A stretch of 64,000 bases of DNA from Verrucomicrobiia bacterium (GTDB lineage Bacteria > Verrucomicrobiota > Verrucomicrobiia > Limisphaerales > UBA1319). Under the pieces are notes generated by a model that worked only from the letters and a program-made list of their open reading frames with translations, was not told where the DNA came from and searched no databases. Numbering within the stretch: the first letter of the stretch is position 1; each line of letters starts with the position of its first letter. Positions 1-64,000 of this stretch are shown in pieces. The stretch spans positions 3,584,001 through 3,648,000 of the forward strand of contig OY760937.1 in the NCBI GenBank assembly GCA_963664225.1, read 5' to 3'. The position numbers and the translations under genes are program-made.

Positions 1-2
1 AT

Positions 3-338
3 ATGCTGCACAGCACGCCGGAGCGGGGAGTGGTATTTCCCCACGCGCGGGGCCATGGCGTGAATACGTTATCGTTTGCGGTTGGAATTTCCGCCGAAGG
101 AGTCCCCTGGGGGTCGCCCCGCAGCCCATTGGCGCGGGTGGTCGTGCTGCTGGCGGTTCCGTTGTCTGAAACCCAGGTCTATCTGAACCTGCTGTCCAGC
201 CTGTCGCGATTTGCCCAGGAGGATGATTTGCTCTCAGGACTGTGCGAATGTCGCCAACCGGAGGATATGTTTGCCCTGCTGGATTCGATCGTTCCGCCCT
301 CCAATGCGCATCATGGCTCACATGGATCATCGATTTGA
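3..338 (+). CDS. PTS EIIA-domain protein (PtsN/fructose-type), 5' end probably outside the window
   Basis: STPERGVVFPHARG resembles the EIIA phospho-His motif. GVPWGS...VVVLLAVP...YLNLLSSLSR is typical of PTS_EIIA_2. Confidence 0.75.
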   Translation: MLHSTPERGVVFPHARGHGVNTLSFAVGISAEGVPWGSPRSPLARVVVLLAVPLSETQVYLNLLSSLSRFAQEDDLLSGLCECRQPEDMFALLDSIVPPSNAHHGSHGSSI

Positions 339-374
339 TCAGGGGATGACCGCAAGTGAATATTAACCGGTAAG

Positions 375-541
375 AGATTTAACCGCAAAGAGCGCAAAGA
401 ACTCATAGAAAGAGGGTTGCAGAGGGTTTATAGAGGTTTTTGACAGCAGGAAAGCGCTACAAACCAGTGGAGTGATCGAGGCAAGTTGCGCGTGCGCAAG
501 TTCCTATCTATGTGGTCTTTGCGCTCTTTGTGGTTAAATCT
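375..541. repeat. MITE/REP-like element with 34-bp imperfect terminal inverted repeats
   Basis: 375-408 AGATTTAACCGCAAAGAGCGCAAAGAACTCATAG matches the reverse complement of 508-541 (AGATTTAACCACAAAGAGCGCAAAGACCACATAG) with 3 mismatches. Confidence 0.8.
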
Positions 542-564
542 TTCACCGTTTTCAAAATTCAGAC

Positions 565-614
565 AAAAAAATGCGCGGAATGCATCGAACTGCTGATTTC
601 GATGTACCGCGCAC
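565..614 (-). terminator. Intrinsic terminator (minus strand)
   Basis: Minus strand reads TGCGCGG-TACATCGAA...TTCGATGCA-TT-CCGCGCA followed by a T7 tract. Confidence 0.75.
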
Positions 615-724
615 TAATGGATTCTAAATCGAATGCTATGGAATACCTACGTTTGACCTATGACGGGCCGCATCTCATTGAATGATAGCGGCCTGCAAAC
701 GTATTCGCAAAACAAGAGGCTTAA

Positions 725-853
725 TTACTTACGGATGCCCTTGTTCTTCTTGCCCTGACCTTGGGGTTTCTGACCGGCAGGTGCAGCCGACTGAGGCTGG
801 GTCTGTTGGTTCGAGGAATTCTGACCGGCGTTGTTCGTATTGTTGTCGCTCAT
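725..853 (-). CDS. Small 42-aa N/Q-rich protein with basic C-terminus (not in ORF track)
   Basis: Hand translation: MSDNNTNNAGQNSSNQQTQPQSAAPAGQKPQGQGKKNKGIRK*. A-rich leader, upstream sigma54-type promoter and downstream terminator. Confidence 0.65.
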   Translation of the reverse strand: MSDNNTNNAGQNSSNQQTQPQSAAPAGQKPQGQGKKNKGIRK

Positions 854-914
854 AAATGTATGTTTTATGTTTGTTACTTAACTGGCTGATTGTTTTATCA
901 ACCGCGAACACAAT

Positions 915-931
915 ATGCAGGGGGCGTGCCA
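915..931 (-). promoter_or_regulatory. Putative sigma54 (-24/-12) promoter
   Basis: Minus strand TGGCACG-CCCC-CTGCA against consensus TGGCACG-N4-TTGC, with correct GG/GC spacing. Confidence 0.6.
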
Positions 932-1236
932 GAGGTCGGATATACTGTGTATAGGCCTAGTATATAACAAGATATGAATTATTGTGAGGTTTTTCGATTT
1001 TGGCCGCTGGGAGCTGGAAAGCCGCTTTTGCGCAATAGTTGCACCGTCAGCGGAACCCTGCGTGCAACACATTGCCCATTAGGAAGCGGATGAACCCAAT
1101 GGAACGGGTTGTTTTGGGGGAAAGAGGCTCCGTTCGTGGTTTACAGAATCAAGAATCATCGCCCCTCCATGACATCAAGCAAGGCGCCGTTGGAATCCAG
1201 TTCCATATCCAGGCAGGTTCCACTGCCTCTGCCAGG

Positions 1237-2601
1237 CTATTTGGAAAACAGGACGATGCGGTTGGTGTTTGTGCCGCGGGCGTTATTATCCACGCCCCAG
1301 CAGTTGGCTGTTTTGGTGAAGATCTGGGAGTTGATCAGGACCAGCCTCGGATGCAGCCCTGCCGCGATGCCGCATTCGAGGACGGCATCTTCGAGGCGCG
1401 TGGCTCCGGCATGGACCTCCCCCACTTCGAAGGCGATATGGCCCTTTGGATGGAGCACGCGGGCCAGTTCCTTGAACACGGCGGTCATGGCCTCGCGCCA
1501 CACGTCGAGTTTCTTGGGCACTGTCAGATGCACGCCTTCCAGATCGATTCCCAGAAACCAGCAGCGCAGCCAGTTGTCGCCCGCATAGTTGACGATATCG
1601 AGAAACGGCGGCGAAGTGACTACGAGGTTCACAGAGCCGGAGGGGATTTCAGGAGTCGCCGCGCAGGATTGGGTCAGGAGCATGGATTGCTTCGACGCGC
1701 GGGCAAGGGTTGCGCGCGTTCCCTCATTCAGTTCAGCCATAAGCTGCCGGGATTTCTTGAGTATGATCGTCGGCACCATCCGCCTCGGTGGCGTCTGATT
1801 GCGGCGCATATTGATGCGCGTCTGGGACTTGATGGAGACGGCCTGATTGGGCGGCAGCGTATAGACGCTGAAAAAACCGGCGGAATGGCCTGTGAGGCGG
1901 TTGAGGGCGACCATGGCAATCCAATGGTCCACGGAGTCCGTGAGGTTCCGCGCCTTGCGGTCCAGCAGGTATTCCTTAAGGGCGATGATTTCCCTCAACG
2001 TGTCCGGGTGATAGAACACGAGCAGGTCTTCGCGCCACTCTTTGGCCCTGGAAAAATCGATCTGCGCGATCCGTTCAGAAACCTCCTTCTCCGAAGGGGG
2101 ACACAAACGTGGACGGGTCAAAGTGACACTCAAGGGATTGACATCGCAGCCGAGGGGTTCGCGGCCCAGCAGCGCCGCCTCGATGAGCGTGGTGCCCCGG
2201 CCCATGAAGGGATCATAGACACGGTCGCCGGGACTCGTGAAACGCTCAATGAAAAACCGGGGCAACTGGGGCTTGAAACAGGCCCGATAGGAAACTTCGT
2301 GGAGGCTGTTCGCGGCGCGCTGTACGGCGGTCCAGAACTCATTGACGTAGGTCGGCACGTCGCGCTTTGTGCCATCCGACATCACGCTTGGGGTGGTCAG
2401 AATCTGGGTGGGCTTGCCAAACTCACAGAAGGCCGCCAGTTCGGACTCGATCGCGGCCTCGATTGACGCGTGCGTTTTTTGGGGCGCGCGCGCCGCCGCG
2501 GCCGCTTGCGACCGCTTGCCCAACTTCGGTTTCCCCGGTTCCACCGACACAGTGTCGGCAAAGCCAAATTCCAAATGAGCCGGATTTGTTTTTGCGCGCA
2601 C
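1237..2601 (-). CDS. Site-specific DNA methyltransferase (N4-C/N6-A, alpha-type motif order), orphan
   Basis: Motif I DPFMGRGTT precedes motif IV VTSPPF. Start is uncertain; GTG at 2601 just after tyrS was chosen. Confidence 0.8.
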   Translation of the reverse strand: MRAKTNPAHLEFGFADTVSVEPGKPKLGKRSQAAAAARAPQKTHASIEAAIESELAAFCEFGKPTQILTTPSVMSDGTKRDVPTYVNEFWTAVQRAANSLHEVSYRACFKPQLPRFFIERFTSPGDRVYDPFMGRGTTLIEAALLGREPLGCDVNPLSVTLTRPRLCPPSEKEVSERIAQIDFSRAKEWREDLLVFYHPDTLREIIALKEYLLDRKARNLTDSVDHWIAMVALNRLTGHSAGFFSVYTLPPNQAVSIKSQTRINMRRNQTPPRRMVPTIILKKSRQLMAELNEGTRATLARASKQSMLLTQSCAATPEIPSGSVNLVVTSPPFLDIVNYAGDNWLRCWFLGIDLEGVHLTVPKKLDVWREAMTAVFKELARVLHPKGHIAFEVGEVHAGATRLEDAVLECGIAAGLHPRLVLINSQIFTKTANCWGVDNNARGTNTNRIVLFSK

Positions 2602-2615
2602 TGGAAAAATTCGGA

Positions 2616-3893
2616 TTACCGACTGAGCACGACGTAATTTCTTTTGCCTTTGCGCAACAACAGGTGTTTGCCGAAAAGCAAATCCGCAGAGGTGACGTTG
2701 CGATGAGTTCCCTCCACGCGGGTATTGTTCAGATAAATGCCGCCGCCCTCGACATCCTTGCGGGCCTGGCCCTTGGACTGGCACAAGCCGGAAAGCACCA
2801 ACAGGTCGCCAATCGGCGTTCCCGCACCCTCCAGCGGCGTGGCGTCCAATGACTTCGTGGGGACTTCACCGGCGACATCGTTGAAGGTGGCCTCGGACAC
2901 ACCGGTCAATTCGCCGCCGAAAAGAATTTCACTGGCACGCACGGCGTCGGCCAATGCGGCCTCGCCATGAATGAGCGTGGTGACCTCGCGAGCCAGGGCC
3001 TTGTGGGCGGCGCGGGCCTCGGGTTTCTGCGCGTGTTGCGCGGCCAGGTCGTCGATCTGTTCCTTCGGCAGGAAGGTGAAAAACTTGAGCAGCTTGATCA
3101 CGTCCCGGTCGTCGGTGCGAATCCAGAACTGGTAAAAACGATAGACGCTGGTTTTCGCCGGATCGAGCCAGATGGCGCCCGCGACGGATTTGCCGAACTT
3201 CGAGCCGTCGGCATTGGTGATCAACGGCACGGTGAGTCCGTAGGCCTGGCGGTTGAGTTTTTTGCGGCACAAATCGATGCCAGCGGTGATGTTGCCCCAT
3301 TGGTCGCTGCCGCCGATCTGGAGTTCGCAATCGAACGCCCCGCATTGGTGGCAGAAATCGTAGGCCTGGAGCAGCATGTAGCTGAACTCGGTGTAGCTGA
3401 TGCCGACCTCGCGATCCTCCATGCGGGCGCGCACGCTCTCCTTGGCGATCATCATGTTGACCGTGAAATATTTGCCAACGTCGCGGAGAAAATCCAGGAA
3501 CGTGATCGGCGCAAACCAGTCGGCGTTGTCGTGCAGGCGGGCGGGATTGCCGGGGCGGTCGAATTCCAGCAGGCGGCGCAACTGGTTCTTCACGCACGCG
3601 ATGTTGCCGGTGAGCGTTTCGCGATTGAGCAACTGGCGCTCGGTCGTTTTGCCGCTGGGATCGCCAATCAACCCGGTGGCTCCACCGGCGAGCGCAATCG
3701 GCAGGTGGCCGCACAATTGGAAGCGGCGCAGCGTCAGCAACGGCACGAGATTGCCCACATGGAGGCTGTCCGCAGTGGGGTCAAATCCACAGTACAGGGT
3801 GATCGGACCCTTCTCCAGCCGCTTGGCCAGACCGGGCATGTCCGTGCAATCCATCAATAATCCGCGCCATTCCAATTCCTGTAAAATATTCAT
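2616..3893 (-). CDS. tyrS: Tyrosine--tRNA ligase
   Basis: GFDPTADSLHVGN (HIGH), QIGGSDQWGNI, KFGKS (KMSKS) and a C-terminal S4 domain. Confidence 0.98.
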   Translation of the reverse strand: MNILQELEWRGLLMDCTDMPGLAKRLEKGPITLYCGFDPTADSLHVGNLVPLLTLRRFQLCGHLPIALAGGATGLIGDPSGKTTERQLLNRETLTGNIACVKNQLRRLLEFDRPGNPARLHDNADWFAPITFLDFLRDVGKYFTVNMMIAKESVRARMEDREVGISYTEFSYMLLQAYDFCHQCGAFDCELQIGGSDQWGNITAGIDLCRKKLNRQAYGLTVPLITNADGSKFGKSVAGAIWLDPAKTSVYRFYQFWIRTDDRDVIKLLKFFTFLPKEQIDDLAAQHAQKPEARAAHKALAREVTTLIHGEAALADAVRASEILFGGELTGVSEATFNDVAGEVPTKSLDATPLEGAGTPIGDLLVLSGLCQSKGQARKDVEGGGIYLNNTRVEGTHRNVTSADLLFGKHLLLRKGKRNYVVLSR

Positions 3894-4206
3894 GATCGAT
3901 CCTCGAGGCGTGGGGGCGGAAACCGGTCGTTCCGGAAAAATCGTCCGCTCTCAAGCCACGATTGTCAGCGATTCTAGGGAACGTTCCGAAAAAAACGAAT
4001 ATTTTATCGCGGAGGAAAAAAACGGCCCGAGTCGAATCCAATGAAAACATATCAGCAGTTGCAATCGAGAGAGATAATCTACTTGCTGAGGCAGCAGTCA
4101 AAAGCACTTGAAAAATGAAGTGCCACAAGGAAAAGGCGATTTTCAAGAACTCCTTTTACTGAGAGAAAGGCACATTTGCCCTCCGTTTGAATTATTGCTG
4201 AAACGT

Positions 4207-4695
4207 TTATCGCCGATTCTCTGGAGCGTCTAACAAAGCAGCAACACTACGAAATGCTTCAAAGTTCTTTCCAGAGATATTGATTCCTGTTCGAAGCCTG
4301 TCAAGGTACTCAAAGTATTTTTTAACTTCATTATTACGATATATCCGAATGAATTCGTATTTAATCAAATTCAAGTCTTTGAGTGTGATTACACCCAAAC
4401 GATGTAGTACTGCTATCTTTTCGAAATAGCTCAGAAGAAGGTCAAGCATTCGCTCCTCAGGGGAATTGTGAAATTCTGGACCATACCTAAACTGACCATA
4501 GTCTATCGAATAAAACATTTTCGCGGCTTCAGGATCTGCTGTATATTTGTGAAATACAGAGACGATGAATTCTGCACGTTTGCGCTTGGAGTCCTGCCAA
4601 AGCTGCCAAAGCGTGAGAAATAACCCCAATGCCGCCATCAGGAAACCGGCTGCAGCAATAAGATCGCCAAGACTGAATTCTGGTTTGAATGTCAT
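4207..4695 (-). CDS. Hypothetical protein with N-terminal TM helix (DUF4760-like), low GC
   Basis: 162-aa ATG ORF with hydrophobic N-terminus and helical C-terminus. Visibly AT-richer than the flanks. Confidence 0.65.
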   Translation of the reverse strand: MTFKPEFSLGDLIAAAGFLMAALGLFLTLWQLWQDSKRKRAEFIVSVFHKYTADPEAAKMFYSIDYGQFRYGPEFHNSPEERMLDLLLSYFEKIAVLHRLGVITLKDLNLIKYEFIRIYRNNEVKKYFEYLDRLRTGINISGKNFEAFRSVAALLDAPENRR

Positions 4696-4867
4696 ATTAA
4701 GTCAGAAGCGCATATCAACGTTATTCCTTTAAACCGCCAAAACTGGAAACAAATCGGATTGCCAGTAATATTTAAGTGAATAAACGCATGATATTACATT
4801 CAGAGCAAGACATTATTTATGCCGAAAAAAGTACATGCCTGCAGGAAAATCTGGAATCAGCGAACGT

Positions 4868-4952
4868 CAGCGCGAACGGCGAGAACGCATATAAACCTGG
4901 AGCAACGCCACAGTTAAACCGAGACCAACAAAACAAAGGGCTGAAGGCTCGT
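4868..4952. repeat. Degenerate REP-like element
   Basis: AGCGCGAACGGCG...CCTGGAGCAACGCCACAG...AGGGCTGAAGGCTCG resembles the tripartite REPs flanking the transposase at 15.1 kb (AGGGCTGAAAGCCTG). Confidence 0.45.
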
Positions 4953-4963
4953 GAAGGACCTTA

Positions 4964-5296
4964 TCACAGTTTGACGACGACCTGTCTCGACTTCCAATAA
5001 AAGGCAAAACCAGCGGCACCCATCAGCAAGGGCACGAGAAACAGCCAGCCAAGGTCGAAGTGGAATTGAAATTCATCGCGCTGCAGCGATAATGGAATCT
5101 GGGCGCAAACTCCCATCAATCCAAAAATGAGCGGGGCGAGCGCAAACCAAAGTCGCCGTCTCTGAGTGGATGCGCGCATCGAAATCAAACCGCTCACGCA
5201 GAGGCCGCCCCAAACAAGCAATACAGCGCCCAGTATGGCCAGTATGGGCCAATACTCGCGCGGGTCGTTGATGATGTCGTGGATCAATTCGCGCAT
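4964..5296 (-). CDS. Hypothetical membrane protein (3 predicted TM)
   Basis: 110-aa ATG ORF with three hydrophobic stretches. Confidence 0.6.
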   Translation of the reverse strand: MRELIHDIINDPREYWPILAILGAVLLVWGGLCVSGLISMRASTQRRRLWFALAPLIFGLMGVCAQIPLSLQRDEFQFHFDLGWLFLVPLLMGAAGFAFYWKSRQVVVKL

Positions 5297-5545
5297 AATT
5301 TTAATTGTTGGAGAACGCTCCCCCCATGGTTCGGTTCGTGCCTGGTTTTCGAATTCGTTTCACCAAACAGCCTGCGGCGACAGTTGCGGTCTCTCGCAGT
5401 TCTGCCTGCTCTTATGATTGTCAGAATCTCACGCCGCCAGCAAGATTGTTTGCGCGCGAGTCGGCCACGCCATTGCGGCGGCGATCGCGCAGGGTTAGGG
5501 TAGGCGGCGGCGCGACCGGTTCCAATGTGGAAAAGGCGGCCGCGA

Positions 5546-8239
5546 ATGAGCCGGTTTCTTGTGAGCGAATTAACCGAAGATAACACGATCGTGATTCGCG
5601 GGGCGCGCGAGCACAATTTAAAGAACATCTCGCTGGAAATCCCGCGCGGCAAATTTGTCGTGGTGACGGGTGTCAGCGGTTCGGGCAAGAGCACGCTGGC
5701 GTTCGATCTGCTGTTTGCGGAGGGGCAGCGGCGGTTTCTGGACGCGATGAATGCCTATGCGCGGCAATTCGTGGAGCAACTGCCCCGGCCGGACGTGGAT
5801 TTGATTTCGGGCATCCCCCCCTCGGTGAGCATTGAGCAGCGCAACAGCCGGGGCGGCGGCAAAAGCACGGTGTCCACCGTGACGGAGATTTACCATTTTC
5901 TGCGGCTGCTTTTCGCGCGTTTGGGAACGACCTACTGCCCGGATTGCCAGTTGCCCGTGGAGGCGCGCACCCGGGATGCGGTGGGCCGCGCGCTGCTCCA
6001 GGAAATGAAAAAGCGCGGAGACCTCCTGCTCCTGGCGCCTGTGGTCAAGAATCGCAAGGGCTTTCATACCGACGTGGCGGCCTGGGCGGCGCGACGCGGT
6101 TATGCGGAAATCCGGGCGGATGGGAAGATGCTGCCGACGAGCGAGGTGCTGCGGATGGACCGCTTCCATGAGCACAACGTGGAGATTGTGACCGGGATTC
6201 TGGAGAGCAAGCGCGGCCACAAGGGCCCCCCGGCGCAGGAGTTGATCGACGAGGCGCTCAAGCTGGGCGGCGGTGTGGTGTATGCGTTGGACAATCACAA
6301 GACGACCACGATGCATTCCACGGAACGGGCCTGCCCCAAATGCAGCCGTTCGTTTGAGCCGCTGGATCCCCGGATGCTCAGCTACAATTCCCCTCGTGGG
6401 TGGTGCCCGCGCTGTCGCGGTTTTGGAGAGCTTTTCTTCCTGCCCGATGTGGAGCGGGGCGCGAACGCCGAGTCCATTGAGGAATCCTGGTATAGCTGGC
6501 AGGAGGGCGAGCGGGAGCCGTGCCCGGAATGCGGTGGCGGACGCCTGAATGCCGTGGCGCGGGCCGTGCGCCTGGACGCGGTCGTGCGCGGTGGTCGGAC
6601 CCCCGGTCCCACGCTGGATCTGCTGGCCGCAATGGATGTGCAGGAAGCGTCGCGGTATTTTGGGAAGTGGCAGTTGACGGGCCGGTCCGCAGCGGTGGCG
6701 CGGGATATCCTGCCGGAAATCTGCGAGCGGCTGAAATTTCTTCGCGAGGTGGGCCTGGGCTACCTGCAACTGGGGCGCGGCGTGACGACCTTGTCCAGCG
6801 GCGAGTCCCAGCGCATCCGGCTGGCGGCGCAACTGGGATCGAATTTAAGCGGGGTGCTCTATGTGCTGGACGAGCCGACCATTGGCCTGCACGCGCGGGA
6901 CAACGAGCAATTGCTGGCCACGCTGGCGGCGTTGCGCGCGCGTGGGAATTCGCTGGTGGTGGTGGAGCATGACGAGGCGACCATGCGCCAGGCCGATCAC
7001 ATCATCGACCTGGGACCCGGCGCGGGCGTGCATGGAGGCGAGGTCGTGGCCAGCGGCACGCTTGCCGAATTGATGCGCCACCCGGAATCGTTGACTGGCC
7101 AGTTCCTGCGGACCAAGCGGACTTATCCCGCGCGGGGCGAGCGCCGTCCTGTGACAGGGCTGAAGAAGATTTCCAAGGATGGCAGTTCTGGTTATGCAGG
7201 CTGGCTGGTGCTTGAAAAAGCGGCGCGGAATAATTTGAAGGACGTGACTGTGGCGTTTCCGCTGAACCGCCTGGTGGTGGTGTCCGGCGTCAGCGGTTCC
7301 GGCAAGAGCACGCTCACTCGCGAATGCCTGCTTCCGGCGCTGGCGGCGAAACTCGGGAATGCAAAGGGCAAATCCGTTCCAAACAACCAGGGTGGCACGT
7401 TGCATGGATGGGAGGCGCTCAAGGCGGTTTATGAAGTCGATCAGGCGCCCATCGGACGCACGCCTCGTTCCATACCGGCGACCTATGTGGGCTTTTTCGA
7501 CGCCATACGGCAGATGTATGCGCAGGTGCCCGAGGCGCGGTTGCGCGGCTACAGTCCAAGCCGGTTTTCATTCAACAGCGCGCAAGGGCGATGTCCCGAG
7601 TGCGAAGGCGCGGGAGTGATCAAACTGGAAATGAATTTTCTGCCTGCGGCACTGGTGCGTTGTGAAACCTGCGCGGGCACGCGGTTCAACCGCGAAACGC
7701 TGGATATTGAATTTCACGGACGGAACATTGCGCAGACGCTCGACTTGAGCGTGGCCGAGGCGATTGATTTCTTCCAGGCGCTGCCCGCGATCCGGCGTCC
7801 GCTTGAGGCGCTGCGCGATACGGGGCTTCATTATTTGAAACTGGGCCAGACCAGTCCCACACTGAGTGGCGGCGAGGCCCAGCGCATCAAACTGGTCACC
7901 CACCTGCTTTCCGGATTCAAGCAGGCGGCCGGGGCGCGTTCCCGCATGGGGGCCGCAGGGTCGTCCCTGTTTTTGCTGGAGGAACCGACCATTGGGCTTC
8001 ACGGGGCCGATGTGGTCAAATTGGTGGAGGTTCTTCAAAGACTACTGGACGCGGGGCACTCGGTCATCGTCATCGAGCACAACCTGGATTTGATCGCCGA
8101 GGCGGATTGGGTGATCGATCTGGGACCGGAGGGTGGGGCGGGGGGCGGAACGGTCGTGGCGTGTGGTCCGCCGGAAATAATCGTGCGAAATAAGGACTCG
8201 CAAACCGGGCGGTTTTTGCGTAATCTGCTCCGTCCATGA
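5546..8239 (+). CDS. uvrA: Excinuclease ABC subunit A family protein
   Basis: GAREHNLKN, two Walker A GVSGSGKST, LSSGESQR and LSGGEAQR signatures, CxxC zinc fingers. Start could be 5525, 5546 or 5561. Confidence 0.93.
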   Translation: MSRFLVSELTEDNTIVIRGAREHNLKNISLEIPRGKFVVVTGVSGSGKSTLAFDLLFAEGQRRFLDAMNAYARQFVEQLPRPDVDLISGIPPSVSIEQRNSRGGGKSTVSTVTEIYHFLRLLFARLGTTYCPDCQLPVEARTRDAVGRALLQEMKKRGDLLLLAPVVKNRKGFHTDVAAWAARRGYAEIRADGKMLPTSEVLRMDRFHEHNVEIVTGILESKRGHKGPPAQELIDEALKLGGGVVYALDNHKTTTMHSTERACPKCSRSFEPLDPRMLSYNSPRGWCPRCRGFGELFFLPDVERGANAESIEESWYSWQEGEREPCPECGGGRLNAVARAVRLDAVVRGGRTPGPTLDLLAAMDVQEASRYFGKWQLTGRSAAVARDILPEICERLKFLREVGLGYLQLGRGVTTLSSGESQRIRLAAQLGSNLSGVLYVLDEPTIGLHARDNEQLLATLAALRARGNSLVVVEHDEATMRQADHIIDLGPGAGVHGGEVVASGTLAELMRHPESLTGQFLRTKRTYPARGERRPVTGLKKISKDGSSGYAGWLVLEKAARNNLKDVTVAFPLNRLVVVSGVSGSGKSTLTRECLLPALAAKLGNAKGKSVPNNQGGTLHGWEALKAVYEVDQAPIGRTPRSIPATYVGFFDAIRQMYAQVPEARLRGYSPSRFSFNSAQGRCPECEGAGVIKLEMNFLPAALVRCETCAGTRFNRETLDIEFHGRNIAQTLDLSVAEAIDFFQALPAIRRPLEALRDTGLHYLKLGQTSPTLSGGEAQRIKLVTHLLSGFKQAAGARSRMGAAGSSLFLLEEPTIGLHGADVVKLVEVLQRLLDAGHSVIVIEHNLDLIAEADWVIDLGPEGGAGGGTVVACGPPEIIVRNKDSQTGRFLRNLLRP

Positions 8240-8706
8240 GCGATCCATACGAGGAAATAGTGGATGGTGAAACGCTGCTGCGGCTCCCTCCCAGCCCGCG
8301 ACACGAAGTCATTTGCCAGCGGCTGCATGCGACCGTGGCCACGGGGCTTGCCACCGTTTCCACGTCCCGTCTGCTTGCCGCCCGCTCCGTCGTCCAACTG
8401 GCTGCCGGAACACTGGTTCGGCCGGATCTGTCGCTGGTGACCGCCGCCACCGGCAAAATCTGGCTGGTCGCGGAAATCATCAGCTCGGACGATCATAAAT
8501 CCGACACGGTCATCAAAAAGATGATCTATGAGGAAATCAACCTGCCGAGGCTGTGGATGGTAGATCCACGGTATAACAACGTGGAAATCTATCACGGCAC
8601 CCCGTATGGTCTGGCTCTCAAATATATTCTTGCGGGGAAGGACTTGATCACCGAGGCCCTGCTGCCCGGTTTGGGCTTGACAGTGGACGAGCTGTTTCAG
8701 GTTTGA
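8236..8706 (+). CDS. Uma2-family putative restriction endonuclease
   Basis: EIVDGE...PSPRHE...RPDL...AEIIS...K..Y...LWMVDP pattern. ATGA overlap with uvrA. Confidence 0.8.
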   Translation: MSDPYEEIVDGETLLRLPPSPRHEVICQRLHATVATGLATVSTSRLLAARSVVQLAAGTLVRPDLSLVTAATGKIWLVAEIISSDDHKSDTVIKKMIYEEINLPRLWMVDPRYNNVEIYHGTPYGLALKYILAGKDLITEALLPGLGLTVDELFQV

Positions 8707-8950
8707 AGTCATTGCGAGAGGGGGCTTTCCAGCATGACCCCGTGCGGGAAATGGCAAAAAAGGAGGAGGAAATAACAAAATCGGTGTTTTTAAGTTGCTT
8801 ATGGTTATGATAAGCTAAGCGAAATCATGAAGGGCCCATTGCGAATTCGTCCCGGATCGAATCATGGAACCGACGTCAGGAGAGGACGTGGGGCGCGCGG
8901 TGGTTTCATCGAAGTGGCGGAGGGTCAAAGACTTGGGCAATAGAGGTGGC

Positions 8951-10585
8951 ATGAAACGATTTCCTAAATATCCGGGCAAAATCCCTCAGTTGATGTGGAT
9001 TTGCGCGCTCTTATTCGCGACCGCAAACCGCCTGTCGGCTTTCGACACGGGGACGCACTTGAAGGGTATTCACCCAGGCGGGATGCCGCCCCAGCCGATC
9101 ATCACTTCCCTGAACCAGACGGGGCAGAATTTCACAATGACATGGGACGGTTTCAACGGTCCCTATCGGATTGAGGCCACCACCAACCTGCATGCGGGCC
9201 AATGGGAACTGATTGGTAGCCCCACCTATTTTTCGTCCAACACTTTCCAGGCTCCAAACCCGGCGATGGGCGTGATCCGCATTTCCGGTCCGGCGCCGAT
9301 CTTTGCCGGGGCGACCAACTGCACGACCTGCCACAAAAGCGTTCATACGGACTGGATGGGCACCACGCATGCGATTGCGCTGGAATCCCTGAAAAGGATC
9401 GGCATGGGGAACAACGCGTCGTGTCTGCCGTGCCACACCGTCGGTTATGGGCTTTCCACCGGTTTCAAAGATGAGGCCACCACGCCGCAGTTTGCGGGGG
9501 TGCAATGCGAGAATTGCCACGGTCCGGCGGCCGATCACGCCGCCAATCCAGCCGATCCGCTGACCATTCCGCGCAAGGAGATCGCCTCCACATTGTGCGG
9601 CGGCTGCCATTCGGGCGTCAACCATCCGACCTATGAGGAATGGTCGAAGTCCGGTCACGTTCGTGTCACGACCGTGCCGGCGGCCTATTTCTTAAATACC
9701 GATACCAACACCAGCGTGGCGCGGATGAATACCTGCGGTCCCTGCCATTCGGGGGCGGTGCGCCTCTCCATGATCGATGGTCGGCCATTGCCGTCGCCTG
9801 CAGAAGCCGCCGAGGTGGCCATCAATTGCATCATTTGTCACGAGCCTCATAAATCGACGGTCAACGGCCATCGCCTGCGCAGTCCTGAATACTCGACCAA
9901 TTTCTTTTCCTACAACACCGCCGCCACTTTTGCCTCGCAATACAATCCGGAAATCAACATGTGCGGCCAATGCCACAACGCGCGTGGCGCCAAAGTGACG
10001 GACAGCTCGCGTCCTCCGCACGGTTCTCCCCAATACAATATCCTGTTGGGTAATATCGGCGTGACGAACAACAATAAGCCGATTATGTCCCCGCACTGGA
10101 AGATTTCCAATCAATGCGCCCATTGCCACATGCAGCAGCGCACTGTGGATCATCCCACCGTGGAGAATCCGGTTCTCACCGGGCATTCCGCCCGGGTGGT
10201 GACCCTGGACACCTGCTTGGAGTGCCATGATTCGCCCCAGGATACGATGGATACGGTTCAAACGGACATCATCGCGCACATTTACATGATCAAGGGTTTG
10301 CTCGACCAGTGGGGCAAAACCAAGTCCAATCCCGCGCTGCGCGCAAAATACGGAGCGTTGGCCTGGGAATACACCGCAGCGGGTCCGCTCTCGAGTCCGG
10401 ATGGCTCCCTTTCAGGTCCCAGCGGCACCGAGCAGGGGCTCATAACACAGCCGATCAAGGATGCGCGCTTTAACCTGTATCTAATCGATCTGGACGGCAG
10501 TTATGGCGTGCATAACTCGGGGTATTCGTATTATTTGCTCAAGGTGGCCGAGGACAAAGTCAGGGCCGAATTGGCGAGGCCTTAG
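8951..10585 (+). CDS. Exported nonaheme c-type cytochrome with NrfA/HAO-superfamily-like helical C-terminus
   Basis: Signal peptide. Nine CxxCH (CTTCH, CLPCH, CENCH, CGGCH, CGPCH, CIICH, CGQCH, CAHCH, CLECH). C-terminal ARFN...DGSYGVHN. No CxxCK. Confidence 0.85.
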   Translation: MKRFPKYPGKIPQLMWICALLFATANRLSAFDTGTHLKGIHPGGMPPQPIITSLNQTGQNFTMTWDGFNGPYRIEATTNLHAGQWELIGSPTYFSSNTFQAPNPAMGVIRISGPAPIFAGATNCTTCHKSVHTDWMGTTHAIALESLKRIGMGNNASCLPCHTVGYGLSTGFKDEATTPQFAGVQCENCHGPAADHAANPADPLTIPRKEIASTLCGGCHSGVNHPTYEEWSKSGHVRVTTVPAAYFLNTDTNTSVARMNTCGPCHSGAVRLSMIDGRPLPSPAEAAEVAINCIICHEPHKSTVNGHRLRSPEYSTNFFSYNTAATFASQYNPEINMCGQCHNARGAKVTDSSRPPHGSPQYNILLGNIGVTNNNKPIMSPHWKISNQCAHCHMQQRTVDHPTVENPVLTGHSARVVTLDTCLECHDSPQDTMDTVQTDIIAHIYMIKGLLDQWGKTKSNPALRAKYGALAWEYTAAGPLSSPDGSLSGPSGTEQGLITQPIKDARFNLYLIDLDGSYGVHNSGYSYYLLKVAEDKVRAELARP

Positions 10586-10697
10586 CGCCCGTTTTATTAA
10601 ACAATGGACTCAGGGCTGAGAACTTAACGCGACGCATGCGGCCATGATTCCGGCGCATTGCGCGCAGGACGTGCCGCAACCAGTACAAATCACATTT

Positions 10698-11534
10698 ATG
10701 GGGAAAATCAAAAGGAATTGGAAAAGTCTTCTGGCATCGGCGCTGCTGGTGGCATCAGCGGCTTTTCTGGTTGTTTCCTGCGAAACGGTGCATCGAACCG
10801 TGGTGGTGCCGCCCAACATTCCAGGGGCGACTTTTGTGGGTTCGGATGCCTGCGCGCAATGTCACGAGAACATCACCCGGGACTTTCCCACGGCCACGCA
10901 TGCGCGATTGCGGGCGCAGGGGACCAACGCGTTCAACATGGGCTGCGAGTCCTGCCACGGACCCGGCAGTCTCCATGTGGAATCGGCGGGTGAGCGCAAA
11001 CTCTCCACAAACTTCAGCCCCGGCCAGCCCAGGGTGCGCTCGGGCAGCCAGCGGCAAACCATCGTCAATCCCCGGCGCAATGCGGACAACTGCTTCGACT
11101 GCCATCTGGACAAGCGGGGCCAGTTCGAATTGCCCAACCATCATCCTGTCCCTGAAGGCAAGGTGAGTTGCGGCGATTGCCATGACCCGCACAAGGGCCC
11201 GGCGGTCAAGGAGGGTGGAACCTCCCTGCTTTCAGAGAACGAGACCTGTGTGAAGTGCCATACGGCACAGCGCGGGCCTTTCGTGTTCGAGCACGAGGCC
11301 ATGCGGGAGGGCTGCATCACCTGCCACGATCCTCATGGAACGGTAAACGCCAAAATGCTGACCAGCCGCAACAGCACACTCTGTCTTAAGTGTCATTTCC
11401 AGCAGGTTCAGGGCGGGCGGATTTTGATCGGTGGATCAGACCATTCGCTGCGGTTATCCCAGGGCACCTGTTGGACGGGTGGCTGTCATGAGGCCATTCA
11501 TGGTTCCCAAGTCAATTCATCGCTGCGGTTTTAA
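10698..11534 (+). CDS. MtrA/DmsE-like multiheme cytochrome c (7 CxxCH + 1 CX4CH), probable lipoprotein
   Basis: CESCHGPGSLH, HHPVPEGKVSCGDCHDPH, GPFVFEHEAMREGCITCHDPHG are MtrA/DmsE-type segments. Terminal CWTGGCHEAIHGS. Lipobox-like VVSC. Confidence 0.85.
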   Translation: MGKIKRNWKSLLASALLVASAAFLVVSCETVHRTVVVPPNIPGATFVGSDACAQCHENITRDFPTATHARLRAQGTNAFNMGCESCHGPGSLHVESAGERKLSTNFSPGQPRVRSGSQRQTIVNPRRNADNCFDCHLDKRGQFELPNHHPVPEGKVSCGDCHDPHKGPAVKEGGTSLLSENETCVKCHTAQRGPFVFEHEAMREGCITCHDPHGTVNAKMLTSRNSTLCLKCHFQQVQGGRILIGGSDHSLRLSQGTCWTGGCHEAIHGSQVNSSLRF

Positions 11535-11548
11535 CCCTTGGAAAACAC

Positions 11549-13825
11549 GTGAAAACCATCCAACCCCATCCGGCACTCTGGTCGCGCCTCAAGCGGTGGA
11601 GCCGTTTCTGTCTGGCCGCCTGTTTGCTGAGTCCCCTGGGCGCGTGCGCTGATGACGCCGCCGCAGATGCCAAAAAGCCCGCGGACGCCGCCAAGCCGGC
11701 CGCCGCCGCGCCTGCCGAACCGGCTGCCGCCGACAGCGCAAAGACTCCTGCCGCGCCAGAAACCAAGCCTGCGGACGCAACAGAGGCCAAGCCGGCCGCC
11801 ACTCCCGCAGACGCGGAGAAAAAAAAGGATTCCGCCGAGGCTGAAAAGCCCGCCGAAACCACCGATGAAGGTGTGCCGCAGTTTAACAACTGGATGGAGT
11901 TTTCCACAGGCGGGGTCATCTCCGACGGCAACGGGGCGGCGTTTCGCCAGCGGCACTGGATCAAGGACGATCCGTTTGGCGGTCTTGAGGACATGCACTA
12001 CGAGACCAAGGTCGGGAAAAAGGACTTTTTCCAAATCGACGGCCGGGCCTTGTTCGACAACCACGATTACAACGTCCGGATGGAATTGGTCCGTCCCGAC
12101 TTCGGTTTCGTTCGTGGCGGTTTCACCGAATATCGCACCTGGTATGACGGCAATGGCGGATTTTTCCCCGCAACCGGCACGTGGATGAATTTGTTCGACG
12201 ACGCCCTGCATGTGGACCGGGGCGAGGCGTGGATCGAGACCGGATTGAATCTGCCCAAGTATCCGAGCATCACGCTCAAATACAGTCATCAATTTCGCGA
12301 GGGCCAGAAGGACTCCACCGCGTGGGGCTATGCGCATCCGTATGGAGCGGGTCCGGTGCGCGGTATTGCGCCATCGTTCTGGGATCTCGATGAGACGCGG
12401 GACACCGTGCAGATCGATTCGAAATACACCATCAAAAAGACGGACCTGGGCATCGGCCTGCGCTATGAAAGGACGGATGACAATAACGCCCTGAAATCGG
12501 TTCAGTGGCCCGGAGAAAGCACCCAGACATTCATGACCCAGAAAGAGGGGGTGAAGTCCGATTTGTTCAATGTCCACGCCTTTACCGAAACCCGGCTGAA
12601 CGAAAAAGTGCGTTTCTCCTCCGGCTATTCCTTCACCACCATGGACACGGACCTGTCCGGCAGCCGTGTTTACGGGGCGGATTACGATGTCGGCTACAGC
12701 ATGCCTCTGGCCACCTCCCTGGGCTACCTGGCGCTGACCGGCGGCAGCCAGTTGAACGATTACCTCATGAACCTGAACCTCATGTGGACTCCGGTGAAGT
12801 CGTTTTCCATCGTGCCTTCTCTGCGTGTCGAAAAGCAGGAGTTGGACAGCGTGTCGTCGTTTCTTCAAACCGGTGGCGGCTCGATCATGAACGACCAGCA
12901 AATGGGCGCCGCCAGCGCGCGCAATCTGCTGGAAGTGGCCGAGCGGCTTGAGATGAAATATACCGGGGTCACCAATTGGGTGTTTTACGCCCGGGGCGAC
13001 TGGACGGAAGGGGACGGCGATTTGCGCGAAAACGGCGGCGGCGGTCTGTCGGGTCCCATTCTGCGTTTCACAAAAGATGAACGCTTTATTCAGCGCTATA
13101 CGGCGGGGGCCAACTGGTATCCCTTGCGCCGATTGAACGTCGATTTCCAGTATTACCACAAGATGCGGGATAATGATTTCGATCACCAGATCGACAACAC
13201 GCCCAATGACAGCACGGAACGTTATCCGGCCTACCTGTTGGTTCAAAATTTTGAAACAGACGATGCCAACATGCGCGTCACGGTGCGCCCGCTCAACAAT
13301 GTGACACTGGTCTCGCGCTATGACTTCCAGCTATCGAGCATCAACACCACGCCGGATTCCATTTCCGGCCTGGGCGATGTGCAAAGCTCGGAGGTTGAAT
13401 CGCATATACTGGGGCAGAACGTCACCTGGGTGCCCTGGAAACGGCTGTTCTGGCAGGGAGGCATCAATTATGTCTGGAGCAAGACCTCCACTCCTGCGAG
13501 CCAATACACGCAGGCGGTGCTGGATTCGCAGAATAATTACTGGGACCTGAGTTCCACCGCGGGCTTCATCATCGATGACAAGACCGATCTGCAGGCCCAC
13601 TACTTCTTTTATCGCGCGAATAATTACGAAGGGCCATCCGCTTATATTCCATACGGAGCGGGCGCCCGGGAGAACGGTGTGACCCTGACCCTGACCCGGA
13701 AACTCCGTGAGAATTTGCGGATCACCTGCAAATACGGTTACTTCGATTACACCGATGAAACCTCCGGCGGCCACAACGACTACGCGGCGCACCTGATCTA
13801 TACGAGCCTGCAATATCGGTTCTGA
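11549..13825 (+). CDS. MtrB/PioB-like outer-membrane beta-barrel porin with Ala/Pro/Lys-rich N-terminal linker
   Basis: Signal peptide, ~70-aa PAK-rich linker, long amphipathic beta pattern rich in Y/F/W, C-terminal beta-signal YTSLQYRF. Lies directly after the MtrA-like gene. Confidence 0.8.
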   Translation: MKTIQPHPALWSRLKRWSRFCLAACLLSPLGACADDAAADAKKPADAAKPAAAAPAEPAAADSAKTPAAPETKPADATEAKPAATPADAEKKKDSAEAEKPAETTDEGVPQFNNWMEFSTGGVISDGNGAAFRQRHWIKDDPFGGLEDMHYETKVGKKDFFQIDGRALFDNHDYNVRMELVRPDFGFVRGGFTEYRTWYDGNGGFFPATGTWMNLFDDALHVDRGEAWIETGLNLPKYPSITLKYSHQFREGQKDSTAWGYAHPYGAGPVRGIAPSFWDLDETRDTVQIDSKYTIKKTDLGIGLRYERTDDNNALKSVQWPGESTQTFMTQKEGVKSDLFNVHAFTETRLNEKVRFSSGYSFTTMDTDLSGSRVYGADYDVGYSMPLATSLGYLALTGGSQLNDYLMNLNLMWTPVKSFSIVPSLRVEKQELDSVSSFLQTGGGSIMNDQQMGAASARNLLEVAERLEMKYTGVTNWVFYARGDWTEGDGDLRENGGGGLSGPILRFTKDERFIQRYTAGANWYPLRRLNVDFQYYHKMRDNDFDHQIDNTPNDSTERYPAYLLVQNFETDDANMRVTVRPLNNVTLVSRYDFQLSSINTTPDSISGLGDVQSSEVESHILGQNVTWVPWKRLFWQGGINYVWSKTSTPASQYTQAVLDSQNNYWDLSSTAGFIIDDKTDLQAHYFFYRANNYEGPSAYIPYGAGARENGVTLTLTRKLRENLRITCKYGYFDYTDETSGGHNDYAAHLIYTSLQYRF

Positions 13826-14217
13826 GCCGACTCTGAGCGCTGGGGATTGTTCCAAGACAAACCAGGCACTCGAATGATCGCATGGGTTGGTGGTGCGGTT
13901 TGGTCCTCAAACGATCCCGAGCCGTCGCAGAATCTGAATCGTCCAAGTCGCCAATTGACCTGCGAGGCCTTGCAAACATGGGTGCCGGGATGGCCCGAAA
14001 ACTGGGACGAGTTTCCGCTTGATCTGAGATTTTCGCATGATAAAAATTAAGTAATGCATTTAGGCCGGAAAATAATCTTAACGATCGCGCGAGTGTTGAG
14101 TGTCGAGTGTCAAAAAGCGGCTTTCCATCCATTGCTTCAGAGTAATGCCTGTTGAACGAAGCTGTATTTCAATAAATTACATTTTCACCCTGGCCTTCAG
14201 ATTATAAAAATAAAGTT

Positions 14218-14961
14218 ATGAGTCATAAGCACGGAGAGGCTGTGTGGTATAACATACACCCGGACAAGGATGTGCTTCATGATCATCCCTGGGGAGACAT
14301 GTCGCAGGTGACCAATGCGGCCGCCATAATTTCATTGCTTCCAAAAGCCCCCTGCAAAGTTCTCGATGCGGGATGCGCCGATGGCCATCTTTCGCATTTC
14401 ATGTCGCTGTGCGGTTACGAAGTCACTGGCGGTGACGTTTGCGAAGATGTTTTGAACACCTCCAGAAGTCTGCAGGTTAAATGGAACAAGAAGACATCGA
14501 CGGCACAATTCAAAGTGCTCGATTATGATGAACTGCCCATCAACGAATGGGATGCCATCGTGTTTTCGGGATCGTTGCATCACAGCCGCGACCAGGTAAA
14601 AACCCTGAGATCAGCCTACAACGCCCTGAAACCAGGCGGCGTTCTGGTGGCCAGCGAGCCAGGGATGTTCCATGGTTCAAGTCATTTTGCCAAAGACTGG
14701 GCCGATAAAATGGATGTCACAGAAGAATCGACTCCTCCTTGGAGGACGGCTTTCCGCGGATGGCAGATTGGATTCAGGAAGATCAAAGTATATCCCAATC
14801 CGGTCACACTCCACAAGGTGGCCTATCAGTTGGACGGGCTGACCACGCATCCGTTTATTAGAACCATCCTGAGCATTCCTTTCGGGCTTCAGGCGGTGGT
14901 GTCTGCGAAATGGCTGCATGGTTTGATCCGGATGCAAAAGATACTCCCGAGTCAAAATTAA
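14218..14961 (+). CDS. Class I SAM-dependent methyltransferase
   Basis: VLDAGCADG, WDAIVFSGSLHH, LKPGGVLVASEP. Confidence 0.85.
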   Translation: MSHKHGEAVWYNIHPDKDVLHDHPWGDMSQVTNAAAIISLLPKAPCKVLDAGCADGHLSHFMSLCGYEVTGGDVCEDVLNTSRSLQVKWNKKTSTAQFKVLDYDELPINEWDAIVFSGSLHHSRDQVKTLRSAYNALKPGGVLVASEPGMFHGSSHFAKDWADKMDVTEESTPPWRTAFRGWQIGFRKIKVYPNPVTLHKVAYQLDGLTTHPFIRTILSIPFGLQAVVSAKWLHGLIRMQKILPSQN

Positions 14962-15070
14962 GGGCTGAAAGCCTGATCTGCGGCAGTCTGGGTTACAGCG
15001 AGTCCGCGAGCGAAAGCCCAGGTCATGCCACATCAAAAATATTTCCCACGGCCTGTAAGGCCGGGACACC
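14961..15070. repeat. REP-like tripartite hairpin element (left flank of transposase)
   Basis: AGGGCTGAAAGCCTG / GTCTGGGTTACAGCGAGTCCGCGAGCGAAAGCCCAGG / CGGCCTGTAAGGCCG. Inverted copy at 15559-15659. Confidence 0.8.
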
Positions 15071-15095
15071 AACACCACGATATTTTTGTTCCATT

Positions 15096-15548
15096 TCAAA
15101 CCCACGCATATCGTTCATCCAATGGATTGCCATTCCTGGCGCAAAACCGGCGGTATTCCGTTTGGAAATCTTCCGTTTTATGATGCTCGTCCTGATTCTG
15201 GATATATTTTCGCACTGCCTCCACATGCGCGGCGCTGACACTGAACGCGCCATAACCAGCCTGCCATGCGAAATCCGAATACCACGCATCTTTTGTTTTC
15301 AGCCAGCCTGATGCGGAGGATTTCACCGGCTCGATGATTTTTACCAGGGCGTGGTTTTTTGATTGCGCAAAATGGATATGCACATGGTCGCGCACGGAAT
15401 TGATTTCGAGGAGCGGCGACTCGTGATTGTTCAAAATGCTGGCAATATAGGCGTGGAGTTGTCCGCGTTCCTCGTCGCGAAGGAGCGGTCTCCGAACTTT
15501 GGTGCTAAAGACCAGGTGAACGATGGTGTTTACCAGAGATTGAGACAT
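15096..15548 (-). mobile_element. tnpA: IS200/IS605-type Y1 HUH transposase (TnpA/RAYT-like), no tnpB
   Basis: HLVFSTK, DHVHI (HUH), WQAGYGAFSVS, catalytic YIQNQ..HH. Confidence 0.92.
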
Positions 15549-15558
15549 AGAAATATTT

Positions 15559-15659
15559 CGCCCTTAACAGGGCTCATAATTCATGATTCGTTCCTGCCCT
15601 GGGCCTGCGCTCGCGGACTCGCTCCAGCCCAGGCCATAAAATTACTGCCCTGCGGGCTT
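15559..15659. repeat. REP-like tripartite hairpin element (right flank, inverted)
   Basis: CCTGGGCCTGCGCTCGCGGACTCGCTCCAGCCCAGGC is the near reverse complement of the left-flank core. Confidence 0.8.
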
Positions 15660-15742
15660 GGTATTGGCGTAATTGGGATCATCCCATAGACGCAAATACC
15701 CAGGGCCCGTCTCCTTTGAAACGGTCCCTGTCGGAAAACGGA

Positions 15743-17188
15743 TTAATGTCCGCCGGCCATTTTCACTTCCGGCATGGTTTTCGAACCATTGCCGGAGTTC
15801 TTCCCGCTGTTGATGGATTCAGCCTTGCTGTATTTGGACCAGTTAAAGGCGTAGAAGGCCACGAAAGCGAAGCAGAACATCGGGACAATGAAACCACGGG
15901 AGATGTCGTATTTGTCGCCGACCGCGCCCATAACCTTGGGCAGAATCGCGCCGCCCATGATCGCCATCACCAGATAGGCCGAGGCTTTCTTGGCACGGGC
16001 GCCCAGACCGAAAATGCCCAGGGCAAAGATCGTGGGGAACATGATCGACATGAAGAAATAGCTCAGGAAAACGCATGCGACCGACAGCCAGCCCAGTTTG
16101 CAGAAGACCAGCAGGGTGGCCAGCACATTGAGGACGCCGTAGAGGCACAACACTTTGTGCGCCGCGAATTTCTTAAGCAACGCCGCGCCGCTGATGCGTC
16201 CCAGCAGGAAACAAATAAAGGCCACGGAGGCGAGGTTCGCCGCGCCCTTGTCGCTGATATGCCGCACGCCGCCTTTGCCGACTTCAATCCATCCCTGCAA
16301 CCAGCCTTGCAGGAATCCAGAATTGGAGGCCAGCGTGGCCATGGCGGATTCCCATGATTCGGGAATGGCCGGGACCTGCGAGACGCCGGTTTGCGCGGAG
16401 ACGGTCATGTAATTGATGAAAAAGCTGAAGATACCGGCCTGGGCGGCGACATAAAAGAACTGTGCGGCCACAGCCATCGAAAAGTGCGGGTGCAACCAGA
16501 TGGAGTGCGACGTCCCGGGCGTGGTGTCGTCCAGATGATAGTCGTCCTCGGTCTTGATATCGGGAACGTTGGCAAAGTAGAAGATCACGGCCAGGACAAT
16601 GACCACAATGGCCACCGCAACGTAAGGGATATAGAGAGTCTGGCTGCCGGTGCTGTTACCGGCGGCATCCTTTGAATAAAAATACATGCTGCCCGCGATG
16701 GGTCCCAGAATCCAGCCGACGCCGTTGCAGGATTGGGCCAGATTGATGCGGGTTGCGGCGAAGCGGGAATCCCCCAGCACAGTGGTGTAGGGATTGGCCA
16801 CGGTTTCCAGGAAGGTCAGACCCGAGGCAATGACGCAGACGCCCAGCAGGAAGGCCCAGAAGGCGGCGATTTGTGTGGCGCCAATGAACCAAAAGCCGCC
16901 GACCGCGACCAGGAGCAGACCAGAGATGATGCCGCCCTTATAACCCAGCCGACTGGCCAGGAATCCCGCGGGCAGGGACATCAGGAAGTAGCCCAGATAG
17001 TGGGCGAATTGCACCCAGGCCGACTGCGACAAGGTCAAATGCAACTCCTGCTGGAAATGCTTATCCATCACGTCGATCATCCCGTTGCAAAATCCCCAAA
17101 GGAGAAAGAGCGAGCTGACAATCGCGAAGGTGAAGACGACGTTTTTTCCGTCGGCCGTAACGAACATGCTTTTTTTATTGCTGCTCAT
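15743..17188 (-). CDS. fucP: MFS sugar:H+ symporter, FucP family
   Basis: LFLLWGF, ETVANPY, RINLAQSCNGVG, SIMFPTIF motifs and 12 TM. Confidence 0.88.
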   Translation of the reverse strand: MSSNKKSMFVTADGKNVVFTFAIVSSLFLLWGFCNGMIDVMDKHFQQELHLTLSQSAWVQFAHYLGYFLMSLPAGFLASRLGYKGGIISGLLLVAVGGFWFIGATQIAAFWAFLLGVCVIASGLTFLETVANPYTTVLGDSRFAATRINLAQSCNGVGWILGPIAGSMYFYSKDAAGNSTGSQTLYIPYVAVAIVVIVLAVIFYFANVPDIKTEDDYHLDDTTPGTSHSIWLHPHFSMAVAAQFFYVAAQAGIFSFFINYMTVSAQTGVSQVPAIPESWESAMATLASNSGFLQGWLQGWIEVGKGGVRHISDKGAANLASVAFICFLLGRISGAALLKKFAAHKVLCLYGVLNVLATLLVFCKLGWLSVACVFLSYFFMSIMFPTIFALGIFGLGARAKKASAYLVMAIMGGAILPKVMGAVGDKYDISRGFIVPMFCFAFVAFYAFNWSKYSKAESINSGKNSGNGSKTMPEVKMAGGH

Positions 17189-17221
17189 AAAAGATATGGG
17201 CTTGAAAGTATTCTTAAATGG

Positions 17222-18442
17222 TTATTTCACGAATGCGGTCTTGATCTCGGCCAGCGAAACCCCGAGCACGGCTTTGGAGATTTTATCCAGCGAGGCCTCG
17301 TCTCCGGTCAAATGCATCGTGCGATGGATGTGGGAGAGACTTCGGCCCGGAGCCAGCGCCGCCGCGGGAGAGGAGGATTCGATTTCGTAGAACGGCCCCA
17401 TCGGTTTTGCGCCGGGGGTGGGCGGGCCGTCGTTGTAGCTGTTGGCCGCGTCGCCGCCGTAGGGGTTGTCCTGGAGCTTCCAGAGGGAATTCACATAATC
17501 GGTCACGCCCTTGGGCTGGTTGAATTGCACGATTGTGAGAACCTTGTGCTCCGCATCGTAACTGCCCAGCACGGATTTGCTGCGTTTGGGATTGAGGCCG
17601 ATCTTGCTGCGGTATTTGCCGTCCGCCGAGAGAAACACAACATTGTCTTTTACGACCAAACGATCTTCGGGAATGCTGCCGAAATAATCCGACGTCACCT
17701 TCACGCCAAGCTCTGATTCAGGACCGGATTTGATGGGCGCGACAATGGTTGTGGAGGGTCCCGGTGTGAACATGCCGAGGATCCAGACGGAGAGCAGGCC
17801 GGTTTCCTTTTTCCAGGCTTCCTTGCCGTTGTTGATGATCCGATTGTTGGATTCGTAGGCCACCAGGATCACGTCCTTGATTGGCGAAATTTTCAGATTG
17901 CGCCAGGCGGTCGCGGTATTCAGCAGGCGGACGTCCCGTTTGACGGCGACATCGAATTTCGTTCCCGAGTAATTGGTCAGGGAAAACTCGGCGCCAAACA
18001 AAACCTTGTCGGTGGATTTGCTGATGACCTTGAAGGGCAGGGTGTCGAAGATCGCGGGCGTGAACCAGTTGGCGAAATCGAACTTCACCCCTTTTTCAAA
18101 AAAGATGGAGAATTGGCCGCCTTCCGGCCCCATCCAGAAACGGTCCTCACCGCCGAAGGCGTTCATGTGCGGGAGTATTTTCCCGGATTCAATGAGTTCG
18201 CGGTTGATCCAGCCGTAGCTCAGGCCCGCGTCGCCCCCTGCGGCGCTCGTCATCACGCGGCCCTGCCATGCGGGCACCACGGCCACCTTGGCGTCGCCCT
18301 GCTTGTCCTTGAGCACGATGATGTCGGTGTGCTTTTCCAGAAATGCGGTGTCTTCGCCGAAGTTGGCGGCGGACACTCCTTGAGAGAGCGACAAAGCCGT
18401 TGTCAGAATTGCCAAAAATGTTGAGGCGGGTTTCTTATTCAT
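17222..18442 (-). CDS. Exported conserved protein (DUF6786-like)
   Basis: Signal peptide, QGRVMTS, FGGEDRFWMGPEGGQFS, YNDGP...GPFYEIESSSPA. Confidence 0.7.
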   Translation of the reverse strand: MNKKPASTFLAILTTALSLSQGVSAANFGEDTAFLEKHTDIIVLKDKQGDAKVAVVPAWQGRVMTSAAGGDAGLSYGWINRELIESGKILPHMNAFGGEDRFWMGPEGGQFSIFFEKGVKFDFANWFTPAIFDTLPFKVISKSTDKVLFGAEFSLTNYSGTKFDVAVKRDVRLLNTATAWRNLKISPIKDVILVAYESNNRIINNGKEAWKKETGLLSVWILGMFTPGPSTTIVAPIKSGPESELGVKVTSDYFGSIPEDRLVVKDNVVFLSADGKYRSKIGLNPKRSKSVLGSYDAEHKVLTIVQFNQPKGVTDYVNSLWKLQDNPYGGDAANSYNDGPPTPGAKPMGPFYEIESSSPAAALAPGRSLSHIHRTMHLTGDEASLDKISKAVLGVSLAEIKTAFVK

Positions 18443-18762
18443 AAAGAGCCATGCGGGGACATTCCGCGTATATGTTTGTATTTTACTGAGGTCCAATTGG
18501 ATACAGCCTGCGATTCAGGCGTGGCAACGGGACTGCGCACATCCGCAAACACCAAACCGCCCGGTGTCAGCCGATGGAGCTTGTCGTATGGTCTGGCAGA
18601 ACTCATGCGCAATAAAAAACGTGGACGATCTCGCGAGTCTGCCTCGCCGGGCTCGCGTTGGCAATATGGGAATAAGCGTCCCATTGGAAATTTAGAAACT
18701 AATCCATCGGGCGGCTGCGTACTGAATTGACAGGTCGGCCCGTGTCTGACACCAAGGTGGGC

Positions 18763-20100
18763 ATGGGCCAAAATCAAAATTCCGCATGTATTATCAGACC
18801 GGTCCGCGCCACCAGGCTATTGCTGTCGCTGGTTCTATTGGTACTAATGGCGCTGCCGGTCGCGCTGCAGGCCCAATTCACTTATACGAGCGATAACGGA
18901 CTCCTCACCATCACGGGATATACCGGCACCAATACCGCGGTGACCATTCCGGACGTCATCGACAGTCAGCCGGTCAACATCATCGGGACTTGGGCGTTCG
19001 CCTATAACACCGGTCTGACCAGCGTCACCGTGCCCAACAGCGCCACGGCCATCGAGGAATGGGCCTTTTATGGATGCACCCTGTTTAGCGTCGGGATCGG
19101 CAACAACGTCACCAACATCGATAACAACGCATTCTATAGCTGCACCAATCTGGTCAGCGTCACGATGGGCAACAGCGTCCGCATCATTGGAAACTCGACT
19201 TTTGCCGGTTGCACAAACTTGGGCAGCATCACAATCCCCGCCAGTGTCACCAGCATTGGAAACTCCGCCTTCGCCGGCTGCACCGCCCTGACCAATGTCT
19301 ATTTTTTAGGGAACACCCCCACCATCGGTTCGTCTGTGTTCAACGGGGATACCAATGCAACCGTCTATCACATCCCCGGGACAACGGGCTGGACCCTGAG
19401 CTTTGGGAACCGGCCAACCGCCTTGGGCAACCCGCTGGCGCCCCAGTCGCAATTCAATTACACAACCAACAGCGGGGCCATTACCATTAGCCGCTACATT
19501 GGCGCGGATGGTGCGGTCACCATACCGGAGAAAATCAATAACCTGCCGGTCACCAGCATTGGAATCGGAGCATTCGCCTACAACGCCGGGCTGGTCAGCA
19601 TCAAAATCCCCAACAGCGTCACCAACATCTCGGATTGGGCGTTTTATAGCTGCGCTCATCTGACCACTGTCACGATGGGGAATGGCGTCGTCCGCATGGG
19701 TGAATCCGCGTTCAATCGCTGCGTCGGGCTGAAGAGCTTCTATTTCCACGGCAGCCCTCCCGTCCTGGGTCCCTCTGTGTTCGTGGGGGTCAAAGGCGCC
19801 ATGGTCAATTACATGCCGGAGGCCACGGGTTGGGGCGATACCTTTGGCGGTTTTCCAACCCAGTTGTGGAATCCGGTGTTGTTGTCCAGAGATGGCAATG
19901 TTGGCGTGGTGAACAATCAATTTGGCTTCAACATCATTGGCAACAGCAACCTTGTCGTCGTCGTGGAAGCCTGCACCAATCTGGCCAATGCCACCTGGTC
20001 CGTCGCGGGTACCACCACCCTGGACGGGAGCACCTTCCATTTCATCGACCCCTTGTGGGACAATTATCCCGCCCGCATTTACCGTCTGCGCACCCCGTGA
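18763..20100 (+). CDS. BspA-type leucine-rich repeat (LRR_5) surface protein
   Basis: Repeats IPxSVTSIGxxAFxxCxxL. Signal peptide ending LQA-Q. C-terminal VEACTNL...W...RIYRL domain. Confidence 0.9.
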   Translation: MGQNQNSACIIRPVRATRLLLSLVLLVLMALPVALQAQFTYTSDNGLLTITGYTGTNTAVTIPDVIDSQPVNIIGTWAFAYNTGLTSVTVPNSATAIEEWAFYGCTLFSVGIGNNVTNIDNNAFYSCTNLVSVTMGNSVRIIGNSTFAGCTNLGSITIPASVTSIGNSAFAGCTALTNVYFLGNTPTIGSSVFNGDTNATVYHIPGTTGWTLSFGNRPTALGNPLAPQSQFNYTTNSGAITISRYIGADGAVTIPEKINNLPVTSIGIGAFAYNAGLVSIKIPNSVTNISDWAFYSCAHLTTVTMGNGVVRMGESAFNRCVGLKSFYFHGSPPVLGPSVFVGVKGAMVNYMPEATGWGDTFGGFPTQLWNPVLLSRDGNVGVVNNQFGFNIIGNSNLVVVVEACTNLANATWSVAGTTTLDGSTFHFIDPLWDNYPARIYRLRTP

Positions 20101-20106
20101 AACAGA

Positions 20107-21030
20107 TTACTTCGCGATGGTTGTGATTTCTCCCGGTTTTAGCTCGTAGGTTTTTCCGCGGATGGCAGCCCATACGGATATTTTTCCCGGGTTTTGCACC
20201 GTGTTGCCATCCGGCGAAACGACGAGGTTCCTGGCCGCATCGTAATAGTCGAGCATCTCGATGTTCGTTGCGTACCAGATGTCCTTGCGGTTGCCGTAAT
20301 TTTTTCCAAACTCCTCGATCAGGTTCCAGCAGTGGTTGTCGTTGAATTCGTAGCTATGCCCCCAGATGGCCATCAGGGCCGGGGTAGCCTCAAAGCCCAT
20401 CAGTTTTTTGCCATCCTCGTTCATTTTATTGATGTGGCAGGTGGTCACCCAGAAGTAAGGGCGCTTGGGATAGGCGAACCAGTCGTGCGTGCCAACGACC
20501 CGGGCATAACGGATGCCAAAACCCGCAAGCGCCCTGGCGACACGCTCGTCTCCCTCGCCTCCCGGATAGGCCAGGCCCCGTATTGGATAACCGACCAGGG
20601 CCTCCAGCGCCTTGCAATCGTCCACCACTTGATGGCGTAGTTCCTCATCGCTGCACTTTGTCAGGTTGGGGTGGTTTACCGTATGCGAGGCCACCTCGTG
20701 ATTCGCATATAAGGCCTTCACGTCCTCGGATTTGACATACCCCTCCTTGTCGAGTTGACCGCTGACCAGGTGAAAGGTCCCACGCAGGCCATAACGGTTC
20801 ATGATCTCGACGAGCTGGTGATCATAAATGCGCCCGTCGTCAAAACTGAAGGTGATGGCTTTCACCCGCCCACCCGGAAAGCAGAGCCTTCCATAGGTAT
20901 CTGGAGTGTCGCAATCGGTGACGATTTCCGGCGGCCTGGATGTTGCTGGAACTTCAGGCGCATTGGCCGCAGGCGCCATCGTTGCGGCGAGCCAGCAGGC
21001 GAAGATGGCGGACAAACAGACAGAATTCAT
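20107..21030 (-). CDS. Polysaccharide deacetylase (CE4/NodB)
   Basis: TFSFDDG, HEVASHTVNHPNL, LAYPGG, WGHSYEF; signal peptide. Confidence 0.88.
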   Translation of the reverse strand: MNSVCLSAIFACWLAATMAPAANAPEVPATSRPPEIVTDCDTPDTYGRLCFPGGRVKAITFSFDDGRIYDHQLVEIMNRYGLRGTFHLVSGQLDKEGYVKSEDVKALYANHEVASHTVNHPNLTKCSDEELRHQVVDDCKALEALVGYPIRGLAYPGGEGDERVARALAGFGIRYARVVGTHDWFAYPKRPYFWVTTCHINKMNEDGKKLMGFEATPALMAIWGHSYEFNDNHCWNLIEEFGKNYGNRKDIWYATNIEMLDYYDAARNLVVSPDGNTVQNPGKISVWAAIRGKTYELKPGEITTIAK

Positions 21031-21043
21031 GGCTTGGGGTCGA

Positions 21044-22630
21044 TTACGGAAGTTTCGCAGTGATGCGGCCCGGCTTGGACGCTGAGGCGATCTTCCTGCC
21101 GTCGGCGAAAATTTGAAATCCGGCGCCACGCCCATATTTTTTTCCAGTTTTGTCCCAGAGGATCGTAAGGGTTTTCCCGTGGTAGTGGACGCGGTCGAGG
21201 CAGAAGAAATCCCAGGTGCCTTGCGGAATCAGCGGATTGATCTCAACGACCTCGTCGGCGCGCGGGCGCAAGCCGATAAGGCCCGTGATGACGAGGTCGC
21301 AGAAGGTCGAGTGATTGTAATCCTTGCCGCGCTCCTTTGGCGTGCTGTTGCGGCGCAGGAGCAGCGTGCGTGAAATCCAATCCCCCGTGAATGGATTCAA
21401 GTTCTCGTCGATCCAGGGAATGGTTTTTCCATCCTCAGTGGTGCGGCGATGGCTTTTTGAGAACGTTTGCAGGGCTTCAAAATAGTCCGCGCCGGTGATG
21501 GCCGTTTGCTCGTAATTGTTCAGCACATTGGCCATGGCGGTGAGTGTGATGGCGGTGGACATCGGCCAGCTCGGGCCGTTCCACTGGCACTCATGGCCTT
21601 CGTAGCTGATGACGAATTTGGGGTGGCGCTGCTCCGTGACGGTCGGGCCGTAGGGTGCCTTGAAGCCCTTGGGATCGGTCATTTGCTTCCACGCCGCCTC
21701 ATATCCGGAATTGCGATCGGGGAGATTGAAATACCAGGGCGTCAGACCAATCTCCTCGCGGACGTCCACCCGCTTCATGTCCTGTTCCGCGACCGGCTCG
21801 TTGCCGCGCCTGACCATTTTGAAAAACTGCGCCTCCTTGTCCCACAGAAACGTCTGCACAAAATGTTTGATCCCGTCCGCCTCCGCCTCGAATTTTCTGG
21901 CAACCTCGGGCTGGCCGGCCAGGGTTGCGATTTTGGCGAGTGCCCTGGCATCGCCATACATGTAGCTGTTGATCGTGGGGCGGTAGCCATTGCCGCCCAC
22001 GGCCACCTCCATGCCGTCATCATTGTCATACTGCCAGAAGTGGCCATTGGGATCGCGGCGCTTTTTCTCCCATTCCTGGTAATTGGCCACCAGATCGGGA
22101 AGCAGTTCTTTTGCCGATGTTGGATTGCCGGTGACCATATATCGCGCCCACATGGCATCCGCCGCCCAGAAGCTGTATTTGCGCGGATCACCGCCTTTGC
22201 GAAACCAGAACACGGCGTAATCGTCGAGGATCTTCGCGTCCTTGAGCCAGCGGCCTTCGTAGAAGTGATGCCCGGCCGGACAGGGGATCGTGTTGTATTT
22301 TCCCGCCCACGGCACGTCGGGCAGAAACTCCGTGATCACGATGCCATCAGGGGTCTGCCGGATGTGCTTGCGAAAGGTCCACCAGCGGAAGTAATAGGTT
22401 TTTTCGAGCTCCTTATCCGGGCAATCGAGCAGCGGAATATTTTCTTTCAGGAAATCCCACGCCGCTGCGTTGGGATAAAGCTCTTTGTAGAGTTCATTGT
22501 CGTCGGCATTGAACGCATCGACATACGGCTTGAAGACGTCGGGCTTGAGGACGTCTGCCGCGCTTGCGATGAACATGGAGAGGCCAATTAACGCGAGCGT
22601 TGGAAATAAGTGTCCGGCTGGATTTTTCAT
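21044..22630 (-). CDS. Exported (alpha/alpha)6 glycoside hydrolase (MGH1/GH63-like; resembles GH142-type arabinofuranosidases)
   Basis: YYFRWW..RKH, ITEFLP.VPWAG, DGME, RPTINSY, CQWNGPSWP, DYNHSTF motifs. Confidence 0.75.
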   Translation of the reverse strand: MKNPAGHLFPTLALIGLSMFIASAADVLKPDVFKPYVDAFNADDNELYKELYPNAAAWDFLKENIPLLDCPDKELEKTYYFRWWTFRKHIRQTPDGIVITEFLPDVPWAGKYNTIPCPAGHHFYEGRWLKDAKILDDYAVFWFRKGGDPRKYSFWAADAMWARYMVTGNPTSAKELLPDLVANYQEWEKKRRDPNGHFWQYDNDDGMEVAVGGNGYRPTINSYMYGDARALAKIATLAGQPEVARKFEAEADGIKHFVQTFLWDKEAQFFKMVRRGNEPVAEQDMKRVDVREEIGLTPWYFNLPDRNSGYEAAWKQMTDPKGFKAPYGPTVTEQRHPKFVISYEGHECQWNGPSWPMSTAITLTAMANVLNNYEQTAITGADYFEALQTFSKSHRRTTEDGKTIPWIDENLNPFTGDWISRTLLLRRNSTPKERGKDYNHSTFCDLVITGLIGLRPRADEVVEINPLIPQGTWDFFCLDRVHYHGKTLTILWDKTGKKYGRGAGFQIFADGRKIASASKPGRITAKLP

Positions 22631-23045
22631 CAGGTTGGGAGGAATGGGTTGTCGGAGCCACATAAGGAGATTTTGGCGGAACGTTCGTTCAGTTCGTTGG
22701 AATCGGTTTTGGCGAGGTCCGGGGCGGGGACCAGATGTATTCAGGGTCATCCATTGCATATCCACTTTTGATCTGCATTTCCCTATTGTCCAGCCAAATT
22801 AAGTTTGCTGCATTTGTTTGTCATGCATCCGGCTGATCCATCTGGCCTTTCGCCGATACCGTCACCCCTCAGCTCCAATCTCAGTGGACAGCGGCAGAGC
22901 TTGTCGCAGGCATGAGAAGAACGGCCTTTTTGGAAAAATTGCATTGGGCCAATGACAGAATTCAGGAGTGAGGAGTGGTATGACCCAGCCGGCGCATTTA
23001 CTTGAAATACCAACCCGCCTCTGCGCATCCTGCAATCAGTTGAGC

Positions 23046-24365
23046 ATGGGTAAAAAACAATTTCCGGGTAATTCTGTCAGCGCCGACCGTCCAAAGGCCG
23101 TCTGCGCCGCGCGCGGGCTTTCAAGAACTGCGGATTTCACAAGGTTGCTGCTGCTCCTGATACTTTTGCTGTCCTTGCCCATGGCGCTCCAGGCCCAATT
23201 CAATTACACAACCAATGGTGGTGAGATCACCATTACGGGATACACCGGTGAAGGTGGTGCGGTGGCCATTCCCGACATAATCGATGGTCTGCCGGTAACC
23301 TGTATCGGCGATTGGGCATTTGAATACTGCGGCAGTCTAACCAACATTACTCTGGGCAACCATGTTGCCAAACTCGGAGACTGGGCATTCTATGGCTGCT
23401 ACAACTTGACCTCGTGCGTGATCCCAAACAACGTCACCAGCATTGGATTCAACTGTTTCTCTTCCTGCATCAGACTGACCAACTTTGTGATCTCAAGCGG
23501 TTTGACAAACATTGAAGCTCCCGTGGTCTCTGGCTGCTCAAGACTGCGTGCAATCACTGTCGATGCCTTTAACCCCTCCTATTGCAGCATAGACGGAGTC
23601 TTGTTCAACAAGAGCCTGACCACGCTCGTTGAATGCCCGCCACTATTAATGATGCCCTGCACAATACCCGACAGCGTTACCACCATCGGAAGCAGTGCAT
23701 TCGCTGGATGCGGCTCCATGACCAGCATCACGATTCCTGACAGTGTTAATATAATTGGTGGCAGCGTTTTTGCAGATTGTGCCAACCTGACCAACGTTTT
23801 CATAGGAAACGGCGTGACCAACATCGCATACAGTGCGTTCTCTGGCTGTTGGAGCCTGAAAAGCATTATAATTCCTGACAGTGTTTCCAAAATTGGAGCT
23901 GGGATATTCAAAGACTGTATCAGCTTGACCACCGTCATTTTTGGCAAAAATGTCAGGTTTGCTGCAACGCCGATGTTTTCTGGCTGCACCCGCTTGGCCA
24001 GTGTCTATTTCAAAGGTAATGCCCCCTTTGTTGATCCACATATGTTTGACCATTTATATTATGTAACAGTCTATTATTTGCCTGGCACCACCGGTTGGAG
24101 TTCAGGATTCGCAGGCCGTCCGGCCAAATTGTGGAATCCGCATCCGCTCACGACGGATGCCAGTTTTGGCATGCGAACGAATCAATTCGGTTTCACCATC
24201 GCTGGCACCACAGGAATTACGTTCGTCGTGGAAGCCTGCACCAATCTGGCCAATCCCACCTGGTTTCCAGTGCAAACCAACACCCTGTATGGCGACACGG
24301 CTGATTTCAGCGATCCCGCGTGGACGAACAGCCCCTCCCGTTTCTACCGTTTCCGCGCCCCGTAA
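23046..24365 (+). CDS. Second BspA-type LRR surface protein (paralog of 18763-20100)
   Basis: IPDSVTTIGSSAFAGC repeats, the same LQA-QF.YT N-terminus and VEACTNL...RFYRFRAP C-terminus. Confidence 0.9.
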   Translation: MGKKQFPGNSVSADRPKAVCAARGLSRTADFTRLLLLLILLLSLPMALQAQFNYTTNGGEITITGYTGEGGAVAIPDIIDGLPVTCIGDWAFEYCGSLTNITLGNHVAKLGDWAFYGCYNLTSCVIPNNVTSIGFNCFSSCIRLTNFVISSGLTNIEAPVVSGCSRLRAITVDAFNPSYCSIDGVLFNKSLTTLVECPPLLMMPCTIPDSVTTIGSSAFAGCGSMTSITIPDSVNIIGGSVFADCANLTNVFIGNGVTNIAYSAFSGCWSLKSIIIPDSVSKIGAGIFKDCISLTTVIFGKNVRFAATPMFSGCTRLASVYFKGNAPFVDPHMFDHLYYVTVYYLPGTTGWSSGFAGRPAKLWNPHPLTTDASFGMRTNQFGFTIAGTTGITFVVEACTNLANPTWFPVQTNTLYGDTADFSDPAWTNSPSRFYRFRAP

Positions 24366-24486
24366 GCGGGAATTCCCGGGTTTTGGGCTCTCATCCAATC
24401 CCCGGCGCGCCTCTCATTCCAGTCTTGACGCTGGGGCCATCCGAAGCATCCTTACAGGTCAATTAAGGATAAAGGTAATTTAACGC

Positions 24487-24984
24487 ATGATGACGTGTCA
24501 CGAACTGCTGGGGTTTATGTCGCCCGCCCTGGCCAATGAGATTTTGGAATTTGCGCACGAGAACGACAAGAACCTCTACAAGGCCACCATGGCTTCCGTG
24601 GCGGAGTCGCTGAAGCTGCGCCCGGTTTTTTTCGAGCGCAAATCGCGCGCGGATCGACATGCCGCCATGCTGGGCATGCTCACACGGCCCCGTTTTGAGG
24701 CCGTGGCGGCCAACTTGATTCGCGGGTGGCTGGTGCAGGGGCAGTCCGGCATGCTTTCGGATTTCCTGGATGCGCTGGGCGTGCCGCATCAAAAAGGCGT
24801 GGTCGAGGCGTTTCCCGAGAAGGTCGATGACGCCAAATTGAATCAGGCGGTTGAGGCCTTGCTGGCCAAACACACCCCGGAGCGCGTCGTGGTTTATTTG
24901 AACGCCTTTTGTTCCATGAACGAGGTTGGATGGCCGAACCTGGAAAAGATGCTGGATAGCGATCCGCGTCTCCAGTTGGCTTAA
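24487..24984 (+). CDS. Hypothetical protein
   Basis: 165-aa ATG ORF with host-like codon usage; FLDALGVPH motif. Confidence 0.7.
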   Translation: MMTCHELLGFMSPALANEILEFAHENDKNLYKATMASVAESLKLRPVFFERKSRADRHAAMLGMLTRPRFEAVAANLIRGWLVQGQSGMLSDFLDALGVPHQKGVVEAFPEKVDDAKLNQAVEALLAKHTPERVVVYLNAFCSMNEVGWPNLEKMLDSDPRLQLA

Positions 24985-25055
24985 TTGGCTTATTCCGCCT
25001 GATACGTGCGCCGGATGCAATCCGTTCCGGCGCTTCCCTCCCGATCGGTGATCAT

Positions 25056-25085
25056 AAAAAAAGGACCGTGTTTGCACGGTCCTTT
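25056..25085. terminator. Bidirectional intrinsic terminator
   Basis: A7-GGACCGTG-TTTG-CACGGTCC-TTT between convergent genes. Confidence 0.8.
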
Positions 25086-25115
25086 ATCGTCCTTTTGCAA
25101 TGATTCCCGCCCTGA

Positions 25116-26576
25116 TTAAGCGATCAGCTTCTTGAAGCGCTCATAGGCCGCATCCCACTGTGCGCCATCCTTGGGTTCCACCACTTTGCCCGCCATCGAG
25201 GTGGCGACCACCGCGCGCGCGGCGTCCAGTGACGGCAGGTGTCCCAGCGCGATCGCCTGGACGAGGATGTTGCCTGTGGCGGTGGCTTCGACCGGACCGG
25301 CCACCACGGGGATCTGGCAGGCGCTGGCGGTGAATTGATTCAAGGTATTGTCCTTGCTGCCGCCGCCCACGACGTGGAGTTTCTCGATCTTGCGCCCGGT
25401 GATCTTCTCCAGGTTGCGCACCGAATGCCGGTAGTAAAGCGCGAGGCTTTCATAGACGCACCGGATGGTCGCGCCCGGAGTGGTGGGCTCGGGCTGGCCG
25501 GTTTCCTTGCAGAGCGCGGCGATTTTTTGCGGCATCTGTCCCGGCGCCATGAAGCGGGCGTCCGAGGGATTGATGAGCGAGACAAAGGGTTTGGCCTCCT
25601 GGGCCATTTTCTCCAGATCCGCGAAACTGTATTTCTGACCGGCGCGCTCCCATTCCCGGCGGCTTTCCTGCACGAGCCAGAGGCCGATGATGTTTTTCAG
25701 GAATCGCGCGGAATGGCCCACACCGATTTCATTGGTGAAATTCGCGTCGCGGCCCTCGGCTGTAATCAAGGGTTTCTCCAATTCCACACCGATCAGGGAC
25801 CAAGTGCCGGAGCTAAGATAGGCCCAGTTTTTGCCGCTGGCCGGAACGGCGGCCACGGCCGCGCCCGTGTCATGCGAGCAGGAGGCCACCACTTCGATGG
25901 CCGGAATGCCGGTCTCCCTGCAAATGCCGGCCTTGATGGGACCAAGCTTTGTGCCGGATTGGACAATGGGCGGCAATTGGTCAGGACGCACTTTTACCGC
26001 GTCGAGCAGCATTTTCGACCAGGTGCGTTTGCGCGGATCGTAAAACTGGGTCGTGCTCGCCAGGGAAACTTCCGACTTGGCATTGCCCGAGAGCATGTAA
26101 TTGAGGCCGTCCCCGACGAGCAGGATCTTTGCGGCCTGGTTGAGACGCTCGGGGGTTTCCATGTTCAATTGGAACACGGTGTTGAAGACCAGGAATTGCA
26201 ATCCGGTTTCCTCGTAGATCGTGGCCCAGGGAATGCGCGCCTTGAGTTCTTCCGCGCCTTTGGGGCAGCGGGGATCGCGGTAGGCAAAAGTGGGCTGGAT
26301 CATCGCCCCGTTTTTGTCGAAGAGCAGGTAATCGACGCCCCAGGTGTCGCAACTGATGCTCGAAATGGGCAAATTGCGTGACGCCACTTTCTTCAGGCCC
26401 TCCTTGATGGCGGCGAACAGGCCCGGAATATTCCATTGCAGCGAACCGTTGATTTCCGTGGTTCCGTTGGGGAAACGATGAATTTCCTCAAGGCTCAGGT
26501 GTTGATTGTCCAGTGTTCCCAGGATCAGGCGGCCGCTGTCGGCGCCCAGATCGCATGCAAGATAATATGTAGCCAT
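25116..26576 (-). CDS. rhaB: Rhamnulokinase/fuculokinase (FGGY family)
   Basis: DLGADSGR, DTWGVDY, HDTGAAV, SSGTWSL, FTNE, KNIIGLWL, VGGGS. Confidence 0.88.
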   Translation of the reverse strand: MATYYLACDLGADSGRLILGTLDNQHLSLEEIHRFPNGTTEINGSLQWNIPGLFAAIKEGLKKVASRNLPISSISCDTWGVDYLLFDKNGAMIQPTFAYRDPRCPKGAEELKARIPWATIYEETGLQFLVFNTVFQLNMETPERLNQAAKILLVGDGLNYMLSGNAKSEVSLASTTQFYDPRKRTWSKMLLDAVKVRPDQLPPIVQSGTKLGPIKAGICRETGIPAIEVVASCSHDTGAAVAAVPASGKNWAYLSSGTWSLIGVELEKPLITAEGRDANFTNEIGVGHSARFLKNIIGLWLVQESRREWERAGQKYSFADLEKMAQEAKPFVSLINPSDARFMAPGQMPQKIAALCKETGQPEPTTPGATIRCVYESLALYYRHSVRNLEKITGRKIEKLHVVGGGSKDNTLNQFTASACQIPVVAGPVEATATGNILVQAIALGHLPSLDAARAVVATSMAGKVVEPKDGAQWDAAYERFKKLIA

Positions 26577-26808
26577 GGCGTTTGAATGCTTGTTTTCACG
26601 ACGTCTTAGCCGAAAATCGTTGACCGATCAACAACTAACATGCTGGATGAAAGCGGCATCTGGCTCTGCCGCCGTTGATTGGGGGCGGGGCATGGCGTAT
26701 GATGCCGCGAACTGGAACCGCGCCATGAATGCGAACCTGGCGGGATCACTGCCCGCGCCTTCGCAACCAGACCGTGAATCCGGTTTTAATCTGGAGAGCA
26801 ACGTGCTG

Positions 26809-27333
26809 ATGAATGCAACGTCAACCCAGGCCCCGGGAAAACCCTGGTGGCTGAGAATATTGATCGGGCGCCGCCCTGTGCTGACGCTCATTCGCGTGGC
26901 CATCTGGGTCGCGGCCGCTTTTTTTGTTTTTCGAGTCGTTCTGCTGCCGGTGCGCGTGGAGGGGATCAGCATGGTGCCCTCTTACAAGAATGGCGGCGTC
27001 AATTTCATCAACCGGTGGTCCTACTCCCGCCATCGTCCGCAGCGTGGAGACGTGGTCGGCGTGCGCTATGTCGGCCTGCATGTCATGCTTCTCAAACGCA
27101 TCATTGCCTTGCCGGGTGAACGGATCGCAATCCGCCAGGGAATTGTTTATATCGATGACCAGCCCCTGGACGAGCCGTACGTCAAACTTTTCAACCCAAC
27201 CTGGCAGGAGGCTGAAGTCACTCTCAAGCCAGACGAATATTTCATCATCGGGGATAACCGGGGCATGCGCAGCGACGAGCACACGCACGGGCGGGTCGAA
27301 GGCCGGCGGATCGTGGGAAAGGCTTTGTTTTGA
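26809..27333 (+). CDS. lepB: Signal peptidase I
   Basis: TM helix, GISMVP (catalytic Ser), LKRIIALPGE (Lys), GDNR. Confidence 0.88.
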   Translation: MNATSTQAPGKPWWLRILIGRRPVLTLIRVAIWVAAAFFVFRVVLLPVRVEGISMVPSYKNGGVNFINRWSYSRHRPQRGDVVGVRYVGLHVMLLKRIIALPGERIAIRQGIVYIDDQPLDEPYVKLFNPTWQEAEVTLKPDEYFIIGDNRGMRSDEHTHGRVEGRRIVGKALF

Positions 27334-27830
27334 GGAAAATCATGCGGATCGTATTTGCGGTGGGGGCGCTGGCCCTTGGTTTCTGGCTCTACACAGTGCT
27401 GTTTCCATCTGACGAGTCGGTCATCAGGAAACGGTTGCAGACGATTGCCCGGCTGGCCTCCTTCAAACCCGGGGAAGGCGACCTGGCCCGTCTGGCCAAT
27501 GTCAGCCAGCTCACGGCATTCTTCACGCCGGACATTTCCATGCGGTTTGAGGGAACGCGTCCTGAATTGCAGAACCTTTCAGGCAGGGACACACTGCGGC
27601 AGTTGTTTATGGTCGCGCGCGCGAATCTCCAGCGCATGAGTGTGCGCTTCCCTGACATGATTGTGACGGTCAACCCGGATGGGCGCGCGGCCATGGTGGA
27701 TTTGACCATGGTGGCCGATGTGAACGCGGACAAGGACGTCATACTTCAGGAGCTAAAGCTCGATATGACCAAAGAGGACGGCACATGGCGGGTCAGCCGG
27801 GTTGAAACGATCAAGGCATTGAACCGATAA
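27330..27830 (+). CDS. Membrane-anchored NTF2/SnoaL-like hypothetical protein
   Basis: N-terminal TM and C-terminal KEDGTWRVSRV typical of the NTF2-like fold. Overlaps lepB. Confidence 0.65.
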   Translation: MRKIMRIVFAVGALALGFWLYTVLFPSDESVIRKRLQTIARLASFKPGEGDLARLANVSQLTAFFTPDISMRFEGTRPELQNLSGRDTLRQLFMVARANLQRMSVRFPDMIVTVNPDGRAAMVDLTMVADVNADKDVILQELKLDMTKEDGTWRVSRVETIKALNR

Positions 27831-28083
27831 GAATCGTCTTGATTCATGGCAGACATTCCCATCCCGAGACAGCGCCGGGACACTGGGAGAGATCGAATTC
27901 CAGTCCTTAATCGCATGGAAACAGGTTTCGCCGGTGTATTCGAGCTTTGACGGGGGCCTGCAAAGTGTTAAAGAATACGGTCTGTTTGCCACGGTTTTAA
28001 CACGGTTCAGCCCGGGTGTGATTGGCTGGCAGGGTCGTGATATGCGTGGAATAAAAGAGCGCCACGTTTGCGTTTTAAACGTT

Positions 28084-28099
28084 TGGAACGCAAACTGCT
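28084..28099 (+). promoter_or_regulatory. Putative sigma54 promoter of the pilin cassette
   Basis: TGGAACG-CAAA-CTGCT with correct GG/GC spacing. GGAGG at 28116-28120 before ATG 28127. Confidence 0.5.
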
Positions 28100-28126
28100 C
28101 AATCGCTCTCGCACTGGAGGGGCGCC

Positions 28127-28627
28127 ATGGTGTTTAATATGATGTTTTTGCATGACAAGAAAGTCGGCTTGCGCCATTGGCGCATGCCGATTCGTTCCGG
28201 TGGATTCACGCTGCCCGAAGTGGTGATGGCTATTGGCATTCTGGCCCTTTGCCTTGGCGGGATTATTACAGGTTACGTTTTTTCGTCGAAGCGAGTCGAG
28301 TGGTCGGCCTATTCGCTCGCGGCCCAATCCATGGCCTTGCAGCGCCTGGAGCAGGCCCGCGCCTGCAAATGGGATCTGGGAAGCTACCCGGTCGTGGATA
28401 ATCAACTGCAGTCCAGCAACTTTCCCCAGCAGGTGCTGGTTCTGGACATCCCCATGAACAGCACGAACGGCATTCTGGCCACAAACATCACCGAGGTGAT
28501 CGACATTCAGACCAATTATCCACCCATCAAACTGGTGCGGGTGACTTGTCGGTGGCCGTTCGTCAATGGCAAAACCTACACCAATACGATTTCCAGTTAC
28601 GTGATCCCCAGCGCCCTTGGAGAATGA
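28127..28627 (+). CDS. Type IV prepilin-like protein (PilV/GspI-like)
   Basis: G|FTLPEVVMAIGILAL prepilin cleavage/methylation motif. Confidence 0.85.
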   Translation: MVFNMMFLHDKKVGLRHWRMPIRSGGFTLPEVVMAIGILALCLGGIITGYVFSSKRVEWSAYSLAAQSMALQRLEQARACKWDLGSYPVVDNQLQSSNFPQQVLVLDIPMNSTNGILATNITEVIDIQTNYPPIKLVRVTCRWPFVNGKTYTNTISSYVIPSALGE

Positions 28628-29235
28628 AGATGAAACCTCTTATTAATTTGCGCGCGCGCTTGAACCGGGCCTATACCCTGGTCGAGATCATGGTCTCCAT
28701 GGCCCTCTTTTCCATGGTGGTGATAGGGGTTGTGACCAGCAACATTTTTGGATTGAAGCTCTACGAAATCGCCAAGACAAAACTTGGGGTCAACGAATAC
28801 TCACGCCGCGCGCTCTCCATGATGGTCACCGACATTCGCGAAGCCAAATCCACCTGCGTGGGGTCTGGGACCGCCACCACTTTCGTCGAACCGGTCGCTG
28901 GTGTTGTGCGCCAGGGAAACGCACTGCAAATCAATCCCCTCCGCAACAATACCAACGTCTTTATCCGCTATTTCCGGGATAGCGACCAGCGGATCAAGAT
29001 GGTGACCGACACCAATGCCACGCCGGTCATTGTGGCGGATTACGTTTCCAACAACGTGGTGTTTGCCGAGGAGGATTACCGCGGCACGGTGCTGACCAAT
29101 CGTCAGGCGTCCTGCGTGGTCTCGCTGAACCTTAATTTTTATAAGATCGAATTTCCCGTCGTGATCATCGGCCAGGGCGGATTTTATGAGTATTACGCCC
29201 TTCGAACCCGCATCACGCGCCGCTCTGCGGAATAA
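28624..29235 (+). CDS. Type IV prepilin-like protein (PilW/GspJ-like)
   Basis: A|YTLVEIMVSMALF. ATGA overlap with the previous gene. Confidence 0.85.
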   Translation: MKMKPLINLRARLNRAYTLVEIMVSMALFSMVVIGVVTSNIFGLKLYEIAKTKLGVNEYSRRALSMMVTDIREAKSTCVGSGTATTFVEPVAGVVRQGNALQINPLRNNTNVFIRYFRDSDQRIKMVTDTNATPVIVADYVSNNVVFAEEDYRGTVLTNRQASCVVSLNLNFYKIEFPVVIIGQGGFYEYYALRTRITRRSAE

Positions 29236-29255
29236 CATACTCAATTCAAACGCAC

Positions 29256-31115
29256 ATGAATATTCCCAATCCCAATTTCAATCTCCCCCGGCGCTCCACC
29301 GCTGCCTTCGCCCTGATCTGGGTGCTTGTTTTTTTGGCTGTAAGCATGGTGGTTTTGGGGGGCGTGATGGCCTGGACCACGACTGCCGCCCGGCTCACGG
29401 ATCGTAATAACCAGTACTCGTCCTCCCTCGCGGCCGCCGAGGCCGCCACTGAAAAGGTCGTTGGCGCCATCATGAACGATTTTCGCAACGGCAACCAGGG
29501 CCGGATTTTCCAGAACATGCCCAACTACAAGCTCATGGTCCCCACCACTTCCGAGAATGCCGAATGGGGTAAATACACCTTCACCGATCCTTTTGGCGCG
29601 TTGAACCGCATATTTGTCACCAATTTCTACACCAACGTCTTCACCAACGTCGATGCCCAGTACGCCGGCCTTTTGGGATACGCCTCCAAATACCGCGTGG
29701 TGGCCAACGCCGTCAACACCTCCGGTCCCGATCAAGTCCCCGCCGCCGTGCAACAGGATGTGCAGGTGGCCACGATTCCCATTTTCCAATACGCCATTTT
29801 TTATCATAACATCCCCATGGAGATTAGCTGCGGCCAGCCCTTCAACATCTACGGGCGTGTTCACGCCAATCAGGAAATGTATGTCCTGCCAGACAGCACC
29901 CTCAAATTCTACGATACCGTCACCGGCGTGCGCGACATCACCTTCGGACGCATGCCCGGGGACTTGCGCACCCCGCCCAGCGGCACCGTCCAATATCTGG
30001 GGGGCATGGAGACCCATGCCGCAAGTTTAAACCTGCCCATTGGCACCAACAATTCCCCTGAGGCTGTTCATGCGTTGTTGGAGACTCCGCCCGCAGGCGA
30101 GGATCCCACCACGGTCATGGGGCGTCAGCGCTATTTCAATAAGGCGGAATTGATTATCACCGTGACGAACGTGGCCTCGAGTTACCAATCGAACAATGTG
30201 ACCTCCACCACTAAGAAAGGCGTTACCACTTACACAACGAATGTCGTGACGGTGAACGTGACCAATACCATCGCCTTCGTCAACAGCGGCCGGATCAACA
30301 ATTTTGCCACCGTGGTGGCCTCAAACGAATTTCGCAGTTTCATCACCTTGACCAATAGTTTCACCGATGCCCGCGAGGGTAAAACGGTCCGCCCCATCGA
30401 TATCAATGTGGGCGCCCTCAAAAAATGGAGCGAAACCAATAGCACCCTGCGTCCCGTCCTCGGGGGCGATGTCTCACTCATCTATGTGGACGACGACCGG
30501 AACCTGTCGGCATCCGAATTGGGCGCTGTGCGCGTTTCCAACGGGCGGGATCTGCCCAGCCGGGGTCTGACCCTGGCCACGGCGCGCCCCTTGTATGTGC
30601 AGGGACATTATAACTGCACCAATAATGCCGCCCTTGGCACCACAAACACAACCACCACCAAACCCGCCTCGCTGGTTGGAGATGCCATCACCGTTTTATC
30701 CCCCCAGTGGGTGGATGCCAACAGCACTGCGGCGGTCGGATCCCGGGTGGCCATCAACACCACGGTGAACGCGGCTTTTCTGGCGGGCATCGTGGAAACC
30801 AAGACTTATAACACTTACAGCGGCGGGGTCGAAAACTTCCCCCGTTTCCTGGAAACCTGGGGGGCCTCGGCCGTTTTCACCTATAATGGGTCCATGGTTG
30901 TCATGTTTCCCAGTGTTTACGCCACGGCTCGTTGGGGGCAATCCAACGTTTACGGCCCGCCCGCGCGCAATTGGGCCTTCGACCAGAATTTTAAGAACGC
31001 GAATAAATTGCCTCCCGGAACGCCCAGTGTGAACAAGCTTTTTCGCTCCAAATGGTCCTCCGTGGCGGTGGGATCCACCGGGATCTCGGATAATTGGATC
31101 CACGGGGCATTCTGA
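29256..31115 (+). CDS. Large PilX/GspK-like minor pilin
   Basis: A|FALIWVLVFL lacks Glu5, followed by LAAAEAA as in PilX N-termini. Large C-terminal domain with GRVHAN and YSGGVENFPRFLE. Confidence 0.78.
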   Translation: MNIPNPNFNLPRRSTAAFALIWVLVFLAVSMVVLGGVMAWTTTAARLTDRNNQYSSSLAAAEAATEKVVGAIMNDFRNGNQGRIFQNMPNYKLMVPTTSENAEWGKYTFTDPFGALNRIFVTNFYTNVFTNVDAQYAGLLGYASKYRVVANAVNTSGPDQVPAAVQQDVQVATIPIFQYAIFYHNIPMEISCGQPFNIYGRVHANQEMYVLPDSTLKFYDTVTGVRDITFGRMPGDLRTPPSGTVQYLGGMETHAASLNLPIGTNNSPEAVHALLETPPAGEDPTTVMGRQRYFNKAELIITVTNVASSYQSNNVTSTTKKGVTTYTTNVVTVNVTNTIAFVNSGRINNFATVVASNEFRSFITLTNSFTDAREGKTVRPIDINVGALKKWSETNSTLRPVLGGDVSLIYVDDDRNLSASELGAVRVSNGRDLPSRGLTLATARPLYVQGHYNCTNNAALGTTNTTTTKPASLVGDAITVLSPQWVDANSTAAVGSRVAINTTVNAAFLAGIVETKTYNTYSGGVENFPRFLETWGASAVFTYNGSMVVMFPSVYATARWGQSNVYGPPARNWAFDQNFKNANKLPPGTPSVNKLFRSKWSSVAVGSTGISDNWIHGAF

Positions 31116-31226
31116 TAATGAGAAGAACCGTGACAATATTCATCAGAAAATCGAAATAGTCTTAAAACGCCATGGAAGTATATGGCGCGAATGACCACAG
31201 TCGGCCCAAATAACCGCACGCGCACA

Positions 31227-31274
31227 TCTTCTCTCCCGCCCTGCGAGGCACGAGCGGGGAGTTGGAGGGAGGGG
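31227..31274. repeat. REP-like palindrome, family also at 46943-46990 and ~60199-60222
   Basis: Shared core CCC(T/C)GCGAGGCACG(A/C)G(C/T)GGG, with flanking CTCTC / G-rich tail in the first two copies. Confidence 0.6.
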
Positions 31275-31385
31275 TTCCATCAGGAGACCTTGCTTTCTTG
31301 CTGAAGAATTTTTTCATCCACGCATAATCAAAATGACCGGTGTTCCGGTCTTGTTTAAACGATCCCGCTCGTATAACTCTAATGC

Positions 31386-32072
31386 ATGTCAATTAAGGGA
31401 TGCCTGTCACGCGCGGGACTCTTTGTCCTCGCAATAGTGACAATGACGCGGTTGATCGTTGGCCTTGCTCAGGCTCAGGAGCCTGCCGACGCCGGTATTC
31501 GGCTGGAGCGGCGCGTCGCGGCAGAGCCTGAGTATCACCAAAAATATACGAATATTGTTGTCATCCAGGGGGGGCGAAGGCTTGTTTTTCAGCCACCTGC
31601 GGGCTGGTTTGTCCGTTTGTTGGCGGCAGATCAGAAGGTGCTCTGCCAGCCGGTGGGGGCGGGTCAATGGTTATCGTTGCAAATTGTTGCAACCAATGCC
31701 CTTGTAACTAAACCCGAAATTGTGCCGCTGGCGCTGAACGCAACCAATTCCCCCGTCGCAACCAATGCGCCTGCGCCATCGAACGCATCCCTCGTCAAGC
31801 CCGAGACGCTCGAGGGATGGTACAAGACCACCATTCCTTCCGCGAAAATCACCGAAACGCATGCAATCCGCGTCAACGGTCTGGACGCTCTGGCCGCCAC
31901 GCTGCAATATTCGGATAACGGGGCATTGCGTTTCTACCAGGCGGCTTGTGTGGATTTGTTCACGAATTTTGTCCTCGTCACCCACGCCATTCCGGGCACC
32001 AACAATGGCTCCGTGTATCTGAATGGCGTGCTGAACTCCCTCTCGCTCGAAACCAACGCTCCCGCCCGCTGA
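31386..32072 (+). CDS. Exported hypothetical protein, Thr-Asn rich
   Basis: Signal peptide ending AQA; 228 aa. Confidence 0.65.
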   Translation: MSIKGCLSRAGLFVLAIVTMTRLIVGLAQAQEPADAGIRLERRVAAEPEYHQKYTNIVVIQGGRRLVFQPPAGWFVRLLAADQKVLCQPVGAGQWLSLQIVATNALVTKPEIVPLALNATNSPVATNAPAPSNASLVKPETLEGWYKTTIPSAKITETHAIRVNGLDALAATLQYSDNGALRFYQAACVDLFTNFVLVTHAIPGTNNGSVYLNGVLNSLSLETNAPAR

Positions 32073-32414
32073 CGCGTCCGCCCTGCGTCCGGGATCAGCG
32101 GGATTGCCGACGATCTGCGTCACACCGCTTCCATAAGCCCCGTTTATGGGGAGAAATGGCGCTTTTCAAGGTCTGTAAGTGCTTAAAAGCGAGCTAAAAC
32201 GCGTTATTCCGGGCCGAAAAAAATTCCACAAATTTTGTTGCATTGGGAAACGAACTGTGGTCATATATTGGACAGTTCCCAATAAACCAATCAGTTGATT
32301 AGCTTGATAACCAGAGCCGAAGTGCGTTTTTCCGACGTGCGAGAGCATGGGCGAGTGCCATTGCTTGCTTTGGCGTTTGGGCTGGTCACGTAGCAACCAG
32401 ACAGAGGATAACAT

Positions 32415-35400
32415 ATGCGATACACGCGACTCAAAGTGCTCGCGCTGGCGCTCGGGATGGCTGGGTTAGCCACCTTCGGGGCCAAAGCAGCGGGCGAGGT
32501 GTTCATAGACGCAGATATTGGAGCCCCGACTTTTGTGGGTTCATCGACCGTATCTGGCACTCAAGTAACCATAAAAGGCGGCGGTTCCGATATTTGGGAC
32601 AGTGCGGATCATTTCCATTATTATTACACCGTTAAAGACGGCGGTTTCGATGTCATTGTGCGGGTCGTTGACCTTCAGGGTCCGGATAATTGGACCAAGT
32701 TTGAAATCATGGCGCGCGAAGCGCTGGATGACGGCACAGGAACCCTGGTTCCCGCAGCCGGTGATCGCCACGTCAGCTTGATGACCACTCGCGCGGCCGG
32801 TCAAAACCAGATTGGTCTTCAGGATCGTCTCGTCAGAGATGGCGGCTCGGGCAATCCTGGCAGCACGGCGACTCCCTCCTATCCCAATACATGGCTGCGT
32901 CTCACCCGTTCGGGTGCCGTGATCTATCTGTATAACGGAACAGATGGCGTAAACTGGAATGCGTTGGGTAATGTGGACACCAGCGTGACCGCCGGTGGCG
33001 CCTTCCCCAGCAAATTGCTCCTCGGTTTTGCCGTCACAGCGCATAACGACGGGGATGTGAACGGTGCGACCGCCGTGATCGACAACGTGCAATTCCTGGT
33101 TGCTCCGCCGGAAGTCACCGCTTCCACTCCGGCCAACCATGCTTCCTACGTGAGTCCTTCCACCAGTTACGCCTTCACGATGAAATCCGTGCCAGGCGTG
33201 GACGTGACCAACATTGTCTTCAAGGTCAATGGCGTGGACAAGAGCTCTTCGTTGACGTTCACTGGAACACCCAATGAGCGCATTGGAACTTACCCTGGTC
33301 CGTTCGTCGAGAATCAGGTCTATAATTTCCAGATCACCCTCAAGGATGTCACCGGTCTTTCGAGCACCGCCAACCTCTCTTTTGACACCTTCCTGCAAAC
33401 CAACTACAGCGTTGAAGCCGAGGATTTCAACTTCAGTGGCGGCCAATATGTGGATAATCCTCCCATTGGCTCGCTTTCTCCTTATGCGCCCGCGATCGGC
33501 ACGCCCAACATCGACGAGTTTCGTCCTGATACCGGTGGTAATCACGATTACCGCACCTTCACAGATGTCAACGGCATAACGACCTCAGATGTCGTCGGTG
33601 TGCGCGTGCGGCCCGGCAACGAGATCCTGCGCAAAGCTTATGTGGATGCTGCGGTTAGCGATCCCCTCGCCGAAGATTACATCGTCGGCTGGCTCGCTAA
33701 CACCGAATGGCTCAATTACACCCGCACATTCCCGGCCGGCACATACCAGATGTATGCCCGTATCGCGCATGGTGACGGCAATGGCTCGGTCAACCGCATG
33801 GACTGGGTGACCAGTGGTGCGACCACCGCCAACCAGGTCACCGCTCCGATGGGTATCGTCCAAGGCCCCACAACCGGTTCTTATGATGTCTTCACCTTCA
33901 CTCCGTTGACGGATGCAGTGGGCAACAAGCTCGTTCAGCGCATTACCGCTGGTGTCAAAACCATGCGTTATACCAAGCTCTCGGGCGGATGCGACATGAA
34001 CTTCTTCTCGTTTGTGCCCGTGGCTGATCCCGGCACCCTGGCCCCGTTCCTGTCTTCCGTTTACCCGACGCCCAACCTGACGGGTGTCAGCCCTGTGGCG
34101 GATATCACAGCCTCGATCACGGATCGCGACACCAAGGTCAATTCCGCCAGTGTTCAATTGATCATGGACGGAACCAACGATATCACTGCTGGATTGGTGA
34201 AAACCACCGTGGCCAGCGGGTTGAACCTGACCTATTCCTCGACGAACATCTATCCCGCCAGCAGCGTGCATACCCTGACGCTGATCTATGCGGATAATGC
34301 GGCCACGCCGAACAAGTTCACCAACACCTGGCAATATACGATCACGGGCGGTTACACCATTCTGCCCGCCTCAATCGCCCTGCCTGTGGGCAGCGGCCAA
34401 ACCCCTGGTTTCACGACCCGCCTGGTCCAGACCAGCACCGGCAGCGCGAACACGACAGCGTTCACCGAAGAAGAACTGATGGGCGTCTATCCCATCATTT
34501 ACAGCTCGGCGGATTTCACTGCCCAGGTGATCAATTATAACGGCAATGGCAGCTCCGGCAACTTCGCCAACGACACGCTCTTCTCGACGGCGTTTGGTGC
34601 GGCCATTGTGGACGCCAGCGCAGCCAACCTGGCCACGGAAACCGTGACCTATCTCGCCCTCAAACGCGGCTTCTACCGCATGGGTGTGAACAGCGATGAC
34701 GGCTTCCGCGTGACTGCGGGCACCCTCCCTGGCAATACCGCCATCAAGGTCGGTACCGTCCTCGGAGAATACAGCGGTGGCCGTGGCGTTGCAGACACGG
34801 ACTTCGACTTCGTCGCCCCGTTGGACGGCGTCTATCCGTTCCGCCTTGCCTATGAACAGGGCGGTGGCGGTTTCGGCTTCGAGTGGTTCTCGGTGGATCC
34901 CGTGAGCGGCGTTCGCACGCTGATCAACGATTCGGCCAGTGCGACCTCGATCAAGGCCTATCGTTTCAGCTCCGGGATGCCGCAGAATGTCGTCACCATT
35001 GTGAGCAATCTGCCTCCGACGCTGCCGGTGGTTGAAAACACCAAGCTCTCGCTCTCCGCGACAGCCACGGCGTCCCTCTTCGGGGACACCATCACGAACA
35101 ACGTCCTGTTCGTCTATCACTGGACCCGGGACGGCGCTGAAATCGTGGGCGATACCGCCATCAAGGGCACATCCGGCCCGATCTTGAGCATCGACCTAGC
35201 CCAACTCTACCAGGGCGGTCTCTACCAGTGCGAAGTTTCGCTTCCTGGTTTCCCGTCCATCAAGAGCGTCGCCTGCCAGGTGACCGTGGCGGCTGATACC
35301 ATCATTCCCACTGTGACCTCCATCAGCGGCAACGGCGCGTTGAACAGCATCACGATCAACTTCTCGGAGCCTCTCAATGCGGGCACGCTGGTCGCCTCGT

Positions 35401-37544
35401 CCTTCTCGGTCGATGGCGGGCTTACGATTACAGGTGTGACGCCGACCGTGGATCCCAACACGGGCAACACCATGCAGGTGGTTCTGTCCACCATTCCTCA
35501 GACCGAAGGCAAGCGCTACACGGTCAACATCAACAACGTGACCGACAGCGTTGGCAACACGATGGTCAATGTGAAGGCGTCCTTCAACGCCTATATCACG
35601 GATCCCACAGTCAAGATGCTCTGCGAGTTCTATGATAACATCGGCAGCATCGCCGCCCTGCAGGCCAGCGCGAAATTCCTCGCCGACATTCCGGATCGGG
35701 TTACTCCCGCGCCTGACTTCCAGACACCGACTTGGGAAAACGGTTCGACCTATGGTGGCCGCCTGGCCTCCGTGGTGACGGCTCCTGTCACAGGAAACTA
35801 TGTGTTCCACCTCGCCACTGACGACGGCGGTCAGCTCTATGTCAGCCAGGATGAGACTCCGGGTAACTGGGTTCTCGCTGCGGATGGCGTGACGACCTTT
35901 GTGGCCTCTGTTACGAGCTGGACCAATCAACGCGAGTGGGGAAATGCCTCCTCGATTCCTTCGGCTCCGATCCCCCTGGTTGCGGGCAAGAAGTACTACA
36001 TCGAAGCGCTCTGGAATGAGGGCGGCGGCGGCGACGGTTGCGCGGTTGGCTGGGCGATCCCCGGTAACACGAACATCGTCGTCATCCCTGCCAGCGCCAT
36101 GGGCGCCCAGAAAGTGGATATCAGCAACGCCAAGATCATGATCGGCCAGCAGCCTGTGGCTCTGACGGTCGCTGAAAACGGCGCTGCGAGCTTCTCGGTC
36201 ACCGTGACCAATGCCGTTTCGCAGTTCAGCACCAATGCAGCGGTGGACTATCAATGGCAGAAGAATGGCGCGAATGTGGCCGCGAATGGCAACAGCGCCA
36301 CTTACAGCATTGCAGCGGCTGCGCTGGCTGATAGTGGGGCCACCTTCCAGGTCATCATGCATGTGCCCGGCCTGAGCGTGACCAGCGCTCCTGTCGTGTT
36401 GACGGTGACCAAGGATTCGACCGCCCCGGTGGCCGTTTCCGCGGGAACATTGGCTACCGCGCCCACAACCGTGGGTGTGCTGTTCAGCGAGTTCGTGGAT
36501 ACTGCCAGCGCGCAGACCATCGCGAACTACACGGTCTCCGGTGCGACCGTCACCAGCGCGACACTCCTGCCCAGCGGCAAGGCGGTGGCACTGGCATTGA
36601 ACGCGGCTGTCGTGAGCGGCGCCACGGTCAAGGTTGAGAATGTCAAGGATATGGCGGCCACGCCTAATACGCTGGCTTCCACGACGCTGACAATCGCCTT
36701 CAACGACCTGACATCCAAGGATGTGGGCACAGTCAACACGACCAACAGCGCGCTCTTCACCGATCCCATCTATGTGGGTTCGACAGTGGCGCTCGGTAAT
36801 GGTGCGTTCGAAGTGAAAGCCGGCGGTACCGACATCTGGGATGTTCGCGATGGTTTCCACTTCACCTATAAAGAAGTGACCGGTGACTTCGAAGCGAAGG
36901 TTCGCGTCGAGAGCCTCCTGATCACCTCCACTTGGACGAAGGCTGGTTTGATGGTTCGCGAATCGCTGGATGCCGGCTCACGCAACCTCAACACAGTGGT
37001 GGATCCGACAGCGGGCGCCAACGTCTGGGAGCCGAACTACCGCGCCGAAACCAATGGCGCCAGCTCCGGATGGCCGGGTGAAATCGCCCGCGTCAGCCCG
37101 GTGACCTATCCCGACGCCTGGATCAAGCTCAAACGCGAAGGTCAGGTCATGACCAGCTTCAAGAGCACCAATGGCGTGGATTGGGTGACCCTGGCCACCT
37201 ACACCAACACGTCCACCACCAACCCATACCCGGCGAAGATGCTGGTGGGTATGTGCGTGACGGCTCATGACAACGGCGGCACGAACACCGTCGCCGAACT
37301 CCGTGACTACACCTTGACAACAGGTGGAACCGTCGAAGTGCCGACCATCACGGTCAGCCGCGTGAAGCCCAATATGGTCATCACGTGGGATGCCGCGAAG
37401 GGTGCTGGCTTCCAGCTCTACAGCGCGCCGACGATCAAGGGAACGTGGGCCGTGGAAGAGACGTCTCCTGTGACCGCCAACGGCGTGGTTACCGTGACTC
37501 TGCCGACGACCGAAGACAAGCGGTTCTTCCAACTTAAAAAGTAA
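32415..37544 (+). CDS. 1709-aa secreted multidomain surface protein/adhesin (beta-sandwich lectin-like ends, CBM-like, two PA14, Ig-like domains)
   Basis: Signal peptide. Duplicated GG(S/T)DIWD..D.FH domain at both ends, VEAEDF CBM-like module, PA14 motifs NSDDGF and ATDDGG, QWQKNG Ig module, C-terminal RFFQL tail. RBS AGAGGA. Confidence 0.82.
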   Translation: MRYTRLKVLALALGMAGLATFGAKAAGEVFIDADIGAPTFVGSSTVSGTQVTIKGGGSDIWDSADHFHYYYTVKDGGFDVIVRVVDLQGPDNWTKFEIMAREALDDGTGTLVPAAGDRHVSLMTTRAAGQNQIGLQDRLVRDGGSGNPGSTATPSYPNTWLRLTRSGAVIYLYNGTDGVNWNALGNVDTSVTAGGAFPSKLLLGFAVTAHNDGDVNGATAVIDNVQFLVAPPEVTASTPANHASYVSPSTSYAFTMKSVPGVDVTNIVFKVNGVDKSSSLTFTGTPNERIGTYPGPFVENQVYNFQITLKDVTGLSSTANLSFDTFLQTNYSVEAEDFNFSGGQYVDNPPIGSLSPYAPAIGTPNIDEFRPDTGGNHDYRTFTDVNGITTSDVVGVRVRPGNEILRKAYVDAAVSDPLAEDYIVGWLANTEWLNYTRTFPAGTYQMYARIAHGDGNGSVNRMDWVTSGATTANQVTAPMGIVQGPTTGSYDVFTFTPLTDAVGNKLVQRITAGVKTMRYTKLSGGCDMNFFSFVPVADPGTLAPFLSSVYPTPNLTGVSPVADITASITDRDTKVNSASVQLIMDGTNDITAGLVKTTVASGLNLTYSSTNIYPASSVHTLTLIYADNAATPNKFTNTWQYTITGGYTILPASIALPVGSGQTPGFTTRLVQTSTGSANTTAFTEEELMGVYPIIYSSADFTAQVINYNGNGSSGNFANDTLFSTAFGAAIVDASAANLATETVTYLALKRGFYRMGVNSDDGFRVTAGTLPGNTAIKVGTVLGEYSGGRGVADTDFDFVAPLDGVYPFRLAYEQGGGGFGFEWFSVDPVSGVRTLINDSASATSIKAYRFSSGMPQNVVTIVSNLPPTLPVVENTKLSLSATATASLFGDTITNNVLFVYHWTRDGAEIVGDTAIKGTSGPILSIDLAQLYQGGLYQCEVSLPGFPSIKSVACQVTVAADTIIPTVTSISGNGALNSITINFSEPLNAGTLVASSFSVDGGLTITGVTPTVDPNTGNTMQVVLSTIPQTEGKRYTVNINNVTDSVGNTMVNVKASFNAYITDPTVKMLCEFYDNIGSIAALQASAKFLADIPDRVTPAPDFQTPTWENGSTYGGRLASVVTAPVTGNYVFHLATDDGGQLYVSQDETPGNWVLAADGVTTFVASVTSWTNQREWGNASSIPSAPIPLVAGKKYYIEALWNEGGGGDGCAVGWAIPGNTNIVVIPASAMGAQKVDISNAKIMIGQQPVALTVAENGAASFSVTVTNAVSQFSTNAAVDYQWQKNGANVAANGNSATYSIAAAALADSGATFQVIMHVPGLSVTSAPVVLTVTKDSTAPVAVSAGTLATAPTTVGVLFSEFVDTASAQTIANYTVSGATVTSATLLPSGKAVALALNAAVVSGATVKVENVKDMAATPNTLASTTLTIAFNDLTSKDVGTVNTTNSALFTDPIYVGSTVALGNGAFEVKAGGTDIWDVRDGFHFTYKEVTGDFEAKVRVESLLITSTWTKAGLMVRESLDAGSRNLNTVVDPTAGANVWEPNYRAETNGASSGWPGEIARVSPVTYPDAWIKLKREGQVMTSFKSTNGVDWVTLATYTNTSTTNPYPAKMLVGMCVTAHDNGGTNTVAELRDYTLTTGGTVEVPTITVSRVKPNMVITWDAAKGAGFQLYSAPTIKGTWAVEETSPVTANGVVTVTLPTTEDKRFFQLKK

Positions 37545-37575
37545 TTCCGGGATAACCGGTTTAACTTAAATCACG

Positions 37576-37614
37576 AGAGGCCGGGCCCTAAAAAGCCCGG
37601 CCTCTTTTCTTTTT
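37576..37614 (+). terminator. Intrinsic terminator
   Basis: AGAGGCCGGGC-loop-GCCCGGCCTCT followed by TTTCTTTTT. Confidence 0.88.
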
Positions 37615-37683
37615 CAGTAGGCACTCACGGGCCTCGGAAAACCAATCCCGGATTGGGATCTGAAAAAAAGTTGGTGAGAGTTG

Positions 37684-37890
37684 TTGACATGGTTTCGTTA
37701 AATTGTTTCCGTTCATTCCATGAGACGGGCATCCGGCTGCCGCGGAACCATTCTGAGGTTCCGCTCGGGGCAGGCGCGTCAGGCGTTGAAGCGATAACGC
37801 CGGAGCGCCGGGAGTATTTCTGTCAACAGGTTCCCGGACAAGAGGGCGGCATTCCATCGGTCCATTATTCCCGCCGCCATTATTTTTTGT
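37684..37890 (+). promoter_or_regulatory. arg operon promoter and structured leader with putative Arg-rich leader peptide (37720-37797)
   Basis: TTGACA at 37684, uORF MRRASGCRGTILRFRSGQARQALKR*, four GC-rich stems, the last followed by ATTATTTTTT. Confidence 0.5.
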
Positions 37891-37911
37891 AACTGGAGTT
37901 GAGTGATTTAA

Positions 37912-39219
37912 ATGAAAGAGTCGATTAGGAAAATAACCGGAGCCATCACGGCTCCTCGCGGATTCCATGCGTCGGGCGTGTTCTGCGACATCAAAAAACT
38001 CGGCACGGGCAAGGGCTCGAACAAGGGACGCAAGCGCGACCTGGGCCTTCTGGTGTCCGAGGTGCCCGCCACCGTCGCCGGGCTGTTCACCACCAATCAG
38101 GTTTGCGCCGCGCCGGTCAAGGTGAGCCTGGTCCGCGCCCAGCAGGAGACCGCGCGCGCCATTGTGGCCAACTCAGGCAACGCCAACGCCTGCACGGGCG
38201 CCGTTGGAATGCGCGATGCCGAGGCCATGACGGAAATGGTCGCCAGCCGGTTGGGACTGCCCGCCCGCGAGGTTCTGGTGTGCTCCACCGGGCGCATCGG
38301 CGTGACGCTGCCCATGACCAACGTGGAGCAGGGCATTGCCTCCGCAGTCGCCCTGTTGGACAAAAGCCCCGACAGCGCGCATCACCTCACAGAGTCGATC
38401 ATGACCAGTGACACCCGTCCCAAAGAGGTGGCGGTTGAATTTGTTTTGAACGGACGGAAGGTGCGGCTGGCGGGAATTTGCAAGGGCGCGGGCATGATCC
38501 AGCCCGGTATGAGCGTCACGGGTCGTCGGCCCGCGGCAATGCCCCTCCATGCCACCATGCTTTGCATGCTCACCACGGATGCCGCCATCGAATCCCCCGC
38601 TTTGAAGGCCGCATTGGAAGCCGCGGTCGCGCAGAGCTTCAACCGGATCACCGTGGACGGCGACATGAGCACGAACGATTCGGTCATCATCCTGGCCAAC
38701 GGCCTTGCCGGGAATAAGCGTTTGGAACTGGCCCGACGGCCGAGCGCCGATTTTGTCCGGTTTCAGGAGGCATTGGATTATGTCACGCTGGAACTGGCGA
38801 AGATGATCGTCCGGGATGGCGAGGGGGTCTCGCGGTTCGTCACGGTGCGGGTCTCGGGCGCGGAATCGTTCGCGGACGCGGATGCCGCGGCGCGGGCGGT
38901 GGCCAACAGCGCGCTGGTCAAGACCAGTTGGTGCGGCGGCGATCCCAACTGGGGCCGGATTCTCGATGCGCTGGGATATTCATCCGCGCATATCGTGGAG
39001 GAGAAGGTGAGCATGGGATACAGCCTGCCGGGAAAGGATACCGTCATGCTGGCGTTGCAGCAGGGCCAGCCGTCGTCCACGCCTTTGGCCGCCCTCAAGA
39101 AAATCACCGGACTCAAGGAATTCGACCTGCACATCGACTTGAACCTGGGTTCCAGCGAGGCCGTCATCTACACGGCGGACCTGACGGAAGAATACGTCGA
39201 TTTCAACAAGGGAGAGTGA
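37912..39219 (+). CDS. argJ: Bifunctional ornithine acetyltransferase/N-acetylglutamate synthase
   Basis: NSGNANACTG, STGRIG, KGAGMI.P, ATML autocleavage site, DGDMSTND, DGEG. Confidence 0.96.
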   Translation: MKESIRKITGAITAPRGFHASGVFCDIKKLGTGKGSNKGRKRDLGLLVSEVPATVAGLFTTNQVCAAPVKVSLVRAQQETARAIVANSGNANACTGAVGMRDAEAMTEMVASRLGLPAREVLVCSTGRIGVTLPMTNVEQGIASAVALLDKSPDSAHHLTESIMTSDTRPKEVAVEFVLNGRKVRLAGICKGAGMIQPGMSVTGRRPAAMPLHATMLCMLTTDAAIESPALKAALEAAVAQSFNRITVDGDMSTNDSVIILANGLAGNKRLELARRPSADFVRFQEALDYVTLELAKMIVRDGEGVSRFVTVRVSGAESFADADAAARAVANSALVKTSWCGGDPNWGRILDALGYSSAHIVEEKVSMGYSLPGKDTVMLALQQGQPSSTPLAALKKITGLKEFDLHIDLNLGSSEAVIYTADLTEEYVDFNKGE

Positions 39220-39223
39220 GCCA

Positions 39224-40096
39224 ATGCAGACGTTGATAGCCAAGGCGGACACCCTCCTCGAGGCGCTTCCCTACATCCAGCGATTTCGGAATCAGGTTTT
39301 TGCCGTCAAATACGGCGGCAGCTTCATGGATTCCCCGGACCCGGCGGTGCGGGACGGCGTGGCGCGGGACGTCGTGTTTTTGGAGGCCGTGGGCATCAAT
39401 CCCGTGGTCATCCACGGCGGAGGCAAGGCCATTACCCGTGCCATGGCTGAGGCCGGGATCAAGGCCCAGTTCATTCAGGGAATGCGCCTGACGGATGAGA
39501 AAACCGTGGAAGTGGTGGAGCGGGTTTTATCTCGCGAAATCAATCCCCAGGTGGTTGCTGCAATCAACGCCTTTGGCGGCAAGGCCCGCGGCTTCAGCGG
39601 CACCGAAATATTTCGCTGCCGTCGTGTCGGGGCGCAGACTCCGACCGGGCCTGTGGATGTGGGATTTGTCGGCGAGGTGATCTCCGTGAATGTTAAGCCC
39701 CTCCTGGACTGCATTCAGCAGAACATCACGCCGGTAATCAGCCCCACCGCCATTGGCGAGGACGGCCATGTTTATAATTGCAATGCGGATGTGGCGGCGG
39801 CGCAGACGGCCATTGCATTGAAGGCCCGGCGGCTGGTGTTCATGAGCGATGTGCCCGGCCTGATGCGCAATCCCAAGGATCCCTCCACGGTCATAGCGCA
39901 CTTGCAGACCGATGAGGTGCCGGCATTGAAGGCGGCGGGCATTGTGGATGCCGGGATGATTCCCAAGGTGGACAGCGCCGTGGCGGCGGTGCGCGCCGGT
40001 GTGAGCAAGGTCTCGATGGTTGATGGCCGGGTGGCGCACGCGGTGATGCTGGAGATTTTCACGGATGCCGGATTGGGCACGGAGGTGGTTTTATGA
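39224..40096 (+). CDS. argB: Acetylglutamate kinase
   Basis: EALPYI, VKYGGS, HGGG, NAD, GMIPK. Confidence 0.96.
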   Translation: MQTLIAKADTLLEALPYIQRFRNQVFAVKYGGSFMDSPDPAVRDGVARDVVFLEAVGINPVVIHGGGKAITRAMAEAGIKAQFIQGMRLTDEKTVEVVERVLSREINPQVVAAINAFGGKARGFSGTEIFRCRRVGAQTPTGPVDVGFVGEVISVNVKPLLDCIQQNITPVISPTAIGEDGHVYNCNADVAAAQTAIALKARRLVFMSDVPGLMRNPKDPSTVIAHLQTDEVPALKAAGIVDAGMIPKVDSAVAAVRAGVSKVSMVDGRVAHAVMLEIFTDAGLGTEVVL

Positions 40097-41379
40097 AAGA
40101 AATCGTACCGTCGGAGCCGACGCCCATTGTGCATAATGCGGCGGCGGCCATTCAAAGCCTGTTCAAAGAGAACGTCATTCCCTCGTATGGGCGTTTTGAC
40201 CTGGTGCTGACCCGCGGGCAGGGCAGCTATGTATGGGACGTGGCGGGCAAACGCTATCTGGACATGGGTTCCGGCATCGCGGTGTGCTGCCTGGGGCACG
40301 CGCATCCGGCCATCGCGCAGGCGCTGTGGGATCAGGCCCAGAAACTGGTGCATGTCTCCAACCTCTATTACACGGAGCCCCAGGGGCGGCTGGCGCGCGA
40401 GCTGGTCAAAAGAATCGGTCCGGGCAAATGCTTCTTTGGCAACAGCGGCGCGGAGGCCAACGAAGGGTTGTTCAAACTGGCGCGACGGTTCGGCCATGAC
40501 GAAGGGCGCTTTGAGATTCTCACCGCGTTGAATTCCTTTCACGGACGGACCATGGCGGGCATTGCGGCCACAGGCCAGGACAAGGTCAAGAAAGGCTTCG
40601 AGCCGATCATGCCCGGATTCCGGCATGTGCCCTATAACGATCTGGAGGCGATGCGGCGGGCGATCAGCCCGGCCACCGTTGCGATCATGATCGAAGGCGT
40701 GCAGGGCGAGGGCGGCATCACGCCCGCCACCCCGGAATACCTGCTGGGCCTGCGGCAATTGTGCGACGAGAAAAAGCTGCTCCTGTTCATGGATTGCGTG
40801 CAATGCGGGCATTTCCGCACGGGCCGGTTCCAGAGTTTTCAACGCATCCTGGAAGGCGTGCCGGGCGGGGAATCGTTTTTGCCGGACGGCGTCAGCATGG
40901 CCAAATCGCTGGGCGGCGGTGTGCCCATGGGGGCCTTCTGGGTGCGAAAGCCGTATGCGGATCTGCTTGGGCCGGGCACCCACGCGAGCACGTTTGGCGG
41001 CACACCGCTGGCGTGCGCCGTGGCCCTGCGGATTCTCGAGGTCATCGAGAAGGAGAATCTGATCGAGAACGCCCGGACCACGGGCGCTTATCTGCAGGAT
41101 GAACTGCGGCAGTTGGTTCAGAAATATCCTGAAGTGATCAAGACCGTGCGCGGACTCGGTTTCATGACCGGGTTCGAGCTGGCCGCAAATGTTCCCGGCC
41201 TGTCGGGGACTCCCAAAACACCTGCGGCGCGGTTTGTCGATCTGCTCCACCAGGCCGGAATGCTGGCCATACCCGCCGGCACACAGGTCGTGCGCCTGTT
41301 GCCCCCGCTGAACCTGAGCCGGACCGAGGCGAAGGAATGCGTGACCATCGTCGAATCGGTCATCGAAAAAGTAATGTAA
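40093..41379 (+). CDS. argD: Acetylornithine aminotransferase
   Basis: NSGAEANE, FHGRT, QGEGG, AKSLGGG, HASTFGGTP; operon context. Confidence 0.92.
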   Translation: MKEIVPSEPTPIVHNAAAAIQSLFKENVIPSYGRFDLVLTRGQGSYVWDVAGKRYLDMGSGIAVCCLGHAHPAIAQALWDQAQKLVHVSNLYYTEPQGRLARELVKRIGPGKCFFGNSGAEANEGLFKLARRFGHDEGRFEILTALNSFHGRTMAGIAATGQDKVKKGFEPIMPGFRHVPYNDLEAMRRAISPATVAIMIEGVQGEGGITPATPEYLLGLRQLCDEKKLLLFMDCVQCGHFRTGRFQSFQRILEGVPGGESFLPDGVSMAKSLGGGVPMGAFWVRKPYADLLGPGTHASTFGGTPLACAVALRILEVIEKENLIENARTTGAYLQDELRQLVQKYPEVIKTVRGLGFMTGFELAANVPGLSGTPKTPAARFVDLLHQAGMLAIPAGTQVVRLLPPLNLSRTEAKECVTIVESVIEKVM

Positions 41380-42278
41380 TGAAACATCTGTTGAGCCTGG
41401 AAAAAATGGACGTTCGGGACATGAATGACATCGTGTCCTCGACGGCGTCGATCAAACATGACCGCGGGCGCGGGATGAAACGCCCGCTGGAGGGTCGCAC
41501 GTGGGCCATGATTTTCTCCAAGGCCTCCACGCGCACTCGCGTCTCCTTCGAGGTCGGCATTCGCGAACTGGGCGGCCAGGTGATTTTCCTCAACGCGGGG
41601 GAAATCCAGCTCGGCCGCGGCGAGCCAATCAAGGACACCGCGCGGGTTTTGGGCCGCATGACCCATGGCGCGGTGATCCGCACCTATGCGCAAAACGATG
41701 TGGAGGAATTTGCAAAATACTCCGGCATTCCGACCATCAACGCCCTGACCGATGACGAGCATCCCTGCCAGATTCTGGCGGACATCTTCACGTTTCAGGA
41801 GAAGCGCGGTTCCATTGCCGGCAAGTCCGTTGCCTTCATTGGGGACGGCGCTTGCAATGTGCCGATTTCCTGGATGTTTGCCGCCGCGAAACTCGGATTC
41901 GAGTTGCGCATTGGCGCGCCCAAGGCTTACCAGCCCTCGGCGGAATTGCTCAAGCGGGCCGGTGGACGCATCACCTGCCATGAAGACCCGCGCAAGGCCG
42001 TGGAAGGCGTGGACTTGATCTATACCGATGTGTGGGTGTCCATGGGCAAGGAAGCCGAGGCCGCCGAGCGCATTCGCCAGTTGGGGCCTTACCAGATCAA
42101 TGCGGACCTGGTGAAACAGGCCCGGCCCGGCGCGCTGGTGATGCATTGCCTGCCCGCCTATCGCGGCAAGGAAATCGACGAAGCCACCTTCGAAGCCAAC
42201 GCTGAGACGATTTTTGACGAGGCCGAAAACCGGTTGCACGTTCAAAAATCCATTCTGAGCTGGATCGTGAAGTCCTGA
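41379..42278 (+). CDS. argF: Ornithine carbamoyltransferase
   Basis: STRTRVSFE, HPCQ, DVWVSMG, HCLP, AENR. Confidence 0.96.
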   Translation: MKHLLSLEKMDVRDMNDIVSSTASIKHDRGRGMKRPLEGRTWAMIFSKASTRTRVSFEVGIRELGGQVIFLNAGEIQLGRGEPIKDTARVLGRMTHGAVIRTYAQNDVEEFAKYSGIPTINALTDDEHPCQILADIFTFQEKRGSIAGKSVAFIGDGACNVPISWMFAAAKLGFELRIGAPKAYQPSAELLKRAGGRITCHEDPRKAVEGVDLIYTDVWVSMGKEAEAAERIRQLGPYQINADLVKQARPGALVMHCLPAYRGKEIDEATFEANAETIFDEAENRLHVQKSILSWIVKS

Positions 42279-42371
42279 AAATGGCGTGGTGGTTGCAACC
42301 GTTTGTAGACCGGGTCCCCTGACCCGGCGTCCGGTTCATTGTAAATCCGTTGCCATCGGCCACATGCAAAG

Positions 42372-42400
42372 GAAGGGCGTGCAGTCCTCTGCGCGCCGCG
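42372..42400. repeat. GTAG-type REP (second copy ~49700-49728)
   Basis: AGGGCGTGCAGTCCTCTGCGCGCCGCGA is identical at both sites; the 49.7 kb copy begins GTAG. Confidence 0.7.
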
Positions 42401-42414
42401 ATGTTTCAGAATAA

Positions 42415-42792
42415 ATGCAACCCGATTGGAAACTTTTGCTGGGCCTGGCCCAGGAGGAAGTCAGGGCCACGCTGCACAAGCTCCCGCTTCGTCTGCGTGA
42501 AGAGGCGCGCCGATTGCCCGTGAGCTACGAGCGCCGCCCCAACCGCGCCCTGATCGCCGATGGCATTGAGCCGGACACCCTCGGTTTATTTGTCGGGCCC
42601 GGCTTTGACGAGGAGGAAAGCAGCGTCGATCCATTGCCGCCCCAGATTTTGTTGTTTTTGGAGAATATCTGGGATGCTTCGAAGGGGGATCGCGCGATAT
42701 GCCGGAAGGAAATTCGTGCCACGTATCTTCACGAACTGGGGCATTACCTGGGACTGGACGAGGACGACCTGGACGAGCGGGGTTTGTCCTGA
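42415..42792 (+). CDS. Zincin-like minimal metallopeptidase
   Basis: TLGLF.G, HELGHYLG (HExxH). Confidence 0.82.
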   Translation: MQPDWKLLLGLAQEEVRATLHKLPLRLREEARRLPVSYERRPNRALIADGIEPDTLGLFVGPGFDEEESSVDPLPPQILLFLENIWDASKGDRAICRKEIRATYLHELGHYLGLDEDDLDERGLS

Positions 42793-42861
42793 TTTAAATT
42801 ATGGCTGCCCGATGCCTTTTTTGCGTGCGACGCGGGTTTTCCGGGGTTAACAATTAAGGAC

Positions 42862-44010
42862 ATGAGCAACGTTCGCTTCGGCATCATCGGAATGGGGAAC
42901 ATGGGGCGATTCCACGCGGCCTATTTGAAGGACCGCGCGGTGCCCCGGGCCGAACTGACGGCGGTGAGCGACGCGTTTGCCGCAAACCTCGAACCTTACC
43001 GCGATTTGAAGACGTTCGAGAAGGGCGAGGATCTCATCCACTCGGGCGCCTGCGACGCGGTGATCATTGCCACCCCGCATTTCCTGCACACCACGCTGGG
43101 CATCGAGGCGCTGCAAGCCGGTTTGCATGTCCTCGTCGAAAAACCCATCTCGGTGCACAAGGCCGATTGCGAGCGGTTGCTGGCGGCGCATACGAATCCG
43201 AAGCAGGTCTTTGCCGCGATGTTTCAAATGCGCACCGATCCACGGTTCGCGAAGATCAAACACCTGATCGACAGCGGCGAACTGGGCGAACTGGTGCGCG
43301 TGGGATGGACGATCACCGATTGGTTTCGCACGGAGGCTTATTTTGCCAGCGGCGGATGGCGGGCGACATGGAAGGGCGAAGGCGGCGGGGTCCTGCTCAA
43401 CCAGTGCCCGCATAATCTGGATCTCCTGCAATGGCTCTGCGGTCGGCCTTCGCGCGTGCGCGGGTTCTGCCAGTTGGGCCGCTATCACGACATCGAGGTG
43501 GAGGACAACGTGACCGCCTACATGGAATTTCCCAATGGCGCCACAGGCACTTTTGTGACCTCCACCGGCGAAGCGCCCGGCACGAACCGTCTCGAGATCG
43601 CCGGAGAGCGCGGCAGGGTGGTTCTGGAAAATGGACGCATCACTTTCACGCGCAATGAAGTGTCGATGCGGGAGTTTTCCCGCACCGCCAAAGGCGGCTT
43701 CTCGAAGCCCGATGTGTGGAATGTGGAGATTCCGTTCGACGCCTCGGGCGCAAAGCATCACACCATCACGCAGAATTTTGTCGAAGCGATTCTCGACCAC
43801 GCGCCGCTCATCGCACCCGCCACCGAGGGGCTTTACTCGGTGGAATTGGCCAACGCGATCCTGTATTCTTCCCTGATGAAGCAGACGATTGAATTGCCAC
43901 TCGATGGCGAAGCCTACCAGCGGAAACTGGAGCAGTTGATCGCCGAATCCAAGTTCGAGAAAAAGCCGGTTCGGGCGGCGGTCGATGATTTTACCAAGTC
44001 TTTTCACTAA
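42862..44010 (+). CDS. Gfo/Idh/MocA oxidoreductase
   Basis: GIIGMGNMG, IATPH, VEKP, GGGVLLNQCPHNLD. Confidence 0.9.
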   Translation: MSNVRFGIIGMGNMGRFHAAYLKDRAVPRAELTAVSDAFAANLEPYRDLKTFEKGEDLIHSGACDAVIIATPHFLHTTLGIEALQAGLHVLVEKPISVHKADCERLLAAHTNPKQVFAAMFQMRTDPRFAKIKHLIDSGELGELVRVGWTITDWFRTEAYFASGGWRATWKGEGGGVLLNQCPHNLDLLQWLCGRPSRVRGFCQLGRYHDIEVEDNVTAYMEFPNGATGTFVTSTGEAPGTNRLEIAGERGRVVLENGRITFTRNEVSMREFSRTAKGGFSKPDVWNVEIPFDASGAKHHTITQNFVEAILDHAPLIAPATEGLYSVELANAILYSSLMKQTIELPLDGEAYQRKLEQLIAESKFEKKPVRAAVDDFTKSFH

Positions 44011-44021
44011 CAAACACTCCC

Positions 44022-44918
44022 ATGTATTTAACCGGAATTGCTGACGAAGCGGGAGTCTCGCTCGAGACCCAGATTCGCGCCACCAGGACTCTTGGATGGT
44101 CGTGCATTGAAGCCCGCCAGGTGGGGCTGCCCGGTTTTGACGCCGCCAACATTCACGATCTGCCGGACGCGGCGTTCGAGCGCGTGGTGGAGCAACTCGC
44201 CCAGGCCGGTGTGCGCGTGGATTGCTTCGCCTCCGCGATCGGGAACTGGGGCAAGAAAATCGATCAGCCCTTCGATACTTCGCTGGCCGAAGCCCGGCGG
44301 GCCATTCCCCGCATGCGGCGCTTGGGCACACGCCTCGTGCGCGTGATGAGCTTTGCCATTCGCGAGCATGACGATCAAATGGAGGAGGAACGTTTTCGCC
44401 GAATGCGTGAGATCACCCGCATGTTCCTGGGGGAAGGCATCCAGCCCGTGCATGAAAACTGCATGAACTATGGCGGCATGGCCTGGCCGTTCATGCTCAA
44501 GCTCCTCGAAAACACCCCGGGATTGAAAGTCGTTTTCGACACGGGCAACCCGGTGTTCAATCCAGACCGCACGAAGCCCAAGCCGTGGCCACGCCAGGAC
44601 GCGTGGGAGTTTTACAGCCATGTGAAGGAATTCATCGCGCATGTGCACGTCAAGGACGGCATCTGGAATCCGACGCGTAATGACGTGGACTACACCTACC
44701 CCGGCGAAGGTCAGGGCCAGGTAAAACGGATTTTGGAGGATTTGCTGGCGGGCGGTTACAACGCGGGCATTTCCATCGAGCCGCATCTGGCGAAGGTGTT
44801 TCACGATGCCAAATCCGAAGCCTCCGCCGAAAAGCAATTCGACACCTACATCGAGTATGGTCGGCGGCTGATGAAGCTCCTGGCGGAGATTCGCGCGGGG
44901 ATCAAACAGGACCACTGA
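44022..44918 (+). CDS. Sugar phosphate isomerase/epimerase (TIM barrel)
   Basis: HEN, FDTGN, HVHVKD, ISIEPHL. Confidence 0.85.
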   Translation: MYLTGIADEAGVSLETQIRATRTLGWSCIEARQVGLPGFDAANIHDLPDAAFERVVEQLAQAGVRVDCFASAIGNWGKKIDQPFDTSLAEARRAIPRMRRLGTRLVRVMSFAIREHDDQMEEERFRRMREITRMFLGEGIQPVHENCMNYGGMAWPFMLKLLENTPGLKVVFDTGNPVFNPDRTKPKPWPRQDAWEFYSHVKEFIAHVHVKDGIWNPTRNDVDYTYPGEGQGQVKRILEDLLAGGYNAGISIEPHLAKVFHDAKSEASAEKQFDTYIEYGRRLMKLLAEIRAGIKQDH

Positions 44919-44957
44919 CCGGTGCGTGCCGAGTGAAGTCGTCCGCAGATTGCATCC

Positions 44958-45872
44958 ATGTATTTTCTAAAACGCCTGATCACGCTGGTGCCAGTGCTGC
45001 TGGTCATCAGTTTTCTGGCGTTTCTTCTGGTCCGGCTCGCGCCGGGCGGGCCCTTCGACAAGGAGCGCAAACCCGCATCCCCTGAGGTCGAAAAACGGCT
45101 TCAAGCCAAATACCACCTCGACGAACCGATTCTCGTTCAATACGGACGCTTCCTGGGCGGACTGGCGCGCGGGGATTTGGGGCCGTCGCTGAAGTTCCGC
45201 AATCACACCGTCACCGACATCATCCTCCAGGGATTGCCCGTGTCGTTGACGTTGGGATTGATGTCATTCTGTTTTGCCATGGGGCTGGGATTGCCGTTGG
45301 GCTTTTACGCGGCCATCCGGCGTGGAGGCTGGCAGGACCATGCGTCGAGTTTCGCCGCGATGCTGGCCGTGTGCATCCCGGGATTTGTGATGGGCCCCTT
45401 TCTGGTCATGGTGTTTGCGGTGCATTTGGGCTGGTTTCCGGTGGCCCTGTGGGAAACCCCCATGCACGCCGTGCTGCCCGTGATCGCCCTGGGCATTTAT
45501 TTTGCGGGCAAGATCGCGCGGCTGACGCGCGAGGGCATGACGGGCGTCCTGCAGGAGCCGTTCATCACCACGGCGCGGGCCAAGGGTTTGAGCGATTGGG
45601 CCGTCTATTGGCGGCATGCCTTTCGCCTGGGGGTGTTGCCGGTGGTTTCCTATTCGGGACCGTTGCTGGCGGATTTGCTGACGGGTTCGTTTGTGGTGGA
45701 AAACATTTTTCAAATCCCGGGCATTGGCGTGTTCATGGTGAACAGCTCGTTGAATCGCGATTACCCGATGGTGGTCGGTTTGGTGATGGTCTATGCGGTG
45801 TTGTTGGTGGGCCTGAATCTGGTGGTGGACGTCGTCTATGCGGCGTTGGATCCCCGGGTTCGTTACTCATGA
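44958..45872 (+). CDS. oppB: Oligopeptide ABC transporter permease
   Basis: APGGPF, DLGPS, TARAKGL (EAA loop), GSFVVENIF.IPG.G, RDYP. Confidence 0.9.
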   Translation: MYFLKRLITLVPVLLVISFLAFLLVRLAPGGPFDKERKPASPEVEKRLQAKYHLDEPILVQYGRFLGGLARGDLGPSLKFRNHTVTDIILQGLPVSLTLGLMSFCFAMGLGLPLGFYAAIRRGGWQDHASSFAAMLAVCIPGFVMGPFLVMVFAVHLGWFPVALWETPMHAVLPVIALGIYFAGKIARLTREGMTGVLQEPFITTARAKGLSDWAVYWRHAFRLGVLPVVSYSGPLLADLLTGSFVVENIFQIPGIGVFMVNSSLNRDYPMVVGLVMVYAVLLVGLNLVVDVVYAALDPRVRYS

Positions 45873-45909
45873 TCTTCTCAATGCAAATTCAATCCAGGCG
45901 GGGCGCGGC

Positions 45910-46806
45910 ATGAGTGATGCCAGCGCCTGGGGAAGATTTTTGCGGCAGCGTGTGGCGGTGGCCAGCGTCTGCTATCTGGTCGTTGTCATTCTATGGGTGC
46001 TGGCGGGGCCGTTCTGGAACACCTACGGCCCCGATCAACTTTCCGACGCGCAATTCCAGCCCCCCAGCGCGCAGCACTGGTTTGGAACCGATGTGCACGG
46101 GCGGGACTTGCTGGCGCGTGTGATTCACGGCGCGCGCATTTCGCTGCTGGTTGGCGTGGTAGGCGCGGGGGTGAGTTTGGTGATCGGGGTTTCATGGGGT
46201 GCCACGGCGGGTTATAAGGGAGGACGTCTGGACGGGGCGATGATGCGCTTTGTGGACATACTCTATTCGATGCCCTCGATTATTTTCGTAATCGTGTTGA
46301 TCACGGCGCTCGAACAACTCGTTCGCCACGGTCTGGCATGGATGATTCCCGCCAGTGGTGGCGGTCTCGCTCGGCTGCTGCTGTTGTTTGCGGGGCTGGG
46401 GGCCGTGTCGTGGCTCACGATGGCGCGGATCGTGCGCGGGCAGGTGCTATCCCTGCGTTCGCGGGGATTTGTCGAGGCCAGTCGCGCCATGGGGGCGGGC
46501 CACGCGCATATCATCTGGTATCACATTCTGCCGCAAATCACCGGCATCGTGATCGTGTATCTGACGCTTACGGTGCCCTCGGTGATCCTGAGCGAATCAT
46601 TCTTGAGCTACCTCGGGTTGGGCATTCAACCGCCGCAGGCCAGTCTGGGCTCGCTCATTGCCGATGGTGCGGGTCAGATCAACCCCATTCGCATCTATTG
46701 GTGGCTGCTGGTGTTTCCGGGCGGGTTCCTGGTGAGCACGCTCCTGGCGCTTAATTTTTTCGGGGACGGCCTGCGCGACGCGCTCGATCCCAAGAGCGGA
46801 GTCTGA
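45910..46806 (+). CDS. oppC: Oligopeptide ABC transporter permease
   Basis: HWFGTD..GRD, ARIVRGQ, FVEA, ESFLSYLGLG, GDGLRDALDP. Confidence 0.9.
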   Translation: MSDASAWGRFLRQRVAVASVCYLVVVILWVLAGPFWNTYGPDQLSDAQFQPPSAQHWFGTDVHGRDLLARVIHGARISLLVGVVGAGVSLVIGVSWGATAGYKGGRLDGAMMRFVDILYSMPSIIFVIVLITALEQLVRHGLAWMIPASGGGLARLLLLFAGLGAVSWLTMARIVRGQVLSLRSRGFVEASRAMGAGHAHIIWYHILPQITGIVIVYLTLTVPSVILSESFLSYLGLGIQPPQASLGSLIADGAGQINPIRIYWWLLVFPGGFLVSTLLALNFFGDGLRDALDPKSGV

Positions 46807-47035
46807 GCTCGGAGGCGGGGTGTATGTCAAAAGTCTGCGCAAGCCGGGAAACCCTTAAACCGACATGGAAGCATATAGGCCGGACTGACTCGCGCAACCG
46901 AATGACTACAGGCAGCCGAAAGAACCAATCGCGCGACTTTATTCTCTCGCCCCGCGAGGCACGAGTGGGGAGAGAGCTAGAGAGAGGGGGGGCCAAAAAG
47001 AAGTCTGTCTTGCACCCCGGCGGCTGGCGGCGTTC

Positions 47036-49540
47036 ATGCCTGAATTTATGACGGTTCCCGCCAAATCCACTAGTCCCGATAAACCCATCGTCAGCGTGCC
47101 AGTGCGCAAGCTCGTGGATTACGTGCTGCGCACCGGCGGTCTGGGAGGGGAGGGCGGGTTCAGCAGCCTGGATCGCGCCCGTGCGGGCATGCGCGGCCAG
47201 AAGCAATTGCAGGACGCGCGTCCCGCCGGTTATCAAACCGAGGTTCCGGTGGCCTGTGAAGTCGAGTGCCGTGATTTCATTTTGCGCGTGCAGGGGCGCA
47301 TCGATGGTTTTCTGCGCACGGAAACCTTCGTTCACATCGAGGAAATTAAAACCGTGATGAGCTTCGATGCCTCGGGTCCCGACCCGCTGCATCAGGCGCA
47401 GTTGAAAATGTATGCCGCCCTGTGGGCGCGTCAGGAGCCGGGCGTGCGCATCGAAACGGTCCTCACCTATCTGAACCTCGAGACAAACGAGGTGCGCGAT
47501 TACGCCGAGACTCCGGCCCTGGACGCCCTCGCCACTTTCTTCGAAGAGGTCACTTCAGCCTACGCGCAATGGGCGGAGGAGTTGCAGAACTGGCGCACCT
47601 TGCGCGATCATTCTTTGCAAGCGCTGGCGTTCCCGTATCCCGCCTACCGCGCCGGCCAGCGGGAATTCGCGGTCGCGGCCTACCGGACACTCGTGCGCGG
47701 CGGACGTTTATTCGCCGAAGCGCCCACGGGCATTGGCAAGACCATTTCCGTTTTGTTCCCCGCGCTCAAGGCCCTGGGCGAGGGTCGGTTTGTGCGGCTG
47801 TTTTATCTGACCGCCAAAACCATCGGGCGTGTGGTTGCCGAAAAAGCCCTGTCCGATCTTCGCGACGCCGGGGCGCGCTTGCGCAGTGTCACGCTGACCG
47901 CGAAGGAGAAAATCTGTTTCAATTCCGGCGCGCCGTGCGACCTGAACACCTGTCCCTACGCCATTGGCTACTACGACCGTCTCAAACCCGCCCTGGGCGA
48001 GGTCCTCAGCGTGGGCGCGCTCACGCGTGCGGCCATCGAGGACACGGCGCGCCGACATCAGGTCTGCCCGTTCGAACTGTCGCTGGACGCCGCGCTCTGG
48101 GTCGATGTCATCGTCTGCGATTACAATTACGTGTTCGATCCCTCCGCCTATCTCAAACGATTCTTTGCCGAGGACGTTGAGGACTGCGCCTTTTTGATCG
48201 ATGAGGCCCACAACTTGATCGATCGTGCCCGCGAAATGTTTTCGGCCTCACTCGACAAGGCATCCGTGCTCGAGATTAAAAAGGCGGTGAAGGATGCAGC
48301 CCCCGATTGTGCCAAGGCGCTCGGGCGGGTATCGCGCGCGATGAATCTGTTAATGCGCGAGGAGAAGGAGGACCAGACCCAGGATCAGGAAAAGGACCTG
48401 TTCACGCTCTCTGATGGCTCGGTGGAAGACCCGGAAGCGGCGCGCAGAAGTCCGGAACGGCCACGATTGGGGCGCGAGGAGGGGTTGCGCGCGGTCATGG
48501 AATTGCCGGAGGAACTTTTGTCGCCGTTGCGCCACTTTCTGACCGCCGCCGGAGCCTGGCTCATGCGCAACAAACCGGCCCCGTGGCGCGAGGCCCTGCT
48601 GACTTTGTATTTCGACGTGTCCGCATTTTTAAGGATTGCCGAAATGTATGGCGATGGCTACGCAACCCTCATTCGATCGGGCCGCAAAGACGCCGGGGTG
48701 CGTCTGTTTTGCATGGACCCCTCGGGGCCGCTGCGTCAGGTGCTGGAGCGCGCGCGGGCCGCGGTGTTCTTCTCAGCCACACTCGCGCCACTGGAATATT
48801 ACCGGGACTTGCTTGGCGGCGGGCCCAGGGACGAGGCGCGCACATGGCCCTCTCCATTTCCGCGCGATAACCTCCGTCTCCTGATCCAGGATCGTATTTC
48901 GACTTTGTACAAGGAGCGCGCCAATTCCGTCGATGAAGTCGCCCGGTCGATTGCCGCGCTGATCCAGCCGCATCGCGGCAATTACATGGTCTATTTCCCA
49001 TCCTACGAATACCTGAAGCAGGTGTGCGCGCGTTTCGAGGTGATTCAACCCTCGGAATGCCGGGTCATGACGCAAACATCGGGCATGAGCGAATCCGAAC
49101 GGGAGGCGTTCATGGCCGCGTTCGACGCGCCGCAGGCGGGGACTCTGCTGGGCTTCGCGGTCATGGGCGGCGTATTTGGTGAGGGGATCGATCTCACCGG
49201 TGACCGCCTGGTGGGCGCAATCATCGTGGGGGTGGGCATGCCGCAGCTTTGTTTGGAGCGGGATTTGATTCAGGACTATTTCCAAAAAACCAGGGGAACC
49301 GGGTTTGATTTTGCCTACACCTTTCCCGGGATGAACCGCGTGCTTCAGGCGGTGGGTCGCGTCATACGCGGTGAAACCGACCGGGGCGTGGTGATGCTGG
49401 TGGACACCCGCTTTGCTCAGGGGCGTTACCGGCGGCTCTTTCCCGCCTGGTGGCAGCCGCTTGCGGTCCGTGGCGACGAGGAAATCCTGTGTCAGGCCCG
49501 TCAATTCTGGGAGGGCGGTGACATGACAACAATACAATAG
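47036..49540 (+). CDS. PD-(D/E)XK nuclease fused to DinG/XPD-family Fe-S helicase
   Basis: N-terminal GRIDG..EEIKT..AQL..YA, APTGIGKT, four-Cys cluster, DEAHN, FSATL, EGID, QAVGRVIR. Confidence 0.88.
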   Translation: MPEFMTVPAKSTSPDKPIVSVPVRKLVDYVLRTGGLGGEGGFSSLDRARAGMRGQKQLQDARPAGYQTEVPVACEVECRDFILRVQGRIDGFLRTETFVHIEEIKTVMSFDASGPDPLHQAQLKMYAALWARQEPGVRIETVLTYLNLETNEVRDYAETPALDALATFFEEVTSAYAQWAEELQNWRTLRDHSLQALAFPYPAYRAGQREFAVAAYRTLVRGGRLFAEAPTGIGKTISVLFPALKALGEGRFVRLFYLTAKTIGRVVAEKALSDLRDAGARLRSVTLTAKEKICFNSGAPCDLNTCPYAIGYYDRLKPALGEVLSVGALTRAAIEDTARRHQVCPFELSLDAALWVDVIVCDYNYVFDPSAYLKRFFAEDVEDCAFLIDEAHNLIDRAREMFSASLDKASVLEIKKAVKDAAPDCAKALGRVSRAMNLLMREEKEDQTQDQEKDLFTLSDGSVEDPEAARRSPERPRLGREEGLRAVMELPEELLSPLRHFLTAAGAWLMRNKPAPWREALLTLYFDVSAFLRIAEMYGDGYATLIRSGRKDAGVRLFCMDPSGPLRQVLERARAAVFFSATLAPLEYYRDLLGGGPRDEARTWPSPFPRDNLRLLIQDRISTLYKERANSVDEVARSIAALIQPHRGNYMVYFPSYEYLKQVCARFEVIQPSECRVMTQTSGMSESEREAFMAAFDAPQAGTLLGFAVMGGVFGEGIDLTGDRLVGAIIVGVGMPQLCLERDLIQDYFQKTRGTGFDFAYTFPGMNRVLQAVGRVIRGETDRGVVMLVDTRFAQGRYRRLFPAWWQPLAVRGDEEILCQARQFWEGGDMTTIQ

Positions 49541-49785
49541 AAACCCGGATCCATCGCTGAACCTGTCATTTTGATTTTCCGTGGCAGGGTGTCGGGCAGG
49601 ACTCTTGTTCCTCGTAGCGGCGAACTGGTGTTCGCCGGTAATATCTGAGCGTTCATCGCAATCCCCAATCGGACTAAACCATGCATGCGGATTCAGTAGG
49701 TAGGGCGTGCAGTCCTCTGCGCGCCGCGAAAAGCAGCACCCCTGCCTGGGGATTTCGAACGATCCCCGCTTCGAATTCAACATGC

Positions 49786-49836
49786 AACCGCCGCTTCAAA
49801 CCGCAAAAAAAGGCAGGCTTTTCAGGCCTGGCTTTT
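49786..49836. repeat. Direct repeat copy 1 (contains terminator hairpin)
   Basis: AACCGCCGCTTCAAACCGCAAAAAAAGGCAGGCTTTTCAGGCCTGGCTTTT; copy 2 at 52581-52632. Confidence 0.88.
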
Positions 49837-49881
49837 GGCTTCGGTAAAATCCATTTCGCCTTTACGTTTTAATGAACCCGG

Positions 49882-52134
49882 TCAGTCAAGGGACGGTGTC
49901 CTTGGTTTAAACGTGATTGTGAGAGCGCCAATATCGCCCAGCGGACGATCGAAGATTCCGTACCCGGCCATGGCATTGTCGGACGTGGCTGTTCCGTTTC
50001 CCACGGTCATCAGCGGAAGCTCTGTCCCCTTCAAATCCACGCCGGTGAAAACTGGCGTGCCAAGATTCATCCCGTCGCATTCGTAGATAAGCGTTGAGTA
50101 TTTGTCCGCATTGGTTCCTCTATCTTCTGCAAGGCTGATGGTGCATTGCCTGGGCCCGGCCGACGTCCCTGTTGCGGCGCGTCCCTTGAGCACGCGAATC
50201 CGTATGGGCACAAGCACATCGTTGACCAGATCGACCTCCTTGCCACGAACCGCCGTGGTGATGGGCGGCGTCGCGCTGAGATTGCTGCCGTGGCGCACCG
50301 GTAATCGGACTCCGGGGAAGTAGAAGACATGGCGTCCGCCAAAGGGTCGGATCTCGAAATGGCTGATCTCAGAAAGTTCCACGGGGCAGTCGAACGAAAT
50401 CACCGGATTGTATCTGCCATTAAAAAAATGCGGAGTGTCCGGGAACACCTTCACGCCTTGCTTTGTGACAACGCAAATCTGGCCCTGGCCGAAATCCTGC
50501 AAACCTTCTCCAATAATGCTGTAAAGAGAACGCCTTGACCCTGGCTGAGAAGGCGGGCCCAGTGGTTGTATGTGTCCATTGGCGCCGACGGAATAACTCT
50601 GATAGACGTGCGGATGAAGGTCGAGAACTCGGAGCGTCCCCGCGCCCATCTGCACGGAAGCGTCCACCTGACAGGGAAGCCGGTAAACGGGATCCTTGGC
50701 CGCATAACTATGAGCGCGAAACCAGATATCCACCTTATCCGGCAGCGCGGTGGTTCCGCGCAATAGGACCGAGCCATTGGTGCAATAGCTTATGGCGGCA
50801 TTATCGACGGACTGGCCAGTCTCGGAATTGAAAAGGCGCAGTTCAAGGACATCGTAAAATGCCGGTCCTGGACTGAGAAATACCTGTGCCTCATCCATCC
50901 AACTCGCGCAGCGGGTGATCGTCGGATCAATTCCTGACTTCGGAACAGGAACGGGATGTCCAACGCCGTCTTCCGTTGTGAGCGTGCCATCGCCATTATT
51001 TCGCACAACGGTGCTGATGGCGAATGTGTTTGGTCCGACTTTGATCTTGAGATTACGGGCTGCAGGCGCTTTCTCGTAGTTCCTATTCCCTGCGGCAACC
51101 AGGCTCGCAGGCCCGAGAATAAGAAGAAATGCGATGCTCATAACCCCAGTCAAAATCGGGGCCCATTTGACCATGCGACCAAATCGAGGCGTCTTTTCCA
51201 AACGGTCCAACCGCCGTCCCAAATTCGAGCTTTCAGCCATGGCAAAGCTCGTCCGGGTCCGGCCCGGTTCGACAATGCTCAAAGCGAACCGCGCCAGACT
51301 GCGCAAGTAGGTCTGGGTGTCGCCGAGAGCCTCGACCGCCTCCGCATCGCTGGCCTCTTCGCACGCGGCCTGGTGCGCCATGGGCATCCGCCAAACCAAA
51401 GGGTGAAACCAGCACAAAGCCTGGATCCACCGCAGCAGGTCATTCCAGAAAAGGTCCCGGTTGCGCACATGGGCTGATTCGTGGGAAAGAATCGCCGCCC
51501 AATCTTCCTGCCACTGGCTTTCCAGAAGATGCCGGGGAACCAGCAGGACCGGGTGTCGCCAGCGGGCCACGCAGGGCGAGGCAAGCGCCGGGTGACTCAG
51601 AATATGAATCGGTTGCACTGACACATGCACTGGCAATAGATCAGGTTCATGGCGTCCGCCTTTTATCAAAAGGTGAACCATCCACTTTCCATACAGAATA
51701 CGGAAAATCATGAGTACCGCTCCAATGCTCCAAAGGAACACCATAATCTCTTCCATGCTCCACGCGGCAAGATCGCGTGCGGGCGCGGGCAGACCATTGC
51801 GATTGGGGGGTGCGGTTGTTTGTGGAATTGACGAAGGATGAACATCGGAATGGGTCAGACTGGCCGGAGGAGTTGTCGGAGCATGAGCGGTTTTGGACGC
51901 TGGAACCCGCCATTCCCAGGCGGGCAACTCATGACAAAGAAGAGGCAGGAGTACGATCATTAGGGCCGCCCCCCGCCACACCGCCCTGCGCCAGCCGGGA
52001 TGAAACTTGTCACATATAAAATGGGCCATCCAGAACAGAATCAGTGCCAAAGTCATTTTGCACAGAACCACCGCCACGAATGGCCACTGGTCCAATTGTC
52101 TGGCGACTTCGAATAACAAACCATGGGTGTTCAT
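49882..52134 (-). CDS. M56 (BlaR1/MecR1-type) metallopeptidase with unknown C-terminal extracytoplasmic domain
   Basis: TM helices, HESAHVRNRD (HExxH), WFHPLVW, CEEASD. ATGA overlap with the BlaI gene. Confidence 0.88.
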   Translation of the reverse strand: MNTHGLLFEVARQLDQWPFVAVVLCKMTLALILFWMAHFICDKFHPGWRRAVWRGAALMIVLLPLLCHELPAWEWRVPASKTAHAPTTPPASLTHSDVHPSSIPQTTAPPNRNGLPAPARDLAAWSMEEIMVFLWSIGAVLMIFRILYGKWMVHLLIKGGRHEPDLLPVHVSVQPIHILSHPALASPCVARWRHPVLLVPRHLLESQWQEDWAAILSHESAHVRNRDLFWNDLLRWIQALCWFHPLVWRMPMAHQAACEEASDAEAVEALGDTQTYLRSLARFALSIVEPGRTRTSFAMAESSNLGRRLDRLEKTPRFGRMVKWAPILTGVMSIAFLLILGPASLVAAGNRNYEKAPAARNLKIKVGPNTFAISTVVRNNGDGTLTTEDGVGHPVPVPKSGIDPTITRCASWMDEAQVFLSPGPAFYDVLELRLFNSETGQSVDNAAISYCTNGSVLLRGTTALPDKVDIWFRAHSYAAKDPVYRLPCQVDASVQMGAGTLRVLDLHPHVYQSYSVGANGHIQPLGPPSQPGSRRSLYSIIGEGLQDFGQGQICVVTKQGVKVFPDTPHFFNGRYNPVISFDCPVELSEISHFEIRPFGGRHVFYFPGVRLPVRHGSNLSATPPITTAVRGKEVDLVNDVLVPIRIRVLKGRAATGTSAGPRQCTISLAEDRGTNADKYSTLIYECDGMNLGTPVFTGVDLKGTELPLMTVGNGTATSDNAMAGYGIFDRPLGDIGALTITFKPRTPSLD

Positions 52135-52502
52135 GCCTTGGCGCCCCCGGTTTCTTTTTGGGTCAGTTTTCTCAGGCGCAGCAGTTCCTTCTTCGAGTAT
52201 TTCTCCTCGGCGATCAGATGCTGCAACATGGCCTCCTTCGATCCGTTGAAAAAGGTTTCCGCCAATTGCTGGCACATGGTCTGAAAGGCGGATTTCGGCT
52301 TTGTTTTGGCTGTATACAGGAAGGCCTTCCCCACAAGCCGCCGGGTCACATGCCCTTTCTCAACAAGAATGGCCAGATAGGACCGGAGCGCGGGATTTTT
52401 GATGGGCTCGGAAAATTCCTTCTGGATGTCCGCGGGTTTGAGTTCTCCTTGCCGCCAAAGGATGCGCATGACTTTGATCTCTCCATCGGTGAATTTCACC
52501 AT
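52131..52502 (-). CDS. BlaI/MecI/CopY family repressor
   Basis: FTDGEIKVMRILW, LVEKGHVTR...GKAFLY, FFNGS. Confidence 0.9.
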   Translation of the reverse strand: MVKFTDGEIKVMRILWRQGELKPADIQKEFSEPIKNPALRSYLAILVEKGHVTRRLVGKAFLYTAKTKPKSAFQTMCQQLAETFFNGSKEAMLQHLIAEEKYSKKELLRLRKLTQKETGGAKA

Positions 52503-52512
52503 GCAGATAATA

Positions 52513-52560
52513 TGCAGATACATCTGCACATAGGCAAGCTCAAATGCAGATACATCTGCA
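52513..52560. promoter_or_regulatory. Twin palindromic operator for the BlaI-like repressor
   Basis: TGCAGAT-AC-ATCTGCA at 52513-52528 and 52545-52560. Confidence 0.8.
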
Positions 52561-52580
52561 CATCATCCTTGGAACCTGAA

Positions 52581-52632
52581 AACCGCCGCTTCAAACCGCA
52601 TAAAAAAGGCAGGCTTTTCAGGCCTGCCTTTT
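52581..52632. terminator. Direct repeat copy 2 / terminator of the PFOR operon
   Basis: AAAAGGCAGGC-TTTTCAG-GCCTGCCTTTT perfect stem downstream of the DHOD-like gene. Confidence 0.85.
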
Positions 52633-52659
52633 CAATTAACAGCTACTTCGCGAACCCGA

Positions 52660-53655
52660 TCAGGCGGGTTTGAAGTTGTGGATGGCGCGCATGTAGTGCG
52701 CGCGTTCGAACGCGCTGGGATCGGGGCAGTTCTTCTGGCTGACGCTTCCCATCATCTGTTGAACGGACTCGTATTCGTGCTCCGTCATCCAGGCCGCCAT
52801 GTCGTTTTCGATGACGCGAATCTGGTCGATGCCGTGCTTGTAAAGAACCGAGCAGAGCATGGTGACATTGGCGCCGGCCATGAGCATTTTGATCACGTCC
52901 TGCGCGGTGTGAATGCCGCTGGTCGCCGCGAGGTTGGCTTGCACCCGGCCATAGAGCATGGCGATCCAGCGCAAGGGCAGGCGGCGGGCCTGCGGCGTGC
53001 TCAGCAGCACGTTGGGCTCGACTTCGAGCGTTTCCAGATCGATGTCCGGCTGATAAAACCGGTTGAACAGAACCAGGCCGTTCGCGCCCGCGTCATCGAG
53101 CCGCTTGGCCATGTTGGCAAAGCTGCTGAAGAACGGGCTGACTTTCACGGCGACAGGCAGTTTCACGGAGGCCTTCACAGCCTTGAGAATATCCAGGTAG
53201 GTCTGCTCCACCTGGACGGACGTGAGATTGAAGTCCGTGGGAATGTAATAAATGTTCAGCTCGATCGCGTCGGCTCCAGCCTCCTGGATTTTCTTCGCGT
53301 AGTCGATCCATCCGCCCGTGGAGGTGCCGTTCAAGCTCGCGATGATCGGAATCTTGACCGATTTCTTGGCCTTGGCGATGTGCTCGAGATAATCCTCGGG
53401 CCCGAGGCGGTATTCGGAGGATTCGGGGAAATAGCTCAGCGCTTCCGCGAAGCTTTCCGTGCCGTGCTCCATGTGATGATCCAGCTCATACTGCTCGAGG
53501 GTGAGTTGCTCCTCGAAGAGCGAATGCAGGACCACGGCGCTGGCGCCGGCGTCTTCCATTTGTTTGATGTTGGACAGATCGGCGCAGAGGGAGCAGGCCG
53601 AGGGCACCAGCGGGGTGCGTAATTTTAAGCCGAGATAGGTTGTGCTAAGATCCAT
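52660..53655 (-). CDS. Dihydroorotate dehydrogenase-like flavoprotein (PFOR-associated)
   Basis: YLGLKL.TP, SLFEEQ, IASLNG, ELN, VKVSP, LFNRFYQPDID. Confidence 0.88.
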   Translation of the reverse strand: MDLSTTYLGLKLRTPLVPSACSLCADLSNIKQMEDAGASAVVLHSLFEEQLTLEQYELDHHMEHGTESFAEALSYFPESSEYRLGPEDYLEHIAKAKKSVKIPIIASLNGTSTGGWIDYAKKIQEAGADAIELNIYYIPTDFNLTSVQVEQTYLDILKAVKASVKLPVAVKVSPFFSSFANMAKRLDDAGANGLVLFNRFYQPDIDLETLEVEPNVLLSTPQARRLPLRWIAMLYGRVQANLAATSGIHTAQDVIKMLMAGANVTMLCSVLYKHGIDQIRVIENDMAAWMTEHEYESVQQMMGSVSQKNCPDPSAFERAHYMRAIHNFKPA

Positions 53656-53732
53656 TGGGTTCCTTATTTCAATAATATTTTATAAATTATGTCCGGCCCG
53701 CGCTAATGGGCGGGCCGGACCTGATATTTATC

Positions 53733-57330
<3,598 letters not shown>

Positions 57331-57341
<11 letters not shown>

Positions 57342-57582
57342 TTTCTATTTCTTCCAGTTCCTGAATTTGCTCCAAGTATTTGAACACCTGCCGGGCTTCT
57401 GCCTCATCGACAATGCTGATGGCAAACCCAACATGGACCACTACGTAATCACCCACCTTGGCTTCGGGCACGTAGGCGAGGTTTATTTCCTTGATGACAC
57501 CGCCGAAGCTCACCTTGCCGGAGCGCAACAACGCGTCCTCATTGGACACCTCTAAAATCTGACCTGGTACGGCTAAACACAT
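57331..57582 (-). CDS. hypC: [NiFe]-hydrogenase maturation chaperone
   Basis: MCLAVPG, VGDYVVVHVGFA. Confidence 0.95.
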
Positions 57583-57589
57583 AATAAAC

Positions 57590-59974
57590 TTACTGAGCGG
57601 ACAATCCCGCAGGCTTGTCCTGACCGGTTTCCCGGCGCAGTGCGGCTTGCGACCATCCGGCCGCTGCCAACTGGCCCAGCGCAATCCCTCCATCGTTGGG
57701 CGGAATCCGTTGGTGCCAATAGGGACGGAACCCCTCGCGGACCAGCCGCCCCACCGCCCGTTCTGTCAAATACCGGTTCTGAAAACACCCGCCCGTCAGC
57801 ACCACCCGTTCCTGCCCCACCAGCCTTGCCACCCCGATCACAGCTTCCACCATGGAATTGTGAAATCTGGCCGCGATGATGCCGACCGGTATTTTTCTGC
57901 GCACGTCCTCCAAAATACCCCATATCAGTGGTTCCCAGTCAACTATAATAGATGCTTGTGGGTTTCCCGCCGCGCCATGAGCATTGCTTATATTATGGAT
58001 TACCTCCTGCGGATCCATCTGCCGATCCAGCCGCATCGGGTAGGCCGCCTCCGTCGCCACCCCCCTGAGCGACCACTCCAGCCTTTGCGCCGATTGCCCT
58101 TCGTAACGCGTTTCCTGCCCCAAACCAACGAGCGATCCCACCGCGTCGAATATCCGCCCCGCGCTGGTCGTCACCGGCGCGTTCAGATCTTTCTCGAGCA
58201 TGGCTCCTATAATGCGCAATTCCGTGGCCGAAAAGGCTTTGACCGGCGCCAGGTCCCCCATGGTCAGAACCTCCGGGCCGAACATTTCGTAAAGCAGCCC
58301 CAGCGCCGTCCGTCGCGGCTCTTTGATGGCCTTTTCCCCACCCGGCAGGCGAAACGAACGAAAGGTCGCCAACCGTCGAAACGAAACGCCGGTGACGCTC
58401 AAAAACTCTCCGCCCCAAATGGTTCCGTCCAGACCGTAGCCGGTCCCATCCCAGGAAACTCCCAAAACCGGCGGTTCGAGATCGTTTTCCGCCATGCACG
58501 CCGCCACGTGCGCATGATGATGCTGCACGGCCACCACCGGCAGACCGTTCTTTCTGGCGAACTGCGTCGATTGATAATCCGGGTGCGCATCGCAAACGAT
58601 CGTTTCGGGGTGGTGCCCGTAAAGCCCCTGCAGGCTTACAAGGGTGGTTTGGAACGCCTCGAAGGCGGCTGCCGTTTCCAGATCGCCGATGTGCTGGCTC
58701 ACAAAAATCGCCTTGCCCCTCGAGAGGGCGATGGTGTTCTTGAGTTGGCCGCCCACAGCGAGCATCGGGGGCAGGGAACGGCGCACCATGATCGGTAAAG
58801 GTGCATAACCACGCGCCCGGCGCATCACCAATTCCCGCCCAACCATGATCCGCGCCACCGAATCGTCCACCTGCCGCACCACCGGTCGGTTATGGACGAG
58901 ATAAAAGTCGGCGATCCCTCTCAACCGCTCCAGCGCCTCGTGTTCATCGATGCAAATAGGCTCATCAGAGAGGTTTCCACTCGTCGCCACAATGGGTCCG
59001 CCCAGGTCGGCCATTAACAAGTGATGCAGCGGGGTATAGGGGAGCATCGCGCCGATGAAGGGATTATTCGGAGCCACTCCGGGTGCAATGGCGCTGTTCA
59101 ACCCACTGCTAAGTATTTCAAGTAGAACGATGGGCGCTTCCGGCGATTTCAGCAATCGCTCCTCCAGCGCGGAGACATCACAAACCGCGCGAATGGATTC
59201 CATGGAGGGAAACATCAGCGCGAAAGGCTTCTCCTCGCGGTGTTTACGCTGACGCAGTTTTTGCACCGCCACCTCGTTGCGGGCATCCACCAGCAGTTGA
59301 AATCCTCCCAGGCCTTTGAGTGCGACCACATGACCCGCCTGGAGGGCTTGGACCGCAGTCCTTAGAGCTTCATCCTTCTGCGCCAATGGTTTGCCATCCG
59401 AATCCCACCATTCCAATTGCGGCCCGCAAACCGGGCAGGCATTGGGCTGGGCATGAAACCGCCGATTGGCCGGATCCTCGTATTCCTTCTGGCAATCGGG
59501 ACACATGGGAAACCCCTTCATGCTGGTATGCGCGCGATCATAAGGTAGCGCCTCAATAATACTGTAGCGCGGACCGCAATGGGTGCAGTTTGTAAAAGGG
59601 TAACGATAACGCCTGTTGGAAACGTCAAATATGTCGCAAAAACAGTCCTTGCATGTGGCAATATCGGGTAAAACGAGCGCGGTTTTTTCACCGGCTTCAC
59701 TGGGGCGAATCTCGAAAGTGGAATGACCCACGGGGTCCAGCCAGGAGTGTTCCAGACTCGTAATGAAGGCGTGCGGCGGTTTTTCGGCCTCCAGACGCAG
59801 GAGAAATACTTTTAAAACATCCTGCGCCCCTTCGACTTCGATCCAAACGCCTTGGGAATTGTTGTTCACCCACCCCTTCAGCGCGAGTTCCTGCGCGAGT
59901 CGGAACACAAAGGGTCGGAATCCAACGCCTTGCACCGCGCCGCCAATGAGGACTTTGAGGCGAATCATTTGCAT
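57590..59974 (-). CDS. hypF: Carbamoyltransferase for hydrogenase maturation
   Basis: GAVQGVGFRPF, CxxC zinc fingers, RRFHAQP, QHHHAH, DGTGYG, NDGGIALGQ. Start 59974 or 59968. Confidence 0.96.
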   Translation of the reverse strand: MQMIRLKVLIGGAVQGVGFRPFVFRLAQELALKGWVNNNSQGVWIEVEGAQDVLKVFLLRLEAEKPPHAFITSLEHSWLDPVGHSTFEIRPSEAGEKTALVLPDIATCKDCFCDIFDVSNRRYRYPFTNCTHCGPRYSIIEALPYDRAHTSMKGFPMCPDCQKEYEDPANRRFHAQPNACPVCGPQLEWWDSDGKPLAQKDEALRTAVQALQAGHVVALKGLGGFQLLVDARNEVAVQKLRQRKHREEKPFALMFPSMESIRAVCDVSALEERLLKSPEAPIVLLEILSSGLNSAIAPGVAPNNPFIGAMLPYTPLHHLLMADLGGPIVATSGNLSDEPICIDEHEALERLRGIADFYLVHNRPVVRQVDDSVARIMVGRELVMRRARGYAPLPIMVRRSLPPMLAVGGQLKNTIALSRGKAIFVSQHIGDLETAAAFEAFQTTLVSLQGLYGHHPETIVCDAHPDYQSTQFARKNGLPVVAVQHHHAHVAACMAENDLEPPVLGVSWDGTGYGLDGTIWGGEFLSVTGVSFRRLATFRSFRLPGGEKAIKEPRRTALGLLYEMFGPEVLTMGDLAPVKAFSATELRIIGAMLEKDLNAPVTTSAGRIFDAVGSLVGLGQETRYEGQSAQRLEWSLRGVATEAAYPMRLDRQMDPQEVIHNISNAHGAAGNPQASIIVDWEPLIWGILEDVRRKIPVGIIAARFHNSMVEAVIGVARLVGQERVVLTGGCFQNRYLTERAVGRLVREGFRPYWHQRIPPNDGGIALGQLAAAGWSQAALRRETGQDKPAGLSAQ

Positions 59975-59981
59975 ACTGTAT

Positions 59982-59997
59982 TGCAATCAAAGTGCCC
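59982..59997 (-). promoter_or_regulatory. Putative sigma54 promoter of hypF operon
   Basis: Minus strand GGGCAC-TTTGA-TTGCA matches GGCAC-N5-TTGC. Confidence 0.55.
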
Positions 59998-60307
59998 GCA
60001 ACTTTCGTCCGACTCAAGGGTGGTATTTGCGGAAAACGCGATTTGGTTGCAGGACGAAATTCTTTGGCAAACGGCAAACCCTAAAAACGCCATTTAGGTA
60101 TGTGGGGCGAACTGACTCATGCAACGGAATGAATGGCGGGGGCAGTCCCCTGCAAGCTGCCAACGCAACGTCACCAACCGCGCGATTCCATTCTATCGTC
60201 CCGCGAGGCACGCGCGGGCGGAGCCAGACAGGGCCCGCTTTGTTGAGTTGACAGAATGTGGCTTTGGCCATTGACGTCAGGCAACCATATTGCGCATAAG
60301 TTACGCA

Positions 60308-61276
60308 ATGGCCCCCATCATCAAATTCGATCGCATCACGAAGGTTTATCAGGGCCGTCAGATTGGCTTGGCGGATGTCTCCTTTTGCCTGCCATCGGGG
60401 TCAACCATCGGGCTGTTGGGTGCCAACGGTTCCGGAAAATCGACCGTGATGCGCCTGGCGTTGGGATTAATCACGCCCAGCGCCGGCGAAGTCGAGGTGT
60501 TTGGGCAGCGCATGAAACCTGCCTCCAAAGCGCTTCGGCAGCGCATTGGGTTTCTGTCGGACGACCCGGTGTTCCCAAAGGACTTGAGCGCCATTGGTTA
60601 CCTGACCTTCGTCGGAAAATGTTTCGGATTGGACAGCCGGGAACGGCATTCAAGGATGGGATCGCTGCTCCGGGCGGTGGGCCTTATGGATGACGCCGGT
60701 CGGAAAATAGGGACGTATTCGACCGGCATGAAGACACGCCTTGGCATCGCCGCGTCGCTCATGAACGATCCCGAGCTGTTGGTTTGGGATGAACCCACGG
60801 CGGGGCTTGATCCCATCAGCCGTCGCCAAACCCTGGAGTTGGTGGAACAATTTCGCGGCAAGAAAACCGTCCTTCTCAGCTCGCATATCCTGGGTGACAT
60901 CGACCGGGTGTGCGATCGGTTGCTGGTCCTCAACAAAGGCCAGCGTCTTTTTGAGGGATCTCGTTCCGAACTGGAGGATTTGCTGCCCAAGAGCGTCCTG
61001 GAGTTGCGCATGTCCGGAGCCACCGATGTTTTTCGCGCCGCCGTGCGGGACCGGCTCCAACGCGTTGACTACTCCCAGGATAATCGGCGATTGCGCATTG
61101 AGATGGGCTCGGGCGAGTCCGTGGGCGATGTCGTTGAGTCGCTATTGAAGCTGGCCCGGGAAACCGATGTCCAGATCGAAGGAGTGAACTCGACTGGCAG
61201 ACAACTTGAGGACGCCTATTTGAAACTGATCAGCGAGGACGAATTCAGCGGATTCCTCCGAGTCACCAAAAAATGA
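60308..61276 (+). CDS. ABC-2 type transporter ATP-binding protein
   Basis: GANGSGKST, YSTGMK, LVWDEPTAGLDP, SSH. Confidence 0.92.
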   Translation: MAPIIKFDRITKVYQGRQIGLADVSFCLPSGSTIGLLGANGSGKSTVMRLALGLITPSAGEVEVFGQRMKPASKALRQRIGFLSDDPVFPKDLSAIGYLTFVGKCFGLDSRERHSRMGSLLRAVGLMDDAGRKIGTYSTGMKTRLGIAASLMNDPELLVWDEPTAGLDPISRRQTLELVEQFRGKKTVLLSSHILGDIDRVCDRLLVLNKGQRLFEGSRSELEDLLPKSVLELRMSGATDVFRAAVRDRLQRVDYSQDNRRLRIEMGSGESVGDVVESLLKLARETDVQIEGVNSTGRQLEDAYLKLISEDEFSGFLRVTKK

Positions 61277-61280
61277 TCCC

Positions 61281-63030
61281 ATGACCCCCAGGAATCCAAC
61301 GATGACTCCCGATGCTGAAGGCCTGAAGAGCGTTCCTGACACTCTCTCCTCCCTGAACGGCGGCCGAAAAACGCCCTCGCGCTGGCAGTCGATCGGGCTC
61401 TTTGTGCGCGCTGACATGGAGGCGATCTGGCGGTCATGGCTCTGCCGTGGCTTTTTTTGTGGCAAGCGCTCTGATCTCGCTTTTGTTGCTTAAGGGCATG
61501 CAGGCAGAGCAAAAAGCAGCCAGCCAGATGCTCGAGGCCGTGTATGCCACCTATCTTCTGGTCTGGATGCATGGCGTGGTTTTCATCGCCGGCGCCGCAC
61601 TGATGCGCGAAGCCGATTGCCTGAACGAGGCGATCCTTTGCCGGGGCGTCACACGCGGCGAATACATCACGGGCAAACTGATCGCCCGATGCCTCGCGGT
61701 CGTCATCATGATCGCCGGTGTATTGCTTCCATCGAGTTTCTGGGCGATTCGACAGGACAAACTGGTGCGCACCCAGGATGGCTTCGTCACTTCCGCCGCG
61801 CGAAACATCAAGGTGGAAGCCTGGGAGCCGAAGAAGATTTTCGTCGAGGTCAGCGGCACGATCAAGGAGATGAAACTCCAGGTCGGGGACGCCGTGCGGG
61901 CCGGGGATGTCCTGGCGACGCTGGATGACCGCACCATATTCGATGAACTGGAAACCGAACGGCGCAACGAGGAGAACGCCCACAACGAGGTGGTCAATGC
62001 CGGACGCCGCGTGGAAGACGCCCGACGCAATGTGGCCCAGGCCGAGGACGCCATGGAACGCGCGGAACGCGGCCTGATCAACAAGGACATGCTCAGCCAG
62101 GCCGAACAGGCGGACCGCCAGACCGACATCCGTGCCCGCAAACGGGACCTCAAGAATTCCGAGAGCCTTCTTCGGGTGGCTGAGGACGCCATCGCTCCCG
62201 CGGAGCGTGCGGTCGAGACCGCTCAGGCCCGGGTGCGCGAATCCCGGCGTCGTCTTGGCCATGTTTCCGTAACCGCTCCGATCCCAGGCTACGTGACCGA
62301 GGTCCTGGCCAACCCCGCGCAGTTCGTCAACGTGGGAACACAACTGGCCACCATCGCCCCTTTGGACGAATACCTCGTGCGCGTGCCGATTTATAAATAC
62401 GACGAGTTCAAGCGCCTGAAAACCGGCCTTACCGCGTACGTGAAGATCGAGGCCAGCGAATACAAGGGCACCATCGAGCGGCTTGGCGCGATGACACAGC
62501 CGGACCGCTGGGGTCGCGACAGCAATTATGCAATCGTCCGTTTCAAAGGGGACGGCGCGCTCGGGTTGCTGGGATTACCGGCCGATGTCAAACTGATCCT
62601 GCCCCCACCCAAGGAGGTGCCCAACCGGATGATGGCCATGTTGAACACGCTCACGGGACAAAACGCCGACAGCGCAATCGGGCGTTCCGCTTCGGTCACC
62701 ACGGGTTGGATGTTCATTGGACTTGGGAAGGTCATCGGCAGCGCCTGTCTGCTGGTGACGCTGACGCTGACGCTTCTGACACTCTTTCGCAACTCCCTCA
62801 CGGCCATTCTCAGTGTCATCGGGCTCTATCACATTTCCAATCTGTTGTTCGATTTCGTCGGTCTGCGGGACATTTCGTATCTGGAAATGGTCGCCAACAT
62901 GGCCAAGGTCCTGGGCGGAGTCGCCAAGCCTGTCGATGAGCTCACTGTCCTCGCGTGGCTCTTTGGACTGGCGGCGGCCTTCGGCGCATTGACCATCGGG
63001 CTTTTCATCTCGAGGGATCCGGTGAAATGA
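61281..63030 (+). CDS. ABC-2 permease with inserted HlyD/MFP adaptor domain; frameshift at T7 (61452-61458)
   Basis: Removing one T joins ...WRSWLCRGFF to VASALISLLL and gives a 582-aa product. Permease motif AILCRGVTRGEYITGK, lipoyl-like VSGTIKEM..QVGDAV..GDVL, coiled coil, APIPGYV, then further TMs ending FISRD. Confidence 0.75.
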
Positions 63031-63037
63031 GGAGCGA

Positions 63038-63311
63038 ATGAAGTATTTCCAAATCATCTTTTTCAGCCTGGTTCTTGCGGGGCTTTCAGTGTTGGCAGAA
63101 CCGGCAGCCAGACCGCCAGGCGAGGTCTTCGGCATTCAAAGGTCTCATGACGCAGACCTGTTGGTGCTTCTGGATGGAAGTCGATTGACGGGCACGCTTC
63201 TGAACAAAACCTTCGCCTTGAGGACGGCCTATGCCCCATTGAAGTTCGAGAGCGGGATGCTGGCCGGAATCGATTTGGAGAGCGGTGACCAAAAGGGCGA
63301 GGTCATTTTAA
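63038..63311 (+). pseudogene. Exported protein truncated by IS insertion
   Basis: Signal peptide and DLLVLLDGSRLTGTL; the frame runs into the IS end at 63312. Confidence 0.65.
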
Positions 63312-64000
63312 CCCGAACTCCGAAGTTAGGTCGGTTTTTTTAGGGAACCGCTAACCCCTCCGGTCATATTCCGCCCCCTCCGAAAGCTTGCCGGGCTTCC
63401 GGTGGCACCAACTTCGGCGACGCGCTTTTCAACCAGTTCAACGTGGTTTCTATCAACGGCTTGTGTTTAGCCAGTCCACCCCAGGCCGCCGAGAGCCTCA
63501 CCACCACATCACGCCCCATCGTTCCCAAGAGGGCTCCCGCCAGAAAAACCGTCGTCCGCAATGTTCCTGGCTGGCGGTATGGCTGGGTTGGAGTGGTCTG
63601 ATGCTGGTAAAGACTCAGCAGGTTGAATGTGAAGAGCACCGCCAGAAACGCCGACTCGGTGGCGAAAAACGATTTCAGGCAAAAACCGTTGGCAGCCAGA
63701 TCATTCTTCAGCTCCTCGATCCGCTGCTCGATGGTGGCCCTTCCGTTGTAGTCCCTCCACAGTTCCAGCGCGCCTTCACTTCGGTTGGTGACGCACACTC
63801 GAAAGGTGTAACCGGGCACATCAATGAGCTTGCGACCCAGAGCCTCCTTGTCTTCCCTGATCCGCTCCCGCAGCACCACGAATCGCCGGGCAGTGGACCA
63901 GCCAAAGAGTTGGGCTCTAAACTCCCCCACGGCATGATTTTCATCGATGGCTTTCCAGTTCTGGATTCCCACGCAATGGTATTTGATCGTGGAGGTCATG
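63312..64000 (-). mobile_element. IS1380-family element, right end; transposase C-terminus 63364->64000
   Basis: RRFVVLRE, VTN, YNGRATIEQRIEELK, FNLL DDE_Tnp_1_4 pattern. Terminal ...AACTTCGGAGTTCGGG abuts AT-rich TTAAA. Confidence 0.85.

What the first reader, a model, noticed from the sequence alone, without database searches (positions are those of the whole stretch)
8951..13825. Non-canonical porin-cytochrome conduit: nonaheme + octaheme MtrA-like lipoprotein + MtrB-like barrel
Seen: three co-oriented genes encode an exported 9-CxxCH cytochrome, an MtrA/DmsE-like cytochrome and a beta-barrel ending YRF. Established: MtrAB/PioAB/MtoAB modules carry electrons across the outer membrane, and MtrAB pairs with a decaheme MtrC/OmcA. 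Inference: the partner here is not MtrC-like. It has an NrfA/HAO-superfamily-type helical tail without CxxCK, reminiscent of the nine-heme surface reductase OcwA of Thermincola. This may be a distinct extracellular electron-transfer system in a probable polysaccharide-fermenting verrucomicrobium that also has PFOR and hyp genes.
Basis: partly seen in the sequence, partly recalled or inferred. Interest (0 to 1): 0.82.

Follow-up and report, generated by a model that had tools for sequence, protein, structure and literature searches.

The report
Verrucomicrobial outer-membrane electron conduit
Three neighbouring genes encode a likely protein wire that carries electrons out of the cell of a soil- and peat-type bacterium; the gene cluster is already in print, but its outermost cytochrome carries an uncatalogued domain that may mark it for the cell surface.

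Summary
The three genes encode an OcwA-fold nonaheme (model vs OcwA Z 18.0), an eight-heme MtrA homologue with an invariant lipoprotein cysteine, and a 26-strand unplugged barrel whose best fold match is MtrB (Z 22.3) with no sequence match. In 84 Limisphaerales-order genomes with a full-length nonaheme, 67 have it linked to the porin. He et al. 2017/2019 list porin/7-heme/9-heme runs, a 2026 preprint describes Limisphaerales 'EET4' and mentions OcwA-like cytochromes, and iron-reducing Limisphaera isolates carry such a trio. The addition here: the nonaheme begins with an uncatalogued ~70-residue domain found in 150 proteins of this genome, mostly at the C-terminus of surface-type proteins. An MtrC-like decaheme and other porin-neighbouring cytochromes carry it too, and among relatives it alternates with a lipoprotein anchor. 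This favours a surface location over the published 'periplasmic' label. Earlier scan notes saw this domain in other genomes and the paralogous porin locus here, but not this trio. Function, location and binding remain untested.

The parts
8951..10585 (+). Gene A: OcwA-fold nonaheme cytochrome c, 544 aa; predicted Sec/SPI signal (about residues 1-30); proposed outer terminal cytochrome
   Evidence: 115 of 120 top homologues have nine CxxCH
9083..9292 (+). N-terminal FN3-like beta-sandwich of A (about residues 45-114), a member of the uncatalogued 'RFYR' terminal domain family found in 150 proteins of this genome
   Evidence: independent seed, E 4.8e-7; FN3-like fold matches Z about 7.5; no Pfam or NCBIfam hit
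9290..9853 (+). Cytochrome c554-like module of A (hemes 1-4; residues 114-301 align with c554 1-179)
   Evidence: rows 25-26 (Z 8.8, rmsd 2.4, 113 aligned)
9572..10582 (+). NrfA-like module of A (hemes 5-9 plus three-helix bundle; residues about 208-544), without CxxCK
   Evidence: rows 3-11 (Z about 15)
9620..9625 (+). Position of OcwA's His-His pair over heme 2; Asn224-His225 in this copy, His at 224 in 100 of 116 and at 225 in 95 of 116 homologues
10019..10024 (+). Position of OcwA's His-His pair over heme 5; His357-Gly358 in this copy (the only Gly among 116; His in 99)
10698..11534 (+). Gene B: eight-heme MtrA homologue (7 CxxCH + CX4CH), predicted lipoprotein (Cys28 at 10779-10781), 16 invariant His = eight bis-His hemes; proposed trans-membrane wire
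   Evidence: (6R2Q_A E 5e-29)
11549..13825 (+). Gene C: outer-membrane barrel, 758 aa; signal peptide, Ala/Pro/Lys-rich linker, then a 26-strand unplugged barrel from about nt 11891; MtrB fold
   Evidence: TM 0.67, E 6.7e-16; Z 22.3, rmsd 3.7, 572 aligned

Best explanation
The operon encodes an Mtr-type outward electron conduit of Limisphaerales, with an OcwA-type terminal cytochrome in the place of MtrC. (1) Electrons from sugar or H2 oxidation reach the quinol pool and leave it through a NapC/NirT-family multiheme, a CymA analogue. Inferred: this gene lies 2.1 Mb away here but beside the porin in 21 of 40 relatives' loci. (2) They pass to lipoprotein B, tethered by its N-terminal Cys, whose eight bis-His hemes run through barrel C. 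The homology and barrel fold are shown; the insertion is inferred from MtrAB. (3) Nonaheme A, exported by Sec, matured in the periplasm and then probably displayed on the surface, takes electrons from the outer end. It passes them to humic quinones, Fe(III) or electrodes, with two probable open-site hemes (2 and 5) giving OcwA-like side activity on nitrite or hydroxylamine. The fold and ligand pattern are shown by alignment; location, contact and substrates are inferred. B+C is the fixed core and A is one of several interchangeable accessory cytochromes.
For: Barrel: 26 strands, no plug, best match MtrB by a clear margin (Z 22.3 vs 16.2). It shares MtrB's short first strands and the helix between strands 1 and 2 (vs PMC7198977 passage). 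B is an MtrA homologue lacking one heme pair and keeping the six C-terminal hemes; MtrA's ten hemes span 80 A against a 40 A membrane. B is next to the porin in 38 of 40 fetched loci; the other two are cut at the edge. A is linked to the porin in 68 of 89 full-length matches, 55 in this order. A matches OcwA and OmhA, both surface reductases, best. The terminal domain of A is shared with surface-type proteins, with an MtrC-like decaheme that lacks MtrC's lipobox, and with other cytochromes near porin genes in 5 of 20 order loci. NapC/NirT neighbour. CcsA-type maturation genes and seven secretin matches are present. Cultured Limisphaera respire ferrihydrite and carry a porin/6-7-heme SPII/9-heme trio (PMC13608581). 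Related clusters are transcribed in peat (bioRxiv 2026).
Against: No protein of this family has been localised, purified or deleted. PMC13608581 labels the 9-heme protein 'periplasmic'. A is dispensable to the porin pair: 51 of 130 genomes with a close porin showed no full-length A (some have fragments or divergent forms), and none of 20 loci outside the order had an A orthologue. 16 of 89 copies of A are on a different contig from the porin, and 5 are in genomes with no close porin listed. The role of the terminal domain is unknown. The strictly aerobic type species L. ngatamarikiensis also has the trio, with the middle gene listed as partial. The direction of electron flow is not fixed by these genes, since MtoAB and PioAB run inward. 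This copy has lost one His of each OcwA His-His pair.
Confidence: 0.62

Rival explanations
1. B+C is a two-part conduit like MtoAB/PioAB, and A is a periplasmic partner: a relay between the inner-membrane quinol oxidoreductase and B, or a periplasmic nitrite/NO/hydroxylamine/sulfur reductase fed by the same pool.
For: A has a Sec/SPI-type signal and no lipobox (lipobox-like motif in 7 of 120). PMC13608581 Table S5g calls it periplasmic. It has an NrfA/HAO-superfamily fold with two probable open hemes, and OcwA itself reduces nitrite and hydroxylamine. This genome has no multiheme ORF with CxxCK and no full-length NrfA match. Many genomes have B+C without A.
Against: The N-terminal domain is shared with Ig, cadherin, LRR, LamG, CotH, ice-binding and beta-helix proteins. 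It is absent from this genome's NapC-like, small pentaheme, HAO-like and B-type cytochromes (present in 3 of 13 cytochromes with four or more CxxCH). Limisphaera has a true NrfA as well as the trio. The closest solved relatives are surface proteins.
Confidence: 0.22
2. The conduit runs inward: the trio harvests electrons from reduced humics, Fe(II) or partner cells, with A as the surface collector.
For: Homologous MtrAB cores serve Fe(II) oxidation (MtoAB, PioAB; PMC6344600 passage). The paralogous porin in this genome carries an N-terminal monoheme domain.
Against: The only physiology on record for carriers is Fe(III) reduction. OcwA and OmhA are reductases. The usual neighbour is a NapC/NirT-type protein, although these can be reversible (own knowledge).
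Confidence: 0.1
3. A is surface-attached or released but does not dock on B+C. It works as a free-standing reductase or shuttle-recharging enzyme and is merely co-regulated.
For: Unlinked and duplicated copies exist (two in tandem in L039). The terminal domain is a generic module rather than a porin-binding one (150 carriers).
Against: Gene linkage is kept through several rearrangements (before B, directly after C, or a few genes away).
Confidence: 0.06

Closest known systems
Verrucomicrobial porin-multiheme cytochrome cluster of He et al. 2017/2019 (PMC5615132, PMC6344600) and 'EET4' of Limisphaerales (bioRxiv 10.64898/2026.05.27.727921)
   Same: Porin of 20 or more strands beside an eight-heme cytochrome, sometimes with an extracellular multiheme. 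Table S2 lists consecutive porin/7-heme/9-heme loci in two subdivision-3 MAGs. The preprint's Fig. 4B legend lists MtrA-like and 'OwcA-like' cytochromes with 8-13 hemes and assigns EET4 to Limisphaerales.
   Different: Sequence identity to those loci could not be checked. The preprint's main text does not say which cluster has the OcwA-like protein, and its supplements are closed. The passages read do not mention the N-terminal domain, the lipoprotein Cys of B or the active-site residues.
Limisphaera porin/MHC/9-heme locus (PMC13608581, Table S5g)
   Same: Three consecutive accessions: porin with 26-28 strands, Sec/SPII MHC with 6-7 motifs, Sec/SPI 9-heme MHC. A second locus has a porin with one N-terminal heme motif, as in this genome.
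   Different: The paper calls the 9-heme protein periplasmic and the porins unrelated to MtrB. The model here gives MtrB as the best fold match.
MtrCAB of Shewanella (PDB 6R2Q); MtoAB/PioAB
   Same: 26-strand unplugged barrel plus an MtrA-homologous bis-His heme chain, adjacent genes.
   Different: Eight hemes instead of ten; B is a lipoprotein; the barrel has about 12% identity, no family HMM hit and no N-terminal CxxC (0 of 120); the third protein is OcwA-fold, not MtrC, and not a lipoprotein.
OcwA of Thermincola potens (PDB 6I5B; PMC6703420) and OmhA of Carboxydothermus (6QVM)
   Same: Nine hemes, c554 module fused to an NrfA module, three-helix bundle, no CxxCK, seven distal ligands leaving hemes 2 and 5 open, His-His pairs conserved in most family members.
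   Different: Diderm host with a porin partner; His instead of Met at the heme-9 ligand position; OcwA's inserted beta-sheet domain between hemes 1 and 2 is missing; extra N-terminal beta-sandwich; this copy has Asn-His and His-Gly at the two pairs.
T9SS C-terminal domains of Bacteroidota (analogy only, recalled)
   Same: A small terminal beta-sandwich shared by over a hundred exported proteins of one genome.
   Different: No Pfam or NCBIfam T9SS-tail hit; also found at mature N-termini or internally (16 of 151 domains not C-terminal); the SprA search was uninformative.

Membership tests
MtrAB/MtoAB/PioAB | Decaheme MtrA/DmsE cytochrome | tested here: not met
   Eight hemes; TIGR03508 167.2 bits vs cut-off 192.2; homology to 6R2Q_A E 5e-29
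MtrAB/MtoAB/PioAB | 26-strand barrel without plug, MtrB fold | tested here: met
   Predicted model, pLDDT 91, 26 long strands; best match 6R2Q_B
MtrAB/MtoAB/PioAB | Barrel belongs to the MtrB/PioB sequence family | tested here: not met
   No MtrB/PioB hit in Pfam or NCBIfam at E 0.01; the profile of 117 homologues finds nothing in PDB at E 10
MtrAB/MtoAB/PioAB | Cytochrome gene directly upstream of the porin gene | tested here: met
   14-nt gap; adjacent in 38 of 40 loci
MtrAB/MtoAB/PioAB | Cytochrome sits inside the barrel and conducts electrons | not testable with these tools
MtrCAB | Surface decaheme lipoprotein MtrC/OmcA in the operon | tested here: not met
   A has nine hemes, no TIGR03507 hit, OcwA fold, no lipobox. 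An MtrC-like decaheme lies elsewhere in the genome (181 vs 209 bits)
OcwA-type nonaheme | Nine CxxCH, c554 + NrfA modules, three-helix bundle, no CxxCK | tested here: met
OcwA-type nonaheme | Hemes 2 and 5 five-coordinate under His-His pairs | tested here: inconclusive
   Seven conserved non-motif His fit the other seven hemes; both pairs intact in 65 of 116 homologues by motif search (15 had no first-site match); this copy has Asn-His and His-Gly; no heme-bound model
OcwA-type nonaheme | Heme 9 His/Met | tested here: not met
   His382 (109 of 116) aligns where OcwA has Met before heme motif 8; the ligand assignment is inferred from NrfA homology (recalled)
OcwA-type nonaheme | Inserted beta-sheet domain (OcwA 75-156) between hemes 1 and 2 | tested here: not met
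   9 residues here against about 85 in OcwA between the aligned blocks (domain described)
OcwA-type nonaheme | Cell-surface location and Fe(III)/shuttle/electrode reductase activity | not testable with these tools
   Indirect support only
NrfA nitrite reductase | CxxCK active-site heme and catalytic Tyr | tested here: not met
   No CxxCK in 120 homologues; invariant Arg345 where NrfA has Tyr (NrfA position recalled); PF02335 18 bits vs cut-off 24.1
Verrucomicrobial PCC (He 2017) / EET4 | Porin of 20 or more strands plus adjacent eight-heme cytochrome | tested here: met
Verrucomicrobial PCC (He 2017) / EET4 | Third, 9-heme cytochrome gene in consecutive order in subdivision 3 / Limisphaerales | tested here: met
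   Table S2 rows 50-51 and 80-81; Table S5g rows 3-5; homologue labels name Limisphaerales and subdivision 3
Verrucomicrobial PCC (He 2017) / EET4 | Sequence identity to the published loci | not testable with these tools
   Locus tags and accessions cannot be fetched here; bioRxiv supplements are closed

The most novel reading that the evidence does not exclude
The ~70-residue terminal beta-sandwich is a lineage-specific, position-independent surface-display or export tag, probably read by a type II-like secretion machine, that replaced the lipid anchor on outer cytochromes. Limisphaerales would then run a modular electron-export system: one fixed octaheme-porin core with swappable tagged heads (OcwA-type nonaheme, MtrC-type decaheme, other 8-9-heme types). 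The nonaheme would be a bifunctional surface enzyme with two open hemes, recreating an NrfB-to-NrfA-like pairing across the outer membrane.
Probability: 0.35. Interest if true: 0.72.

Novelty: new member of a known kind. Interest (0 to 1): 0.45.

Why it matters
Limisphaerales are abundant sugar degraders in peat, soils and humic lakes. If this conduit lets them respire humic matter or iron, it diverts carbon from methane to CO2, a long-standing gap in peatland budgets (argued in PMC5615132 and the 2026 preprint). Cultured iron-reducing Limisphaera carrying such a trio now make this testable. The analysis adds three concrete points: the porin is a remote MtrB homologue rather than an independent invention, the nonaheme keeps OcwA's two open-heme sites in a diderm host, and an uncatalogued domain may decide which cytochromes reach the surface.

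Tried and rejected
Complex prediction of B (28-278) with A (40-544): score 0.00, verdict 'no answer'; this is no evidence either way, and B in C was not modelled. Expression: one RNA run held a 0.05 share; its short contigs are mostly under 95% alike and come from relatives, so they show nothing about transcription here. Promoter and terminator scans found nothing above shuffles (4 vs 2.5 and 4 vs 6.7). The SprA search rang in no control genome and is uninformative. The phylum-wide sample found no full-length nonaheme in 300 genomes, 7 partial matches only; the sample is dominated by other orders. The single-protein locus scan gave only 3 loci. The second 9-CxxCH ORF at genome 2.54 Mb is not a paralogue (no A1 hit). 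A lipobox-like motif in C's signal is not conserved (12 of 120; absent in an 89%-identical relative), so C is not called a lipoprotein. A 20-residue insert in B tracks gene order but also kinship and was not used. The ESM Atlas gave only unnamed Verrucomicrobiota clusters for the N-terminal domain (score 0.91). The maximum-likelihood tree timed out and was replaced by FastTree. Two paper searches for a description of the terminal domain found none; they cover only the open library. A look-up of earlier scan notes by sequence found nothing for A.
Full report
Observation. The window holds three co-oriented genes at 8951-10585 (A, 544 aa), 10698-11534 (B, 278 aa) and 11549-13825 (C, 758 aa). A has nine CxxCH and no CxxCK, against about 0.03 expected by chance; 115 of the 120 best homologues also have nine. 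B has seven CxxCH and a final CX4CH. C ends in Phe, like 120 of 120 homologues. The window is from a closed 5.78-Mb genome. Source labels of the homologues name Verrucomicrobia subdivision 3 / Limisphaerales. PFOR and HypF are confirmed.

Gene C. No family model names it (only a sub-threshold Porin_O_P hit; none), and a profile of 117 homologues finds nothing in PDB sequences. The model of residues 101-758 (pLDDT 91) shows 26 long strands and no plug. The unmodelled N-terminus is a signal peptide and a low-complexity linker. MtrB of 6R2Q is the best match (Foldseek E 6.7e-16, TM 0.67; Z 22.3, rmsd 3.7, 572 aligned, 12% identity, next best 16.2). MtrB is described as having 26 strands, shorter first four strands and a helix between strands 1 and 2 (PMC7198977, passages); the model has the same features. 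I infer remote homology.

Gene B. It is an MtrA homologue (E 5e-29), below the DmsE cut-off. Its last six hemes align with MtrA hemes 5-10 and its first two with an N-terminal pair, so one pair is missing. In 24 homologues the lipobox Cys and 16 His are invariant, which fits an N-terminally lipidated protein with eight bis-His hemes. By proportion to MtrA's 80 A, eight hemes would span roughly 60 A, enough for a 40 A membrane (inference).

Gene A. Best hits by sequence, profile and fold are OcwA (6I5B) and OmhA (6QVM), then NrfA and octaheme nitrite reductases (model pLDDT 92.6; OcwA Z 18.0, rmsd 2.8, 327 aligned, tied within 1 with OmhA at 17.1). OcwA is a c554 module fused to an NrfA module, with open hemes 2 and 5 under His-His pairs and a His/Met heme 9, and it reduces iron, nitrite and hydroxylamine (PMC6703420, passages). 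A has seven conserved non-motif His (140, 196, 236, 300, 382, 412, 521), leaving two hemes without a sixth ligand. Both His-His positions are conserved in the family, intact in 65 of 116 by motif search. This copy has Asn-His and His-Gly; the Gly is unique among the 116. Differences from OcwA are His at the heme-9 ligand position, loss of the inserted beta-sheet domain and an extra N-terminal domain. Ligand assignments rest on alignment and recalled NrfA/c554 patterns, not on a heme-bound model.

Conservation. A matched 100 of 301 genomes of the order and C 222 of 301, including a distant paralogue. I kept 89 of the 112 A matches (23 partial, contig-edge or divergent ones dropped) and the 131 closest C matches (179 weaker ones were not listed). 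Of the 89, 55 have this gene order with a gap of about 1 kb, 5 follow the porin directly, 8 lie within 20 kb, 16 have the porin on another contig and 5 have no close porin; 67 of 84 genomes are linked. Kin are not independent. 51 of 130 porin genomes had no full-length A. In 20 order loci and 20 loci from other orders, B is adjacent to C in 19 and 19; the two exceptions are cut at the edge. A NapC/NirT-family multiheme (PF03264 over cut-off for the copy in this genome) is nearby in 9 and 12 of them. No A orthologue occurs in the 20 outside loci; two have a different 9-heme protein. B+C is thus the class-wide core (80 of 301 genomes) and A an accessory found here only within the order.

The terminal domain. 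Residues about 45-114 of A fold as a small FN3-like sandwich with no Pfam or NCBIfam match. A profile of it led to 151 domains in 150 ORFs of the genome, 135 within 25 residues of the C-terminus, with no hit at that threshold among reversed ORFs. A search seeded independently from the LRR protein at 18727-20100 recovered A (E 4.8e-7) and scored 88 of 116 homologues above 15 bits. 122 of 135 C-terminal carriers have a signal-like hydrophobic stretch and 2 a later TM-like segment, against 859 and 382 of 1938 background ORFs; this is a crude test, and the background includes spurious frames. Of 20 random carriers, 16 had Pfam hits: Ig, cadherin, LRR, lamin-tail, LamG, CotH, ice-binding, beta-helix, MBG, PD40, carboxypeptidase-regulatory and one cyclophilin. 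Among this genome's 13 cytochromes with four or more CxxCH, three carry the domain: A, an MtrC-like decaheme with the domain after its signal peptide and no lipobox, and a 9-heme PKD protein. In 5 of 20 order loci another 8-10-heme cytochrome near the porin carries it, one of them only weakly. Among 87 nonaheme-core relatives with intact N-termini, automatic labels gave 58 domain, 18 lipobox, 5 both and 6 neither. After I relabelled 9 rows by reading their N-termini the counts were 61, 21, 0 and 5. The FastTree puts 59 domain-bearing rows on one side and all lipoproteins on the other, with two domain-bearing rows among the lipoproteins. Some labels rest on the family profile rather than the independent one, and the root is arbitrary. 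The pattern suggests that the domain does the job of the lipid anchor. Three earlier scan notes describe the same domain at C-termini in other genomes; they are AI notes, not support.

What is in print. He et al. 2017 (section 12 read) describe a novel Verrucomicrobia porin with an adjacent eight-heme cytochrome, in several cases with an extracellular multiheme. He et al. 2019 Table S2 (the first 30 of 50 matching places seen) lists consecutive porin/7-heme/9-heme loci in two subdivision-3 MAGs. The 2026 preprint (sections 9 and 12 and passages; supplements closed and likely decisive) describes EET4 in Limisphaerales, names MtrA-like and 'OwcA-like' models, reports multimer models and transcription in peat. 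PMC13608581 (passages, section 22, Table S5 rows) reports the first Fe(III)-respiring Verrucomicrobiota and tabulates a porin/SPII MHC/9-heme trio, calling the last periplasmic. I could not compare sequences, but taxon, order, heme counts and signal types agree. Searches for a description of the terminal domain found none.

Mechanism and verdict. Most likely (0.62) electrons flow from quinol through a NapC/NirT-type protein to B inside C, and on to surface-displayed A, which reduces humics or Fe(III). Folds, ligand pattern and linkage are shown; insertion, location, contact and substrates are inferred. The rivals are a periplasmic A (0.22), inward flow (0.10) and an undocked A (0.06). It works like MtrCAB with an OcwA-type head, fails strict membership of either family, and is best filed as a new member of the published verrucomicrobial porin-cytochrome clusters. 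Interest 0.45; the tag hypothesis (probability 0.35) would merit about 0.72.

Noticed in passing
L002:9538-12909 (G000:C1:5436510-5439908): Second octaheme-lipoprotein plus porin pair; this porin carries an N-terminal Planctomycete-type monoheme domain (PF07635) and has no nonaheme beside it. The adjoining genes look like a PrsK/PrsR two-component pair and polysaccharide export genes (recalled likeness).
   Followed up: partly
L005:8776-11229 (G000:C1:4008775-4011285): Stand-alone MtrC/OmcA-like decaheme (TIGR03507 181 bits, below cut-off) without lipobox, with the terminal domain at its N-terminus; its homologue in L037 lies directly after a porin-octaheme pair.
   Followed up: partly
L007:10566-12044 (G000:C1:5722565-5724103): NapC/NirT-family multiheme (6 CxxCH plus one atypical motif) with N-terminal membrane helices; candidate quinol oxidase for the conduit.
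   Followed up: partly
L003:6088-9081 and L004:7225-9663: Two related 9-heme cytochromes with Ig or PKD/cadherin stalks, one ending in the terminal domain; probable further surface cytochromes.
   Followed up: no
L006:7791-9305; L009:6539-8920: HAO-like octaheme (PF13447) and an octaheme-TPR protein elsewhere in the genome.
   Followed up: no
window 18727-20100, 22968-24365, 32415-37544: Three more proteins in this window (two BspA-type LRR, one of 1709 aa) end in the same uncatalogued terminal domain.
   Followed up: partly
G000:C1 (seven places): Seven secretin matches; one (63396-64016) lies about 1 kb from a gene carrying the terminal domain (65257-67275).
   Followed up: no
L027, L028, L079, L084, L086: Relatives place 9- or 11-heme cytochromes (cytochrome b-fused in the two scanned, L027) with the NapC-like gene next to the porin pair, suggesting a full inner-to-outer membrane chain in one cluster.
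   Followed up: partly
P0276, P0303 and relatives: A sub-clade of the nonaheme family with mostly eight CxxCH and 600-1250 aa, some labelled PKD-domain, which may have lost one heme site.
   Followed up: no
window 5525-8239 and L002:1-2204: Both porin-cytochrome loci of this genome lie within 10 kb of a UvrA-like gene (recalled likeness); probably coincidence.
   Followed up: no
window 63364-63999: IS1380-family transposase fragment at the window's end.
   Followed up: no
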